Below are positions 1-64,000 of a stretch of 64,000 bases of DNA, in pieces. Numbering within the stretch: the first letter of the stretch is position 1; each line of letters opens with the position of its first letter. The stretch covers positions 864,001 to 928,000 of the forward strand of contig OY968764.1 in the NCBI GenBank assembly GCA_963695335.1, in the 5' to 3' direction. The stretch is from an uncultured bacterium. Lineage in GTDB: Bacteria; Babelota; Babeliae; Babelales; Vermiphilaceae. The notes under the pieces were generated by a model, which saw only the letters and a program-made list of their open reading frames with translations, was not told the DNA's origin and made no database searches. Position numbers and translations under genes: made by a program.

Positions 1-1390
1 TAGAACCTATCGATTGGTAATACGCTCCTCCATGCCCTCCAAGATATATAATCCATGGTATAACTTCTGCTGGTGTGATTAGTTCCCCATTGCTTTTTTG
101 TGGGATAAAGAGTGATATGAGGTTATGTATGAATGTAGTTTTATGTTGAGATGTTTCTTGTATTTTGAGTTGTAGCAGAAGATTTTCGGCGCTTAAATTA
201 TCAATTGGAGTGGTCATTGCTGGATTAAATCCGCATTTTTTTGCTTGATCTTGCAAGTTAAACTGAGAAGCATCTTCTATATTGTCTATAATGTACTGTT
301 GAGGAATAACGAGTACTAAATCTTCTGATCTATGGAAATAAAAGGTGAAGTGTTTGCTATCAAAATCAATTAAGCTCAGAATAATTAAATGTAATGGATT
401 TTCATGTAGCTTATATGATGTCAGTAGTTTCTGGGCAAATGGGTCCGATTGGTTGCTGTTTCGTAACATCTGTAAATTATTTTCGCCGATTGTGTGTCTT
501 AGATGAGTAATGATTCCCAAGATATTGCTGGACATTATTATGGGGGCGGCTTGCTCATAGAGTGCAAGTAGTGCATCTTGCACCAGAAGTCGTGCTGATC
601 CCTGTAAGGTTTCTTCTTTTTCTGGATCAAGTAACATAATCAGGTCATGAGTTGTAAAATGTTTTTGTGTACGCTCTATAATAGATTTTTTTTCCTTTAC
701 TTGCTTGCCCTTTGTAGCTTCACCGTGTCCTCCGAAGCTTTCAGCGAAGGATGGAGCGGAGTAGGGTTCATCTTTTTTGTTATTGCCTGTTGGGGTCATA
801 TAAATCATTGCCACAGCTTCTAAAAGAGCTGTAGTGTCTTCATCAGAAAGATGTTGTGCTCTTATAAATTCAATAAATGGGTGAGTGAATGTATTATTGA
901 TCAATATATCATGATCAGACATTGTGGCTGTTATGTAATCCAGTACTTCGGCATATCTACTTGATTGTTTGCTTTGAGTAGAGGAGCTGGCTGTTGTGGA
1001 TTCCATGAGGGGTGGAAGTGCTGGCAATGTTCTTTGAGGTGGCAAACTATTGAAGGGTCTGTTTTGAGTACTGGAACTCGTTGTTGTGGGTTCCTTTTGG
1101 TGTGGTTTTGATGGAGGTGTTGGTAATGCTCTTTTTGTTGATGGATTGTTGTATTGTATGTCTTGAATAGAAGAACTGGCTGTTGTAGATTCCAGTGGAG
1201 CTGGAAGTGCTGCTCGTGGTCTTTGCGGTGGATTTGTATGTAATGGTCTATTTTGAGCAGATGCACTCGTTGTTGGTCTCATCACTGGGCTCGGTTTTGA
1301 TGGACGTGCTGGCTTTTCGGGCTCCATTGAGTTAATTGAGGTTATGCACAGTAGTGCTATAGTGACAAGCATATTTTTAAGATAATTCAT
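1..1390 (-). CDS. Secreted Pro/Ser/Thr-rich protein, paralog of 1421..3556; runs off the window start
   Basis: Manual translation from ATG at 1390 (MNYLKNMLVTIALLCITSINSME...) stays open to position 1. It shares THDLIMLLDP, YEQAAPIIMSSNIL, LVLVIP and GHGG motifs with the neighbour. Missing from the ORF track because no stop lies in the window. Confidence 0.85.
   Translation of the reverse strand, partial: MNYLKNMLVTIALLCITSINSMEPEKPARPSKPSPVMRPTTSASAQNRPLHTNPPQRPRAALPAPLESTTASSSIQDIQYNNPSTKRALPTPPSKPHQKEPTTTSSSTQNRPFNSLPPQRTLPALPPLMESTTASSSTQSKQSSRYAEVLDYITATMSDHDILINNTFTHPFIEFIRAQHLSDEDTTALLEAVAMIYMTPTGNNKKDEPYSAPSFAESFGGHGEATKGKQVKEKKSIIERTQKHFTTHDLIMLLDPEKEETLQGSARLLVQDALLALYEQAAPIIMSSNILGIITHLRHTIGENNLQMLRNSNQSDPFAQKLLTSYKLHENPLHLIILSLIDFDSKHFTFYFHRSEDLVLVIPQQYIIDNIEDASQFNLQDQAKKCGFNPAMTTPIDNLSAENLLLQLKIQETSQHKTTFIHNLISLFIPQKSNGELITPAEVIPWIIYLGGHGGAYYQSIGS
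704..766. repeat. Nested palindromic repeat (family C inside family B), in frame in a CDS
   Basis: cttgccctttgtagcttca-[ccgtgtcctccgaagctttcagcgaaggatg]-gagcggagtaggg; 63 bp, read as PYSAPSFAESFGGHGEATKGK. Confidence 0.75.
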
Positions 1391-1420
1391 AAAAATCCTT
1401 AGTTTGTTAAATATTATTTT

Positions 1421-3556
1421 TTAGATTTTTGCATCAATAAACTGTGCAATAGCATCCAAATTGTTTGGTTTAAGTTTGGCAACCTCTTGTGGGGTCAAAA
1501 ATTGTTGGGCAATGGAATTGATGTTAGTTGGCGAAAAAGAGATTTTTTGCATATTTTTGAGTATCTCATTAAGATCGTCAAATGTTTTTATGGCTACTGA
1601 ATATTGATATACATTTTTATTCAACTCAAAAGCAACATGCACATTTGCACCTAACTTAGCAATTGGAATATCATGTGATTGTAAAGGTTGAGTTTGTACT
1701 GATGGTTTAGGTGAAGCTCCAGGACCTGTGCCCATCATGCCATCTATTTTAATGATGAGATTGTTTATGTTCCCTTCTTGTGTTTGTAATTTTTTAACAA
1801 CAAAAAGTTGTGTATGCATTTTTGGATTAAGACGTACAAAATTAAAAATCAATTCTTGTAGTTGAATATTCCAACTGATTTCTTTAAAGACGCGACCTGT
1901 TTGGCGAGATTGAGTCATCACTGTGGGAGTTACGATTGCGCAATCGGTATTGTCACCAATATTTATTGCAACATTAATTCGCAATGGATTTACCATAATA
2001 ATACCAATATCTTTATTACTCATATCTATGGGTCGGTGTTCAGCTTCATGCTTTTTTATTATTCTTTCTGATAAGACTTCTGTATTTTTACTGATAGAAA
2101 GAGCACCAAACACACCTTTTCCCGGAAAGCGCACAAATGGTTGGTTATTTTCAGTTTCATGGGGATTAAGAGCACGTATAATTTTTGCAACGGGTTCTTT
2201 TTTCCCTTCTTTTATTTTTATAAACTCTTTTGGTTGACCAATGTAATGTCTGAGTAACTTAAAGAAGTCAGTAAAAGGGTGATACTGTAATTGTATATAA
2301 GGTTGTATGGAACTAAATCGCATAGATAATGGTATTCCTGTTGTTTCTTTTTCACCTAATCCTTCTGATGATACAATAAAATCAACGTCTAATGATGAGA
2401 GTATATCGTTCACAAACAGTTGATTATACCCACCAGAAAAACAGGTTGTATAATGGAGATAGGCAACATTAAGGTTTTCATCAAAAAAGTGCATTAATTG
2501 TGAAAATTCTTGTAATGATATTCCCACAACATTGCCTTTTTCTGGTACAACTTGATACGTATTACCAACAACAAGATAGGTTGGCCCACCATGTCCAGAG
2601 ATGTATTCATCCCATTCAGTATCTTGCTCTGGAGAAATTAATTTTCCATATTTTTTTTGAGGAATAAACAGTGCCGTTAGGTTATCGATAAATTTACTTG
2701 GACCTATAGTTTGTTGCCTGTCCTCCGTAGCCTTGGCGTAGGAGGGCTGAGTTTTTAATTGCTGCAGAAGATTTTCAGGGGTTGTATTGGTAACTCTTGT
2801 AACAATGTTTGAATGAAAACCACATGCTTTGAGTTCATCTTCTGAGCTGAACGATGGGCTGTTAGAAAAGCTGGTACTCATATAACGTTCTGGAATCACT
2901 AATACTAAATGATCTGTTTTGTGGAAGTAATAGTGTAAACTTTTATCATCAAAATTAATAAGACTCATTAAAATAACTGTTAATACTGATTCATTGATAT
3001 TGTATTGTTGCACAAGTTGTTGAGCAAATTGCTGTACCGTATTATAGGAACTGTTACGTAATTTTTGAAAATTTTGTTCACCTATTCTTTGTCTGATGAT
3101 GGTAATAATTTCTAAAATATTACTGCTCATGATAATTGGTGCTGCTTGTTCGTAGAATCCCATGAGAGCATTATTCACCATGGCGTTACCACCACGATTG
3201 ATTGTTTCTACTTTCTTTGGATCAAGGAGCATGATGAGGTTATGCGTTGGAGGGTATGCTTTTATTGAAGAAGGTTGTTTAGTTTCTTTTTTTTCAGGAG
3301 CTTTTTGTACTGGTTGTTTAATGATTGTTGGTTTTTGAGGTTGAATTATTTTTTTTTCTGCTGATGGTTTTGGGGAGATTAGTTTTTGCTGAGGTTGTAT
3401 TACAGGTTTTGGCTGAGGTATGGGTTGAGTTGATGGCTGTGGTTGCATTTGAGATCTATTAGGTTGCGCTGTTGGTACTGATTTTTTCATTTGTTTTGCA
3501 TGTGTAAATTGTATGCAAAACAATGACGTGAGAATAATGTTTTTTAATAGCTTCAT
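1421..3556 (-). CDS. Secreted protein with Pro/Gln-rich N-terminus and putative caspase-fold (clan CD) His-Cys peptidase domain
   Basis: 711-aa ORF with signal peptide; motifs YISGHGG and LHYTTCFSGG. Confidence 0.7.
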   Translation of the reverse strand: MKLLKNIILTSLFCIQFTHAKQMKKSVPTAQPNRSQMQPQPSTQPIPQPKPVIQPQQKLISPKPSAEKKIIQPQKPTIIKQPVQKAPEKKETKQPSSIKAYPPTHNLIMLLDPKKVETINRGGNAMVNNALMGFYEQAAPIIMSSNILEIITIIRQRIGEQNFQKLRNSSYNTVQQFAQQLVQQYNINESVLTVILMSLINFDDKSLHYYFHKTDHLVLVIPERYMSTSFSNSPSFSSEDELKACGFHSNIVTRVTNTTPENLLQQLKTQPSYAKATEDRQQTIGPSKFIDNLTALFIPQKKYGKLISPEQDTEWDEYISGHGGPTYLVVGNTYQVVPEKGNVVGISLQEFSQLMHFFDENLNVAYLHYTTCFSGGYNQLFVNDILSSLDVDFIVSSEGLGEKETTGIPLSMRFSSIQPYIQLQYHPFTDFFKLLRHYIGQPKEFIKIKEGKKEPVAKIIRALNPHETENNQPFVRFPGKGVFGALSISKNTEVLSERIIKKHEAEHRPIDMSNKDIGIIMVNPLRINVAINIGDNTDCAIVTPTVMTQSRQTGRVFKEISWNIQLQELIFNFVRLNPKMHTQLFVVKKLQTQEGNINNLIIKIDGMMGTGPGASPKPSVQTQPLQSHDIPIAKLGANVHVAFELNKNVYQYSVAIKTFDDLNEILKNMQKISFSPTNINSIAQQFLTPQEVAKLKPNNLDAIAQFIDAKI
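2717..2746. repeat. 30-bp palindromic repeat, family C, in frame (PSYAKATEDR)
   Basis: 29/30 identical to 18023-18052 in ftsK; absent at the aligned position of the paralog at 1-1390. Confidence 0.9.
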
Positions 3557-3582
3557 GTAAAAATCCTTTTTTTAAATTTTAA

Positions 3583-4593
3583 CTATTTTTGTAATATCTT
3601 TTTCATGTAATATTGTTCCATCCCATGCATTTTCTGGACATTAGGAGCAACGGCTACCATTTTAAATCCACATTTTTCATAAAAAGGTTTTGCTTGCCAT
3701 TCATAAGTTTCGAGATGGATGTTTTTACACTTTTTATTTGTGGCGTAAGTGCTTACTTCATCCATAATTTTTTTTCCTAAACCTTTGTTTCTATGATTTT
3801 CATCAACCCATACAGTAGATACTTTGCATGATTTTCCTATATGTTTGTATCCAAGTATGTGGCCAATAGCACCAGCAATAATTTTGTCTTTATTTGATGT
3901 AACAAAAATAGTATAAGGTTGTTCAGATATGATAGAACAGGCTTCATTAGTAGAGTTATGTATGTGTTTGTCGATGGCATTACTATGTTTATTGCGAGAT
4001 GTTTTTAATCGTGTTTTATAGGGAATGGGGGATGATTTTACAATAATACGTTTATCTAGAGGTAATCTCATAATGTATGTTTCTATATTTCCTAGCTCCG
4101 GAACAGTTGCATCAGCAACAAACCCAATTGTTTCATAAAACTTTTTTGCCTCACTGTTATTGTGTATGCCATGAACTTCTGTTTGGATTATAGAGCATTT
4201 TTTATGTGTAACATAATCAAGTAATCTGTTCATGATATATGTATCTAGATTTTTATGTTTATACTGTTTATCTACCCATATACCATTGAGTTCACAAACT
4301 TCTCCAATAGCAGGAGATCTGCAAATATCACAGGTTGCTCCAGCAATCGCTTTTTTATGTTTATCTTTTACAACAATTGTACAATGATCAAATTTTATGA
4401 TGCCTGTTTTTTCGGTATTAAATGAATCAAGCCCATTTACAATAGGATCGTTGATCTTTGGATCCTTAGATTCAGTGAGGTAGATTTTGTAGTTATTAAA
4501 TTGATGCAAGGGATAAGCATCTGTTTTTTTTATTGATGCGATTGAGCATAAAAAAGAACAACTGAGAGTAATAAGAACTATTCGTACTATCAT
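3583..4593 (-). CDS. Tandem GNAT N-acetyltransferase with N-terminal signal-like peptide
   Basis: Two GNAT modules (IWVDKQYK...AKKFYETIGF; VWVDENHRNKGLG...AKPFYEKCGF); start moved to the ATG at 4593. Confidence 0.8.
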   Translation of the reverse strand: MIVRIVLITLSCSFLCSIASIKKTDAYPLHQFNNYKIYLTESKDPKINDPIVNGLDSFNTEKTGIIKFDHCTIVVKDKHKKAIAGATCDICRSPAIGEVCELNGIWVDKQYKHKNLDTYIMNRLLDYVTHKKCSIIQTEVHGIHNNSEAKKFYETIGFVADATVPELGNIETYIMRLPLDKRIIVKSSPIPYKTRLKTSRNKHSNAIDKHIHNSTNEACSIISEQPYTIFVTSNKDKIIAGAIGHILGYKHIGKSCKVSTVWVDENHRNKGLGKKIMDEVSTYATNKKCKNIHLETYEWQAKPFYEKCGFKMVAVAPNVQKMHGMEQYYMKKILQK

Positions 4594-4666
4594 AACTGCC
4601 CCCCCTAGCAATGAAAGTATTGATAGTATTAATGTATCTTAATTAAATTGCTGCTTGCAAGAACTG

Positions 4667-6676
4667 TTACCAGCAAACACTACCTTTAAGCCATACACCC
4701 CAGTTTGAAAGTGCGCAGTTAATACATTTATCGTCACCAATCACCGGAGGCAGACCTGCTTGTCTGCCAAATTCAATTTCAGATCCAAATCCAATATGTG
4801 ATTCTGCGCGGCCATAGGTGTGAATGTGGTGATCAAAATGAGTGAATAGTTTGTGTGAAAATCCGCTTGTGGCAGCACTATTAAGATCAAGATCATGTAT
4901 GCTGATAAGAACTGGTTGGATTGATGTATTTATCTGGTTTGTGATAGTTATATCTTGAGGCGAAGCCACTAGATATTGATTGTTGCCAGCAAATGCTGGT
5001 TCTGGAAAATCTATATTAGGATTGCGTTGAGCGGTTTGTATTTGGATATTGCGTTCTGCTTCATTTGAGCTAACGCCTTGTTTTGGTAAATTTTTTCCAT
5101 AATTGATAGTTGCTTGTGATTCTGTTGCAGAAAGTGGTACTGCGGTTCCGATTGGTAAATCGGAAGAGTTAGAAGATTCCCCGACAAAACCATAAACCTG
5201 GGCATCGCCTTTGATTGCCCAGCTGTTTTCTGGAAAATTTTCACAATGTTTGAGTGATATATTTTCACATCCACGCTTCCAGGCATCATAACCGATTGTC
5301 CAATAATTACGATTGTGAGTATATGAAAGGCTTAAAGCAATATCAGCTTGTACATTGATGCTTACAACAATGTCTTGTGTAGTAAAGTTAACGATAGAAC
5401 TGACTTCATGATCGAATTGGGCGATTGGAATATTACCGTTGCCTGTTAAATTATCACTGATAATAGGTGTCATTTTTTCTGCAAGCATGTAACGGCTATT
5501 TGGTTTTCCTTTTAAATCAAATGCTCGTCGTTGAGAACTTTTAAACATATGATTAACGGTGATATCTGCAAAGCAATCAACTTTTTGATCTTGTGTGCTA
5601 TTTTCCCATGCAACTGCATGCGCAGTGATGCCAATGCCTAATTCATAGTGATGTCCATTACCAACAATTGGTTCAAATAAAAATTTTCCGTGTGGACGGT
5701 TTCCCAGTGGTATAGCCAATTGCGTTTTTATACCAACATGATGAAGATCGTGTATAAACCAATCATATCCAAGGTTTGTACGTAATTCAGCAAAGTGTAC
5801 CGCACGGCGTGCACAGAGTGCCATTTTACCTTGTGTGAGTGGTTGAAAGGTAAGATCACTAATATTTGGTACGCTATATCCAGCAATATACTGGCTAAAG
5901 CATTTCAAAAGATCTGATCGTTCAACTCCGTTTGGATTAAAGTAACCAGGAGCATAACCATTTATTCCTGAATTAATGACCGCTTCTCCTATATCAAGTT
6001 TCCAGTTGGTGTAAACAAGTGGTAAAAATATTTCTACATATAATCCTTTTACAATATTATTAAATCCCCAAAAAGATTGTGCTTCAACAATAACGTTATT
6101 AACGCGTGGCCGAAAACGTACAACGCTACTAAAATCTGTTGGTAAACCAAAATAATCTGCAAGCCAATCTTGTTGGGCTGATCGGTGTTCTGTTTGACTT
6201 CCAGATACTATAATAAAATCTTTCCATTCGGTGTCGTCACCATCTTTTCTGACAATATCTTGCCCAAATAAACATTGGTTGATCCGTTCGGGGCGGAATG
6301 ATGTTGTTGTTTCTAATACAAATCCGTATGTGCTGTATAACTTGTTTTGCGTGGGAATGTGAGTGATTGTATCCCAACCTGATATAAAACGTGGGGTATC
6401 AAAACCCTGTGAGCGTGGTGAAATAAAAGAGATGACTTGTGTATTTTGTGCGTGGGTGATGATAAATGTAAAAAGAAATAAACCTCCTGCGCTCATCCTG
6501 AGCTCGTCGAAGGATTTCTTTGAGCGCTCGAAGATATCCTTCAACAAGTTCAGGATGAGCGCAAGAGAAGATACAATTAAGGAAGTGGTTGATTTTTTCC
6601 GCTCGTCCTGAGTGTTTTTGTCTTCAAAAATGTATCGAAGGATTTGAGCGGTCTTGAAATAAATTTTCTTATTCAT
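4667..6676 (-). CDS. Putative outer-membrane barrel-like protein, paralog 1 of 5; signal peptide interrupted by repeats
   Basis: Family motifs RSQ, LADYFGLP.DF, GNRP..FLFEP.VGNGHH.ELG, SRYMLA, KGDA; C-terminus WGVWLKGSVCW. Confidence 0.75.
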   Translation of the reverse strand: MNKKIYFKTAQILRYIFEDKNTQDERKKSTTSLIVSSLALILNLLKDIFERSKKSFDELRMSAGGLFLFTFIITHAQNTQVISFISPRSQGFDTPRFISGWDTITHIPTQNKLYSTYGFVLETTTSFRPERINQCLFGQDIVRKDGDDTEWKDFIIVSGSQTEHRSAQQDWLADYFGLPTDFSSVVRFRPRVNNVIVEAQSFWGFNNIVKGLYVEIFLPLVYTNWKLDIGEAVINSGINGYAPGYFNPNGVERSDLLKCFSQYIAGYSVPNISDLTFQPLTQGKMALCARRAVHFAELRTNLGYDWFIHDLHHVGIKTQLAIPLGNRPHGKFLFEPIVGNGHHYELGIGITAHAVAWENSTQDQKVDCFADITVNHMFKSSQRRAFDLKGKPNSRYMLAEKMTPIISDNLTGNGNIPIAQFDHEVSSIVNFTTQDIVVSINVQADIALSLSYTHNRNYWTIGYDAWKRGCENISLKHCENFPENSWAIKGDAQVYGFVGESSNSSDLPIGTAVPLSATESQATINYGKNLPKQGVSSNEAERNIQIQTAQRNPNIDFPEPAFAGNNQYLVASPQDITITNQINTSIQPVLISIHDLDLNSAATSGFSHKLFTHFDHHIHTYGRAESHIGFGSEIEFGRQAGLPPVIGDDKCINCALSNWGVWLKGSVCW
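6489..6562. repeat. Family A double palindromic repeat, in frame in CDS N-terminus
   Basis: gcgctcatcctgagctcgtcgaagga...tccttcaacaagttcaggatgagcgc; near-identical to 36433-36506. Confidence 0.9.
6599..6651. repeat. Family A variant repeat with internal hairpin
   Basis: ccgctcgtcctgagtgtttttg...aaaaatgtatcgaaggatttgagcgg; same variant at 39336-39380. Confidence 0.8.
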
Positions 6677-6697
6677 AAGTACATGCTATTTTATTTG

Positions 6698-6734
6698 TGC
6701 GCTTTAATCCTTCAACAAGTTCAGGATGAGCGCA
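6698..6734. repeat. Family A repeat, intergenic
   Basis: tgcgct...tccttcaacaagttcaggatgagcgca. Confidence 0.8.
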
Positions 6735-6751
6735 GGAAATTAATGTATTGT

Positions 6752-8575
6752 TCAAAATGTTGCGCCAGTTTTAAGCCATATACCCCATTGCGATGCACAT
6801 GCTTGTGGAACATGATTATTACATGTCTTGTCACAATCGCGTTTGGTTTTAGCAGCCCATTCCGCTTCACCACCAATACCAAGATACGGTTGCCATTCTG
6901 TTTTATCATTCCAAGTGTATGAAAGGTGGGCAAATATTTTGTTTGATGATCCGCCCGTTTCTGCGCCTTCAAGATTAAGATCATTACGTGTAATAAATAC
7001 GGGTGGAATTGATGTGTTAATGATATTGGTAGGAGCATCAGGTATGTTTGGTGCGTATAATAGATTTTGTGGCGTTGCTGGAGCAGTAGGATTTGTTTGA
7101 GCTGGTTGCGGGAAATCAATATTTGGGTTCTTCGACGCCGCAATGATTACGGCAGGGTCTGTTGTGCCGGTTGCAGGTAAGTTGGTTCCTGCATGAATGG
7201 TTGCTTTATCTTCTGTTGCAGAAAGGGCTACGGAGGTTGTTGAATTTGGCAAAAAACCAAATATATGTGCATCACCTTTTAATACAAATCTGTTTTCATC
7301 AAAGGATTCAAATGTTCGCAAAGATATATTATCAGATGATCTGCCCCAATAGTTATAACCAAGATCAAAACTCCAACTGTTTCTTACTGCATTAAACATA
7401 ACAACAATATCAGCTTGTATTGCAATGCTGACATTTACATCAAGGGTGGTAAAGTTGGCAACGGGAAGATAATCATTATCAAATTGTGCTGATGGAATGA
7501 GCTGTGGTGTATTAGTTGGGCCTTGTAGGTTTGTTGCTGGTGATGTCATTTCCATAGCAAGCATATATCTGCTGAGAGTTCCTGCTCTCGTTAAATCAAA
7601 TGTGCGCACCTGTTTGGTTTTAAAAAGATGCGTAAGATTTATATCAATATAGAATTGAGCGTGTGCAGTTTCTTCTTCATTATACCAAAAATTGTAGTGA
7701 CCGTTTAATCCAAAACCAAGTTCCCAAAAATGCCCGTTGCCTACCATTGGTTCAAACAAAAAGTCTGCATGAGGACGCAATCCAATTGGAGCCGCAATTT
7801 GTCCGTTAAACCCAACATGCCAATCTGGCTCTGCAAAAAAGTTCCATCCAAATCCTGTGCGCAGCTCAGCAAGACGAGATTTAATCAAGCGATCAGTACT
7901 CATTTTTGCATAACGCAACTCTTCAAATGCAATGTTATCTGTATTTGGTACAGTACGGCCCATTACAAAATCAGTAAAATTATCAAGTAATAAGTTACGT
8001 GGTAATGTATCAGGTGTGTAATAGCCGGGAGCTGCATTGTTGACACCTTCATTAATCGTAGATTCATTGATATTTATATCCCAGCGTGTGTGAGAAAAGG
8101 GTGCATGTAACCAAAAATAAACACCTTTTGCCCATGCATCAAGACCAAGATAAAAACCAAAATCAATTATGACGTTATCAATGGTTGGATTAAATTGTAC
8201 GGTACTTTCAAAATCTGAAGGGAGATAAAAATAATCGGCGAGTAAATCTTGTGGTCCACGGTTATTTACTTGTGAACCAGAAATTTTTAAATGTTGAGCA
8301 CATCCGTGACCAATTAAATTATCACCAAATAGAGTACGTGTGATATTGTTGCTGCTATGAAACGTCTGACTATATTCTGGTGTTACACTTAAAGCTCCGT
8401 AGACTATATCCGGTGAACTATCTTTATTGATGTAATTTGTCCAACCAGCAAGATCACGTGCTGCGTTACGAGAAATTGATCGTCCATTAAAAAAGGTTGC
8501 TACTTGTTGTTCTAGAGCATACGCAAAAGATGTGAATGCAATAGGTGCGAGAAGGGCGATATATTTTATTTTCAT
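6752..8575 (-). CDS. Putative outer-membrane barrel-like protein, paralog 2 of 5
   Basis: 607 aa, signal peptide, family motifs, C-terminus QWGIWLKTGATF. Confidence 0.8.
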   Translation of the reverse strand: MKIKYIALLAPIAFTSFAYALEQQVATFFNGRSISRNAARDLAGWTNYINKDSSPDIVYGALSVTPEYSQTFHSSNNITRTLFGDNLIGHGCAQHLKISGSQVNNRGPQDLLADYFYLPSDFESTVQFNPTIDNVIIDFGFYLGLDAWAKGVYFWLHAPFSHTRWDININESTINEGVNNAAPGYYTPDTLPRNLLLDNFTDFVMGRTVPNTDNIAFEELRYAKMSTDRLIKSRLAELRTGFGWNFFAEPDWHVGFNGQIAAPIGLRPHADFLFEPMVGNGHFWELGFGLNGHYNFWYNEEETAHAQFYIDINLTHLFKTKQVRTFDLTRAGTLSRYMLAMEMTSPATNLQGPTNTPQLIPSAQFDNDYLPVANFTTLDVNVSIAIQADIVVMFNAVRNSWSFDLGYNYWGRSSDNISLRTFESFDENRFVLKGDAHIFGFLPNSTTSVALSATEDKATIHAGTNLPATGTTDPAVIIAASKNPNIDFPQPAQTNPTAPATPQNLLYAPNIPDAPTNIINTSIPPVFITRNDLNLEGAETGGSSNKIFAHLSYTWNDKTEWQPYLGIGGEAEWAAKTKRDCDKTCNNHVPQACASQWGIWLKTGATF

Positions 8576-8618
8576 GACGATCCTTTTTTATAACATCTTT
8601 TACTAAGTAGTATTTTCC

Positions 8619-8659
8619 AGCGCTCGTCCTGAGCCTGTCGAAGAATTTCTTCGAGCGCT
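8619..8659. repeat. Family A repeat, intergenic
   Basis: agcgctcgtcctgagcctgtcgaagaa...cgagcgct. Confidence 0.8.
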
Positions 8660-8713
8660 CAATAAATATAGTACTAGCATTAGCAGAGTTGAATAAAAAA
8701 AGGCAATGATACG

Positions 8714-8751
8714 CAAAAAAAGGCCTCTCATAGAAGAGAGACCTTTTTTTT
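8714..8751. terminator. Rho-independent terminator
   Basis: A-tract, hairpin ggcctctc/gagagacc, T-tract; downstream of the ankyrin gene. Confidence 0.65.
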
Positions 8752-8768
8752 GCTCAAACATTATAAAT

Positions 8769-9344
8769 TTAAGCAGCTTTTGCAGGACTTGTATGTTTAT
8801 ACAATAGATCTAAGATTTGAGGTTTGTTTCGAGCGTAATCAAAGCTTGTTTTGCCATTTGGATCTTTTAGATATGGATTAGCGCCGTGTTCAAGAAGTAA
8901 TTTAACCATTGACACATGGGAAAATTCACAGGCTACCATGAGAGAACTTACAGGAGTTAAATTGGGATTGGCATTATATTTTTCAAGTAATGTTTTTGCT
9001 GCTAATAAATAATCTTTTTCAGCCGCTATATCAAGCAATGTACTTTGAGTTATATCAGGAGCTGTATATTCAGTAACACTAATAACACCTTTCATTGAAT
9101 CAAGAATATGAAAAATAGCGGGCCAATCGATATTGTTTTTAAACACATACTCAAGCCCTTGTTGATCAACTATGAGAGCATCGAGCATTGCATACACTGG
9201 TTTACGTGCTAATTCTTTTTGACGAGCTAGTTTTCTACGTTGTACTTCCTCTACTGATAGTTGTATGTTTTTCATTGATTTTGCATTGATGCTAGCTATC
9301 ATCCCTAACGCTATCACACCTGATAATAAATGTACTTTTTTCAT
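8769..9344 (-). CDS. Secreted ankyrin-repeat protein
   Basis: Signal peptide; SSLMVACEFSHVSMVKLLLEHGANPYLKDPNGKTSFDYA. Confidence 0.85.
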   Translation of the reverse strand: MKKVHLLSGVIALGMIASINAKSMKNIQLSVEEVQRRKLARQKELARKPVYAMLDALIVDQQGLEYVFKNNIDWPAIFHILDSMKGVISVTEYTAPDITQSTLLDIAAEKDYLLAAKTLLEKYNANPNLTPVSSLMVACEFSHVSMVKLLLEHGANPYLKDPNGKTSFDYARNKPQILDLLYKHTSPAKAA

Positions 9345-9432
9345 GAGACTTCCCCTTTTTTGAAAATTAACGATATTTTATTTCAATTATAATAGTAACA
9401 GGTGGGGGGGGGTAGAAATCAAGGCTTATTTG

Positions 9433-10745
9433 CAGGGCGATCGCATTTAAAACCCTGGATTTATAAGGGTATCCAAAATAAAATTAGGGTCACTATTTCC
9501 TCTTCGTAATTTATTTCCCAAGCTGAAATCTGAGGTTTTTCTGGTTAAAAGTGAATTAACGAAGGCACTGAGAAAATTAAAATTTTGAGCCCCATGGCCT
9601 TTTCTTAAGCTTCTTTGATCATCGTTAAAATTGACATCAAGACTTCTGTGAAGATGGTTTTCGATGCTCCAATGGGCACGAATATAACCCAAGATACGTT
9701 CGGGATCTGCTGGTAGGCTGCTGATAAAAAGACGTATATTATTTGCATTTCTTCTTTTACCTTCAACCTTTGATTCTATAAGAGTTATTGATTTTAGATT
9801 GGTCCATTCTTTCTTTTGATAGATCCAATCAATATATTCGGTTGAATAGCACCTTCGGATTTCTTTTCTACCATGCTTATAATCGATAGTTTCATGATAT
9901 TTATATGCAATTTCTTCATGTTCACCTTGTGCGAGTGTACGTAAAAAAAGGTCAATATCTTCGTAAAGTAAACGATTATTCAGTTTAACTGGCAAGATAT
10001 AATCACCGCCTCGTGCGATAATTTTTTTTACAAATGCTTTTCTTGTACCCATCGCATCAATAGTGATTACTTTTCCCTTTAAATTTAGCGTATCTAATAC
10101 GCGATTCATACCGGTTAATTCATTATTGCCATCTGGAACACGTGCTTGCTCAAGAACTATTTTTGATGAAGGACTGAATGCATTTATTAACGTAAACGGA
10201 TTGTTTGAAGACCAAGCTTCTATGACTTTGCCATCAATTGCGATATGGTCGCTATTATCATGCAGTGCAACTTCGAGCCAAAGCACTAACCAATCTTTTA
10301 ATTCTTTTGGATTTAAAAGTAAAAAGACACGATGGAAGGTATCATGTGATGGAATACCATTTGGAAGCCATATTTTATCATGTAACCATTCTTCATGATC
10401 ATGTGCAAATCTCACCACATGTACCCAGTTTTGTGCACCGGAAAATATAGCTAAAATTGCAATCAAAAGTATTACGACAAGTTCATGTTTTTTACATCGA
10501 TCAATTCTTGGATCAGTGACTTCTTCTAAGCATGCTATAAGATTTGCCAAATGGTCGTAGTTATGCCATATTTCATGCAGTATGATGCTCATTAAAAATC
10601 TCCTTTTTCAAGTGGGACGTTTTTTTTGAGCATCATACTTTTTTTATTTTGTTCCGTCTTTATCCTCCAGCCTCCAATACAAATAGTGTATCAAGTGAAT
10701 TTCGAAATTTCCGTTAAAATCAGAGTTTTAAATGCGATCGCCCTG
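9433..10745 (-). mobile_element. ISAs1-family insertion sequence, complete
   Basis: 25-bp terminal inverted repeats cagggcgatcgcatttaaaac(c/t)ctg with 1 mismatch; 9-bp target duplication gcttatttg at 9424-9432 and 10746-10754. Confidence 0.93.
9447..10592 (-). CDS. ISAs1-family DDE transposase
   Basis: DPR, GIPSHDTF.RVF, IAIDGK, TIDAMG, HGR.E.R, R.HW.IEN.LH motifs. Confidence 0.95.
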   Translation of the reverse strand: MSIILHEIWHNYDHLANLIACLEEVTDPRIDRCKKHELVVILLIAILAIFSGAQNWVHVVRFAHDHEEWLHDKIWLPNGIPSHDTFHRVFLLLNPKELKDWLVLWLEVALHDNSDHIAIDGKVIEAWSSNNPFTLINAFSPSSKIVLEQARVPDGNNELTGMNRVLDTLNLKGKVITIDAMGTRKAFVKKIIARGGDYILPVKLNNRLLYEDIDLFLRTLAQGEHEEIAYKYHETIDYKHGRKEIRRCYSTEYIDWIYQKKEWTNLKSITLIESKVEGKRRNANNIRLFISSLPADPERILGYIRAHWSIENHLHRSLDVNFNDDQRSLRKGHGAQNFNFLSAFVNSLLTRKTSDFSLGNKLRRGNSDPNFILDTLINPGF

Positions 10746-10869
10746 GCTTATTTGGAAAAAAATTATGAAAAATTGCACATTCTTGCTACTAGTGCTTATA
10801 TTATTGCATAATTGAATATGTACAAAAGGGTGGCTTTGTTCAAAAATAGGTAAATAAAGGGAGGGAGAG

Positions 10870-11682
10870 ATGAAAAAATATATAATTATAGCTTTTTTGT
10901 GTACGCATTTTTGTTTTACAGGTGATATAAATAAATCAACAACGTATCTAGGTTTATGTACAGAATTTTGGGATTTTGATAAACCAGTTCCATCTGTTCA
11001 AGAATATAAATTTTTTCGAAAATATGTAGCAAACTCTTCTGGACCAATTTTAGAGCCAATGTGTGGTTCTGGTCGTTATATTATTCCGCTTTTAGAAGAA
11101 GGATTTAATGTAGAGGGTTTTGATGCTTCACCATTTATGTTTGAAGCAATGCGTAAAAAATGTGCAGCAAAAAATTTATCCCCACATATTTGGGAAAAGT
11201 ATTTAGAGCAATTTCCAGAAACAAAACAATATAATCTTATTTTTATTCCTGATACATCGTTTTGTCATTTTTTAACGCGAGCAGATATAAAAAACGCTTT
11301 ACAGAAAATTTATTCTTTACTGTTACCTAAAGGTATTTTTGTTTTTGACCTTCAAACTATTTATGAACAGTTAGAACATATTGGTGTTTGGACAGGAAAA
11401 GTGTTTAGAAAGAATGATACTACAACGATTGTTGAAAATAGGCTTATTTTGCCAAGAGAAAATTCGGTGGTACCTGTAATGTTGAGGTATGAATTAGTTG
11501 AAAATGGTTTACTTGCCAGAACAGAAATGGAATATTATCGGATTAAATTGTTTCATCCAACAGAAATAGATGATTTATTAAAAGAAGTTGGTTTTTCAAA
11601 AATCAAAAAAATAAAAGCACATCAGCATGGACACGCGCCATCTTCTCATGATGATATGATTGTGTATGAATGTACAAAATAG
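10870..11682 (+). CDS. Class I SAM-dependent methyltransferase with signal-like N-terminus
   Basis: ILEPMCGSGR and GFDAS motifs. Confidence 0.85.
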   Translation: MKKYIIIAFLCTHFCFTGDINKSTTYLGLCTEFWDFDKPVPSVQEYKFFRKYVANSSGPILEPMCGSGRYIIPLLEEGFNVEGFDASPFMFEAMRKKCAAKNLSPHIWEKYLEQFPETKQYNLIFIPDTSFCHFLTRADIKNALQKIYSLLLPKGIFVFDLQTIYEQLEHIGVWTGKVFRKNDTTTIVENRLILPRENSVVPVMLRYELVENGLLARTEMEYYRIKLFHPTEIDDLLKEVGFSKIKKIKAHQHGHAPSSHDDMIVYECTK

Positions 11683-11689
11683 AAATAAG

Positions 11690-11722
11690 AAAAGGCTGAG
11701 CAAAAACTCAGCCTCTTTTTTT
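11690..11722. terminator. Bidirectional terminator between convergent genes
   Basis: ggctgag-caaaaa-ctcagcc flanked by A/T tracts. Confidence 0.7.
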
Positions 11723-11748
11723 CATTTAAATGATTAATGCGATACGCA

Positions 11749-13641
11749 TTAATCAAAAGATACTCCACCTTTAATAAACACTGCCCATTCAGAAAGTGCA
11801 CAGCTGATACCATTATTACAAGAACCATCATTATTAGAATCATTGCTGTGATTGCCAAATTCAGCATCAAAACCAATGCCAAGATATGGGATCCAATCTT
11901 CACGGTCTATCCATGTGTAACTAAAGTGACTAAATATTTTGTTAGATGATCCGCGTGTTTCTGCACCTTCTATATTTAAATCAGTGATGCTAATGAATAC
12001 TGGTTGAATAGATGTGTTAATTTGAGGACCATCGATATTAGTAGCATGAATAATAGCAGAACCAAAGCCATCGCCTGTTTGAGCAAGTTGTGCATTGTCA
12101 ACGGCAAGGTTGGTGATTGCAGGCATATCAGCTGTTGCTTTTGGAATATTGGTACCTTGATAGATTGTTGCACCAATTCCTGATGTTGATGTGCCACCCA
12201 TTTCTGTACCAGATAATGGAACATTAGTAACACCACTTCCAGGAGTGCCTATTTGAGCAAAACCAAATGTTTGCGCATCACCTTTTAATGCCCAAGTGTT
12301 TTCAGGGAATGCTGGAGAATTGTCACAATCTTTTAAAGTTATATGTTCATGAGATACTCCCCAGTAGTTGTATCCAATATCCCATGAAAAACCACGATAT
12401 GTGTAATTGAGCATGGCAACAATATCACCTTGTACTCCAACACTGACGTTAACATTACGAGTACTGAAATTTGCTACTGGAGAGTATTCTGAGTTGAACT
12501 GTGATGTTGCCTGTGTAATAGTACCATCTGCATTACCAAAAAGATTTGGTGGTGTAGGTTTGAGATTCATTTTTTCTGCAAGCATATAACGGCTGTTTGG
12601 TTTACCAATAAGATCAAATGATCTTTGTTGTGATGCATTAAACAAGTGAGTTACATCCGCTTCAAAAATAAAATCAAGATGTTGTTCATCATCTTGACTG
12701 CGCCACATTGTCCAATGTGCGCTTAATCCTATACCAAGTTCCCAATGTTTACCATTACCCACGTATGGTTCAAAAAGAAATTCAGCGTGAGGACGGTTGC
12801 CGGTAGGAGCAGCTGCTTGGACATTGAAACCAACATGATAATCTTCATGGAGATAATTCCATCCAAATTCACCACGTAAGTCAGCAAATCCAGTAAGGCT
12901 GTGTTGGCAATTGGTTATTTTTGATTTGAGTAAAGGGTCAACGGTAATTCCTGGAACAATGACGGTTGTATTTCCGCTGAAAAATGCAAGTGCTGAAGGG
13001 AGTAATGTGTTTGCAGGGACTTCATTTGCACTGAAAAATCCTGGAGCATAACCAACTGTTCCTGGTGCTATGTTTGTTTCACATGGGTTAAGACTTGTTT
13101 TGTTATTAACAACGGGGCCATAGATTCTGAAGTACATTCCTTTTACCCATTCATCAAGGCCAACATAGAGGTAAAAATCTACCAGAAAATCATGGAGCTT
13201 AGGTTCAAAACTTATGCTACTTTTGAAATCACGGGGAAGATAGAAATTTTCTGCCATCCATTCAAACGGAGATCGATTGGGAACTAACGAACCGGAAATA
13301 ATAAGAGATTCACTACAACCATTGCTGCAATCATTTGTTGCAGGACTGTTAATTAAACTTGCGCCAAAAAAACATTCTGCAATATCGTTGCCATTAAATG
13401 TTTGATCATATTGTGGTGTTATATTAAATGTGCCATAAAATGATTCCATATCATGAAGATATACATGATGGCTTGTGGTGCCTACTAATTTACGTGGTAC
13501 GTTTCTACTTTGTGAACGCCATTGTACAAATGGTACTGTGCGCAATTCTGTGTTTGGGGATGAGCCGCAATCTGCTTGTAATCCTATGGTGTATGCAGTT
13601 GCTGCGAATAATAATAATTTTTGTGAAATTCGTCTCTTCAT
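11749..13641 (-). CDS. Putative outer-membrane barrel-like protein, paralog 3 of 5
   Basis: Start moved to MKRRISQKLLL (RBS-like ggag upstream); family motifs; C-terminus WAVFIKGGVSFD. Confidence 0.8.
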   Translation of the reverse strand: MKRRISQKLLLFAATAYTIGLQADCGSSPNTELRTVPFVQWRSQSRNVPRKLVGTTSHHVYLHDMESFYGTFNITPQYDQTFNGNDIAECFFGASLINSPATNDCSNGCSESLIISGSLVPNRSPFEWMAENFYLPRDFKSSISFEPKLHDFLVDFYLYVGLDEWVKGMYFRIYGPVVNNKTSLNPCETNIAPGTVGYAPGFFSANEVPANTLLPSALAFFSGNTTVIVPGITVDPLLKSKITNCQHSLTGFADLRGEFGWNYLHEDYHVGFNVQAAAPTGNRPHAEFLFEPYVGNGKHWELGIGLSAHWTMWRSQDDEQHLDFIFEADVTHLFNASQQRSFDLIGKPNSRYMLAEKMNLKPTPPNLFGNADGTITQATSQFNSEYSPVANFSTRNVNVSVGVQGDIVAMLNYTYRGFSWDIGYNYWGVSHEHITLKDCDNSPAFPENTWALKGDAQTFGFAQIGTPGSGVTNVPLSGTEMGGTSTSGIGATIYQGTNIPKATADMPAITNLAVDNAQLAQTGDGFGSAIIHATNIDGPQINTSIQPVFISITDLNIEGAETRGSSNKIFSHFSYTWIDREDWIPYLGIGFDAEFGNHSNDSNNDGSCNNGISCALSEWAVFIKGGVSFD

Positions 13642-13757
13642 ACTCTTCTTCTCCTTGAAGGTGATACATATATTTACGTGCCTTAATATAGTACGTTTGC
13701 ATGATGTTTGTAAAGAAGAAAGCATCAACACGCTCTTTCTTTAATGTGGGTTATAGC

Positions 13758-13789
13758 AAAAAGACCTAGCATTTAAGCTAGGCCTTTTT
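13758..13789 (-). terminator. Rho-independent terminator after paralog 4
   Basis: aaaaagacctagc-atttaa-gctaggcctttt. Confidence 0.7.
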
Positions 13790-13856
13790 GAGTATTCGTT
13801 TTTTGTTTGCTTTGTTAAGGTAAATTACTTAACACAACAATAATGAGTATCCGTTA

Positions 13857-15911
13857 TTAGTGGAATGATACCCCACCTTTAACTTCAACACCCCATTGAG
13901 TGAGTGCACATTTTTTACAGCTATTGCAACCGCTACCGCTATTATTATTTGTTGTTACTGTTGTTACAGTTGTGTTGTTGCTGCAATCATCACCGCCACC
14001 ACAATGGTCGCCAAATTCAGCACTGAAACCTGCTCCTAAGTATGGAACCCATCTGTCAGAGCAATCTCTCCATGTGTAGTTGAAGTGAGTGAACACTTTG
14101 TTAGAAAGTCCGCGTTGTTTAGCACCTTCTATATCAAGATCATCGATAGATATAAATACTGGTGGATTAGAAGTTTGGATTGGTGTTGATGTTGCTCCTG
14201 TTGCATCAAATACAAATAAAGGAGTAGGTGTTGGAGGAGTTGTTGCTACATCATTATATACAGCAGGAATGTGGCTATCTACACCAAGGTTAGTTAATGG
14301 ATTACCCACTGGAGTTGCTGCGTTTGCTGCAGTAGCATTAGTACCAGTAAAGATTGTTGCTCCACTTTCTGTTGCACCAAGACCTAAAACAAATCCAGTA
14401 CCATTAGAAGGATTATAACCTACTACACTTGCATCACCTTTAAGCGCCATGTTTGTAGGGAATGGAGTGATTATAGCTGCGCTGCTGCAAGAATTGTTGT
14501 TGCTGCAGTCGTTGTTGCAATCAAGGCTGATTTTTGAACATGACATGCCCCAGAAGTTATATCCAAGATCCCATGAGAATCCGCGGTGTGTATAGTTGAA
14601 CATTGCAACTACGTCACCTTGTACACCAAAGCCAACTTTTACTTCACGAGTACTGAAGTTTGCAACTGGCATGTATACACCTGCTGTAACATTAGGGGCT
14701 GCAAAAGTGGAAGTATTAGGAATAAGTTGTGCATCTGCAGCAGGAGTTCCGAGTTGTTCAGCAAGCATATAACGGCTGAGTGGTTTACCTTTAAGATCAA
14801 AGGTCATTTTTTGTTTTGCTTTGAATAAGTGAGTTATATCAGCTTCAACGATAAAGTTGAATGATCTATCTCCGTCTTCACTTTCCCACATTTTCCAAGC
14901 TCCACCGATACCACCACCAAGTTCCCAATGTCTACCGTTACCAACATATGCTGGTAATAGGAATTCAGCATTTGGACGAGTACCTGTTGGAGCTGCTGCT
15001 TGGATGTTGATTAAGAAACGATATTTATCTGCAATATAGTTCCATCCAAATTCACCACGTAATTCAGCAAATCCTGTTTTGTGGTGTGAGTCACCATTAC
15101 AGCTGTTGCTGCAGTTGTTGTTATTGTTGTTGTTGAGGTTGCAATCAGAGAATTTTGCAAAGTTAAGTGGTTGTATAGTCACAGCTTCATTAGCATATTT
15201 TGGAAGTTGACATCCGCCAAAGAAGTTAAGTGCGCTTTGGAAAAGTGATGAGTTTGGAACAGCGGTTGCGATGTCAAAATAACCTTGTGGATATGATCCA
15301 GCTGCAGTTCCTTGACTGATTATATTTTCATCTGCACGTAAGCTTGATTTGTTCCAAACAACTGGTCCGTATAGTCTGAAGTAAAGACCATTAACCCATC
15401 TATCAAGCCCAACGAACAAGTTGAAATCAACGATAACGCTTTGAACTTTTGGGCTGAAGGAAATAGCACTTTTGAAATCACGTGGAAGGAGGAAGTTTTC
15501 TGCCATTAATTCAGTTGCAGCTCTTCCTGTTCCAAGACCGTTTGCACCAAGACCAGAGATGATGATAGCACTGCTATTGCAGCTATTGCTGCAATTGTTG
15601 TTTGTTGTTACCGGTGAGTTTACTAAGGTATCACCAAAAAGGCATTGTGCTATTTGGTGGCCTCTGAATGTTTGATCGTATTCTATATCGATGTTGAATG
15701 TGCCGTAACGTTCATCCATGTCGCCTTGGTAAACTGCATAGCTCGTTGTACCTTCGAGTTTACGAGCCATGTTTCTACCTTGTGAACGCCATTGAATGAA
15801 TGGAATAACGCAATTGCTACCGTTATTATTGTTGCTACAGCAGTCAGCGAGTGCGACTGTTGCCGTGCTACCAAGCACGAGTAATGAAAACAATTTTGAA
15901 TATTGTTTCAT
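13857..15911 (-). CDS. Cys/Asn-rich putative major outer-membrane barrel-like protein, paralog 4 of 5
   Basis: Start MKQYSK after an aggag RBS; many C-S/N-N-rich loops; C-terminus WGVEVKGGVSFH; own terminator. Confidence 0.8.
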   Translation of the reverse strand: MKQYSKLFSLLVLGSTATVALADCCSNNNNGSNCVIPFIQWRSQGRNMARKLEGTTSYAVYQGDMDERYGTFNIDIEYDQTFRGHQIAQCLFGDTLVNSPVTTNNNCSNSCNSSAIIISGLGANGLGTGRAATELMAENFLLPRDFKSAISFSPKVQSVIVDFNLFVGLDRWVNGLYFRLYGPVVWNKSSLRADENIISQGTAAGSYPQGYFDIATAVPNSSLFQSALNFFGGCQLPKYANEAVTIQPLNFAKFSDCNLNNNNNNNCSNSCNGDSHHKTGFAELRGEFGWNYIADKYRFLINIQAAAPTGTRPNAEFLLPAYVGNGRHWELGGGIGGAWKMWESEDGDRSFNFIVEADITHLFKAKQKMTFDLKGKPLSRYMLAEQLGTPAADAQLIPNTSTFAAPNVTAGVYMPVANFSTREVKVGFGVQGDVVAMFNYTHRGFSWDLGYNFWGMSCSKISLDCNNDCSNNNSCSSAAIITPFPTNMALKGDASVVGYNPSNGTGFVLGLGATESGATIFTGTNATAANAATPVGNPLTNLGVDSHIPAVYNDVATTPPTPTPLFVFDATGATSTPIQTSNPPVFISIDDLDIEGAKQRGLSNKVFTHFNYTWRDCSDRWVPYLGAGFSAEFGDHCGGGDDCSNNTTVTTVTTNNNSGSGCNSCKKCALTQWGVEVKGGVSFH

Positions 15912-16258
15912 AATTAAACTCCTTTTACTCATTACTTAATCGAGATATTTTTAGGACATCTTGAGCGAATATTATTTTTCTGTGTGTGATCTCTCCTTTC
16001 TTTGAATTACATTATTTATTTTTTTATTCAATCATATTTTTGTATCACTGTACAATATAGTATTGTGAGATCTAAGTTGTAAAGAAAAATTATAAGAAAT
16101 TATGCTGTGGAACGACTTTTACAGTTTTAAAAATGGCTAAAACCCTTTGTTTACTAGGTTATTTTTATAAAATTTTTTATATTTCACCATGGGGTGGATC
16201 TTTCATGAAGGTAGTAAAAGTACATTTTTTTTATAAAATTTTTTAAAGGAGTTTTACA

Positions 16259-18703
16259 ATGAATATATTTTTTTTAGATAAAAACAGGTTGATTTGGTTG
16301 GTGGGAGCTACTTTTTATGGAGGAATTATTATTTTTTTAATAATTTCTCTTTTTTCGTATAGTCCAACTGATAGTTGTTTGCTTTATATTTCGAGTGCGG
16401 GAAACACTGTTTCTAATTGTGGTGGCTCCCTTGGCGCGCATCTTGCTGCGCTTTTGTTTTATTTTTTTGGAGGAGCATCATTTTTATTACTTATTCCATT
16501 GCTTGTTCTTGGATTGATTGTTTTTACCAAAAAAACATTGCGTGGTAATTGGGAGCGCTTGTGTGCTGCTGTATATATAATGTGTGTTGGGGCTGCATTA
16601 CTTACTACGTATGGTATGGATGTTGCAGTCAGTCCTTATCCTGGTGGATTGATAGGATTGCGGTTTGCGCAAATGTTATTACACTATTTTGATACTATTG
16701 GACGAATTCTTTTTTTATATGGCAGTCTGTGCGCGAGTGTGATTATTGTTTGCCGTTGGTCATTTATGTTTGCAGTACAATATGGCATTGGTGTAGCACA
16801 TCATATATATGTGTTAATGAAAAAATATCGGGTGGTTAGTAAAACCGTATATGCTTTTGGAGTGTGCGTACGTGCATTGTTTGTGCGTCTTCCTATTATA
16901 GTAGTGCAATTTATTATGTCTTTATTAAATGGAACAGCCTTTCATGAAACGGGGTTAATGCATCCTGAAGATGAAGTGAGTGATAACGCTATTGAAGATT
17001 TTGGTTCTACTCAGTTTGGTTGGGGTGAAGAATGTCATTTTACTGAGCAGCAAAAGAGTGATGAAGTTAATTATGTTGTTGTGTCATTGCAACAGCATGA
17101 AAGTTTTGGTGTTTTAAAGTTGCCTGTCACATCGGCTATATTATCATTGTCGCAAAAGAAATCTGCTACAGTATCACATGTGCATCATAAAACTGTTTCT
17201 GTTTCAATTCCATTGCCTACCCAAGTAATAGAAAAGTTAAAATCAATATCGTCACTCAAAAAACAAGCTCCTCAATACGCATTGCCGCACATGGATATTT
17301 TTATTGCAGAAAAACATGTAGAAGATCACAACGTTGAAAAAGAGTTACAAGAGCGTGCACAAGTTCTTGAAGATAAATTAAAACGGTTTGGCGTTAATGG
17401 GCAAGTGGTTGCTATTAAGCGGGGGCCTGTTGTAACCGTGTTTGAGTATCAGCCTGATATTGATACAAAATTAAGTAAAATTATTGTTCTTGAAGATGAT
17501 CTTGCTATGGCACTGCAAGCAATGAGTATTCGTATTATTGCACCAATTCCAGGAAGATCAGTTGTGGGCTTTGAAGTTTCTAATACAACACGTCATGATG
17601 TTCTTTTTTCGCAAATTACACGATCGTCAGCGTACACACAATTTTCAGGTAATTTACCACTTGTGCTTGGTAAAGATACCATTGGTGATGCAGTGATAGT
17701 TGATTTAGCACGTATGCCACATTTATTAATTGCAGGTTCAACAGGGTCAGGAAAATCAGTAGCGCTTAATGCTGTACTGATAAGTTTATTGTGTAAGTTA
17801 AGTCCTGATGAACTGAAACTTATTTTAATAGATCCCAAACGTTTAGAGTTTGCAGCGTTTACTGATATTGCTCATTTACTGTTTCCGATTGTCACGAGCC
17901 CTGTGTATGCAGCTCCTGTTTTAAGATGGGTGGTGCAAGAGATGGAAGATCGTTATGAAAAGATGGCGGAATGTGGGGCTCGTAATATAAATGATTATAA
18001 CGCACGCACCCTTCAACAAGTTTCCTCCTACGCCAAGGCTACGGAGGACAGGCAGGGCGAGCGGAAAGAGATTGATCCTATGCCATATATTGTTGTAGTT
18101 ATTGATGAGTTAGCAGATTTAATGCTTACTGCAGGACGTGATATTGAAGATTTGATTACCCGTATTACACAGATGGCGCGTGCGGCAGGAATTCATATGA
18201 TTGTTGCAACTCAGCGGCCTTCAGTGGATGTTATCACCGGGCTTATTAAAGCTAATTTCCCAAGTAGGATATCATTCAGAGTTGCATCACGTATTGATTC
18301 ACGCACTATTTTAGATACTGTAGGAGCTGACCGTTTACTTGGTCGAGGAGATATGCTTTTTCTTGATGCGGCAACATCACAATTAAGACGCGTGCACGGT
18401 GCATATGTTTCTGATAAAGAGATTGAACAGGTTGCTGATCATATTAGAGCACAAAGAAAAGTTGAATATCTTGATATGCAACAAGTAACTGTGTTGCAGG
18501 GGCAAGATGCAGGAACAATAGACGATGTGCTCTATAAAGATGTACGAGAATTTTTGGGTGATATAGATGAGGTGTCCATTTCTCTTTTGCAGCGAAAATT
18601 CAGAATTGGATATAATAGATCAGCGCGGATTATTGAAATGTTAGAAGCGCAGGGGTTGATTATGCCGCAAGATGGAAGTAAAACACGAAAAGTAATACGT
18701 TAA
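16259..18703 (+). CDS. ftsK: DNA translocase FtsK
   Basis: N-terminal TM domain; PHLLIAGSTGSGKS, IDELADLM, ATQRPSVDVITG, gamma domain SISLLQRKFRIGYNRSARII. Confidence 0.97.
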   Translation: MNIFFLDKNRLIWLVGATFYGGIIIFLIISLFSYSPTDSCLLYISSAGNTVSNCGGSLGAHLAALLFYFFGGASFLLLIPLLVLGLIVFTKKTLRGNWERLCAAVYIMCVGAALLTTYGMDVAVSPYPGGLIGLRFAQMLLHYFDTIGRILFLYGSLCASVIIVCRWSFMFAVQYGIGVAHHIYVLMKKYRVVSKTVYAFGVCVRALFVRLPIIVVQFIMSLLNGTAFHETGLMHPEDEVSDNAIEDFGSTQFGWGEECHFTEQQKSDEVNYVVVSLQQHESFGVLKLPVTSAILSLSQKKSATVSHVHHKTVSVSIPLPTQVIEKLKSISSLKKQAPQYALPHMDIFIAEKHVEDHNVEKELQERAQVLEDKLKRFGVNGQVVAIKRGPVVTVFEYQPDIDTKLSKIIVLEDDLAMALQAMSIRIIAPIPGRSVVGFEVSNTTRHDVLFSQITRSSAYTQFSGNLPLVLGKDTIGDAVIVDLARMPHLLIAGSTGSGKSVALNAVLISLLCKLSPDELKLILIDPKRLEFAAFTDIAHLLFPIVTSPVYAAPVLRWVVQEMEDRYEKMAECGARNINDYNARTLQQVSSYAKATEDRQGERKEIDPMPYIVVVIDELADLMLTAGRDIEDLITRITQMARAAGIHMIVATQRPSVDVITGLIKANFPSRISFRVASRIDSRTILDTVGADRLLGRGDMLFLDAATSQLRRVHGAYVSDKEIEQVADHIRAQRKVEYLDMQQVTVLQGQDAGTIDDVLYKDVREFLGDIDEVSISLLQRKFRIGYNRSARIIEMLEAQGLIMPQDGSKTRKVIR
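18005..18064. repeat. Nested repeat (family C inside family A), in frame in the ftsK motor domain
   Basis: cgcacccttcaacaagtt-[30-bp family C unit]-cagggcgagcgg; 60 bp. Confidence 0.88.
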
Positions 18704-18785
18704 TAAAATTGATGGACCCTGCTTGACAAATGTACAAAAAAAAGAGATCTTAGTCCCATTGAAATGACGTGAAATTGGGGTTAAA

Positions 18786-20189
18786 GTGGAGATTTTATCA
18801 ATGCGATTTGACAACGTTTTTGTAGCTCAGATATTGCCTGATACGGTGATTGTATCTGGGCATTTTCCAGAAAATGCAACGTTTTCTATTGATTCACGCT
18901 CGATACAAGAGGGTGATATTTTTGTTGCTATAAAAGGTATAGCTTTTGACGGACATGATTTTCTTGTACAAGCATTTCAAAAAGGTGCAGCGGGAGCAAT
19001 TGTCGCTGAATCAAAAAAAGATAGTTTAAAAAAAATAAAAGATATTGATAGCAAGTTTATTCTTCTGGTTAAAGATCCTGTTGAGGCGTTTATTAAACTT
19101 GCATCAGCATGGCGTTCACAATTTAGTTATCCAGTGATTGCAATTACTGGATCGGTGGGTAAAACATCTACAAAAGAGATGCTGGCGCAAATTATGGCAT
19201 ATGCAGGGAAAAAATATATTGTTTCTCACGGGAATCAAAACACCAGAATTGGTCTTGCGCTGAATATGTTTCGTATGAGAGCTGATCATGAATTGGCTAT
19301 TTTTGAATTGGGTATCAGTAAGCGTGGGGAAATGGCTGAGCTCGCTCATTTATTACGTCCAACATCGGCTGTCATCACTAATATTGGTCATCAACACATG
19401 GATGGTTTGGGATCTTTGAATGACATTGCGCTTGAAAAGCGTGATGTTTTTAAATATTTCATTGAAAATAGTATTGGGATTATTAATGGTGATCAGCCTA
19501 TTCTTGCCCATGTTTCTTATCAGCATCCCGTTATTAAGTTTGGATCAAAAACAACCAATCAGGTGCAAGCGAGAAAAATGAGAGTGTCCGGATCGCATAT
19601 TAGTTTTATATTGAAAATATATAAAAATAAGTATTCGGTTGTATTTAATCATCCGCATGTGGGCGCTGTTTTTAATGTATTAACTGCAACGGCAGCGGCG
19701 CATTGGCTTGGCATTTCTGATGACATTATTATTAATGCAATACAAAAACCATGTGTTGTTGCGGGGCGCTTTGAAGAACGTCAGGTTAATGATAATCGTG
19801 GTATTTTAATTAATGATTGTTATAATGCCAATCCAGAAAGCATGAAGGCTGCATTGCTTGCGTTTCAACAAATAGAGACAAAGTCACCAAAAATTGCTAT
19901 TCTTGGTGATATGTTGGGATTGGGAGTGAATAGCCCATTTTGGCATAGACAAGTAGGACGATTCTTACGTAAAGTACCTTCTTTGAATAAAGTAATTTTG
20001 GTAGGCAATTTGGTTACATGGGTGAAAAAAACAGCTCCTGTAGGTTTGCGTGTTGAGATTGTTGGAACATGGCAAGAAGCAATGAGTAAAATTGAAAGTG
20101 AGCTTGTTGCAAAACCTACCATTTTAGTAAAAGGTTCTCGTGCGATTGGTCTTGATAATTTGGTTTCTAGGTTAACAACACATATATAA
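18786..20189 (+). CDS. murF: UDP-N-acetylmuramoyl-tripeptide--D-Ala-D-Ala ligase
   Basis: IDSR, AITGSVGKTSTKE, NDCYNANPESM, LVKGSR. Confidence 0.95.
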   Translation: MEILSMRFDNVFVAQILPDTVIVSGHFPENATFSIDSRSIQEGDIFVAIKGIAFDGHDFLVQAFQKGAAGAIVAESKKDSLKKIKDIDSKFILLVKDPVEAFIKLASAWRSQFSYPVIAITGSVGKTSTKEMLAQIMAYAGKKYIVSHGNQNTRIGLALNMFRMRADHELAIFELGISKRGEMAELAHLLRPTSAVITNIGHQHMDGLGSLNDIALEKRDVFKYFIENSIGIINGDQPILAHVSYQHPVIKFGSKTTNQVQARKMRVSGSHISFILKIYKNKYSVVFNHPHVGAVFNVLTATAAAHWLGISDDIIINAIQKPCVVAGRFEERQVNDNRGILINDCYNANPESMKAALLAFQQIETKSPKIAILGDMLGLGVNSPFWHRQVGRFLRKVPSLNKVILVGNLVTWVKKTAPVGLRVEIVGTWQEAMSKIESELVAKPTILVKGSRAIGLDNLVSRLTTHI

Positions 20190-20203
20190 TTAAAGAAGTT
20201 CGA

Positions 20204-21115
20204 ATGAGTATGCAAAAAGAAAACACAGATATGTTTTATCATAAAACGGTGATGGTGGATGAAGTTTTAGAATATCTTAATCCTCAACCGGATAAAATAT
20301 ATTGTGATGTTACATTTGGATCAGGCGGACATACAAAAGCTATTTTAAATAAGCAGCAAAAGTGTCGTGTAGTTGCGGTTGATTGGGATGCCACATCAAT
20401 TGACACATATGCGCCAGCTTTGGAAGAAAAATATCAGGATAGATTGCAAATATTGTGGGGTAATTTTTCAAACTTGTACCGATTATTGCAAAAAGCAAAA
20501 ATTGGCAAGGTTGATGGTATTCTTGCAGATTTTGGTACGTCGCAGATGCATATTAAAGAACGTGCAGGTTTTTCCTTTTCACGTGATACTGAGCTTGATA
20601 TGAGAATGTCTCCTGCACATCAGCAAATAACAGCCGAGCATGTTGTTAATAAATCTTCTGAAGAAAAATTATGTGAAATTTTTTGGCAATTGGGGCAAGA
20701 ATCTCATGCAAAAAAAATAGTAGCAGCAATTATTGAAGCTCGACAAAAAAGGCCGATTCACACAACACGTGAATTGGCTATGATTATTGAAAAAGTTGTT
20801 CCTCGTGGACGTTCAAAGATTCATCCAGCGACAAAAGTGTTTCAGGCATTACGTATGTTTGTTAATCAGGAATTGAATAACATCACAGGATTTTTGTCAG
20901 GGGCAATGCAAGTTTTGAAACCTGATGGGTTATTATTGTGCATATCTTTTCATTCTTTAGAAGATCGCATTGTTAAACAGTTCTTTAAAGATAAAGAGGA
21001 AGAAGGAAAACTGGAGATAATTACGAAGCATGTTGTTATACCAACAGCAGAAGAAATAACAAAAAATCCATCATCGCGGTCTGCAAAATTGAGGGTTGCG
21101 CGGTTGATTGGATAA
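20204..21115 (+). CDS. rsmH: 16S rRNA m4C1402 methyltransferase
   Basis: D.TFGSGGH, LDMRM, HPATKVFQALR, ISFHSLEDRIVK, NPSSRSAKLR. Confidence 0.96.
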   Translation: MSMQKENTDMFYHKTVMVDEVLEYLNPQPDKIYCDVTFGSGGHTKAILNKQQKCRVVAVDWDATSIDTYAPALEEKYQDRLQILWGNFSNLYRLLQKAKIGKVDGILADFGTSQMHIKERAGFSFSRDTELDMRMSPAHQQITAEHVVNKSSEEKLCEIFWQLGQESHAKKIVAAIIEARQKRPIHTTRELAMIIEKVVPRGRSKIHPATKVFQALRMFVNQELNNITGFLSGAMQVLKPDGLLLCISFHSLEDRIVKQFFKDKEEEGKLEIITKHVVIPTAEEITKNPSSRSAKLRVARLIG

Positions 21116-21170
21116 TTTTGTAAAAAAATGTGAAAAAAAGATGCATTTTGTTTGACAAAAAAATGTAATG

Positions 21171-23072
21171 CTATACATTAAAGTACGAGCGGTAAAGAAG
21201 CAAAAAACGATACTTATCCTTAAGGATTACAGCAATGGAAATAACGGAAGTTAAAGTATTTCCGGTAACGGATGGTGAAAAATTAAAAGCATATGCGACA
21301 ATAGTCTTTGACAATGCGTTTATTATTCGAGACCTCAAAGTTATTGAGGGAATCAAAGGGCTATTTGTTTCAATGCCATCACGCAAACGTAAAGATGGAA
21401 CATTTCGTGATGTTGTGCATCCCCTAAACCCAGAAACTCGCAGCATGATTGAAGAGCATGTTGTGCATGAATACAAAAAAGTTATGGATCTTGGTGGAGC
21501 GCATCCAGTATCGGATGAAGAGTAGTAGATAATAAATTTGATAATTTTCTTTTGGGGCGTGGCCAAGCGGTAAGGCAACAGGTTTTGGTCCTGTGATCGG
21601 AGGTTCGAATCCTTCCGCCCCAGCCATACATTACCATCGGTTGCTTTCTTGATAGCATCAAATGGTTTTTGTACGTCGTAGACGATGTTTTCATCTTGTA
21701 GGCGAATGTTCTGAAGTACAAGTGTAATTAATTGTCGTCTTTCTTCTAGTTCCGAACTTTCAAATAAATTAAATGCGTGCTTGGTAATTTCAAGCACGTG
21801 TTTTGTTGTGTTATAATAATTATCTTCAGCATCGTTAAGTTGGCTGAGTCGTAGATTGATATCTTCTTTCTGTGCTGTGAATGATGCATGAAACTTGTCG
21901 TATTGTTCGTCGCTAATCTTGTCTTTTAGTTTATCTATGTAGAGTTTATCCATTATGTTGGTAATAGTTTTCAGTTCTCCGGTAAATTTATCGAATTGAT
22001 TGTTATGAAATTCCATTTTATTTAGATGAAGTTCCTGAAGAGTTTCTGCAATCTCTTTCCGTATGTTATCCGGCATTTGAAGAGCTTTAAAAAATTCACC
22101 CAATTGTTTTGTTATTTCATCTTCTCTAATCCATTTTGCCCCGTGTTTGCCATTATATTGCGTGCAATGATAATAGACATGGCCCTTGTGGCGTTCAGGT
22201 GATATTGAGAGTCCACATTCATAGCAACGAATAAGGCCGCGATAGAAGAATGGTAGTCCGGCATATTTAAAAGGTTTCTTTTTGAAGCCATCTTTTATGT
22301 TCTGCACTTGTTGAAACAGTGATTGTGAGACAATAGGTGTATAGCAATGAGGATATGATTTACCTTTTACAATCATGGTTCCATGGTAAAAAGGATTCTG
22401 TAATATTTTAGCAAGATGAGACTTGAACCATGAAATTCCAAAATCAGTTTTGATTTTTTTGCAGAGTAATTCCATTGAATAGCCGCCTGTAGCATAGAGT
22501 TCAAAGGCTGTTTTTACTATAAAGCGATTATGTTCGTCTACAATGATAGCGGTTTTTTCATTTTCAAGTTTAATGTTTTTGTAACCGAATGGTGCTTTCC
22601 CGAGCCATTCTCCTTTGCGTAACTTTTGTTCTTGTGCTCGCTTTACGTTATCGCTGATTGCATCTGAATAATACTTTGCGAGGCCTAGGCTCATGCTAAA
22701 TGTAAATTTCTCAGTAGCAGATATTTTGCTGCTCAATATTTGTCCGTCAGAAACAAAATGTATTTCTATTTCGTCACTGAGCGCTTTTTCATAAAGTAGG
22801 GAAATGCGTTTATCGAAAACGTTTCTTGAAAGACGGTCAACCTTATCAAAACAAACGATGACCTTTTCTTTTTGTTCGAGAATGAAATCTACAATGCGAT
22901 CGAATGCGTCGCGTTGATTCTTGTATGCACTTTCATCGAAGCTGCATAGTCTGACAATCTCGAAATTTTTGTTTTTACAGTAATTTTGAAGGCGTGCTTC
23001 TTGAGCAGGAAGTGAGTTGCCGGCTTCACGTTGTTCTTCTGTGGATACTCTTGCTATAATAATTGCTTTCAT
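21171..23072 (-). CDS. Large serine recombinase (integrase). In the integrated state its last 149 aa are antisense tRNA/spoVG read-through; the native C-terminus lies at 30702-30797
   Basis: ARVST catalytic Ser, KVDRLSR, APFGY, zinc ribbon C..CG...YYHC, coiled coil. Confidence 0.92.
   Translation of the reverse strand: MKAIIIARVSTEEQREAGNSLPAQEARLQNYCKNKNFEIVRLCSFDESAYKNQRDAFDRIVDFILEQKEKVIVCFDKVDRLSRNVFDKRISLLYEKALSDEIEIHFVSDGQILSSKISATEKFTFSMSLGLAKYYSDAISDNVKRAQEQKLRKGEWLGKAPFGYKNIKLENEKTAIIVDEHNRFIVKTAFELYATGGYSMELLCKKIKTDFGISWFKSHLAKILQNPFYHGTMIVKGKSYPHCYTPIVSQSLFQQVQNIKDGFKKKPFKYAGLPFFYRGLIRCYECGLSISPERHKGHVYYHCTQYNGKHGAKWIREDEITKQLGEFFKALQMPDNIRKEIAETLQELHLNKMEFHNNQFDKFTGELKTITNIMDKLYIDKLKDKISDEQYDKFHASFTAQKEDINLRLSQLNDAEDNYYNTTKHVLEITKHAFNLFESSELEERRQLITLVLQNIRLQDENIVYDVQKPFDAIKKATDGNVWLGRKDSNLRSQDQNLLPYRLATPQKKIIKFIIYYSSSDTGCAPPRSITFLYSCTTCSSIMLRVSGFRGCTTSRNVPSLRLRDGIETNSPLIPSITLRSRIINALSKTIVAYAFNFSPSVTGNTLTSVISIAVILKDKYRFLLLYRSYFNV
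21235..21525 (+). CDS. spoVG: SpoVG family nucleic-acid-binding regulator
   Basis: MEITEVKV...KLKAYATIVFDNAF...GLFVSMPSRKRKDGTFRDVVHP. Confidence 0.95.
   Translation: MEITEVKVFPVTDGEKLKAYATIVFDNAFIIRDLKVIEGIKGLFVSMPSRKRKDGTFRDVVHPLNPETRSMIEEHVVHEYKKVMDLGGAHPVSDEE
21553..21626 (+). tRNA. tRNA-Gln (anticodon TTG)
   Basis: Cloverleaf tggggcg...; anticodon arm acagg-ttTTGgt-cctgt; GGTTCGAATCC T-arm; encoded CCA end. Confidence 0.96.
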
Positions 23073-23223
23073 GCTGCTCTGATTTGTTAAGGAAGTTTAA
23101 AAATGGTTTAGAACTATTATTGTAGCATGAAGAAATATCAGTTGCTATGTTATAAATTAGGGTATATTTATTTTTGGGGAATCAATGATTTTTCTACTAA
23201 AATGAAATATCGGTGATAATTTT

Positions 23224-23785
23224 TTATAAGATAAGACTATCGTATGTACTCTCGTGACCAAGAGACTTAGTCGTTGCGCCTACTTTATTACCATTGAACT
23301 CACGCATTTTTAAATACATGTCTTCTCGGTAATCTAGCTCATCAAGAGATAGGCCTTTATATCCTCGATGTGGAACCTTTTGGACATGTTTACAATATTC
23401 TAAAAGGTGAAGGGCTCTATTTTTCTTTACACGTAAGTAAGGAAGAATATTTTGAATGAACTCTGCCACTCGGTTCTTATCTCTCATATACCAATGATAA
23501 ATTGGTTTTGAGTTAGGTCTACTTTTGCGAGCGCCATCGATGTGTACATAACCGAATTTCATTTCATTGACTATAAAGTCAATCGCTTCTGGTTCAATCA
23601 TTGCTATTTTAATACCAGGCAAATAAGTAATAGCCCAATTTTCTACAGTCTTTGGAAACTCCAAAGCTCTGTCAGTTGTTCTATTTTTAGTCTTACGCTT
23701 ATGTTTAAATATCATAAAGCACCCATCTGCATCCATTATTCCTGCTATATACGCCCAATGCGTTTTGCTCTGGTTATTAATGCAT
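23224..23785 (-). CDS. Single-motif LAGLIDADG homing endonuclease; start apparently frameshifted
   Basis: The frame upstream of the track start reads NNQSKTHWAYIAGIMDADG; ILPYLRVKK motif; nearest ATG (ATGCATTAA) is out of frame. Confidence 0.75.
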
Positions 23786-23897
23786 AAATATCCTTTAATG
23801 TTTGTTGTATCTATATCGTGATGGCATACATTGATATTTATGTTTAGACTTTTCGTGTAATCGCTCTCGGTTTAATGCCCCAATATTAACTGGCTAA
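23228..23897 (-). ncRNA. Group I intron remnant containing the LAGLIDADG ORF (boundaries approximate)
   Basis: Minus strand: P3 CCGAGAG (23870-23864) pairs with CTCTTGG (23264-23258); GCAACGACTA pairs with CGATAGTC as P7; 5' hairpin gcccc/ggggc. Confidence 0.6.
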
Positions 23898-23941
23898 AGG
23901 GGCAGAAAGCGTTGTAGGTGTAGTTAATATATATACACTCC

Positions 23942-25174
23942 TTACGTAGCTTTTTTTTGTTCAAACCAGGTTTCGATTTTTTTTCTATGCTGGTATGCAG
24001 AACAATTAAAGCATTGTTTGCCAGGTTTAATGTTTGGAAGTTCAGGTGATGTTATGCATTGTAAAATTTCATCTAGTGTTTCTTCGATCCATGAATAATC
24101 AATCGAGACTTTTATAACTGTAGTTTGAAACTTTAGCTTTCGTTGGTACGTATCAATCGTGCTAAAAGGGTTAAAAACATATTCATTTGAAGAAGTAGTT
24201 TTGCCGAGTATAACATCTGTATAGTCATATGTTGATATAACAGGTTTATCTAATATTAAATAGCCAATATCACTTGTATGAAAGTTATTTTTGTTCAACA
24301 GATAAGAGTAAAAAGAAATTTGTCGTCTATAGGATGCGCCTAGCGCATCATCTATGCTTATCATGTCTTTGGATGTTGTTTTAAAGTCAACAACAATAAG
24401 TTGTCCTGATTGATTTTGTAATACTTCGTCAATGATTCCAGTTAGAATGAAATTACGAGACTTATCATGAAACCTAATTCCGCCTTGCCCATAGTGTGAA
24501 TTTTGCCATATTGGTATATCTTTGTGATTAAATGGAATGGCTGAAATTCTCTCGCTCATTAGTATAGGATGAGCTTTTTCTACCTGTCGACATTGGTGAA
24601 ATTCATCTTTTAGGAGATTGTCATTTGCATTAGAAAGCGTAAATTTATCGTTATCGTAATCTCTTTTAATTTGACATTTTTTGACAAGATAAAAACATCG
24701 CTTGCAATCGAAATATGATTTAATATCATTGTGGCTGATGGTAATAGATTCGGTGATAGATCTATTTAATGGTAATGAATCAACGACGTCTGTAACTGTT
24801 AGGCCAAGCACATCGATGTATGAACGAATTTTTAAGAATTTTATAGAAAGTTCGAATTCTGGATGATCATTATTTACTTGAATGGGATATCGTTTTTCAT
24901 AGTATTGACCCGATATGTCATGATGCAAAATAAAGCTTAAAGCATAATGATCCAGGTCATAAACGACTTGTTGTTTTATGAAAAGATTATTTTTGATAAG
25001 TTCATTATTTATCGTATTGATGAGATTGGTATAGTCAGCATCAAAATCTTTATGAGTGAGAGTTATAGGTTCTGTTTTAATTCTCTGAGTTGCTTCCCAT
25101 AATTCGTTATAGGATGGATTATCAGCAAGTTCAAAAAAGAAACAAGGAAGGTTTCGGCGAATGTGTTTTTCCAT
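23942..25174 (-). CDS. PD-(D/E)XK nuclease, RecB/Cas4-like, with extra N-terminal domain
   Basis: DCKRCFY, GIIDEVL, IVVDFKT, QISFYSYLL, C-terminal QCFNC. Confidence 0.8.
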   Translation of the reverse strand: MEKHIRRNLPCFFFELADNPSYNELWEATQRIKTEPITLTHKDFDADYTNLINTINNELIKNNLFIKQQVVYDLDHYALSFILHHDISGQYYEKRYPIQVNNDHPEFELSIKFLKIRSYIDVLGLTVTDVVDSLPLNRSITESITISHNDIKSYFDCKRCFYLVKKCQIKRDYDNDKFTLSNANDNLLKDEFHQCRQVEKAHPILMSERISAIPFNHKDIPIWQNSHYGQGGIRFHDKSRNFILTGIIDEVLQNQSGQLIVVDFKTTSKDMISIDDALGASYRRQISFYSYLLNKNNFHTSDIGYLILDKPVISTYDYTDVILGKTTSSNEYVFNPFSTIDTYQRKLKFQTTVIKVSIDYSWIEETLDEILQCITSPELPNIKPGKQCFNCSAYQHRKKIETWFEQKKAT

Positions 25175-25409
25175 AGAATATTTAGTTTAAGGATTACCAA
25201 TTTAATAAGTATCTTCAAAACTAAACTCATCTTTAAATAATAAAGCTTAATTGCTATAAAATAAGCTTTATTATTAATAAAGTATAAACAAATTGTTAAT
25301 ATTTGTCGAGTAAATTATTTATATTAACAAATTAAATACGAACAATATTGATTGGGTAATGAAAGATTTTTATGTTATTTTCTATATATTTCGATAAAGG
25401 AGGTCTGCG

Positions 25410-26042
25410 GTGACTCATTGGGGATGGTATTGGAAAATAAAAAAGAAACATTTAGCAAAAAAAAATTGTTCTTCTATGGTAAAAATAGATTCGTTTCATC
25501 TCTATAAAAATAATATGATGACGGGATTTAGGGTTGATCCACTTGATATTAATGCTGAGCCAGAGCCAAATTTTTTAAAGATTGTCTATGGGAAACGTAA
25601 AGAGCATTCTTATATAATTCGAGTTGCCAGATTATCTTGTAATTACGGTGGATTTAGAAGTTATTTTCGATGTCCTTTGTGTGATAAACGCATGAGATTT
25701 CTTTATTTTGCAGAGAGAAGTATTTTTCTATGTCGTAAGTGTTTAAACCTTGGATATGACACTCAGCGTTTTAGGCCTACTATGCGATATGAGTATATTA
25801 GTCAAAAGGTGAAGAAGTTTGTGCGGAATAAAGGTGGAGATTTGGATTGTTATAAAAAACCACCTCGCATGCATGAGGATACGTACCAAAGACTTAAAAG
25901 TAAGCAATTTTACTATGAACATAAATCATATCAGGCAACTAATCAGGAACTTCGTAGATGGCATGGTAAAAAAATGGAAACATATTTGGATAGTTTTTTC
26001 GATTATGTTGATGAGTCCAAAGATTGGCGTAAAATAACCTAA
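25410..26042 (+). CDS. Zinc-finger-type hypothetical protein of integrated elements
   Basis: GGFRSYFRCPLC...FLCRKCLNLGY.TQ...KPPRMH..TY.RL; ggagg RBS. Confidence 0.7.
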   Translation: MTHWGWYWKIKKKHLAKKNCSSMVKIDSFHLYKNNMMTGFRVDPLDINAEPEPNFLKIVYGKRKEHSYIIRVARLSCNYGGFRSYFRCPLCDKRMRFLYFAERSIFLCRKCLNLGYDTQRFRPTMRYEYISQKVKKFVRNKGGDLDCYKKPPRMHEDTYQRLKSKQFYYEHKSYQATNQELRRWHGKKMETYLDSFFDYVDESKDWRKIT

Positions 26043-26069
26043 TGGACTAACACTACGAAGTATTGATAT

Positions 26070-26246
26070 GTTGAATAAAATTGAAGCAGGTTGATGTTGT
26101 TATCAATTCATATAATGGTTTTACAAAAGGGTTTTTTTGACTGTTTCATATAAAGGTTGAAATATTGAATCCCCCCGTTAGTTTTGATGGCAAAAGGAAT
26201 AGGGGGGCTGTATTCAATTCTTCAACTTAGATTGTTTTGTGGATAA
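26070..26246. promoter_or_regulatory. Candidate replication origin of the integrated element
   Basis: Three GTTGAA-n-ATTGAA motifs, two forming an inverted pair around C6/G6 tracts; perfect DnaA box at 26238-26246; directly downstream of the primase. Confidence 0.45.
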
Positions 26247-26290
26247 AAAGGTTTTGATACTACTGCTTTGTTTACGATTGAGAGTTAGGT

Positions 26291-28636
26291 TCAATTGTTT
26301 TCAGGCTCATCAATTATGTAATATTCATCGTCCTTTTTTTTCTTACCTTCTTTACATATAAGTTTGCCTTGGTCAACAAGCTCGCTCAATATAGGGTCAT
26401 ATTCCTTGGCTCCGCCATCAAATTGTTTTGAGGTTAATATTGTTTGGCGCGTTACGGTTTTTTTATCTTGGATACGTTTACTAATCCAGTTTATTAAGGT
26501 GCGACATTTTCGTTGGTGATGCGATTCTCCAAATTCTTGTTCTAAAAATCCAATAGTAGATTTAATTGCAGGGTTGAGGAAATGAAAAGCCTTTATTATT
26601 GCATCTCCCGATATTTCTATACTGTTGTGATCTATAAAAAGTTGCATTATCATTGCGATTTTTAGAAGAGCAGGACTCCATCTTTTTAGATATGGTTGAA
26701 TCAGTTTAATCGTTTTATCGTTGCAAGCTCGTGCTGCACAATAAATAAGTATATGGTAACTATGAAAGATTCTTCTTGCATCTGGAGTTAGAGAAAAGGA
26801 TCGTTCTTCTCCTATAGATGTGATAATACGGTCTATATACATTTTGAAAGTCATTTCTTGATTCTCATCAGATACTGCCTGACGAAAAGGCAATGCCGGT
26901 GGAATTTTATCGTTGGATGGTGGAGTTAGTATAATGAGTCGAGCAAAAAAACCGCTTGGAATATCACTCAATTTCATATTTTCTTGAATCCAAGATGCTG
27001 TAGATACACCACAAATCGATATGAAGGGTTTTTTTAATATACAATCTCCTTGTGTTTTAGTTTTATAGCGATAACATGTGGGCACATCATAGAGCTCTGT
27101 CATAATAGCTTTGAAATCATTGTTATGTGTTTTATCCAGGTTTTGTAACCATCCTCCAAATTCACTGGCGAAGATAACCCCTTTATGCTCTTGGGCTAAG
27201 TATTCCAAAAGAGCTTCAGCGGTTATTTTAGTTGGAAGGATAATATTTTCTCTTGATTTGTTTAATTGTTCTTCGGTTAAAGAGCTTTGTTGTTGTGATC
27301 CTGTTTGCAATTCTTTTATTTGAGCAAGTATCTGTGTTTGCAAGTCATAGGCAAGCTTTGCTCCTTTATTGAGAGCGGTGGTTTTGAATTGTCCGCTATT
27401 TGCAATACAAAGAATCCAAAGATTGCTATAAAGAGTTTGGAAGTATTCTCCTTCTGGTATAAAAACTTTGGTGCCTAAATAACCAGACATCATAGAGATT
27501 ACGGATGCTGTAATTATAATTGGATGTGCGTTAGTGGTCTTTTGTATTGACGATATATATTCTCTGAGTGGAGTAGGAAATTTTTTTAATTCAAATTTTT
27601 TGCATGGATCATTGTCACTGAGAAAGTGTTCTCGAGCAACTCTTTTGCCGGCTTCGCTTTTGGCATAGGCTTGAATGAGTTGCTCTCTTACTTCATCAAT
27701 GCCTGCTATTTGAGCAAGATCATTAAAATCAGTGGCATCTTGTTTTTTTTGGTTTGGAAACTCAGGTATAACAAACGAGCAGTCATTAAATTTATTGATT
27801 GCGTCATGAGCTTTCATTGTGCCTATTTCATCATTATCTGCGGCAACAATAAAGATTCTTTGAGGGAATCTTTTTTTTAAATTATCCAGAACTACTGAGA
27901 TATTACCCGCATCAAATGCTACAATTGTTGGTTTTTTGATTGCTTCGTAAATAGATGCACATGTTGCATAACCTTCGCCAATGAACATGACATGTTTATC
28001 ATCAGTTAAATTGCCTATTAAATGGTAGTTTCCTTTTTTCTCGCCACCAGGAAAAAATTTTTTACATGTTTTTCCTTCTTCCATGGAAATAAATTGTAAA
28101 GATCGTAGTTCATCTTCATTATTATACAGAGGAATAACAAGAGAGGGGTATCCTTGTAGATTATTGCTAAATCTGACGGTATTGCTTGGTTCAATACCTT
28201 TGACACTGATGTATTGTAGGTAGTCATTTGTAGATGGCGTTATGGAACATTGCTCCCAAAAGCTTTGAGCTGATTTTGCAGCTTTTTCTTGGTTTTCACG
28301 AATATTATTTTCTGTCTTTAATATATTGAGGCGAGCAATTTCTTTTAATTCTGCGCGTTCGTCATCATTAACAGAAGTGTCTTGATCAAAAGATTTATAT
28401 GTATGTTTTATTCCATCTTTCCATGACGCAAAAACAACATTCAAGAAATGGTTACCTTGAGATGAAGTGCCTTCATAGGCAATATACCATTCATCTTTTT
28501 TATGTTTATTATTGTTGCTTGAGTATCGATGAATTTTAGCATCAGTAATAAGATCACCATCAAAGGTGAGGCCCTTCTCTGCCATATATGATTTACAATT
28601 TTCTTTTAAATTAAATCTTTTTTCGATATTATGCAT
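26291..28636 (-). CDS. Toprim primase fused to DUF3987-like helicase/ATPase
   Basis: LRSLQFI, IGEGYATCAS, AADND, TDFNDL, then NSGQFKTT, TAEALL, SEFGGW. Confidence 0.88.
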   Translation of the reverse strand: MHNIEKRFNLKENCKSYMAEKGLTFDGDLITDAKIHRYSSNNNKHKKDEWYIAYEGTSSQGNHFLNVVFASWKDGIKHTYKSFDQDTSVNDDERAELKEIARLNILKTENNIRENQEKAAKSAQSFWEQCSITPSTNDYLQYISVKGIEPSNTVRFSNNLQGYPSLVIPLYNNEDELRSLQFISMEEGKTCKKFFPGGEKKGNYHLIGNLTDDKHVMFIGEGYATCASIYEAIKKPTIVAFDAGNISVVLDNLKKRFPQRIFIVAADNDEIGTMKAHDAINKFNDCSFVIPEFPNQKKQDATDFNDLAQIAGIDEVREQLIQAYAKSEAGKRVAREHFLSDNDPCKKFELKKFPTPLREYISSIQKTTNAHPIIITASVISMMSGYLGTKVFIPEGEYFQTLYSNLWILCIANSGQFKTTALNKGAKLAYDLQTQILAQIKELQTGSQQQSSLTEEQLNKSRENIILPTKITAEALLEYLAQEHKGVIFASEFGGWLQNLDKTHNNDFKAIMTELYDVPTCYRYKTKTQGDCILKKPFISICGVSTASWIQENMKLSDIPSGFFARLIILTPPSNDKIPPALPFRQAVSDENQEMTFKMYIDRIITSIGEERSFSLTPDARRIFHSYHILIYCAARACNDKTIKLIQPYLKRWSPALLKIAMIMQLFIDHNSIEISGDAIIKAFHFLNPAIKSTIGFLEQEFGESHHQRKCRTLINWISKRIQDKKTVTRQTILTSKQFDGGAKEYDPILSELVDQGKLICKEGKKKKDDEYYIIDEPENN

Positions 28637-28698
28637 GTCAGTTCCTATTAAGTGTGAGCCACTGAAGATGATGCTTCAGTGGCTTCTTTTTGGTTATA

Positions 28699-28971
28699 TT
28701 AAGTGAGTATGATTAATTTTTGTAGGACTTCGCATGAAAAATTGTGCTGTTCATTTGAATCGATCAAACCATACGAGCAAAACAATATGAGATTTTCGCT
28801 GTCGCAGCTTTCGATAGATGCTATGTACGATCCTGGATTATCTTTTTTCTTTAAGTGATGTCTTTGTCCATCGGTATATAAGCGCCCTAGTAGTACAAAC
28901 CCTTTTTTCTCCATGTCCCGTCTTGTTAGAAACTTGAAGTAGGGTAGATAGTTAGTTTGTATTATATTCAT
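28699..28971 (-). CDS. Hypothetical protein of the integrated element
   Basis: 90-aa ORF co-oriented with the primase; gagg RBS. Confidence 0.5.
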   Translation of the reverse strand: MNIIQTNYLPYFKFLTRRDMEKKGFVLLGRLYTDGQRHHLKKKDNPGSYIASIESCDSENLILFCSYGLIDSNEQHNFSCEVLQKLIILT

Positions 28972-29108
28972 TGTTTCTTCCTCTGGTGCGCTTGTTGTGC
29001 TGTAGGAGTTATCTTTTCCCTATGGTCTATTTGAATCAAAAGTTGGAAGAATGAAATGAGTCTTTGTTTTTCTTCAGGCGTGAGTTTTGTTGGGATTGCA
29101 TTACTTAC
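28968..29108 (-). CDS. Small hypothetical protein (non-canonical or mutated start)
   Basis: aggag RBS, then open frame ...LTPEEKQRLISFFQLLIQIDHREK..., with stop overlapping the next ATG. Confidence 0.35.
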   Translation of the reverse strand, partial: VSNAIPTKLTPEEKQRLISFFQLLIQIDHREKITPTAQQAHQRKKQ

Positions 29109-29126
29109 TAATTCTCCTTTATTCAT

Positions 29127-29369
29127 TTAGTATTCCTTGGTGTAAATATCTGCGCCATTGTGGGCATGCATGCGGTCTTCAAGGAATGTAAGGACTGCTT
29201 TTTTTGGATACAAAATTTTGTGTTTCAGCTTGATGTAAGCGGGACTATTTGATCGTTTTCTGGCTAGATATGCTGCATCAATTGATGCATAGATTCCCAG
29301 ATATACGAGGTCTTGTGCTGATAAGAATTCGTTCATTTGGTTGAGCTTGTCTGATAAAGCATTATTCAT
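29127..29369 (-). CDS. AlpA/excisionase-like winged-HTH protein
   Basis: EFLSAQDL...R.R.NSPAYIKL..KILYPK..V..FLE pattern; upstream of the primase. Confidence 0.65.
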   Translation of the reverse strand: MNNALSDKLNQMNEFLSAQDLVYLGIYASIDAAYLARKRSNSPAYIKLKHKILYPKKAVLTFLEDRMHAHNGADIYTKEY

Positions 29370-29533
29370 GGAAAGCCTCTTTATTTAAGAGAGTTCAATG
29401 AAGATGTGAGAGGAAATGCTTTAGGATATATATACAAAAAAATGTATATATTATATATTGATATTGTTATGAGGGTAACAATCCCAAAACATTAGAAAGC
29501 CAGTGAGTTGCCGCTTACTGGTTTTCGCTCTTC

Positions 29534-30604
29534 TTACTCTTCAATAAGAATCTCATTGATTATATTTATGGAATTTTGATTAAGAGCGAGCCATGTTGCT
29601 CGCATAGTATCTGGTTGTACTCGTCTGATTTTTGCCTCCTTACTTGCGTTTGTAAATGAATGATTTAGTCGAGATCGCGTTAATGATCTTCCATTTCTTG
29701 TAATAAATATGTGATTATTATCAGCTCGTTGTTCTTGTGTTGATGCTATGTAATCGTTTAATTTTTTCATGAACGTTTTTGGATATTCTATTGGTTTTTC
29801 ATATTTGATTTTATTTTTGTATTGTAAAAATCGAATGATATTATTTGAAAAATCGATTTGTTCAAGGGTTAATGTTAAAACATCAGAAATACGTACAGCT
29901 CCATAAAACATAGTGCTTGAAATCAGATAATCCCGATAATTATTTTTTGCTAAGAATGTATTAAATTTTTTTAACTCATCTAGAGAAAGAGCTTTTTGCG
30001 ATGTTTTTATAGTTGAGCGATAAACAGATCTTTTTTGAGAAGTTATGGGTAATGCTCTTCGGAACCATCCATTAGTAATACGTTCGAGGAATATACTGAA
30101 TGAAGTGTAACATTCGATACGAGCTATTTTAGCTGTCTTAGATAAATCATTCATGTGTTCTATGTATTGTAGTATTGATTTTTGGTTAATATGCCTTAAA
30201 CCACCTATACTGAATGCTCTGCCATCCGCAAAAGTAGTTGGGATAATATTTTTGTCCATTAGGTCTGTCATGTACGATGTGTATTTGATCTGCGTAGTGT
30301 TTTTTTCAAGCGTTATAAGCCAATTTTGAATGACTGCTGTGATAGGCATATAATCAAGCTCTTCAATTAATTCGTATTGGGCCCGATTTACAGCATTTCG
30401 AAGATTGAATAATTTAAGACTGTCATCTGTACGCTTGAGGATTGGATATTGCTTTTCTTTGGCATGTAATTCTTCTAGGAGTATTCTTCCTTGCGCAAAT
30501 TGCTCATCGTTTTTTTGTAGAATGATGATATCAGGGGATTCTTTTTGAAGTAGATTTGTTTCTTTATCTGATAGCTGTCGCATTAAAAGTTTCGTAGGTA
30601 ACAT
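29534..30604 (-). CDS. Tyrosine recombinase resembling chlamydial plasmid pGP7/pGP8 integrases; probably catalytically incomplete
   Basis: ARIECYTSF..FL.R.T.G, YRDYLI...GAVRISDVL; HxxR replaced by DTMR; no C-terminal Tyr. Start moved to ATG 30604 (aaagga RBS). Confidence 0.75.
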   Translation of the reverse strand: MLPTKLLMRQLSDKETNLLQKESPDIIILQKNDEQFAQGRILLEELHAKEKQYPILKRTDDSLKLFNLRNAVNRAQYELIEELDYMPITAVIQNWLITLEKNTTQIKYTSYMTDLMDKNIIPTTFADGRAFSIGGLRHINQKSILQYIEHMNDLSKTAKIARIECYTSFSIFLERITNGWFRRALPITSQKRSVYRSTIKTSQKALSLDELKKFNTFLAKNNYRDYLISSTMFYGAVRISDVLTLTLEQIDFSNNIIRFLQYKNKIKYEKPIEYPKTFMKKLNDYIASTQEQRADNNHIFITRNGRSLTRSRLNHSFTNASKEAKIRRVQPDTMRATWLALNQNSINIINEILIEE

Positions 30605-30806
30605 ATCATTCCTTTGTTTGTATCTTTTCTTGAATGAGAAATATGTTACCTCAACAACAGGTTTCGCGCAAGTTTTATTTGCCAACGCGCATAATGTTTT
30701 GTTAAACAGATAAGTGAAGCTCAGAAAATACTGTTTGGATGTGTTGTAAACTGAAATCAAAAGTAATTGATCTGTTAAGGAATGAGTCCACTAGGGGCAG
30801 CCATAC

Positions 30807-31089
30807 TACGCTAAAGCTTCGTATGGCAAGCCATACCTTTCAAATGATTGATATAAAAAATTTAAAGAAGTTTGATAGCTGAGCGTAGTATGCCCTTCGA
30901 AGCCTTCGGCGAAGTAGGGCTCTTTTTTTATCCTTGTAATTTTTTCAATGGTAAATCAAATTACGCTAAAGCTTCGTATGGCAAGCCATACCTTTCAAAT
31001 GATTGATATAAAAAATTTAAAAAAGTTTGATAGCTGAGCGTAGTATGCCCTTCGAAGCCTTCGGCGAAGTAGGGCTCTTTTTTTATCCT
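30807..31089. repeat. 128-bp direct duplication (period 155) carrying palindromic repeats
   Basis: 30807-30934 and 30962-31089 differ at 1 position; each holds tacgctaaagcttcgtatggcaag and tgcccttcgaagccttcggcgaagtagggc. Confidence 0.92.
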
Positions 31090-31127
31090 AATTTTTTAAT
31101 TTTAGATAACATTTCTTTAATTTATAT

Positions 31128-31370
31128 ATGTATTACGTATATCTCATCAAGTCTCTGAAAAACCCTCATAAAACTTATATAGGTTTTACTAATGATATTG
31201 AACAACGTATGGAAAAACATAACAATGGTGCATCTATTTATACCTCTGATGATAGACCTTGGAAATTAGTTACATACATTTGTTTTGATGATCAATCTAA
31301 AGCCGTTGCATTTGAAAGATATCTTAAAGTTGGTTCAGGGCATGCATTTGCTCAGCGAAGATTGTGGTAA
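31128..31370 (+). CDS. Small stand-alone GIY-YIG nuclease
   Basis: YYVYLIKS...YIGFT...R...HN.G...YT...RPW.LV......A..FERYLK.GSG. Confidence 0.92.
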   Translation: MYYVYLIKSLKNPHKTYIGFTNDIEQRMEKHNNGASIYTSDDRPWKLVTYICFDDQSKAVAFERYLKVGSGHAFAQRRLW

Positions 31371-31429
31371 TTTATAAAAGTCATGTGAAAAACACATGGC
31401 TTTTTTTTTGTGTGTTTTAGTTTTGTTAT

Positions 31430-31801
31430 TCACTTGCAAATATAACTTTTAATGCATTCCCCATCATAGGTCAGTTCAATCAAGTCTGATTTTTCAGTGA
31501 AGCACACATTGTGCGGCAGAGGGTCTTTCAATTGTAACGTAAGATCATCATTTGAAGCACCGAGAAATAGTTTTAATTCCAAATTTTCTGACAACTGAAT
31601 TTTTTGTGATTCTCCTGGGTTAATTACTGAATTTTTAGTAGTAATATCATAATTTGACTTATTATGAAGCACAATAGAAGGTTTGTGACTATTTTTTCTA
31701 AAAGCTGGTTTACGAACAAGTTCTCCTTGGCGAGGATATTCTGAACTGAGTGCATATGAACTTATTAATATCATACTACTTGTTATAATGAGATGCTTCA
31801 T
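31430..31801 (-). CDS. Secreted hypothetical protein
   Basis: 123-aa ORF with signal peptide. Confidence 0.6.
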   Translation of the reverse strand: MKHLIITSSMILISSYALSSEYPRQGELVRKPAFRKNSHKPSIVLHNKSNYDITTKNSVINPGESQKIQLSENLELKLFLGASNDDLTLQLKDPLPHNVCFTEKSDLIELTYDGECIKSYICK

Positions 31802-31916
31802 AACAAACCCTTTTGGTTATAAACATTGTATTGATTATTTTGGCCATTGATAAATATAAGATATTGCATACAATATTGGGAATAATTGTACCGTTTTTAT
31901 TTTTAAAGGTGAATGT

Positions 31917-32690
31917 ATGACAAAAAAGATAGTAGGTTTTGCGATCGTTGTTTTTAGCATCACGTCCCCCCTTAATGCTATGTTGGTAAAAGCATTAAAG
32001 AACTCAGCGCCAAAAGCATTTCAGCAACAACGTTTTTATGTTCCTAAGATTACCAGTCAAGAGAAGATGAGAGAGTTACAATTTAATCGGCAATATCTAT
32101 TTGAGCAAGTTATTGAGGTCGATGATGTTGAGGTGGCAGGGATGTTGATGGGAAAATTTGGATTGAATGTTTATGATGATTTAATAGAAATAGCCCAATC
32201 TCCTGAGATGCTACGATTTCTTGAAGAGTATGGTTGTGATATTCGTAAGATAGATGATAGCCATGGTGGGAATTATTTACATAAAATCATTTCGGATGAA
32301 GGTAGAGAAGATACAGAATTCACAAAAGATTTTTTTATAAAATATGCTCTTGATAAAGGAGTTAATCCGCATGCAGTAGATAATTTTGGTGAAAATTTGT
32401 GGCATAAGTTACTGACGCGACCGTTTACAGTTAGTCACGAAGAGACGCATTTGCTAGATCGTGCAAGATTATTACGTTCATTGTATGTTAATCCTCATCA
32501 TAAAGATGAGCATGGAAGAAGTGCAATAGAGTTGGTGCAAGGTAGAATGCATGATTTGGAAGAGACAAAAAAGAGATGTGAATCCTATACGTACACTTAC
32601 GAAGATGCTGTTTCTCAACTAAAAACATATCACAAGTTATTAAAAATTATGAATAGCGAAGATTGTAATCAAAGAGAAAGTGCTTTATAA
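31917..32690 (+). CDS. Secreted protein with degenerate ankyrin-like repeats
   Basis: GGNYLH, KGVNPHAVDNFGENLWH, KDEHGRSAIE. Confidence 0.7.
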   Translation: MTKKIVGFAIVVFSITSPLNAMLVKALKNSAPKAFQQQRFYVPKITSQEKMRELQFNRQYLFEQVIEVDDVEVAGMLMGKFGLNVYDDLIEIAQSPEMLRFLEEYGCDIRKIDDSHGGNYLHKIISDEGREDTEFTKDFFIKYALDKGVNPHAVDNFGENLWHKLLTRPFTVSHEETHLLDRARLLRSLYVNPHHKDEHGRSAIELVQGRMHDLEETKKRCESYTYTYEDAVSQLKTYHKLLKIMNSEDCNQRESAL

Positions 32691-33133
32691 ATCGCTGAGC
32701 TCGAGAAGTTTTCGATTATATCAGTTACGATAACAAGCTGTGCGCCAATTGCGTCAGCTTGTTTTTGTTTGTTGCTTTGTTGAGGATCGTTATTAGTTAT
32801 TGCAATGATGTTCGGTTTGATATTTTTCACTAATGCTAGGTAATCATCAAACCCATTCAGTTGAGGCAGCATAATGACGTGATCAACAGAGTGTAGTGCT
32901 AATAAGTTGTGTGCACGTTCTTTTTGTGTATGTACCGGTGTTCTCTGTTTATAATTGATAATCCGCTCATCTGGTTCAAGAGCTACGATGACATAATCAC
33001 CAATTCCTTTTGCTTTTTGTAGAAACTGTATGTGTCCAAAATGGAGTATATCAAAACAACCGCCAACAAGGACAATTTTTTTATTCGGAAGAGTTAAAAT
33101 AGTTTGGGTAGGGTCATAGTATTGATAATTCAT
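32669..33133 (-). CDS. Cytidylyltransferase-like (HIGH) nucleotidyltransferase
   Basis: GGCFDILHFGHIQFL; C-terminal SSSAI. Confidence 0.88.
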   Translation of the reverse strand: MNYQYYDPTQTILTLPNKKIVLVGGCFDILHFGHIQFLQKAKGIGDYVIVALEPDERIINYKQRTPVHTQKERAHNLLALHSVDHVIMLPQLNGFDDYLALVKNIKPNIIAITNNDPQQSNKQKQADAIGAQLVIVTDIIENFSSSAIYKALSL

Positions 33134-33247
33134 TCTTTAAACGTAATCTATTTGTTTATTTTGATCAATTAAATTGAGTTTTTTATATATCCATGTACTA
33201 TTTCTGAAACATTTATTTATACAATCAAATAATAAAAAGAGGTGTAA

Positions 33248-34108
33248 ATGGAATTCGTGCGAGTTTATGTAAATATTATTACATTATTTGCGTTATTTAG
33301 TGTTGTGCAAAATTATGCAGAAGGATTTGCAGCTGGAACATTGGTAAAGGTTCCTAATGGGTATGAAAGGATAGAAGATTTAAAAGTTGGCGATGTAGTT
33401 ATTTGTTGGGATGACACACACAATTTTGTTGAGAGACCAATTTGTTATGTTGCAAGAAAATCAATACCTCATTATGTATCTGTTGCGATAGATGATGAAT
33501 TTTTAGAGCTTTCTGCAAACCAGCAGCTGTATGATACAGCAACTGCATCATGGATTATGGTTTCAGATTTTGATAATGCTCTCATAAAGTTTAAAGAAGA
33601 ATCTGTTGATGTTTATGTAATAACTGTTGGGCAATATCACAATTTTTTTGTATCAAAAGCAGATATTTGTGCACATAATTTTATTCCTGCCATTGTTGCA
33701 GGAATATCTTTTTTATTTGGATCTGGCGTTGAAATTGCAGGTGTTAGTTGTGGTTTAGCTTCATTGGGCACTTATGTTGGGTATAAATGGCATAAAAATA
33801 AACAGGGTAGTGTTGAAGTAGGTTGTATTTCAATTGATAATTTGCAAGCAGATGATCTTTATAACAGTAATGATGCACAGGCACCAGGCATGCCAACAGA
33901 AAAAGATGGCTATCATCCGCCTAAAAATTGGGATGGGAAAAAAGTGAAACATCCAAGAAATGGTACTGTTGGATGGCCGGATGATAAGGGTAATGTATGG
34001 GTTCCTACGGGAGTTGGACCTAAAGCACATGGAGGACCTCATTGGGATGTTCAACATCCAAATGGTAAAGATTATGATAATGTTTATCCTGGTGGTAAAG
34101 TAAGGTAG
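33248..34108 (+). CDS. Secreted Hint-domain polymorphic toxin with putative nuclease tip (HWDVQ, toxin-37-like)
   Basis: Signal peptide; GFAAGTLV...IEDLKVGD...HNFFV...AHN; hydrophobic linker; HGGPHWDVQ. Confidence 0.8.
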   Translation: MEFVRVYVNIITLFALFSVVQNYAEGFAAGTLVKVPNGYERIEDLKVGDVVICWDDTHNFVERPICYVARKSIPHYVSVAIDDEFLELSANQQLYDTATASWIMVSDFDNALIKFKEESVDVYVITVGQYHNFFVSKADICAHNFIPAIVAGISFLFGSGVEIAGVSCGLASLGTYVGYKWHKNKQGSVEVGCISIDNLQADDLYNSNDAQAPGMPTEKDGYHPPKNWDGKKVKHPRNGTVGWPDDKGNVWVPTGVGPKAHGGPHWDVQHPNGKDYDNVYPGGKVR

Positions 34109-34128
34109 TATACATAGGGAAATTAAAT

Positions 34129-34398
34129 ATGGGTTCAGGAATCATTTTGAGATGTTCACCGTTGCGATTTTATACAAATACTGATGAAACATTGTTTTTT
34201 AATTGGCTTAAAAAAATTAAGTCTATTGTGCATGTTGAAGGAATAGGTAGAGAATTACATTTAAGTTTCGCATCTAATAATATACCAAGCAAAGATTTAC
34301 GTGAACTTATGGGATTGTTTGATAGGTATAAATTTGATAATACTCAGCTTAAAGTATTTATGAATGAGGGTAATAAGGATTGGTTTGAAGAAGTCTAA
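34129..34398 (+). CDS. Putative immunity protein
   Basis: 89-aa ORF directly after the toxin, same strand. Confidence 0.6.
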   Translation: MGSGIILRCSPLRFYTNTDETLFFNWLKKIKSIVHVEGIGRELHLSFASNNIPSKDLRELMGLFDRYKFDNTQLKVFMNEGNKDWFEEV

Positions 34399-34410
34399 AG
34401 AGTTATATAT

Positions 34411-35055
34411 ATGCTTAAAAATGTTTTGTATTTTGGTTCAAAGTCGCAATCGCGACGTATGCTTCTAGAAGAATCACAGATCCCTTTTACTGTTGTTGGT
34501 CAAAATGCTGATGAATCGCAATGCGATTGGGGATTGCCGTTGCCACAATTGGTTCTGAGCATTGCATTGCATAAGATGGATCATGTTGTGCTGCCCGATG
34601 GTAAACATGAAGGTGAGGTATGCTATGTGCTCACTGCTGATACCATGTCGCATGATAAAATGGGTATAATTCATGGCAAACCAGTTGATAGAGCTGATGC
34701 AATTGCAAAAATAAGAGCAAGTGCGCAAGGCTCTTTTTTATGCACTGCGTTTTGTGTGGATAGAAGGGTATGGCGCCCAGTCCGCCGAAGCCTTGATGAA
34801 GGAGGAAAAAATAATGTTTGGGTTGTTGATGAAAGAATTACGGATGTAGTTTCTGCTGAATTTATATTTTATGTACCAGAAAGTTGGATTGATATTTATC
34901 TTGAACATACACCATTCTTGGACGTGTCTGGTGGAATGGCGATTGAAAAGTATGGTAATCAATTTTTGAAAAATGTACAAGGGTCATATTCAACCATTAT
35001 TGGATTACCACTTTTTGAAGTGCGTGAGGCGCTTGAGAAGTTGGGATTTTTTTAG
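34411..35055 (+). CDS. maf: Maf-family nucleotide pyrophosphatase
   Basis: GSKSQSRRMLL, TADT, GKP, GSYSTIIGLP. Confidence 0.9.
   Translation: MLKNVLYFGSKSQSRRMLLEESQIPFTVVGQNADESQCDWGLPLPQLVLSIALHKMDHVVLPDGKHEGEVCYVLTADTMSHDKMGIIHGKPVDRADAIAKIRASAQGSFLCTAFCVDRRVWRPVRRSLDEGGKNNVWVVDERITDVVSAEFIFYVPESWIDIYLEHTPFLDVSGGMAIEKYGNQFLKNVQGSYSTIIGLPLFEVREALEKLGFF
34777..34806. repeat. 30-bp family C repeat, in frame in maf (PVRRSLDEGG)
   Basis: ccagtccgccgaagccttgatgaaggagga aligns without gaps to 2717-2746. Confidence 0.75.
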
Positions 35056-35057
35056 AA

Positions 35058-35100
35058 AAGTGCGCTTGAATTCTTCAACAAGTTCAGAATGAGCGCACTT
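35058..35100. repeat. Family A repeat, possibly acting as a terminator
   Basis: aagtgcgct...ttcttcaacaagttcagaatgagcgcactt between convergent genes. Confidence 0.8.
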
Positions 35101-35152
35101 ATATTTTATGATGGGGTCCCCAATTTTGAGTGAAATGAAAATTGGGGTTTAA

Positions 35153-35620
35153 TTAATGGATGTTGCCTTTAGTAATAGGCTTCCATTGCTTAAGAAATTC
35201 TTTACACAGCTGCTCTTTTGCATTCATGTGTGGGTTGTGATCAAGTTTTTTTGTTGTGTTTTCTATGCTCGATCGTAATGTTTCATTATCCAAAAGTGAT
35301 GAATCAAAATGATCGATTGTAGGAAGTAAGTTTTTTTCTCGTGCTTTTTGTTCTACATGAGTATTAATAGCCTCGCCAAGAAGTATTTCAAGCAGTTCAA
35401 AGAAATCAACAATGCCGTGGTGCATTTCTTCCAGTATATTGGGGTCAGACACGGTTGTAGCTTTTTGTATACTATCATGCAATCCATGCGCAACGGCCTT
35501 GGATATAATTTTCTTCAATTTGTCAGTATCATGTTGTCCAAGCCATCTTAATAAATGGAGCAGTTCATACGAAAGTGCGAATTGTGAATTGTTGTCATGA
35601 GAAAATGAATCATTATTCAT
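35153..35620 (-). CDS. Hypothetical protein
   Basis: 155-aa ORF, helical composition, RBS-like aagg. Confidence 0.7.
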   Translation of the reverse strand: MNNDSFSHDNNSQFALSYELLHLLRWLGQHDTDKLKKIISKAVAHGLHDSIQKATTVSDPNILEEMHHGIVDFFELLEILLGEAINTHVEQKAREKNLLPTIDHFDSSLLDNETLRSSIENTTKKLDHNPHMNAKEQLCKEFLKQWKPITKGNIH

Positions 35621-35754
35621 ACTATGCCTTTCGTGATTGAGGACTAATCATACACCTTACTTATTTTGAATTTGCACTATTGAACGTTATTTTTAAAACA
35701 TTTTTTTAAAGTTGGTGTAATTACTGTATACTTTAAAGCTCCAGGATTATTTTT

Positions 35755-36234
35755 TTAGTCTTCGTATTCTATTTCCCAGTTATCAACGTCCACAGTACTA
35801 TCTTGTTCTTTATGGTTGGCTTGTTTTTTGACTGGAACATCTGCGTTTACTTCTTTTTCACCTTTGTGTTTAAGTTGTAAAAGTCGCTGATAACTACTTT
35901 GAACCATCTCTTTTGATTTTTCATTTTCTTGATCAAGTTCATGCTGAGTTGATTCAAAGATTTTGTTCATCTCACTTTGCATCTTTTTGATTTGCTTTTT
36001 AAGGCGCAGAATCATTTCAACACCGGCTAAGTTAATTCCCATTTCATGGGTGAGGTAAATTACTTCCTCTAACTGATCAATGTCCTCTTCAGAAAAAAGC
36101 CGTGTATTGCCTGATGAACGTTTAGGGTTAATAAGACCTTGCTTTTCATAGAGGCGTACTGTTTGCTGATGAACAGAAAACATTTTAGCAACGGCTGAAA
36201 TAGAGAAAAAACCTTTTTTTCTTCGAACTTTCAT
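35755..36234 (-). CDS. hspR: MerR-family regulator, HspR-like
   Basis: SISAVAKMFSVHQQTVRLYEKQGLINPKRSSGNTRLFS...LTHEMGINLAGVEMIL. Confidence 0.75.
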   Translation of the reverse strand: MKVRRKKGFFSISAVAKMFSVHQQTVRLYEKQGLINPKRSSGNTRLFSEEDIDQLEEVIYLTHEMGINLAGVEMILRLKKQIKKMQSEMNKIFESTQHELDQENEKSKEMVQSSYQRLLQLKHKGEKEVNADVPVKKQANHKEQDSTVDVDNWEIEYED

Positions 36235-36393
36235 TATATATACCCAAAAAAAGAGCTCTAAATATCGCTTTCATTACACTAGCCGATACTTTAGTATACC
36301 ATACAATTTTTTGCAAATCAGCTTGAACCTAGCTTTTTGTAGTAATATCTTTGTAAATTGACAAGTGGTAATACCATTTTTAAAGGGGGGAAC

Positions 36394-37536
36394 ATGAATA
36401 GTAAGAGATATGCAATGATTAATGGTCTTTTGGCGCTCGTCCTGAGCCTGTCGAAGGATATCCTTGAGCGCTCGAAGAAATCCTTCAACAAGTTCAGGAT
36501 GAGCGCGGGATATTTTTTTATCATTTTTTTCATAATAAATCCGCCGGTGCAAGCGGCGCTAGCTCCATATATTCCTTCTTATGACGATCGTTATGAAGAA
36601 GATATGCAGCAAGCGCGTGGTGATAAAGATTATTTTAAAGAGCCTGATGATGGGTTGAATTATGCGCAATATCATTATGTTGGCGCTCATTCAGCAGAAA
36701 AATATCCACGTTTTTTCCCTCCAACATCTGCTTTGCAAGATCAACCAATACCGGGATTATTAGCTACTGGTGTGCGCGGTCTGATGTTTACAACCTTTGA
36801 TTGGTCGTTAAGTTGGTCATCAATTTTAAAAGATGGTAGAAGTGTTGTTTTATCGTATCCAAAAGAAGAATCAACCGTGTTTCAAAAGAATGGTAAGCCA
36901 CTCTATCAGACGCTACATTATGAAATGAATCGTATTTTTAATTTTCTTAAATCTCATCCCAAAGCAATTATTACTATTTTGTTTGAAGATTATGCTGAGC
37001 CAGACAAAATGGTGCGGGATATGAGAGGAATTCTTATGAAGAACAGTTATGATCCAATTTTACGCCCGTCCGATTGGGCCGCTGCACAACAAAAGGGTGA
37101 ATGGCCAACGTTGGGTTGGATGCGCAAGAATAACAAAAGATTAATTATGTTTACTCAAGTTAATGAAAATCACACAGAGTTTACGTGGCCAGAAAAGAAT
37201 TATTTTTGGAAAAATATGACGGGGACTATGAATAAAGATATTGCATGTAATGAAGAGCAACATGCAGCACCGGAACCTTATGAGCCACATCGATCATTAG
37301 TGAGTTTTGGATGTTATGGCAATCCATCAATTACTCCTAATAAAAGAAACTGTTTGTCTTATGATGCAGTTAAAGATTTGACATCAGTGTGCCAACAAAA
37401 AGGTTTTGCCAAAGGTAAACTGTTTAATGGATATTGGGCTGATTTTATTATCAGCATTGTAAACGGTTTGGTAAGAGATAAGACAAAAACAGTGTTTGAT
37501 TATGTGAATGAATTAAACGTGCTGAAGCGCAAGTAG
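36394..37536 (+). CDS. Secreted PI-PLC X-domain-like phosphodiesterase
   Basis: GAHSA, Q...LATGVRGLM, IITILFEDY, WPTLGWM...NKRL; start moved to ATG 36394. Confidence 0.7.
   Translation: MNSKRYAMINGLLALVLSLSKDILERSKKSFNKFRMSAGYFFIIFFIINPPVQAALAPYIPSYDDRYEEDMQQARGDKDYFKEPDDGLNYAQYHYVGAHSAEKYPRFFPPTSALQDQPIPGLLATGVRGLMFTTFDWSLSWSSILKDGRSVVLSYPKEESTVFQKNGKPLYQTLHYEMNRIFNFLKSHPKAIITILFEDYAEPDKMVRDMRGILMKNSYDPILRPSDWAAAQQKGEWPTLGWMRKNNKRLIMFTQVNENHTEFTWPEKNYFWKNMTGTMNKDIACNEEQHAAPEPYEPHRSLVSFGCYGNPSITPNKRNCLSYDAVKDLTSVCQQKGFAKGKLFNGYWADFIISIVNGLVRDKTKTVFDYVNELNVLKRK
36433..36506. repeat. Family A double repeat, in frame in the signal-peptide region
   Basis: Encodes ALVLSLSKDILERSKKSFNKFRMSA; near-identical to 6489-6562. 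Confidence 0.9.
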
Positions 37537-37615
37537 AATAAATATATTGCGTCAGAAGAGTCGCTTATTTTAGGCTTGATGTGAAGATTATGCACTCAGC
37601 CTAAAGGAAAATAAT

Positions 37616-39310
37616 ATGAAAAAATTTTTTATGTATGTAATAGCTGGTGTTGCTTTTTTATGCTCTGCAGATTTACTTTGTTTTGGAAAAAAGACAGTTT
37701 TTGGAATTCGTTCACAAGGGTTAGATGGTGTGCTTGAACTGACCAATTGGCAGCAGCTGATTTATAAATATGATCAAGATTATAATTATGGTACTATCGC
37801 TGGTGCAGTAAAATATACACGTTCAATTGAATCACAAAAAATATCTGATTTTTTATTTGGAGGATGTAAACTCAGTTTTTCTGGTAGTAAAGCACAACGT
37901 CAAGAAGGTGATATTTTAGCAGATTATTTTGGGTTACCCGTTGATTTTTCGAGCACTGTTTATTTTTCGCCACATGTGAGTAATACCATTGTAGATTTTA
38001 ACTGGTTCCAGGCATTTGATGGGTATTTGCCTGGTTTATTTATTATGATCCATGTGCCTGTTGTTCAAACAAAATGGAATTTGTATATGTGTGAAAATAA
38101 TATTAATCCAGGAACAGCGTTTTATCCTGCAGGGTATATGAGTAATGCAAATATTCCTGCCGTAAATTTACCGCATAGTGTTACGCAAGCAATGCAAGGC
38201 TTTACCATGTTTGGTGATATGGATATACCGCTTAAATATGGTAAAATTTTTGGTGTGCAAACTCGTTGTAGAGTTGCAGAAATACAAGGAACATTGGGAT
38301 GGAATTATAATCAACCGTGGTATCATGTTGGTGTGAATTTTAGAGTAGGTGCGCCAACAGGTAATGCAACAACTGCAGAATTTTTATTTGAAGAAATTGT
38401 AGGGAACCGTCATCATTGGGATGTTGGTGGTGGAGTTTCTGCGCACGTGTATATGTGGGAAAATAAAGAAGCAGGAAGACGTGTAGCATTGTATCTTGAT
38501 GCACATGTTTCACATCTGTTTACATCGGAACAAAAACGTTCTTTTGATTTTACCGCCAACGGTAATGGGAGTAGATATATATTATTAGAAGAGATAGAAA
38601 GTCCTTCAAAAAATCTTCTTATTAATGGTGCAGCACCAACAAACCAATATATTGGGAATTTGGTTCCTGCAATTAATCACACAACGTTTGATGCAAAAAT
38701 AAGTATTGGAGTGCAAACTGATATTGTATTAAAACTTGCATATCAGCATGATGGTTTTGAAATTGATCTAGGGTATGATTTTTGGTACAACAGCAAAGAA
38801 AAATTGCATTGTCGCGATACATTTGTAGAGAATAGATATGGCATTAAAGGCGATGCACAGATTTATGGATTTGCTACAGATAACAGTTCAGTTGCATTGA
38901 ATGCTACGCAAAGCAAAGCAACTATTTTGGGTGGACAAGGCGCTGGCAATGGTAATTATCAAAATGTAAATGCTGATAACCAACCCGCAGCAGCTTCAAC
39001 AGCGGCAGGGATTCTTAATCAGTTAAATGCAGCAGATGCGGCAATGTTGAATATCCCACAAGCACAAGTTAATGGTTCTAATCCTGCAATTTTACTGAAA
39101 GATAGTGATATTAATGTTGAATCTGGATTATTGCCACGCGCATTATCGCACAAAGTATTTGGTTACATCGGTGGTGTGTGGGATAACAGAGATGATCTTG
39201 ACCCTTATTTGGGAATTGGTGTTTCTGGTGAATTTGCCAATACTAATCCTTGCGATAATGCAATGTGTTCACAGTGGGCTGTGTGGGTTAAAGGTGGGGT
39301 TGCGTACTAA
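37616..39310 (+). CDS. Putative outer-membrane barrel-like protein, paralog 5 of 5
   Basis: RSQG, LADYFGLP.DF, VGNRHHW, KGDAQIYGF; C-terminus QWAVWVKGGVAY. Confidence 0.8.
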   Translation: MKKFFMYVIAGVAFLCSADLLCFGKKTVFGIRSQGLDGVLELTNWQQLIYKYDQDYNYGTIAGAVKYTRSIESQKISDFLFGGCKLSFSGSKAQRQEGDILADYFGLPVDFSSTVYFSPHVSNTIVDFNWFQAFDGYLPGLFIMIHVPVVQTKWNLYMCENNINPGTAFYPAGYMSNANIPAVNLPHSVTQAMQGFTMFGDMDIPLKYGKIFGVQTRCRVAEIQGTLGWNYNQPWYHVGVNFRVGAPTGNATTAEFLFEEIVGNRHHWDVGGGVSAHVYMWENKEAGRRVALYLDAHVSHLFTSEQKRSFDFTANGNGSRYILLEEIESPSKNLLINGAAPTNQYIGNLVPAINHTTFDAKISIGVQTDIVLKLAYQHDGFEIDLGYDFWYNSKEKLHCRDTFVENRYGIKGDAQIYGFATDNSSVALNATQSKATILGGQGAGNGNYQNVNADNQPAAASTAAGILNQLNAADAAMLNIPQAQVNGSNPAILLKDSDINVESGLLPRALSHKVFGYIGGVWDNRDDLDPYLGIGVSGEFANTNPCDNAMCSQWAVWVKGGVAY

Positions 39311-39335
39311 AAATTTATCAGAAATTTTATACCCC

Positions 39336-39380
39336 CCGTTCGTCCTGAGTGTTTTTGCAAAGCAAAAATGTATCGAAGGA
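39336..39380. repeat. Family A variant repeat
   Basis: ccgttcgtcctgagtgtttttgcaaagcaaaaatgtatcgaagga. Confidence 0.75.
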
Positions 39381-39397
39381 TGCAGAATTGGATAATT

Positions 39398-40495
39398 CTA
39401 AATATTAAGCATATTCTTAATATCCATAATCTTCTTAACATGCACATCTATTTCTTGTTCTGTGATGCGTTGATCTGCAATTGCTTGTTTGATTGCAACA
39501 ACGGCAGCAGGAACATCAACAGGAGAGAGTAGGATATCATTGCCCGCTAGTAAAGCTTGCAGCTCTGCTTGACCATTTTTGTAATTATTCGTGATGCCTT
39601 GCATATCAAGGCCATCGGTAATAATAAGTCCTTTAAAGCCTAACTCTTTTTGTAGTAAATCAGTGACTATTTTTTTTGATACAGTTGAAGGAGTTTTTTG
39701 TGTATCTTCAAATGCAGGAACTTCAAGATGTCCCACCATGATTGCAGAGATATTATTTTTGATCAGTTCTTTGAATGGGTGTAATTCAATTGCATGTAAT
39801 CGTTTAGCCTCATGCAAAATCAGTGGCAAATCGTAATGTGAATCAACATTGGTGTCACCATGACCAGGAAAATGTTTTGCGCATGCAATGATTCCTGCAT
39901 TTTCTAATCCTTGTGCAAATGCAATTGCATGTTGTGCAACCAATTCAGGATCATCACCAAATGAACGGTCATTAATCACAGGATTATTGGGATTATTATT
40001 AACGTCAGCAACGGGTGCAAAATTAATATGCACACCTAATGTTTTGCAGTATTTTCCGATTGCACTTGCAGTGCTGTATGTCATATTTATCTCATCGCGT
40101 TCGCCAAGCGTCTGATTATCAAAAAAGCATTCCATTTGTGGTAAACGTGATATTCCAACTCTACCTGGTTCCAAATCTTGTCCGATCAATAGTGGTAATT
40201 TTGATATGTTTTGAAAATATTTGGTTCTCTGTTTTTGCTTTTCTGAATCACTTTTTCCCAAATAAATAATACCGCCTATGTGATAATCTTTGATGAGTGT
40301 TTCAATGTATTCTTTATCCATGCGGTATGTTTTTTTTGCTAAAAAATCTTTTGCAATTTCTTCATCAGCAACTGCAGCAACCATAAAAAGTTGACCAATT
40401 TTTTGTTCCAATGTGAGGTTGTTAACAGATGTCTCCATTGGATGAATGAGTGAAGTTATGGCAAAAAATGATGCAAACATAAGATATTGTTTCAT
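39398..40495 (-). CDS. GH3 beta-N-acetylglucosaminidase (NagZ-like)
   Basis: KHFPGHGDT.VDSH, NFAPVADVN, ITDGLDM. Confidence 0.9.
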   Translation of the reverse strand: MKQYLMFASFFAITSLIHPMETSVNNLTLEQKIGQLFMVAAVADEEIAKDFLAKKTYRMDKEYIETLIKDYHIGGIIYLGKSDSEKQKQRTKYFQNISKLPLLIGQDLEPGRVGISRLPQMECFFDNQTLGERDEINMTYSTASAIGKYCKTLGVHINFAPVADVNNNPNNPVINDRSFGDDPELVAQHAIAFAQGLENAGIIACAKHFPGHGDTNVDSHYDLPLILHEAKRLHAIELHPFKELIKNNISAIMVGHLEVPAFEDTQKTPSTVSKKIVTDLLQKELGFKGLIITDGLDMQGITNNYKNGQAELQALLAGNDILLSPVDVPAAVVAIKQAIADQRITEQEIDVHVKKIMDIKNMLNI

Positions 40496-40507
40496 AAAAT
40501 TCTCCCC

Positions 40508-40645
40508 GCGCTCGTCCTGAGCCTGTCGAAGGATATCTTCGAGCGCTTAATTCTTCAACCTGCCTTTGCCAAGGCTATGGCAGGCACGGCAAGTTCTCAA
40601 GGCAGGTGTTTACTAGTGAGCCTGTCGAACTATCAGAATGAGCGC
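40508..40645. repeat. Multiply nested repeat cluster
   Basis: Family A double unit as at 46413-46477, but its second arm is interrupted by two other palindromic units. Confidence 0.8.
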
Positions 40646-40745
40646 AAGAGAATATAAAGACAGGAATAGGAATTGTATAGAAAATTAATTCAATTATTAA
40701 GTATGCTTTTTTGTGTGAAAATCTGTTTTTAATATAGGGGGATAT

Positions 40746-42104
40746 ATGAACCGTTGTAAACATTATCTTTTATGTGCGTTGGCTGGAGCGTTGTTATTGT
40801 TGCCCATCACATCACAATATGCGTTAGATATTAATTGGTGGAAAGAAAAGATGTCACAGTATCAAGAGACATTGCAAAAAACAATGCCTGGAGCACTTGT
40901 AGCACTTGGCGTTGCAGGAGCTATGTATTATTGGTGGACACGTAAAAAGGGTGGTGATGATTCAGGGAAAGGTGGAGAAAATCTGATCCCTAAAGATTTG
41001 TTAAAAACTCCAACTCTTAAACAATACCAAGTATACTCACAGTTCAATAGGGACGGCGGTGGTGCTGCGAGCTGTGGATATCAAACTCTTTTGAGGGGAA
41101 TGCAGATTGTTAGAGCAAAGAATGGAAATGAGAATGATGTAGATTTGGAAAAGACATTGATGGATTCTAGTACTATAGCAGTATATTTTGGTCCAGGTGG
41201 TGAATGGCGTGAAGATATTATTGCATGGCGAAAAAATCAAGAATTAAGAAAAGCATTACATGAAAAATTTTTGTCAGTTTTAGCAAAAAATTGTGATGCC
41301 ATAGTGCAAGCTCGGTATGGATCGCAAGTATATGAACCAATTATAGCAGCATTGAAGAGTAAAAAACTTACCAGTGATAAAGCAAGAGATTTATATGCAT
41401 CGGCATTAGGATCTTTAGAGAATATAGTGATGGTTATAGCGAAAAATCCAGTAGAACTGAGCAATCAGTACGAATTTACTGATGAAGCAATTTGCGATTA
41501 CTTGGCAAAATCATTAGAGCTTTTCAAAAATGAAACAAATGAAGGTCTTATTAAAATATTACAGCAACCTGAAATGATAAGCGAATGTTTTAATTTGGAG
41601 CGAATGAGAAAAGAATTTTTGTCTGAAAGTTTTCTTTTTGATTTACCACAATTTATTCAGATAATATATAGTAATCCTGATTTAAGCGAAGATTTTGCAG
41701 GAGATTGGTTAAGTGATGGCGAACTTGAATATTTATGGCAAGAACATCGAGTGGATATTGTACCATTACAAGTTAATTGTGGTTTTAAAGCGATTGGTAA
41801 TTTCGAGTTAGTTGATAATCCACAATACCCTAAGGAATTTGATGAAGTGGCAGTTTATGTTGATGAGGCTATAAAACCATTATTAAATAAGAAACGACAA
41901 ATGTTTCAAATTTTTGCCTTGGGAACAATGCGACAAACTGGTTCAAGTACTGGTACAAGAGGTCATTGGTATCCACTTGTGATGTATCAAAATCAAAATG
42001 GTGAACGCAGTTATTACATTACAGACTCTTTGAGAAATACAGATCGTACTCGTGATATAAATGCATGGAAAATTATCAATTTGATAGAAAAAGCAGCGAA
42101 GTAA
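40746..42104 (+). CDS. Secreted/membrane-anchored putative papain-fold (Josephin-like) cysteine protease
   Basis: SQF...SCGY, GHWY, ITDSL in Cys-His-Asp order. Confidence 0.55.
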   Translation: MNRCKHYLLCALAGALLLLPITSQYALDINWWKEKMSQYQETLQKTMPGALVALGVAGAMYYWWTRKKGGDDSGKGGENLIPKDLLKTPTLKQYQVYSQFNRDGGGAASCGYQTLLRGMQIVRAKNGNENDVDLEKTLMDSSTIAVYFGPGGEWREDIIAWRKNQELRKALHEKFLSVLAKNCDAIVQARYGSQVYEPIIAALKSKKLTSDKARDLYASALGSLENIVMVIAKNPVELSNQYEFTDEAICDYLAKSLELFKNETNEGLIKILQQPEMISECFNLERMRKEFLSESFLFDLPQFIQIIYSNPDLSEDFAGDWLSDGELEYLWQEHRVDIVPLQVNCGFKAIGNFELVDNPQYPKEFDEVAVYVDEAIKPLLNKKRQMFQIFALGTMRQTGSSTGTRGHWYPLVMYQNQNGERSYYITDSLRNTDRTRDINAWKIINLIEKAAK

Positions 42105-42111
42105 TATAGAT

Positions 42112-42147
42112 AAAAAAGGCAGGTTCTTATTGAGGGCCTGCCTTTTT
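42112..42147. terminator. Bidirectional terminator
   Basis: aaaaaggcagg...cctgccttttt between convergent genes. Confidence 0.75.
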
Positions 42148-42152
42148 GTTTG

Positions 42153-43529
42153 TTACTTTTTAATCACATCATAAAAATAATGAGCACCATCTTTAAACGT
42201 GCGTTTCATAGTTGCGCGATCAACTGAAAATAGACCAAATTGTGTATCATAGTTGCCCCAAGAAAATCCATCCAAGAAACTATAATAGTAGTAACCTTCT
42301 ACATTATAACCATCGGCCAGTGCTTTTGATGTTGCATAAATGTGACGTTTAATAAATAAATCTCTCACGCTTTCATCATGCGTTGCAATACCATTTTGTG
42401 TGATGATCATGGGAATATTTAATTTTTTTGCAAGATTATCAGATACATTTTTGATTGCAAAATATAATCCTTCCGGATAGACCGTAATACCTGGAACATC
42501 TGTTGCGGTTTCTCCAGGGTTGCTCACATGATTTACAATATTTTTTAAGTATCCATGACTATGATAATTGATGCCGATAAAATCGAGTGATTTTGGTGCG
42601 TAATGATTAACATGTTTTACCCATGCACCAGCTTTGCCCGGGAGTGGAAATTTAAGATTAAAAACTCCCGTGGTAAAGAAGTTGTAAAATGAACCGTTGG
42701 TGAGCATATTTGCAATATAACAACTTGGTTTGTCCCAAAGATGCCACGGTTCAAGTAAGTGAATATGTTTGATAATACCAATGCGTGAAGTGCTTCCGTG
42801 AGGTGCATTTTTTATTTTTTTGTAGACATGGACATGAGCTTCAAACTCATTTTTTAAAACTGTTGCTGCACGGTGTAGATTGCGTATTCCTGGAGGCGTT
42901 GTTCCAATTAAATAACCAAGAACAGCATAATTTTCTGGTGCCCAAAATGTAATCCAACGATCAACTCTTGTGCCAAGCACTTCGTGCATTTTCAGGCAAT
43001 ATCGTTCAAAAAGATGAAGATTTTTTTCATATTCAAAACCGCCAATATAACCCCACCAGAGTGGATCGCAGTAATCTTTAAGAATAACGGTGATACTAAT
43101 ATCATTTTTAATTAATTCATCACATAAATCTGCATACTGTTGTAAAACTTCTTCATTAAAACAGCCCTGTTCTGGTTCAACTCTGCTCCAATCAATAGAA
43201 AAACAATATGTTGTGATTCCCATCTCTTTCATCAGTTGCACATCATTTTTATAGTTTTGAGTATGTGCTGCAGCGTTACCTGAACGTGTTGTGGTAAAAG
43301 GAGTTTTGCTATTGTTGCCAGTATGGTTTTCCCATGTGTACCATGTGCTTGATTTTGAGTAGCCATCAGTTTCATATGATATTGTTGTTAATCCCCATTC
43401 AAATGATTGTGGGAATTGTATTGCATGAACATTGATGTTTTGCCATTTCCAATACGTTGTGGGGAGTAAGGTGCAGTGAGTGAGAAGAGTGAGAATGGTA
43501 AGAATTGATATTTTTTTTGTGTGGTTCAT
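42153..43529 (-). CDS. Glycoside hydrolase family 1 protein, catalytic residues apparently altered
   Basis: FP..F.WG, FSIDWSRVEP, DFIGINY; TFNEP appears as TFWAP and ITENG as ITQNG. Confidence 0.85.
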   Translation of the reverse strand: MNHTKKISILTILTLLTHCTLLPTTYWKWQNINVHAIQFPQSFEWGLTTISYETDGYSKSSTWYTWENHTGNNSKTPFTTTRSGNAAAHTQNYKNDVQLMKEMGITTYCFSIDWSRVEPEQGCFNEEVLQQYADLCDELIKNDISITVILKDYCDPLWWGYIGGFEYEKNLHLFERYCLKMHEVLGTRVDRWITFWAPENYAVLGYLIGTTPPGIRNLHRAATVLKNEFEAHVHVYKKIKNAPHGSTSRIGIIKHIHLLEPWHLWDKPSCYIANMLTNGSFYNFFTTGVFNLKFPLPGKAGAWVKHVNHYAPKSLDFIGINYHSHGYLKNIVNHVSNPGETATDVPGITVYPEGLYFAIKNVSDNLAKKLNIPMIITQNGIATHDESVRDLFIKRHIYATSKALADGYNVEGYYYYSFLDGFSWGNYDTQFGLFSVDRATMKRTFKDGAHYFYDVIKK

Positions 43530-43649
43530 CGGATGTCTCCAAAAAATGTAATGTTTCTTGTTATTACATTACCATAAAAAACAAAAAAAAGCCCCGAAAA
43601 TCGGGGCTCAATAGTAATAGTTTAACTCTATTTATGCAAAGAATGGTTG

Positions 43650-43682
43650 CTTGTCCTTCGAAGCCTTTACCAAAAGTAGGGG
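43650..43682. repeat. Degenerate family B repeat
   Basis: cttgtccttcgaagcctttaccaaaagtaggg resembles 30891-30920. Confidence 0.6.
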
Positions 43683-43809
43683 CCTGGATTTATTGCTTTT
43701 TTTGGTTTCATCCGTTAATTTTAACCATGAGAGATCAAAAATAACCGTCGTTTTTGACCATATAGTCTTCAAATTAATCGTCTTTTTTAACCATGGAGGT
43801 GCTTTTTTC

Positions 43810-45156
43810 ATGAAAAGATTAATTGATCATTATCTCATGGAATGGAAACAATCCCCATATCGTAAGTCATTATTATTACGAGGGGCTCGCCAGATTGGTA
43901 AAACGTATGCTGTACGCCAATTAGGAAAAACATACAAATCTTTTGTAGAAATCAACTTTGAAATTATTACATCTGCTCAGGAAGTTTTTGAATATGATCT
44001 TGAACCAGAACGTATCATGAGTGCTTTATCTCTTATTGCGGGACAACAAATTGTTCCAGGAGAAACATTGTTGTTCTTTGATGAAATTCAACAAACTCCT
44101 CGGGCACTCACATCATTGCGTTATTTTTATGAAAAAGTTCCTGAGTTGCATGTGATTGCTGCAGGATCATTGCTTGATTTTGCTATTCAATTGGTTGGTA
44201 TTCCCGTTGGTAGAGTTCAATCATTGTATATGTATCCACTTTCATTTTTTGAATTCTTGTGTGCATGTGGTTATGAAATGCTTGCGGCAGAAATTATGCC
44301 AGGCACATATCATGGTCAATTAAGCGATGTTATTCATCGTAAATTGCTTTTATTGTTTGGAGAATATTGTGCAATCGGCGGTATGCCAGAAGTGGTGATT
44401 CGTTGGCGAGAAACAAAAAATCCATTATTGTGTTTTGAAATTCATCACACCCTTATTGATACGTATAAACAAGATTTTGGCAAATATGCGGAAAAGTTTC
44501 AGATTAAATATTTGGCGACACTGTTTAACGCAATTCCACGGTTTTGGGGAACAAAATTTAAATATAGCGCAATAGAAGGAGAATACAGAAAACGTGAACT
44601 TTCACCATGTTTAGATTTACTGGTAACTGCTGGCGTTGTTCACTCCGTTATGCGGAGTGCAGGTAATGGGGTTCCATTAGGTGCAGAGGTTGATTTTGAA
44701 CAATTTAAACTTATTTTGTTGGATTGTGCGCTTGGTCAAGCACTATTAGGACTTGATTTAAAGGCGTGGTTTTTGTCTCCAGAACAGGAATTTGTTAATA
44801 AAGGAGCGGTAACTGAAGCGCTTATTGGACAAGAAATATTGGCGTATGCGCATCCAGCACGCAAAGCAGATTTGTTTTATTGGACAAGAAATGCACCAGG
44901 CAGTGAAGCAGAAGTTGATTATCTTATCACAGACCAAGGTAAAGTTGTTCCTGTAGAAGTTAAAAGTGGTGCAGGAAGTACATTAAAAAGCATGCACATG
45001 TTTTTAGATAGTCATCAGAACTCTTCGTATGGATTACGATTTTCAACACAAAATTATTCGATATATGAAAAAATACATTCATATCCATTATATGCTGTTG
45101 CAACTGTTATTAAAGATCATGGACATGATATGAAGGCATATGAAAATTTATTATAA
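43810..45156 (+). CDS. AAA+ ATPase with DUF4143 and C-terminal PD-(D/E)XK-like motif
   Basis: GARQIGKT, FFDEIQ, GGMPEV, EVDYL...PVEVKSG; start moved to ATG 43810 (ggagg RBS). Confidence 0.9.
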   Translation: MKRLIDHYLMEWKQSPYRKSLLLRGARQIGKTYAVRQLGKTYKSFVEINFEIITSAQEVFEYDLEPERIMSALSLIAGQQIVPGETLLFFDEIQQTPRALTSLRYFYEKVPELHVIAAGSLLDFAIQLVGIPVGRVQSLYMYPLSFFEFLCACGYEMLAAEIMPGTYHGQLSDVIHRKLLLLFGEYCAIGGMPEVVIRWRETKNPLLCFEIHHTLIDTYKQDFGKYAEKFQIKYLATLFNAIPRFWGTKFKYSAIEGEYRKRELSPCLDLLVTAGVVHSVMRSAGNGVPLGAEVDFEQFKLILLDCALGQALLGLDLKAWFLSPEQEFVNKGAVTEALIGQEILAYAHPARKADLFYWTRNAPGSEAEVDYLITDQGKVVPVEVKSGAGSTLKSMHMFLDSHQNSSYGLRFSTQNYSIYEKIHSYPLYAVATVIKDHGHDMKAYENLL

Positions 45157-45275
45157 AAAATGTAGATTGCGGATTAAAAAAGTTTTTAAAAAAAGAAAAC
45201 AGGATCTTAAATTTGCTTATACGCAAGCCAGTCAAGATCCTGATAGATTAAAAATTATTGCAGAATGGGATGTTA

Positions 45276-46382
45276 TTAAACATTAAAACGCACGTGCACA
45301 ATATCACCATCTTGAACAAGGTAATTTTGCCCCTCAATACGCAATTTACCAGCGGTTTTAATAGCAGGTTCTGTTTTATGGGTAACCAAGTCATGGTACC
45401 CAAATGTTTCTGAGCAGATAAATCCACGTTCTAAATCTGAATGTATTTCACCAGAAGCTTGGCGAATGGTAACACCTTTGCGCACAGGCCATGCATGAAT
45501 TTCTTTTGGTCCGCAGGTAAAGAAGGTGATAAGACCAAGATTGTCGTATGTTTTTTTAATAATAATATCCAAGCTTGGTTGTGCAATTCCCATCATATCC
45601 ATAAATTCTTGTGCTTCAGCCGGTTCCATTTGTGTGAGTTCATATTCCACACGTGCACTGATGGGAACAACGTATTCTGAGCCAAAATGTTTAACAACTG
45701 CTTGATAATGTTTATTGGTCAGATATTGCTGATTTTCCAATTCACCTTCGGCGATGTTGGCAATAACGATGAAATTTTTGGTGCTGAGTAATGGAATCAT
45801 CTCAGCGGATGTTTTTTTGACAAGTTCTTTTGCTTTGGCAGCATCACCATTTTCAAGAGCAATGCGTACCACTTTGAGCGTTTCAAATTCATCGGTGAAG
45901 TTTTTTTGTTCTGCAGCAGTCAGTTTACCTTTGAGCGATTTTTCTACTTTTGGGATACGTTTATCAATGGATTCAATATCTTTGAGCATGAGCTCAGCCA
46001 TGATAATTTCAAAATCGCTGATAGGATCAACTTCAGTTGTTCTGACAATATTAGGGTCCTCAAAACAGCGCAAGACATGCAAAATAAGATCAACTTCACG
46101 AATGTTGCTTAAAAATTGATTACCAAGACCTTCGCCAGTTGCAGCTCCTTTTACAAGGCCAGCAATATCCACAAAAGAAACAGTTGCAGGAATAATTTTG
46201 ACTGAATTATAGAGCTTTTTGAGTTGTTCAAGACGTTCATCAGGAACTTCTGTGATTGCAACATGAGGATCAATAGTACAGAATGGATAGTTTTCCATAG
46301 GAATGCTTGATTTGGTAAGTGCATTAAATAAAGTTGATTTTCCTACGTTAGGAAGTCCGACAAGTCCGGCTTTGATACTCAT
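45276..46382 (-). CDS. ychF: Redox-regulated ATPase YchF
   Basis: GLVGLPNVGKSTLFNALT, NYPFCTIDP, DIAGLVKGA..GEGLGNQFL, TGS domain. Confidence 0.97.
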   Translation of the reverse strand: MSIKAGLVGLPNVGKSTLFNALTKSSIPMENYPFCTIDPHVAITEVPDERLEQLKKLYNSVKIIPATVSFVDIAGLVKGAATGEGLGNQFLSNIREVDLILHVLRCFEDPNIVRTTEVDPISDFEIIMAELMLKDIESIDKRIPKVEKSLKGKLTAAEQKNFTDEFETLKVVRIALENGDAAKAKELVKKTSAEMIPLLSTKNFIVIANIAEGELENQQYLTNKHYQAVVKHFGSEYVVPISARVEYELTQMEPAEAQEFMDMMGIAQPSLDIIIKKTYDNLGLITFFTCGPKEIHAWPVRKGVTIRQASGEIHSDLERGFICSETFGYHDLVTHKTEPAIKTAGKLRIEGQNYLVQDGDIVHVRFNV

Positions 46383-46412
46383 TAAGTTACTTTCAAGGTT
46401 TAGTTTTTTCAG

Positions 46413-46477
46413 GCGCTCATCCTGAGCCTGTCGAAGGATTAAAGCGCTTAATTCTTCAACAAGTTCAGAATGAGCGC
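46413..46477. repeat. Family A double repeat, intergenic
   Basis: gcgctcatcctgagcctgtcgaagga...ttcttcaacaagttcagaatgagcgc. Confidence 0.88.
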
Positions 46478-46661
46478 GATAAGAAATGGATTTGGCAGGT
46501 TAAGGTAAGCTTTAATATGTATATATGTTTTAGTGTGCGTTAAAAAGCTATTTTACGCAATTTTTTTAATGCAGTACATTTTTTATTGCACAAAAAAATG
46601 GGGTGTGTTAATACTGTGAATAGAGTTATTTATATATTGTTCCCAAAAAAGGAGTAGTTCT

Positions 46662-46919
46662 ATGATGATGCATTCACCTATGATGAAGATGGTTGGTATG
46701 GCAACGTGGATAATTACAGCATTGGCTTCTATTAATATGTTAACTGGTCTTTATGGTTATGATTTCTTTGCGTGGATGATGAACTCTATGCCAGGTATGG
46801 TAATGCCAGCTGTGTGGATTGTAGGTATTTCTGGTATGATTAGTCTTGCTATGTTTGTTAAAGGTTTTATGTGTTGTCCAGGATGCGGAATGTGTCCTTG
46901 TAACTGCAATAAAATGTAA
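46662..46919 (+). CDS. Small two-TM membrane protein with Cys-rich tail
   Basis: aggag RBS; two hydrophobic helices; CCPGCGMCPCNC; downstream hairpin terminator. Confidence 0.7.
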   Translation: MMMHSPMMKMVGMATWIITALASINMLTGLYGYDFFAWMMNSMPGMVMPAVWIVGISGMISLAMFVKGFMCCPGCGMCPCNCNKM

Positions 46920-47037
46920 TTATACATTACAAAGCTTTTAAGTAGATTATAAAAGTCCAACTTTGTGTTGGGCTTTTTTGTGTTTGAATGTATATTGGTG
47001 CGTGTAAGAATTATACGTTCAAAAATGAAGGAGTTTT

Positions 47038-47913
47038 GTGGTGAATAAATATTATGTATTGGCTTTATGTATATTTATGCATGCCATTAATGGCATGGAA
47101 AATGATTGGGATGCTCAAAAATACTCAAAAAATTCTGAATTGCAATTCAAAGCAGCTATGGGTGCGCTATCAAAAATAGAATTTAAAGGTAATGAAAAGG
47201 TGCTTGATATTGGATGTGGTGATGGTAGGGTGACAGCAGAAATTGCAAAAAGAGTTCCAAAAGGATCTGTTACAGGTGTGGATAAGTCAGAAAATCAGAT
47301 AAAGTATGCTCAAAATAATTATGCAGCAGATAATCTTTCATTTGATATTGTGGATATATCAAACGAAATGCGATGTCCATTTACGGGTATACCATACTAC
47401 GGTTTTAATCATCAATTTAATATAGTGACTGCATTTTCAACATTATCGTGGATACAAGATCAACCACAAGCATTTAAGAATATTGCATGGTTAATGGCTG
47501 TTGGGGGTAAGTTACGAGCAGGGCTTGCACATGAAGATAGTCCATATTTACGTGCTCGCTTTGGTATGTGTACGCATGATACATGGAAAGAATATTTTGT
47601 GAATTATGAAATTCCTTATTATCCAACTAATGAAGAAAAAGTAAGATACATGCTCAAATTGGCAGGTTTAAAAGAAGAGCTGGTAGCAAAAATTGAAGCT
47701 CCGCATTTGTTTAAAAATAGACAAGAGTTTATTGATTGGATGAGCGCAATTCCTGCACAAATTGATAGAATTCCGCAAGAGAGACATGAAGAATTTTTTA
47801 ATGATATTATTGATGAGTATTTAAAATCAGTGCCACAAGAAGAAGATGGTTCTATAAAACTCAGCATTTCAGCACTTGCAGTGCGTGCTGAATACGTTCC
47901 AAGTTGTTGGTAA
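47038..47913 (+). CDS. SAM-dependent methyltransferase (Tam-like) with signal peptide
   Basis: WDA..Y...S..Q, VLDIGCGDG, V.GVDKS. Confidence 0.85.
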   Translation: MVNKYYVLALCIFMHAINGMENDWDAQKYSKNSELQFKAAMGALSKIEFKGNEKVLDIGCGDGRVTAEIAKRVPKGSVTGVDKSENQIKYAQNNYAADNLSFDIVDISNEMRCPFTGIPYYGFNHQFNIVTAFSTLSWIQDQPQAFKNIAWLMAVGGKLRAGLAHEDSPYLRARFGMCTHDTWKEYFVNYEIPYYPTNEEKVRYMLKLAGLKEELVAKIEAPHLFKNRQEFIDWMSAIPAQIDRIPQERHEEFFNDIIDEYLKSVPQEEDGSIKLSISALAVRAEYVPSCW

Positions 47914-47935
47914 TTTATAAGAATAATAAAAAGTA

Positions 47936-47962
47936 GAAGAAGGGCGCTTTTGCGCCCTTCTT
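47936..47962. terminator. Bidirectional terminator
   Basis: agggcgc-tttt-gcgccct between convergent genes. Confidence 0.7.
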
Positions 47963-48001
47963 TGTTGTAGTATCAACGGTTCGACTGATATAAAATATCA
48001 A

Positions 48002-50263
48002 TTATGCTGCTGAAGGTACCACAAAAGTTGGATTGGATAGTGGTATGTCGTTTACCATTTTATCCAATTCATGAGCAGTTACTACAGCGCCATAATATTC
48101 TACAGACTTGAATGTTTTATCATTACGTCCATCATACCAACCAAATAGTAAGTTGCCAGTTGTTGTATCGAGTGCCATTGATTGATATCCGCGATTAGCA
48201 GTATGGCTTGTGTTGATTCGAATTGCATCAGACCATGTCATACCATTATCACGTGAAATACTGAAGAATATCTGCATATTTTCAGAATAATTTGGATACT
48301 GAGGATTAACGAGCGCATAAAGTGCTTGACGGTTTTCATCAAAAATAATTGATTGAGGGGTCAGGGTAAAATATACAAATGATGTTGTGTCAGTCGCTGG
48401 ATTTGTTCCAGGAGCGAATTGTCCAAAATATTGGATTGTACTGTTATTTGAACTATTGACATCCCATGGCCCTGCATAATTCACATCTTGTGCTCCAGGT
48501 GATTTAAATACAATTGTTGATGGTTGAACATAGGCATATGGACTTGTATTAGGACCTTGACCACCAATCCATGGACCAGAATTTAACCAAAGTCTTCCAT
48601 CAGCACTTGCGGCTAAATCAGATTCTAGTTGTGCATTGGTAAGTCCAGATAGGGTAGTAATAGTTGGCGCTCCAAAACTTCCCAATCCTGTTATTGGTAT
48701 AAAGCCAACATTCGGATAAGCATTACCTGTTCCTGGCGTTTGATCAAATGTGCTTGCTTGGAACCAAAGTCCATAATTTCCTAATCCGTCACCACCAAAG
48801 CAATATTGTGGGTAATCGTAGATAGTACCAGTTAGAGGAGTTGGTAAAGTATAAATAACTTCAAAGGTAACCCCCCCGTTACTACTTACAGCAAATACTG
48901 GTTGATTAACAAGATTGCCCGCTGCATCAAAAAAAATAGTTGTACTATACCAAATATTACCAAATTTATCTGAAGATACTCCGCGAGCATCACCAAATCC
49001 ATCTGAGTAGCCGGGTATGATTTGCAAAGTACCATTCAATTGTTGGCTAGCTAGCATGTAAACGCTTTGTACAGTTTGAGCAATATTTACTGTATACGTT
49101 CCAACGCCACCGGTTCCAGTTCCAAAGCCAGTTATTATTGTTCCAGGAGTTATACCTGTTGCGGGAAGAAAAGCGTTATCTGTATAGAGCACATCGCCGA
49201 TTGCTATCGATCCAAAAGCCATATTGGTAACCGTTAGCGTATTGCCTGTTATTGATCCGGTAAATGCAGTGTATTCCCATGCGGCAGGCCATGTTTTGCC
49301 ACCATCAAATGATACTGCACGGCAAGGAGGAGCTGTAATGTTAGGATCTGTATAATCAATAACGCCATATGAAACCACAATATTATTTGGATTATTTCTG
49401 TTGATTGCAACTGCAGTATCCCAAGCAAGTACACCGGCAGGTAAATCAGTTAGTTGAATCGGGTTACCCATTTTGAGTTTACCATGCTTGTTTACTTTAC
49501 CAATAGCAACCATGGTATTCATGGTTCCATTGGTTTGATCTGCAACCATAGAATTATCGGTCCAAGAATATGCAACTATATTACCAAATGCATCGTTAAC
49601 ATGTGAGTCACGGAATCCATCTGTTGCTGGACCATCAGTGAATCCAGTTACATTAATAGGATTATCACTTATTTTTACATTTGCGTGCAATTTTTTAGGC
49701 TGACTTGCTGTGTAGGAAATTGAACAAGGCATTAAGATTTGGGGGCCAGCAGGAATAATATTACCAAAGGTTCCTGCGCATTGGATTTGCAATTCACCAG
49801 CATTGGTTACTTGCACAATATAACCTGCGGGAGGATTGGGTAACGTTGCAGGATCTTGCGTGAATGAAAATACAGGAGACATGCCATTATTAGATGCTGC
49901 TACAATAGAGCGAGGTGTTGCATCAATTGGGCGCAATTCTTTTGGCAAGAAACCATTTACTGTAAATAGATATCCGCCTGCGGGTGGGATGCCTGTATTG
50001 ATCTCACCGGATGGATAATATGGATTAATCGTAGAAACTTGACCTGTTTGAAAGTTAATCACGGGTAATTGCAGTGTGACAAGTGAATCATCTACATTCA
50101 CATCAAGGGTAACCCAAAATTCAGTTCCTTCAACAAGAAAACCAAGAGAGTCAGCAAGTTGTAGTTGGATATTATGTTGGAACGATTTATCATGAGCTGT
50201 AGTAATTGCACTACTGATGGCCATAAAACTGGCAAGTAATAAACGATATTTTACTTTAATCAT
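48002..50263 (-). CDS. Secreted BNR/Asp-box (sialidase-like beta-propeller) protein
   Basis: [31 protein letters not shown]. Confidence 0.75.
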
Positions 50264-50415
50264 TACATTCCTTTGTGAAATATTGTACTCATTATACTTT
50301 TTTTGATGTGTGTGCGTAGATAATCCCTTTTTTTATTGTTTTTCTTTGTTAACACTGATTATAGAGATATAAAAAAAATTCAATAAAATGCAATGAGTTT
50401 GTTTTTTGCGATCAG

Positions 50416-51981
50416 TTATTTTCTATCAATACACCACTTAATTGTTTCAATAATTTTATCTCTATTTACGAGCATGTTAAATTCAGTTTGGTTCATTACT
50501 AATTCAGAATGTTCAGGTGTGTATTGAAATTCTTGTGTTTTACAATATCCATCACTCGTTTCTTTATCAAGATCAAAGTCTGATAAATTAAACTGTGCAA
50601 ATTCAGGTTTTGATCTGTTTTTTTCCCATAAATCTTTATCACTGATGCGTGGCATATAAATTACAACAGGAGCTTGTGGATTGCTTTCATCTTTAAAGAT
50701 GCTGATTGTTTTTTTGTCTATGTCTGTATAATCAATTGTTGGGAAAGGTAATGTATATTTTTGTGCATAAGCAGCAACTTTTTGTAGTTGTTCACCCACC
50801 GGTCCTGCAGATGAATCTAAGAAGATAAGAATTTCTGGAGCACGTTCTGCGCATATACCACTGATAGGTGGGTAAGGTAGGTTAATTTCAAGGCCAGAAT
50901 CAACAAAATCCATATATTTATTAGTAGTGATTGTTTTATCGGCAACATTATTCATTTTATACATATAATTTGGTACTTTTGCATAAAAATGAAGCGGGCG
51001 ATCTGCTTCTACATCGTTTGGGATAAGAGATTCAATTTCTTTTCGTATAGCAGGATCTTTTATAATTTCTTCTATGATATCACGAATATTTGCTCCAAAT
51101 GCAGATCCCCATGTGCCCATACCATATCCAAGAGATTTTTCGTGTGTCTGTTTTTTTAATTTTCCCTGCTTAAATATGCTACCATATGCTGTTGTTGGTA
51201 TATGTATATTATTGTTGCGATCACCAATCGTATGAGGTGTAAATTCATACCACGTTTGTCCCGTTACAATTGTTTCTCTTCCATCAGTTGCCGTAAAAAT
51301 AGGATAAGGGTGTGTTCCTTGTGAAATTGTGTTTGCTAATTGGGATAAAGTAACCATTTGGCGTTTTTCTCCCAAAGACTCAAGTAATCTATTTGCTAAA
51401 CAAAAACCATACACATCTACTGGCGTGAATGGTTTTTTGTTTATTTTTTCAAGTACTGCTTTGAGCATTAATTCTTTTTCTTCAAGAGTGGATTCTAAAA
51501 ATGGTTTTGCAACACATTCTTTAAGATATCCTCTGAACTCTTGTATTGGTTTGCCGGTGACAATCCATGGAGCAACAGCCCACGTTGAACCAGATAGTGC
51601 TGTAATATATGTAGTTGCATCAAGAAGACCTATTTTATCTGCGCCACATAAAGAACCAGTAGTGCATTGCGCTGCTCTATATCCGCCGCCACTACCAATC
51701 ATTGCAATAATTGGAATTTGTTTTTCTTCTAATGTTTGGTTGAGCATTTTTTCTAATGCGGCTTTTACGATTGGCAAACGTTGTTGACGATATGCTTTTT
51801 CGCCCTCACTAATGCCAAGATTATATTGTGCAATTTGGGTGTCTTGCTGATGTGTTGCGTGATGTAAGTTGGGAAAAATATGGTGTAGAACGTTTTGTGC
51901 TAATTCCATGCTATACATAGATGGTATGATTACAATGGAATACATTGTAGTTTTTAGAATACGTGATGCGATATGTTTCAT
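50416..51981 (-). CDS. Cytosolic phospholipase A2/lysophospholipase-like secreted protein
   Basis: GSGGGYRA, ITALSGSTW (Ser), WYEFTP, GTWGSAF, VDSGL..NLPYP (Asp); start moved to ATG 51981. Confidence 0.85.
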   Translation of the reverse strand: MKHIASRILKTTMYSIVIIPSMYSMELAQNVLHHIFPNLHHATHQQDTQIAQYNLGISEGEKAYRQQRLPIVKAALEKMLNQTLEEKQIPIIAMIGSGGGYRAAQCTTGSLCGADKIGLLDATTYITALSGSTWAVAPWIVTGKPIQEFRGYLKECVAKPFLESTLEEKELMLKAVLEKINKKPFTPVDVYGFCLANRLLESLGEKRQMVTLSQLANTISQGTHPYPIFTATDGRETIVTGQTWYEFTPHTIGDRNNNIHIPTTAYGSIFKQGKLKKQTHEKSLGYGMGTWGSAFGANIRDIIEEIIKDPAIRKEIESLIPNDVEADRPLHFYAKVPNYMYKMNNVADKTITTNKYMDFVDSGLEINLPYPPISGICAERAPEILIFLDSSAGPVGEQLQKVAAYAQKYTLPFPTIDYTDIDKKTISIFKDESNPQAPVVIYMPRISDKDLWEKNRSKPEFAQFNLSDFDLDKETSDGYCKTQEFQYTPEHSELVMNQTEFNMLVNRDKIIETIKWCIDRK

Positions 51982-52089
51982 GTGTATCTCCTTTATTTTG
52001 ATAGAGTTTTTCTTTGCTTCTATCATAATGTTGAAGGAGATAAATTTTGCAAGATTTTTTTATTAGATTATTGGTTGCTCTTATATTGT

Positions 52090-52716
52090 TCAGTCATAAT
52101 TTTTATAGTGTTGTATCTGGTAAATAATTGGAGTAACATTTTTGATTTTTTCTTCATGAATAATAAATTTTGCTTTGGGTTTAAAATCATTTTCTTCACC
52201 ATATTCAACACGTAAAACTTTATATTCATTAATATCTGTATGAGAATAACCAAAGCCCTCATAGCTTGGTTTTGGTATTTTGGTTAAATATCTTCTTATT
52301 GCAATAGGTATGGTTTTAAATATTTTATAATCTTTTTTACTTTCTAAGCTATAAATCATTTCTACGCGTTCTTTTTCTTTATAATGATTATGAATAACGT
52401 AAGCCTCAAAATATTTTTGGAGGCAATCGCCTTGTTGAGTTGTAAGGTAGTAAAGGTATGCTTTGGGAATACCATAATCATCCCAAGCGGGCATTCCAAC
52501 ATAGTTATTGTAGGGATGTCGCTCGTATGAGACTTGGTCTTCTCTGATTTGTAAGCAGAGTTCTTTTATCAGAGGAGCAATTTCTTTGGGTAGTTGATAT
52601 TCAGTAATCATTCTTTCAGTCAATATAAAATCTGTAATAATTGAGCTTTCTTTTTCCATTGCATGCGCGTTTGATATTACCAGAGAGGTGATGAAAAGAA
52701 CCGTATGAGTTTTCAT
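52090..52716 (-). CDS. Secreted hypothetical protein
   Basis: Signal peptide ending AHA-ME; LPKEI motif. Confidence 0.65.
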   Translation of the reverse strand: MKTHTVLFITSLVISNAHAMEKESSIITDFILTERMITEYQLPKEIAPLIKELCLQIREDQVSYERHPYNNYVGMPAWDDYGIPKAYLYYLTTQQGDCLQKYFEAYVIHNHYKEKERVEMIYSLESKKDYKIFKTIPIAIRRYLTKIPKPSYEGFGYSHTDINEYKVLRVEYGEENDFKPKAKFIIHEEKIKNVTPIIYQIQHYKNYD

Positions 52717-52796
52717 GGATAATCCTTGTTATTACTGTTTTGGATGTGTTTACAATACTACATAAATATTTTTGATACTATTTTTTTTCAGGAGTT

Positions 52797-53633
52797 GTGA
52801 TGAGTTATATTGTAGTAGGTAAAGAACATGGAGCTGATATACAATTGTATTACAAAGATTGGGGAAGAGGTCAACCAATTGTTTTTAGTCATGGTTGGCC
52901 GTTAACGGCAGATGCGTGGGAAGATCAGATGTTATTTTTGTCTCAACATGGATATCGTTGCATTGCGCATGATCGGCGTGGGCATGGCCGTTCTAGTCAG
53001 CCTTCGCAAGGCAATGATATGGATACATATGCTGATGATTTAGCAAAACTTGTTGAAGCATTAGATCTGCGCGATGTAATTCATGTTGGGCATTCAACCG
53101 GTGGTGGTGAAGTTGTGCGCTATATTGCGCGACATGGTGCACAACGTGTTTCAAAAGCTGTATTGATTAGTGCAGTACCACCAATGATGCTCAAAACAGA
53201 TACAAATCCACATGGATTAGATTTAAAAATTTTTGATGATATACGTAACAATGTTCTGCAAGATCGCGCACAATTTTTTAAAGAATTTGCTTTGCCATTT
53301 TTTGGTAGCAATAGACCAAATTCTCATGTTTCACAAGGGTTAATAGATAGTTTTTGGTTGCAGGGAATGATGGGTGGGTTAAATGCTATTTATGATTGCG
53401 TAGCAGCATTTTCTGAAACTGATTTTAGAGATGATTTGGCAAAGGTCGATGTGCCTACGCTTATTATTCAAGGTGATGATGATCAGATTGTACCATTGGA
53501 TATTTCTGGCAAATTATCCGTTAATATGATTAAAGATGCTGTTTTAAAGGTTTATCCTGGCGCACCGCATGGTTTGTGCTCAACATTAAAAGATAAAGTG
53601 AATGCAGATTTACTTGAGTTTTGTAAACAATAA
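52797..53633 (+). CDS. Alpha/beta hydrolase, non-heme chloroperoxidase type
   Basis: [43 protein letters not shown]. Confidence 0.93.
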
Positions 53634-53665
53634 AAAAATCCCCCGGTTTGGTCCGGGGGATTTTT
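53634..53665. terminator. Bidirectional terminator
   Basis: A-tract, tccccc...ggggga hairpin, T-tract between convergent genes. Confidence 0.75.
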
Positions 53666-53705
53666 GAGTCATTCGTGATGGATACCCTAAAAGGGCATGT
53701 ATGTT

Positions 53706-55585
<1,880 letters not shown>

Positions 55586-55599
55586 CTCGATCCTTTTGG

Positions 55600-55711
55600 C
55601 CCTACTTCGCTTCTTTCCGCTCATCCTGAGCTTGTCGAAGGACGAAGGGCAGGTTTGTTTGTTTATACTATATTGTTTCTCTACTTCGCTCTTCGAGCTA
55701 CGAAGAGCAGG
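55600..55711. repeat. Two family B repeats upstream of dnaK, the first with a nested family A unit
   Basis: ccctacttcgct-[...ccgctcatcctgagcttgtcgaagga]-cgaagggcagg and ctctacttcgctcttcgagctacgaagagcagg. Confidence 0.82.
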
Positions 55712-55795
55712 CTAATTATTCATGATCTTGTGTACATATCTTCGAGTTTCTACTCATATACCATGATATTGTGCTGCTTTTACAGCTCTTTTTAT

Positions 55796-55859
55796 AGAAT
55801 AACAAAAACAATGGTCTTGTCAATAAAGACTCACAAAATATTAGTGGGTTACACTCAAG
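55796..55859 (-). promoter_or_regulatory. Candidate dnaK promoter with HAIR-like (HspR) operator
   Basis: Minus strand CTTGAGT-N7-ACTAATA at 55859-55839; TTGACA at 55823-55818; TGtTATTCT extended -10. Confidence 0.5.
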
Positions 55860-56036
55860 GTTGCGATCTTGACTTGGTGGTTGTTTTAAGCAAAGTAGCG
55901 ATTGAATCGTGATTTTTAACTCTCTATTATGTATGTCGGATAATTGAGATCAAGGGGGCTTGGTGATAGGGTTTTTCTATATATATCTGTACGCTCAGCA
56001 GCACATTCTTATTTTTGCTATGTGCGTCGGATAATT

Positions 56037-56190
56037 GATGACGGAGTGGGGCCAAAGCATTTGTATTGCCTAGTCTTTTTGCTGAGCGGGGCGAAGCAAT
56101 GGCCAACTTTTCGCGCGCACGCGGGCCCCACTCCGTCATCCTGCCCCCCGCCTTTTCCCTGCGGGAATAAAATGAAGGCGGGGGGCAGGA
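56037..56190. other. Two adjacent GC-rich perfect hairpins
   Basis: 17-bp IR 56037-56053/56124-56140; 16-bp IR 56139-56154/56175-56190. Confidence 0.85.
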
Positions 56191-56199
56191 GACTTCGTT

Positions 56200-56690
56200 A
56201 TAAGATGAAGAATAGAGGTAAAATAGGAAGAATAAAGAATAAGAAATAAGGGTGATTATAGAGAGTGTAAGACTATAGGTGTATACATATATATAGAGAC
56301 ATATAGAGAGATAAGAGTATAAGACGTTTTTACTACGAAGCTTGTTGCTTAAAGGGGCCCCCTTCGCTAAAAAGCGAAGTCTACCCTACAGAGAAGAATA
56401 AGAAAGCAGAATGAATAAGATAGATTATATAAGAAAATAAGTAAGAAGGGTGATAAGAATAAGATTAAGGATAAGGATAAGAGTAATAAGAATAAGAATA
56501 AGAACAAGACTAAGATTAAGATTAAGAATAAGAAAAAGAAGAATAGGTATATATATGCATATGTATATATAGAGGTATATGAGACATATAAGAATAAGGG
56601 AAATAAGAAAAGTAAGAATAATAAGGAAAAGGATAGGGGTAAGAATAAAGATGATAAAAAGAAGGATAAGTATAAGTATAAGGTAACACC
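56200..56690. repeat. Degenerate (AATAAG)n purine-rich low-complexity tract
   Basis: Dozens of aataag/gataag/attaag hexamers; very few C on the + strand. Confidence 0.85.
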
Positions 56691-56717
56691 CATACGTGTA
56701 TAACTATATAGAGCAAT

Positions 56718-56750
56718 CCCTACTACGCTCTGCGAGCTATGAAGGGCAAG
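56718..56750. repeat. Family B repeat
   Basis: ccctactacgctctgcgagctatgaagggcaag. Confidence 0.75.
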
Positions 56751-57127
56751 TAAGACTAAGTACCAATCGCACGTCAATTGAACCCACGAATTATCTGATC
56801 GAACCAATACACGCGTTTATTTTTTTAAAAAATTCGTAACTTTATCAAAAAATTAATTTAATGAATAAAATTCGTAACTCAATTTAAATTAAAAAAATAC
56901 CTACTAAAAGTTTTTGAAAATCACACTATCATTTTTGCAAAAATCAAAGAATCCCTAAAAAGGGAAGGTGCGCGCCCTTGCTTTTTTATACCTACTTTTT
57001 TGGTATACATTATCCTGTCTCGTTTAACAGCATTTTTCATCAATTGCATTATTTTATAAATAATGCATACTTCTTAACAATAAAAGAAAATATTTTAAGA
57101 AAATATCCCAATGATTGGTAATGAAAT

Positions 57128-58339
57128 ATGTATCGATTTATATTTAAAATAAGCATATTCTCTCTTGTGTTGCTTTATAATAATGTATCTTTGAGTATGG
57201 AAGTTTTTGATATACAAAAATTTCCAGAAGATATCCGCAGGCACATTTTTGTGGTAGCTCATCCTTCTATACAAAATCAATTAAAAAACTGTAGTAGCTG
57301 GTGGCATGAAATAGGTGCCAAAAAAGCTCCCAATATGTATAGACTTCTTGATAATCCATCCTTCCGTGCGAGTCATGATGACTGGTGTTATATTATGATG
57401 CATGCTGCATTGGATTTTAATGTTAAGGTGATGTGTAAAGTGCTTGATCGTACTGATTTGCGCAACTTTGATTATAATCTTGATGGTAGCGTATATAAAG
57501 AATATGTCTTTGATGATGGCCTTACTGAAAGAAGAGGGCTCTATGCTTTTCGCTTGTGTGGCACGCGTTGTATTAAAGAATATAAAACATTTGATGTATT
57601 ATCGAGACTAAAAGAAGAAAAGATTCCTTCTTTTTATATTGGTTATAAAGAAAGAAACAATGTTAATCAAACTTTTGATAAAGAGAAAGATAAAGAATTA
57701 CTTGAAGAGCTTGATAGTAACTGTAAATATGTTGATGAATTGGTGGCGAGATATAAAAATAGTTGGACACAAGATACCCCTGAGAAATTTAAAGAATTGG
57801 ATTTGGAATCCAATTTAAGTGTGCCAGGTGTTGATTGTTATGGCCTCTTTGATGCTTGTTTTTGTGGTCATAGGGTACAAGTTGAAATAATGTTGGATAA
57901 TATTGTTGATGAAGAGATGGTTCAATACAGTAGCAATCGTTGTGATGATTCTTTCAATCAACGACTTGATCTTTTTAGAAAATATATGTTGATATATGAT
58001 TGTTTTTGTATAGCAACGTGTATTGGAAATAAAAGTTGTATCAAAGCACTGTCGTCTTTAAAAACTCAAGGAGAGCCTAGTAGATCCTTGGGTTTAGATT
58101 TGTTATTTTTGGCGATGCATCATAATAAACAACATATATTCAGAACATTGGTGAAACATAATGTTTATAATTGTATGAATAATGAAGTCAGTATTTTATG
58201 CGGTGCCTCTCCTTGGGAGTATAAAGCGACAAACTTTGATGAAATTCGTCGGTACACAAATATCCCTCATATTAATGAATTTATAAAGATATACAGAGAG
58301 TTTGGTGGTAAGACTTGGAAAGAGGTTGAACAATCTTGA
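57128..58339 (+). CDS. Secreted protein with F-box-like N-terminus and degenerate ankyrin-like repeats
   Basis: Signal peptide then ME; FPEDIRRHIF...LKNCSSWW; paralog of the next gene. Confidence 0.65.
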   Translation: MYRFIFKISIFSLVLLYNNVSLSMEVFDIQKFPEDIRRHIFVVAHPSIQNQLKNCSSWWHEIGAKKAPNMYRLLDNPSFRASHDDWCYIMMHAALDFNVKVMCKVLDRTDLRNFDYNLDGSVYKEYVFDDGLTERRGLYAFRLCGTRCIKEYKTFDVLSRLKEEKIPSFYIGYKERNNVNQTFDKEKDKELLEELDSNCKYVDELVARYKNSWTQDTPEKFKELDLESNLSVPGVDCYGLFDACFCGHRVQVEIMLDNIVDEEMVQYSSNRCDDSFNQRLDLFRKYMLIYDCFCIATCIGNKSCIKALSSLKTQGEPSRSLGLDLLFLAMHHNKQHIFRTLVKHNVYNCMNNEVSILCGASPWEYKATNFDEIRRYTNIPHINEFIKIYREFGGKTWKEVEQS

Positions 58340-59337
58340 TTTGTGTGAGATTAACCATTCTATTGCTTGCGTTACTTTATAATCATGTGTCTGTGAGTAT
58401 GGAAGTTTTTGAGATACAAAAGTTTCCAGAAGATATTTGCAGGCACATTTTTGTGGTGGCTCATCCTTCTATACAAAATCAATTAAAAAAATGTAGTAGC
58501 TGGTGGCATGAAGTAGGTGCCAAAAAAGTTCCCAATATGTATAGACTCGTTGAGAATGCATCTTTTTGTGCAAGTCATGATGATTGGTGTTATATCATGA
58601 TGCATGCTGCGTTGGATAAGAATGTTGAAGTGATGAGTAAAGTACTTGATCATACCAATCAACGTAATTTTGACTATGATTTTGGTACAGATTATCTTGC
58701 CGATAGATATAAAAAGAAAAGAAGATTTCGACTATGTGATGTGTATGATTTTAGTGCGATCGGCGATAATAACACAATTGTGGTAAGTAATAAATTTAAG
58801 GAGTTGGATTTAGTATCTTACCCTGATGAGGCCAAGCCGTTTTGGTGGGTCTCTCTATTTAGCGCTTGTTTTGTAGGTGATATCAATACAGTTAAACAAG
58901 TTGTTGCGCAGATGGGAAATGAAAAATGTTATCAAAGTAAAGTATACGATTGTATTGTGATTTCTCTTTATAATAATAATCCATACTCTATTGAACTACT
59001 ATCTCCCTTGATACATCATATTGTGATGGATGAAATGCATGTTGATTTGTTAAAGATGGCGATGCGTAATAATAAAAAACATGCATTTAGGGCTTTGATT
59101 CAATATGAAGTTTATGGTCGTTTGAATGATACTCTTTTGATGCACGCAGGCCGTAAGGTAACGGTCTTGGATGAATTGCTTGAACAAATAGATATTTCTA
59201 ATATTGCCGAATATATTGAACTGTGCAAAGAACTTGGTTGTAAAACGTGGCAAGAAGTAGAGTGTGAGGAGGCTGAAAAGGAAATTGGTCTTTTTTCTGT
59301 TTGCGCCTTTGTCTCGACTTTTTGTAGCGTACAATGA
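58336..59337 (+). CDS. Paralog of 57128..58339
   Basis: Near-identical first ~90 mature residues, divergent middle, shared G.KTW.EVE end. Confidence 0.7.
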   Translation: MICVRLTILLLALLYNHVSVSMEVFEIQKFPEDICRHIFVVAHPSIQNQLKKCSSWWHEVGAKKVPNMYRLVENASFCASHDDWCYIMMHAALDKNVEVMSKVLDHTNQRNFDYDFGTDYLADRYKKKRRFRLCDVYDFSAIGDNNTIVVSNKFKELDLVSYPDEAKPFWWVSLFSACFVGDINTVKQVVAQMGNEKCYQSKVYDCIVISLYNNNPYSIELLSPLIHHIVMDEMHVDLLKMAMRNNKKHAFRALIQYEVYGRLNDTLLMHAGRKVTVLDELLEQIDISNIAEYIELCKELGCKTWQEVECEEAEKEIGLFSVCAFVSTFCSVQ

Positions 59338-59436
59338 CGTTAAGCAATCCTATTTCTTATTGTAATTTATTATGGCTTTGTTATGCTGTTTTAGTGTAAC
59401 AAAGCTATAATTTTATATTTCTGTTGGATAATCGAG

Positions 59437-60594
59437 GTGTGTATGTTTTTAAGATTAATATTGGCCATGCTTTCTTTAGCGCATAGTGTATCTTTTGCTA
59501 TGATTGTGCATTATAAAAATAAAGAAGCTAAAAAAAGAGTTGAAAGTTCTGTTCGCCAATGTTTTGCAAGACAAGAAATTGCAATAGAGAAAGAAAGATG
59601 GCAAAGCTTACCACAAGAAGAACAAGCTAAATACAAACTAGCAAGACTTTATAAAAAACAGAATAATCTAAAATTTGTAGCAAGATATCTTAAAAATCAA
59701 GATGTACCAATATTTTTAGTGAGCTTCGATAAGGATGATACACAAATATATGGTATTGATCCTTATGCAAAGTCATTTTATAAAAATCCTGATAAGCAAA
59801 TCTTTGCAGCAGATCCAGAGATTGTTGAAATTGGACGTTTAAAAACTGAGAATATCAAAAAATTACATTCTCGTTCTTATAAGGGTGCGATTGATTCGCT
59901 TGGTAGTGGTATAGTTTTGGGAAAAGATGAAGATATAGTGCATGAATTTGTAAAAGTAGATGAACAATTACAAGGTCATAATCAAGTTAAATATTTTATG
60001 AATATAGGTTGTATTGATCTTGCTATTAAATATCCTTTTGTTAAAAATAATGCTTTAGAGATATTGTTGCAACGAGAAAAGCAATTGAGTGCATTCTGGA
60101 TGGGTAATAATCAGCGTTGGGATGCTGGTTATCTTTTATTAAAAATGGTAACTCATGATAAAAAAGCTTTTGAATTAGTTGCGCATAAAGATCCGTATAG
60201 TTCTAACAGAATGTTATATACTAATTTGTCTGGGAAACAGAGAACCTATTTAGATCGAATGAAAAAAAAGAGTGATATGTTTGATCAAGAACATATTGAT
60301 ATTCTTGTTCGTGAGGGTGGTATGAGTGTTAAAGAAGTTGAAGGGATGAACCAAGTTGATAGAATTTTGCAGGGAAAAATGACTCTTGAAGAAATTGTTG
60401 CAGAAAATACCTGGAAGCAAATTATCAAAAATAGCAATGGTGAGAATAGTAATAAATATTTGGAATCACAAATACTGTTGAGAGATACCCAAGAGAGACA
60501 AGCAAGAGAAGAAACTGAAAGAAGATTGATGCAAAGAACTATGATGATGGCTGGGTTAATGAATGCAATGCTTGGAGATAGGGATATCGATTAA
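59437..60594 (+). CDS. Secreted hypothetical protein, distantly related to its neighbours
   Basis: Signal peptide; TYLD...REGGMSVKEVE resembles the neighbours' C-terminal motif. Confidence 0.65.
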   Translation: MCMFLRLILAMLSLAHSVSFAMIVHYKNKEAKKRVESSVRQCFARQEIAIEKERWQSLPQEEQAKYKLARLYKKQNNLKFVARYLKNQDVPIFLVSFDKDDTQIYGIDPYAKSFYKNPDKQIFAADPEIVEIGRLKTENIKKLHSRSYKGAIDSLGSGIVLGKDEDIVHEFVKVDEQLQGHNQVKYFMNIGCIDLAIKYPFVKNNALEILLQREKQLSAFWMGNNQRWDAGYLLLKMVTHDKKAFELVAHKDPYSSNRMLYTNLSGKQRTYLDRMKKKSDMFDQEHIDILVREGGMSVKEVEGMNQVDRILQGKMTLEEIVAENTWKQIIKNSNGENSNKYLESQILLRDTQERQAREETERRLMQRTMMMAGLMNAMLGDRDID

Positions 60595-60856
60595 CCATTA
60601 ATAATAATCCTTGCGAGATAGCTATAAGTACAATTCTAAAAGAATTTATCAAGATGATTTTTATAAAACAAGAGCAAAAAAGGTTCTGTTTTGTAAGAAT
60701 CATCTTTTTGGTTTAAATGCATGACTTTGCTATAAATTTACTAACACCAATCCGTTTTTGTTCTCTTATTTTTTGACGTAATAATATCTTGTGTTACTCA
60801 TACAACAATGTATGATAAATATCCTATATGCATGTAATAGTATACAGAGAGGTATT

Positions 60857-61879
60857 ATGAATACGCCGTTTTTGACAACTCGCATCGTACTTATTATTTC
60901 ATTCTTTTTTACTCAGCAAATGTGTGGTATGGAATTGATTTTTTATGGTAAGCGATTGCTGAGTAAATGCTTTTATAGTGAACTTGTGCAAAATAAACAA
61001 TTCAAGCATTTTTCTGAGTTGCCAAAAGAAACTCAATTGCTCATTTTTCAATACTCAGATAATAAAGCAGCAGATATTCAGAGTCTTGATCAGTATTGGT
61101 CTCAAACAGTATCAATAAAATCTCCACTGTTTGTTCATGAATTTTGTCAAGTTGGTCATGATCGTGTATGTCGTATCTTTTTGAATGCTGTGTATAACGG
61201 TAACTATGTAGGTGTTAAAAATATTTTAAAAAATAGTTATCTCAGCAATGCTGAATGTAAAAGTCTGTGTTATCGCAATGTTGATAATAATGAATCAGGA
61301 TACGAAATTGTATTGGATCCGTATCATATTGCAAGAGAAGACAAACCGATGATTGAGTTATTAGAACAGTATAAAGTTACAACTTTGCCATCAGGTAAGG
61401 TACCATGTCAACCTACTCCTTTAATTATGGCATGCATTGCGGGAAACAGTGATGTTATTAATCGTAATATCAAAGGTAATAAAGTTAACATTAGAAGAGC
61501 CTTAAATATAGTGGTTACCTGTGATTATGAAAAATGTATGAGGCAGTTAATGTATTCTCTACATGATGAATTTGAAGAGTTGTTAGTACGCGATGAAGAC
61601 CGAAAGTTGTTGGCCCGTAAACTTTTAAGAAGAGCATGTCGTTCTAAAAGTTACAAGGTGTTACCAATATTGCTTGATGATGGAGCTTGTGATAAAAATG
61701 ATATTTTTGATGATAAAACGATGCTTGATGAGGTATTAGAGTTAGTAAAACATGATTGTACTTTTGATGTAGTTGTAGCATTACTCAAAGAATATGGTGC
61801 ACAAACAGCACAGCAAATTGCTGATAAAAATGCTGAGTTAGCAGAAGAACGTGAATATATGCCATTTTCATGGCAGTAA
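60857..61879 (+). CDS. Secreted F-box-like/ankyrin-repeat protein
   Basis: FSELPKETQLLIFQY; TPLIMACIAGN; LLKEYGA; start moved to ATG 60857. Confidence 0.7.
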   Translation: MNTPFLTTRIVLIISFFFTQQMCGMELIFYGKRLLSKCFYSELVQNKQFKHFSELPKETQLLIFQYSDNKAADIQSLDQYWSQTVSIKSPLFVHEFCQVGHDRVCRIFLNAVYNGNYVGVKNILKNSYLSNAECKSLCYRNVDNNESGYEIVLDPYHIAREDKPMIELLEQYKVTTLPSGKVPCQPTPLIMACIAGNSDVINRNIKGNKVNIRRALNIVVTCDYEKCMRQLMYSLHDEFEELLVRDEDRKLLARKLLRRACRSKSYKVLPILLDDGACDKNDIFDDKTMLDEVLELVKHDCTFDVVVALLKEYGAQTAQQIADKNAELAEEREYMPFSWQ

Positions 61880-61995
61880 ACTATTTTTAACATAAAAAAT
61901 TATAGACCTTAAATATTCTATAAAAATGTGATATACTTTTTTTGTGTAGAAGCTATCCTTGCGAGGAGCTATACCTTTTTATGAAAGGGTGGCAG

Positions 61996-62511
61996 ATGTT
62001 TGCTCGCAATGAGAAAGTTGTTTATCCCGGTCATGGTGTTGCAGTTATTAACTGTGTCATTGAAAAAAAAATTGCTGGTAGATCATTGCAGTTTTTTGAA
62101 TTACGATTTCTTAATAAAGATATGACAATTCTTGTCCCAACAGAAAATGCAACAGCTGTTGGAATTAGACATCTGAGTTCCGCTGAATATATTAATGATA
62201 TTTTTAAATTATTGGCACAACCAGTGATGGCAAAACAATTGGATGCTGCCGCAAGTAATTGGAATAAGCGTAATAAAGAGTATCAAGGAAAGCTTCGTAG
62301 TGGTAATCTTTTAGAATTGTGTGCAATTTATAGAGACCTCAGACATATTGAAGGCAATAAAGAACTTTCATTTGGTGAAAAAAGTTTGTTGCAACAAACG
62401 GAAAATCTTCTTATCGAGGAAATTGCAATAGTTACTAAAGTAGCAGCGTGCGATGCAGCTCGACAATTAAAAGAGTTGGTCATTGATAAAGTAAAAAACA
62501 GTAGCTTATAA
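61996..62511 (+). CDS. carD: CarD-family transcription regulator
   Basis: KVVYPGHGVA.I, ILVP...AVGIR, NWNKR...KLRSG, LSFGEK. Confidence 0.92.
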   Translation: MFARNEKVVYPGHGVAVINCVIEKKIAGRSLQFFELRFLNKDMTILVPTENATAVGIRHLSSAEYINDIFKLLAQPVMAKQLDAAASNWNKRNKEYQGKLRSGNLLELCAIYRDLRHIEGNKELSFGEKSLLQQTENLLIEEIAIVTKVAACDAARQLKELVIDKVKNSSL

Positions 62512-62572
62512 TTTTTTGATGGGGCTTTAATTGAGGCCCCATTTTATTTTTTAAAATAAATGGTTTTCATGT

Positions 62573-63562
62573 ATGATGATATATATGAAAACAACAAATC
62601 TACCTTTCATGCTTGTTATTTATGGTCCTACTGGTGTTGGCAAAACAGATTTGGCACTCGCTATTGCAGGGCATATTCCAGCTGAGATTATCAATATGGA
62701 TGTAGGGCAATTTTATACCCCTTTATCAATTGGTACCGCTAAACCTGATTGGAAGCATAGTGCCGTTCCACACCATCTTTTTGATGTTATTGACACTCCT
62801 GCAAACTTTACTATTGCGGAGTATCGGTCTTTAGTTTATAAAAAAATGCAAGAAATAAGAGCGCGGGGGAAATTACCTATCCTTGTTGGTGGCAGTGGTT
62901 TTTATTTACATGCGTTACTTTTTCCACCGCAAGTAGCAATTCCTGATGTTGATATATCTCAGATGTACCCAGAGGGTGCAAATATATGGCAAGAACTTTT
63001 TAATATTGATCCCAAACGTGCGTTAAGTATTGATAAAGCCGATGAATACCGTATTAAACGTGCATTAACTATTTGGCATGCAACGGGTAAATTGCCCTCA
63101 ACATACAGTCCTACATATGATCCGGAAGTAGATTTTATGGTGATTTTTGTGGAACGCGATCGTCAAGAGCTTAAAGAAAGAATTGATGCTCGCGTGCTTG
63201 AAATGTTTAAGTGCGGATGGATAGAAGAGACAAAAGCAGTCGAGCATACTCCTTGGCAAGCGTTTATTCAGAAGAAAAATATTATTGGGTACAATCAAAT
63301 TTTTGATTATCTATCAAGTAATAAATCAGACAAAGATTTTCAGGCAATGGTTAATACTATTGCCACTGAAACAAGACAGTATGCAAAACGACAACATACA
63401 TTTTGGCGTAAGTTAGAGCGTGAAATAAATAAAGAAAAGAAGTATACTGGCATATATATTGGTTGTCTTGAAGTTGTTAACTTGACGAATGTCAAAATTC
63501 ATTTATATATTAATGAACTGTTACGACGACTATCCTGTAAAATAGGTAAAAAATATGAATAA
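62573..63562 (+). CDS. miaA: tRNA dimethylallyltransferase
   Basis: GPTGVGKT, IGTAKP, VPHHL.D, LVGGSGFY, TRQYAKRQ.T. Confidence 0.95.
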   Translation: MMIYMKTTNLPFMLVIYGPTGVGKTDLALAIAGHIPAEIINMDVGQFYTPLSIGTAKPDWKHSAVPHHLFDVIDTPANFTIAEYRSLVYKKMQEIRARGKLPILVGGSGFYLHALLFPPQVAIPDVDISQMYPEGANIWQELFNIDPKRALSIDKADEYRIKRALTIWHATGKLPSTYSPTYDPEVDFMVIFVERDRQELKERIDARVLEMFKCGWIEETKAVEHTPWQAFIQKKNIIGYNQIFDYLSSNKSDKDFQAMVNTIATETRQYAKRQHTFWRKLEREINKEKKYTGIYIGCLEVVNLTNVKIHLYINELLRRLSCKIGKKYE

Positions 63563-64000
63563 ATGGGAAGATTCTTTTAAGAAAATATCAGTCGAGAATA
63601 ATGAAGGTCTTTTTATACCAAGCAGACAACTGAGTGCTATTGTGGCAGTAATTATATTACTGGCCTTTTCTCTTTTTATGACAGGCTATTTTTTAGGGAA
63701 AAGAAAAGCTGTTGAACAATTTACGCAAGATATGCAGCAAGATGCTGTTGCGGATAGAATTTACACAACATTATTATCTACACAGCCTTCTGAGGCTGTA
63801 ACAACTGATACATTATTGGTAACGCAAGCAGATGAAACTCCTATTGCATCATTTTTGATGCCTCAAGAGATTGCAACAGCAGAACAAGCGACTACTGTTG
63901 CATTAGATACTCAATATTATTATGCGCAACTCATAGGATTTGGAACGGAAAAAGCGGCGCAAAGCTTTATAAAAAAGCTTGCAGCAAAGGGAATTGAGAC
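63555..64000 (+). CDS. Membrane-anchored SPOR-domain-like protein; runs off the window end
   Basis: ATG overlapping the miaA end; TM helix ...FMTGYFLGKR; YYAQLIGFGTEKAAQSFIKKL. Confidence 0.65.
   Translation, partial: MNKWEDSFKKISVENNEGLFIPSRQLSAIVAVIILLAFSLFMTGYFLGKRKAVEQFTQDMQQDAVADRIYTTLLSTQPSEAVTTDTLLVTQADETPIASFLMPQEIATAEQATTVALDTQYYYAQLIGFGTEKAAQSFIKKLAAKGIE

Follow-up and report, generated by a model that had tools for sequence, protein, structure and literature searches.

A 9177-bp mobile element at the CCA end of a Babeliales tRNA-Gln gene, likely placed by its own large serine recombinase

Large serine integrases, such as TP901-1, A118/LI, Bxb1, phiC31, CcrAB and XisF, combine Resolvase, Recombinase and zinc-ribbon domains, recombine sites of short identity and are encoded at an end of their element. 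Archaeal viruses and plasmids have SSV-type integrases, which are tyrosine recombinases, and their attP lies in the integrase gene, which is split upon integration at a tRNA gene. P4-like satellites and PICIs sit at a tRNA and measure about 10 kb, within which they encode an integrase, a small HTH protein and a primase-helicase; the P4 alpha protein contains D5_N/Pox_D5-type domains. The tycheposons of Prochlorococcus are small and site-specific for tRNAs, with an integrase, a primase/helicase, variable cargo and no capsid or conjugation genes; in a minority of them (937 minus 910) the integrase is a large serine recombinase, according to the available part of their description (bioRxiv 10.1101/2020.12.28.424599). 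Serine recombinases are not known to target tRNA genes, as far as the accessible portion of one account goes (PMC4383910).

Here, we analysed a window of 64 kb, that is, the whole stretch of DNA presented, from an uncultured bacterium of the Babeliales (Dependentiae). We are fairly confident that it contains a 9177-bp mobile element at the CCA end of tRNA-Gln, likely placed by its own large serine recombinase (LSR); we read the element as integrative, plasmid-like and probably self-replicating. Its enzyme is a large serine integrase in domains, short att identity and position at the element end, and it differs from the described ones in that it targets the tRNA CCA end and has a site that appears to lie inside its own frame, so that the last 31 residues are swapped. 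It shares the tRNA target and the apparent location of attP within the integrase gene with SSV-type integrases; however, those lose a large part of the gene, whereas the window LSR, a serine enzyme, loses only its last 31 codons. The tycheposon-like layout is present, with a tRNA site, an integrase plus primase/helicase, and no capsid or conjugation genes; the host phylum differs, and the likeness is one of layout, not of hallmark-gene homology. The available text on tycheposons makes no mention of an integrase gene split by integration or of a dead tyrosine recombinase (bioRxiv 10.1101/2020.12.28.424599). Unlike P4-like satellites and PICIs, the window element has a serine integrase, no capsid-redirecting or packaging genes, no helper prophage, and a DUF3987 helicase part without a D5_N/Pox_D5-type domain by Pfam.

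Element ends and tRNA target

The original prediction of an integrated element at tRNA-Gln, with a 9-bp att core at both ends, was borne out: the element is real, ends exactly where proposed (Table 1), and gains independent support from the corresponding loci of relatives. The target is the sole tRNA that ARAGORN finds in the window. The core CAGCCATAC occurs only twice in the window, at 21621-21629 and 30798-30806, and the repeat is exactly 9 bp, as the neighbouring bases differ at both sides. Taken by itself, this repeat is weak evidence, because the chance expectation is a mean of 0.32 occurrences and at least two matches appear in 3 of 100 shuffles.

Relatives define the boundary. In G005, the sister species and closest relative, tRNA-Gln stands without the element, and similarity to the window ends at 21629; the tRNA is followed there by the core CAGCCATAC and a hairpin, and about 430 bp further on by a homologue of window 31732. 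The attB side of the window element is a GIY-YIG hairpin element. Nine loci of the same genus share the rsmH-spoVG-tRNA-Gln flank; none matches the element interior (21662-30806), and seven reach homologues of window genes 31592-35641 within 1.5 kb of the tRNA. Conserved synteny in relatives lacking an empty site had been named as the observation to look for against mobility, and the outcome favours mobility. G001 retains only a 40-bp scar at the same tRNA-Gln site; thus, elements of this kind do decay.

In the proposed check for attP and attB junctions, neither an excised circle nor a junction was found in the thin Logan contigs of the sole runs containing element DNA; a single metagenome contig (run X3), from this or another strain, joins 21629 to sequence close to window 30807-30836 and, judged by its letters, looks like an empty site. 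Tests of 25 related metagenome contigs found no terminal overlap.

Table 1. Features of the element and its target (window positions)
Feature	Positions	Strand	Evidence
tRNA-Gln(TTG), integration target, left intact	21553..21626	+	ARAGORN; Rfam tRNA 62.1 bits
attL core CAGCCATAC, final 6 nt of tRNA-Gln including CCA, plus 3 nt	21621..21629		
LSR, residues 1-481	21630..23072	-	Pfam PF00239 1.9e-20, PF07508 1.4e-10, PF13408 1.6e-6; PHROGs phrog_95 integrase 6e-69
Free-standing single-motif LAGLIDADG endonuclease-like gene	23224..23772	-	I-MsoI E 1.4e-4; phrog_5046 1.5e-12
Cas4-like PD-(D/E)XK nuclease	23942..25174	-	PF12705 8.4e-9, PF01930 1.8e-5; PADLOC Cas4 4.7e-11
Palindrome with 17-nt arms, 94% complementary, in divergent intergenic region	25236..25275		
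Conserved CxxC...CxxC zinc-ribbon protein	25410..26042	+	7 related loci have it next to the primase-helicase gene
Toprim + DUF3987 primase-helicase, 781 aa	26291..28636	-	PF13362 2e-8, PF13148 7.6e-24; phrog_2249 DNA primase 7.2e-48
90-aa ORF	28699..28971	-	no Pfam or PHROGs match
52-aa ORF	28968..29126	-	weak homologues upstream of primase-helicase in L039, L148
AlpA/excisionase-like HTH (weak), 80 aa	29127..29369	-	sole PDB match AlpA 8c3t, E 0.12
Tyrosine recombinase (YR)-fold protein, 356 aa from Met53 of listed ORF	29534..30604	-	PF00589 5.6e-18, profile positions 3-154 of 172
Orphan LSR 3' tail, 31 codons + stop, in frame with core; also P arm of attP	30702..30797	-	
attR core CAGCCATAC	30798..30806		

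The serine recombinase and its divided gene

All three LSR domains were found: resolvase (PF00239, residues 3-156), Recombinase (PF07508) and zinc ribbon (PF13408). The N-terminus MKAIIIARVSTEEQ aligns with the homologues and reads ARVSTEEQ as they do; the Ser inside this motif is presumably the nucleophile. The best match among solved structures is the catalytic domain of TP901-1 integrase (E 1.1e-4), and NCBIfam returns weak XisF and CcrB matches, far under their cut-offs. The reading frame crosses the attL core as V-W-L, in which the Trp codon, TGG, is CCA read on the opposite strand; from there it runs on antisense through the tRNA to 21171. The integrated ORF thus has 633 aa, including a 152-codon foreign extension of antisense tRNA and spoVG. 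At the far end of the element, the orphan tail aligns with the C-terminus of P0149, an uncut homologue of 516 aa (17/34 identical, 50%, E 3e-10); its frame is open over 31 codons and ends one residue before the end of P0149.

The same geometry recurs in relatives. A convergent tRNA (Asp, Glu, Arg, Gln or Met) has its 3' end exactly 4 nt beyond codon 481 in 31 of 36 LSR loci, the distance also seen in the window element, and three of the five remaining loci have an intact tail with LRTF(N/R)W. Among the 119 LSR homologues listed from the protein database, 79 end 1-6 residues past the conserved W, at least 22 run into an antisense T-arm and nine have the tail motif. A second element in the window's own genome (G000) repeats the layout: its LSR (57% identity) adjoins tRNA-Glu at a core of 10 bp, and a tail homologous to the orphan one lies 5.65 kb away, at the opposite end. 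Far-end tails were also detected in L130 (E 5e-6) and L038 (E 1.7e-5), and the P-arm GTCCACTAGGGG is common to the window element and L130. The window element shows both a convergent tRNA at a fixed distance from the conserved part of the LSR and a detached far-end tail. For LSR elements that target the tRNA CCA and carry attP within the recombinase gene, the literature searched yielded neither a description nor a name.

The orphan tail and the fixed geometry beside tRNAs lead us to credit integration to the LSR, which on sequence grounds is likely the integrating enzyme, not the tyrosine-type protein. We propose that the LSR gene contains attP and that crossover takes place within or beside the Trp codon TGG. 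Integration would then replace the tail of the enzyme, and excision would rebuild an LSR of about 515 aa together with a 9.2-kb circle, which could be copied by the Toprim-DUF3987 primase-helicase of the element. The tail common to the wider family is short, and conservation of its strongest part, about 11 residues, could reflect DNA constraints of the attP half-site and not protein function. A broader and speculative extension, which we rate as unlikely, is that these enzymes form an undescribed serine integrase family, very common in Babeliales, that targets the universal tRNA CCA end in a fixed register through its own TGG. With the attachment site inside the gene, free and integrated elements would encode two forms of the enzyme, with and without the conserved 31-residue tail. 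Exchange of the tail could then set the direction of recombination, in place of or alongside a recombination directionality factor, with the conserved dead tyrosine recombinase as a DNA-bending partner.

Cargo genes and the tyrosine recombinase-like protein

The gene list proposed originally was mostly right, in that the LSR, the Cas4-like nuclease, the Toprim primase-helicase, the Phage_integrase fold and a LAGLIDADG-type protein were all recovered; the AlpA-like HTH is a weak match only, and the intron and the candidate ori were not upheld. An Rfam E-value search of 19000-34000 matched no group I intron or other intron family, only the tRNA and a sub-threshold snoRNA, and the LAGLIDADG gene is free-standing. 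That gene has a single canonical start, at 23736, and its motif WAYIAGIMDADG is encoded upstream of this position; thus, decay or the use of a non-canonical start is possible. The search for a replication origin in the element found no iterons, only the palindrome, which is possibly an operator or an ori, going by its sequence. The long genes of the element equal their homologues in length and look intact. Full-length homologues of the primase-helicase, the presumed replicase of the element, measure 778-826 aa. The zinc-ribbon protein matches no family in Pfam, PHROGs, NCBIfam or PADLOC and only hypothetical clusters in the Atlas; its predicted fold is unusable (pLDDT 53.6).

Related elements share this gene set. 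That of L037 has a primase-helicase, a Zn-ribbon protein, an LSR and tRNA-Gln, with a PD-(D/E)XK nuclease homologue at the same position as the window Cas4-like gene; that of L038 combines tRNA-Gln with an LSR, a YR-like protein, an HTH protein and a primase-helicase. In L034, L038 and L149 the HTH ORF is likewise conserved, with the YR-like gene to one side of it and the primase-helicase to the other.

The YR-like protein has lost catalytic residues. By alignment with XerA, its HxxR reads DxxR and Ala takes the place of the His after it; only 21 residues follow the Arg of DxxR, and there is no GH...Y segment, and hence no nucleophile Tyr, so the R-K-H-R-H/W-Y set of active tyrosine recombinases is incomplete. 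The same loss is found in 12 of its 13 closest cluster representatives, and 60 of 149 YR representatives, more distant ones, retain HxxR...GH...Y. The protein is predicted to be catalytically dead. The earlier claim of two recombinase classes stands as regards the LSR domains and the Phage_integrase fold, and fails as regards the active-site His and Tyr of the latter. It is possible that the inactive protein serves as a DNA-binding accessory, perhaps with the AlpA-like HTH, and controls excision or replication.

Alternative readings and significance

In classical tRNA islands tyrosine integrases do the integrating, as the accessible part of one account has it (PMC4383910), and the YR-like protein might do so here, leaving the LSR as cargo or resolvase; its Phage_integrase fold (PF00589) and its position adjoining attR fit such a role. 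We regard this as highly improbable. The missing catalytic residues, which more distant relatives keep, contradict an integrase function; the gene is distal to the tRNA, whereas the LSR frame and tail span both junctions; and the same placement at tRNAs is seen in elements that have no YR-like gene (L130, L037, L033 and the tRNA-Glu element of G000). An immobilised relic, integrated once and unable to excise since its LSR lost the tail and gained a foreign extension, is less far-fetched and still improbable. With its 152 foreign codons the integrated LSR may indeed no longer work, the possibly startless LAGLIDADG gene is a sign of some decay, the element is single-copy in the genome, G001 holds a mere scar, and the thin Logan contigs gave no junction reads. 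Nevertheless, every large gene is full length and the tail frame is still open to within one residue of the P0149 end; moreover, integrated members of the family normally have the tail replaced (31/36 loci), so that this replacement alone does not indicate decay.

The original prediction left the choice between a phage satellite and an integrative plasmid, and only the plasmid-like part held. A satellite of P4 or PICI type would be excised and replicated on helper infection and packaged in helper capsids, and the layout is satellite-like: small, capsid-less, at a tRNA, with a primase-helicase and a weak AlpA-like HTH. Tycheposons that resemble PICIs and have comparable modules are known, as the available part of their description reports (bioRxiv 10.1101/2020.12.28.424599), and phages of Dependentiae may be unknown or unrecognisable. 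However, Pfam, PHROGs, NCBIfam and PADLOC detected nothing like terS, capsid, Psu/Sid/Delta, Ppi or Stl in the nine element ORFs, in agreement with the predicted absence of structural genes, and none of 35 cargo ORFs from five related elements matched a virion family. Of the traits typical of P4, the Psu, Delta and Sid families had no match among the ORFs, and the genome gave no capsid, terminase or portal match that would point to a P2-like helper; packaging families of the PICI/cfPICI kind (terS, ppi, capsid/portal) were likewise not found in the ORFs. Of the AlpA plus alpha-type primase-helicase pair, the Toprim part is present, the AlpA-like match has an E of 0.12 and the helicase part is DUF3987; the primase and this weak HTH are the sole P4 or PICI hallmarks found, and the proposed satellite and helper found no positive evidence. 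Among IMG/VR viral contigs, nothing closely related to the primase-helicase was found; the best match (36% identity) covers only residues 339-781, the C-terminal half. The suggested search for a helper prophage gave no match to Phage_capsid (HK97), Terminase_6N, TerL_ATPase or Phage_portal in the single-contig genome (94% complete by markers); the capsid, terminase and portal searches were each positive in control genomes. We therefore consider a satellite quite improbable. Conjugation hallmark genes were not found in the genome either.

Dependentiae/Babeliales are protist parasites that are uncultured or hard to culture, and the literature searched describes no phages, plasmids or genetic tools for them. 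Vector development could naturally begin from so compact an element, which offers a defined integrase, a defined tRNA target, a 9-bp core and a replicase of its own. Each integration would rewrite the LSR gene, so that directionality control is directly testable. The element also suggests that serine integrases are able to use tRNA ends, a target that older literature, in its available part, reserves for tyrosine integrases (PMC4383910). Members of this LSR clade are common: 30 of 61 relatives have one at E <= 0.001, as do 28 of 151 genomes from the order at E <= 1e-100; thus, the clade is probably a main route of gene flux in these reduced genomes.

Insertion at tRNA-Gln and its boundaries

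Judged by comparison with relatives, the stretch at 21621-30806 is a real integrated mobile element, inserted at the sole tRNA gene of the window in a genome of 1.37 Mb assembled as a single contig. The core CAGCCATAC consists of the final six bases of tRNA-Gln, including CCA, plus three further bases; within the window it is present only at the two ends of the element. From one copy to the other the element is 9177 bp long, and since the adjoining bases differ on either side, the repeat itself is limited to exactly 9 bp. Taken alone, it is poor evidence of insertion: the chance mean is 0.32 matches, and two or more were reached in 3 of 100 shuffles.

The insertion was tested by comparing nine same-genus loci with window positions 19000-36000. 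The left flank, rsmH-spoVG-tRNA-Gln, is present in 30 of 31 related genomes. None of the nine loci matches the interior (21662-30806), and in seven of them homologues of the window genes at 31592-35641 begin less than 1.5 kb past the tRNA. In G005, the closest species, likeness to the window ends at 21629; behind its tRNA come CAGCCATAC and a short hairpin, and the homologue of window 31732 lies about 430 bp further along. Since the same-genus loci lack the interior and the G005 sequence breaks at that position, the original prediction was right to place the element boundary at the 9-bp core on both sides. In another same-genus relative, G001, about 40 bp after tRNA-Gln (L028:2112-2160) correspond to the start of the element, which is the 3' end of the gene for the large serine recombinase (LSR), and none of the element genes is present: a related element was deleted from this site and left the match as a scar.

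A soil contig of metagenome run X3 carries the tRNA-Gln end and then a stretch that agrees with window 30807-30836 at about 26 of 30 positions; it resembles the empty-site allele of a related strain. Directly right of the element, two tandem 155-bp hairpin units precede a gene for an 80-aa GIY-YIG protein, and the stem of the hairpin unit begins inside the tRNA CCA end. The same kind of hairpin lies beyond the far ends of the related loci L130 and L136 and of the tRNA-Glu element described below. The right arm of attB for the integrase may thus be a selfish hairpin element.

The serine recombinase as the probable integrase

The original prediction named two recombinase classes. The serine enzyme is probably the integrase, on its reading frame, its tail and its tRNA geometry; the tyrosine-recombinase-like (YR-like) protein, which lacks catalytic residues, is very unlikely in that role. 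The LSR has the standard domain make-up of large serine recombinases, and among solved structures the TP901-1 catalytic domain is closest to it. Its frame passes the left junction, reading V-W-L over the core and then running antisense through the tRNA. The resulting 633-aa frame is already in the protein collection as P0121, which is an annotation artefact.

The LSR strand at the far end of the element encodes, in the frame of the core, VWLPLVDSFLNRSITFDFSLQHIQTVFSELHLSV and then a stop codon. This peptide shares 17 of 34 positions with the C-terminal end of P0149, a homologue of 516 aa that is uncut (pairwise E 3e-10). We take VWLPLVDSFLNRSITFDFSLQHIQTVFSELHLSV to be the missing C-terminus of the LSR; therefore, excision would restore an LSR of about 515 aa. 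An HMM built from eight tails was discarded as a test, since it scored the window's own tail at only E 2.7 because the subtype shared with P0149 carries 15 extra residues; the valid test for the window tail is the pairwise comparison with P0149. Detached far-end tails are present in the related loci L130 and L038 too, and the P-arm sequence GTCCACTAGGGG is common to L130 and the window. In SSV-type tyrosine integrases, the attachment site lies within the integrase gene.

The geometry recurs among relatives. In 31 of 36 LSR loci, the 3' end of a convergent tRNA (for Asp, Glu, Arg, Gln or Met) falls exactly 4 nt beyond codon 481, and the window's tRNA-Gln keeps the identical distance; this fixed spacing puts the Trp codon TGG antisense to CCA every time. 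The other five loci have no tRNA, and the tail is intact in three of them. Among the 119 LSR homologues listed from the protein database, 79 stop 1-6 residues past the conserved Trp, at least 22 continue into an antisense T-arm and nine have a tail with the common (L/F)R(T/S)F motif.

The genome holds a second LSR, 57% identical to that of the element and abutting tRNA-Glu(TTC). It belongs to a 5.65-kb element outside the window with a 10-bp core and a homologous detached LSR tail at the far end, 5.65 kb from the LSR; its cargo comprises an HTH_3/Gp49 (HigBA-like) pair and two uncharacterised ORFs, each about 400 aa long. The 10-mer at position 499967 of the genome is preceded by a tail frame and was hence kept as the core; an 11-mer at 514031, considered as a longer att, was rejected, there being no tail frame before it.

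Gene content and the tyrosine-recombinase-like protein

Features of the element and its surroundings. All element genes lie on the minus strand except that of the Zn-ribbon protein; positions are those of the window unless prefixed.
Feature	Position	Strand	Remarks
Extension of the integrated LSR frame	21171-21629	-	152 codons, antisense to tRNA-Gln and spoVG
tRNA-Gln(TTG)	21553-21626
Core, left copy	21621-21629
LSR	21630-23072	-	Resolvase, Recombinase, Zn_ribbon_recom
I-MsoI-like single-motif LAGLIDADG protein	23224-23772	-	motif upstream of only canonical start codon
Cas4-like PD-(D/E)XK nuclease	23942-25174	-	Pfam, PADLOC
Conserved Zn-ribbon protein	25410-26042	+	without known family
Toprim + DUF3987 primase-helicase, 781 aa	26291-28636	-	Pfam, PHROGs
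Two small ORFs	28699-28971, 28968-29126	-	no family match
80-aa HTH	29127-29369	-	sole PDB match an AlpA protein, E 0.12
Phage_integrase-fold (YR-like) protein	29534-30604	-	PF00589
Core, right copy	30798-30806
Sole strong tandem repeat, 155 bp x 1.8	30807-31089		outside the element
Hairpin units and GIY-YIG gene	30807-31370
Zn-ribbon paralogue	G000:C1:453086-453612 (L030:5086-5612)		same genome
tRNA-Glu element	G000:C1:494318-499976 (L209:318-5976)		same genome

ORF annotation bears out the Toprim-helicase, Zn-finger protein, Cas4-like nuclease and serine recombinase read from the sequence at the outset. The HTH is likewise present, its likeness to AlpA extending only to the one structural match. 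The LAGLIDADG protein exists, and Rfam detected no intron; the proposed origin found no counterpart either, as no iterons or tandem repeats were found inside the element. No solved structural relative of the primase-helicase was found at E <= 0.01. The Zn-ribbon protein has no family in Pfam, PHROGs, NCBIfam or PADLOC, its Atlas clusters are all unnamed, and its AlphaFold model, from a seven-sequence alignment, has a pLDDT of 53.6. Its paralogue elsewhere in the genome, 59-64% identical, is spread over two frames, probably by a frameshift, and is distant from any primase-helicase gene.

Aligned with XerA (5hxy), the YR-like protein has DxxR for HxxR and Ala for the next His, and the chain stops 21 residues later, ahead of the GH...Y segment. 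The 149 listed representatives of the family, some of them fragments, were aligned with MAFFT and classed by a simple rule: 60 have the canonical HxxR...GH...Y, 67 have neither the His nor the GH...Y segment, 10 are mixed and 12 are not aligned at the Arg. Both features are missing from 12 of the 13 closest representatives, and the same C-terminal end occurs in three more close homologues and in the copies in the related loci L034, L038 and L149, where the block of YR-like, HTH and primase-helicase genes is found again. The protein belongs to a conserved but degenerate branch of a genuine family of recombinases; that it acts as the integrase of the element is very unlikely. In L130, L037 and L033, unrelated genes take the position of the YR-like gene; the ORFs upstream of the primase-helicase there were considered as diverged YR-like proteins and rejected (E 0.05-0.29 with the family HMM).

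Nature and distribution of the element

The element is best described as integrative, plasmid-like and probably self-replicating. The original prediction had seen no intact structural genes in it; in searches of the genome, Phage_capsid, Terminase_6N, TerL_ATPase and Phage_portal were unmatched. The prediction had further proposed a phage satellite or integrative plasmid, implying a helper phage. Phages of the Dependentiae phylum may be unrecognisable, which would leave some room for a helper; nothing found points to a satellite lifestyle, however, and we regard this reading as improbable. Conjugative mobilisation was also considered and rejected, as VirB4, VirD4 and MOB relaxase were all unmatched in the genome; positive controls worked in all seven of these searches. 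Virion and conjugation families are likewise missing from the 35 cargo ORFs of five related elements, which include ankyrin, GNAT, SSB and SpoVG-like proteins. Element DNA was found in only three soil runs, all of one study (shares 0.12, 0.06 and 0.00), as scattered contigs of 150-220 nt without joints, and none of 25 related metagenome contigs looks circular, a terminal direct overlap being missing from all of them.

According to the Islander paper (PMC4383910), no serine recombinase is known to target tRNA genes, and the tycheposon preprint describes small capsid-less tRNA elements with an integrase and a primase/helicase, an LSR being present in 27 of 937 (bioRxiv 10.1101/2020.12.28.424599); on that description, tycheposons are the nearest published analogue in lifestyle. 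In the literature covered, which leaves out most subscription journals, nothing relevant was found on serine recombinases of Dependentiae, Babeliales or Patescibacteria, or on serine integrase genes split upon integration. The LSR family is apparently unpublished; the new points are the fixed CCA/Trp register, a tyrosine recombinase predicted to be dead and the Babeliales host.

Named relatives of the window proteins belong to Candidatus Babeliales or Dependentiae. The primase-helicase has relatives in 3 of 61 related genomes and occurs in about ten Babeliales/Dependentiae assemblies (41-48% identity) and in metagenome contigs (at most 61%); its best match in viral contigs is confined to the C-terminal half, at 36% identity. 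The gene order in L037 is primase-helicase, Zn-ribbon, nuclease, LSR, tRNA-Gln. In L130, a SpoVG-like gene (L130:9674-9952; PF04026, 1.2e-9) lies just upstream of the primase-helicase, and in the window the host spoVG adjoins the integration site.
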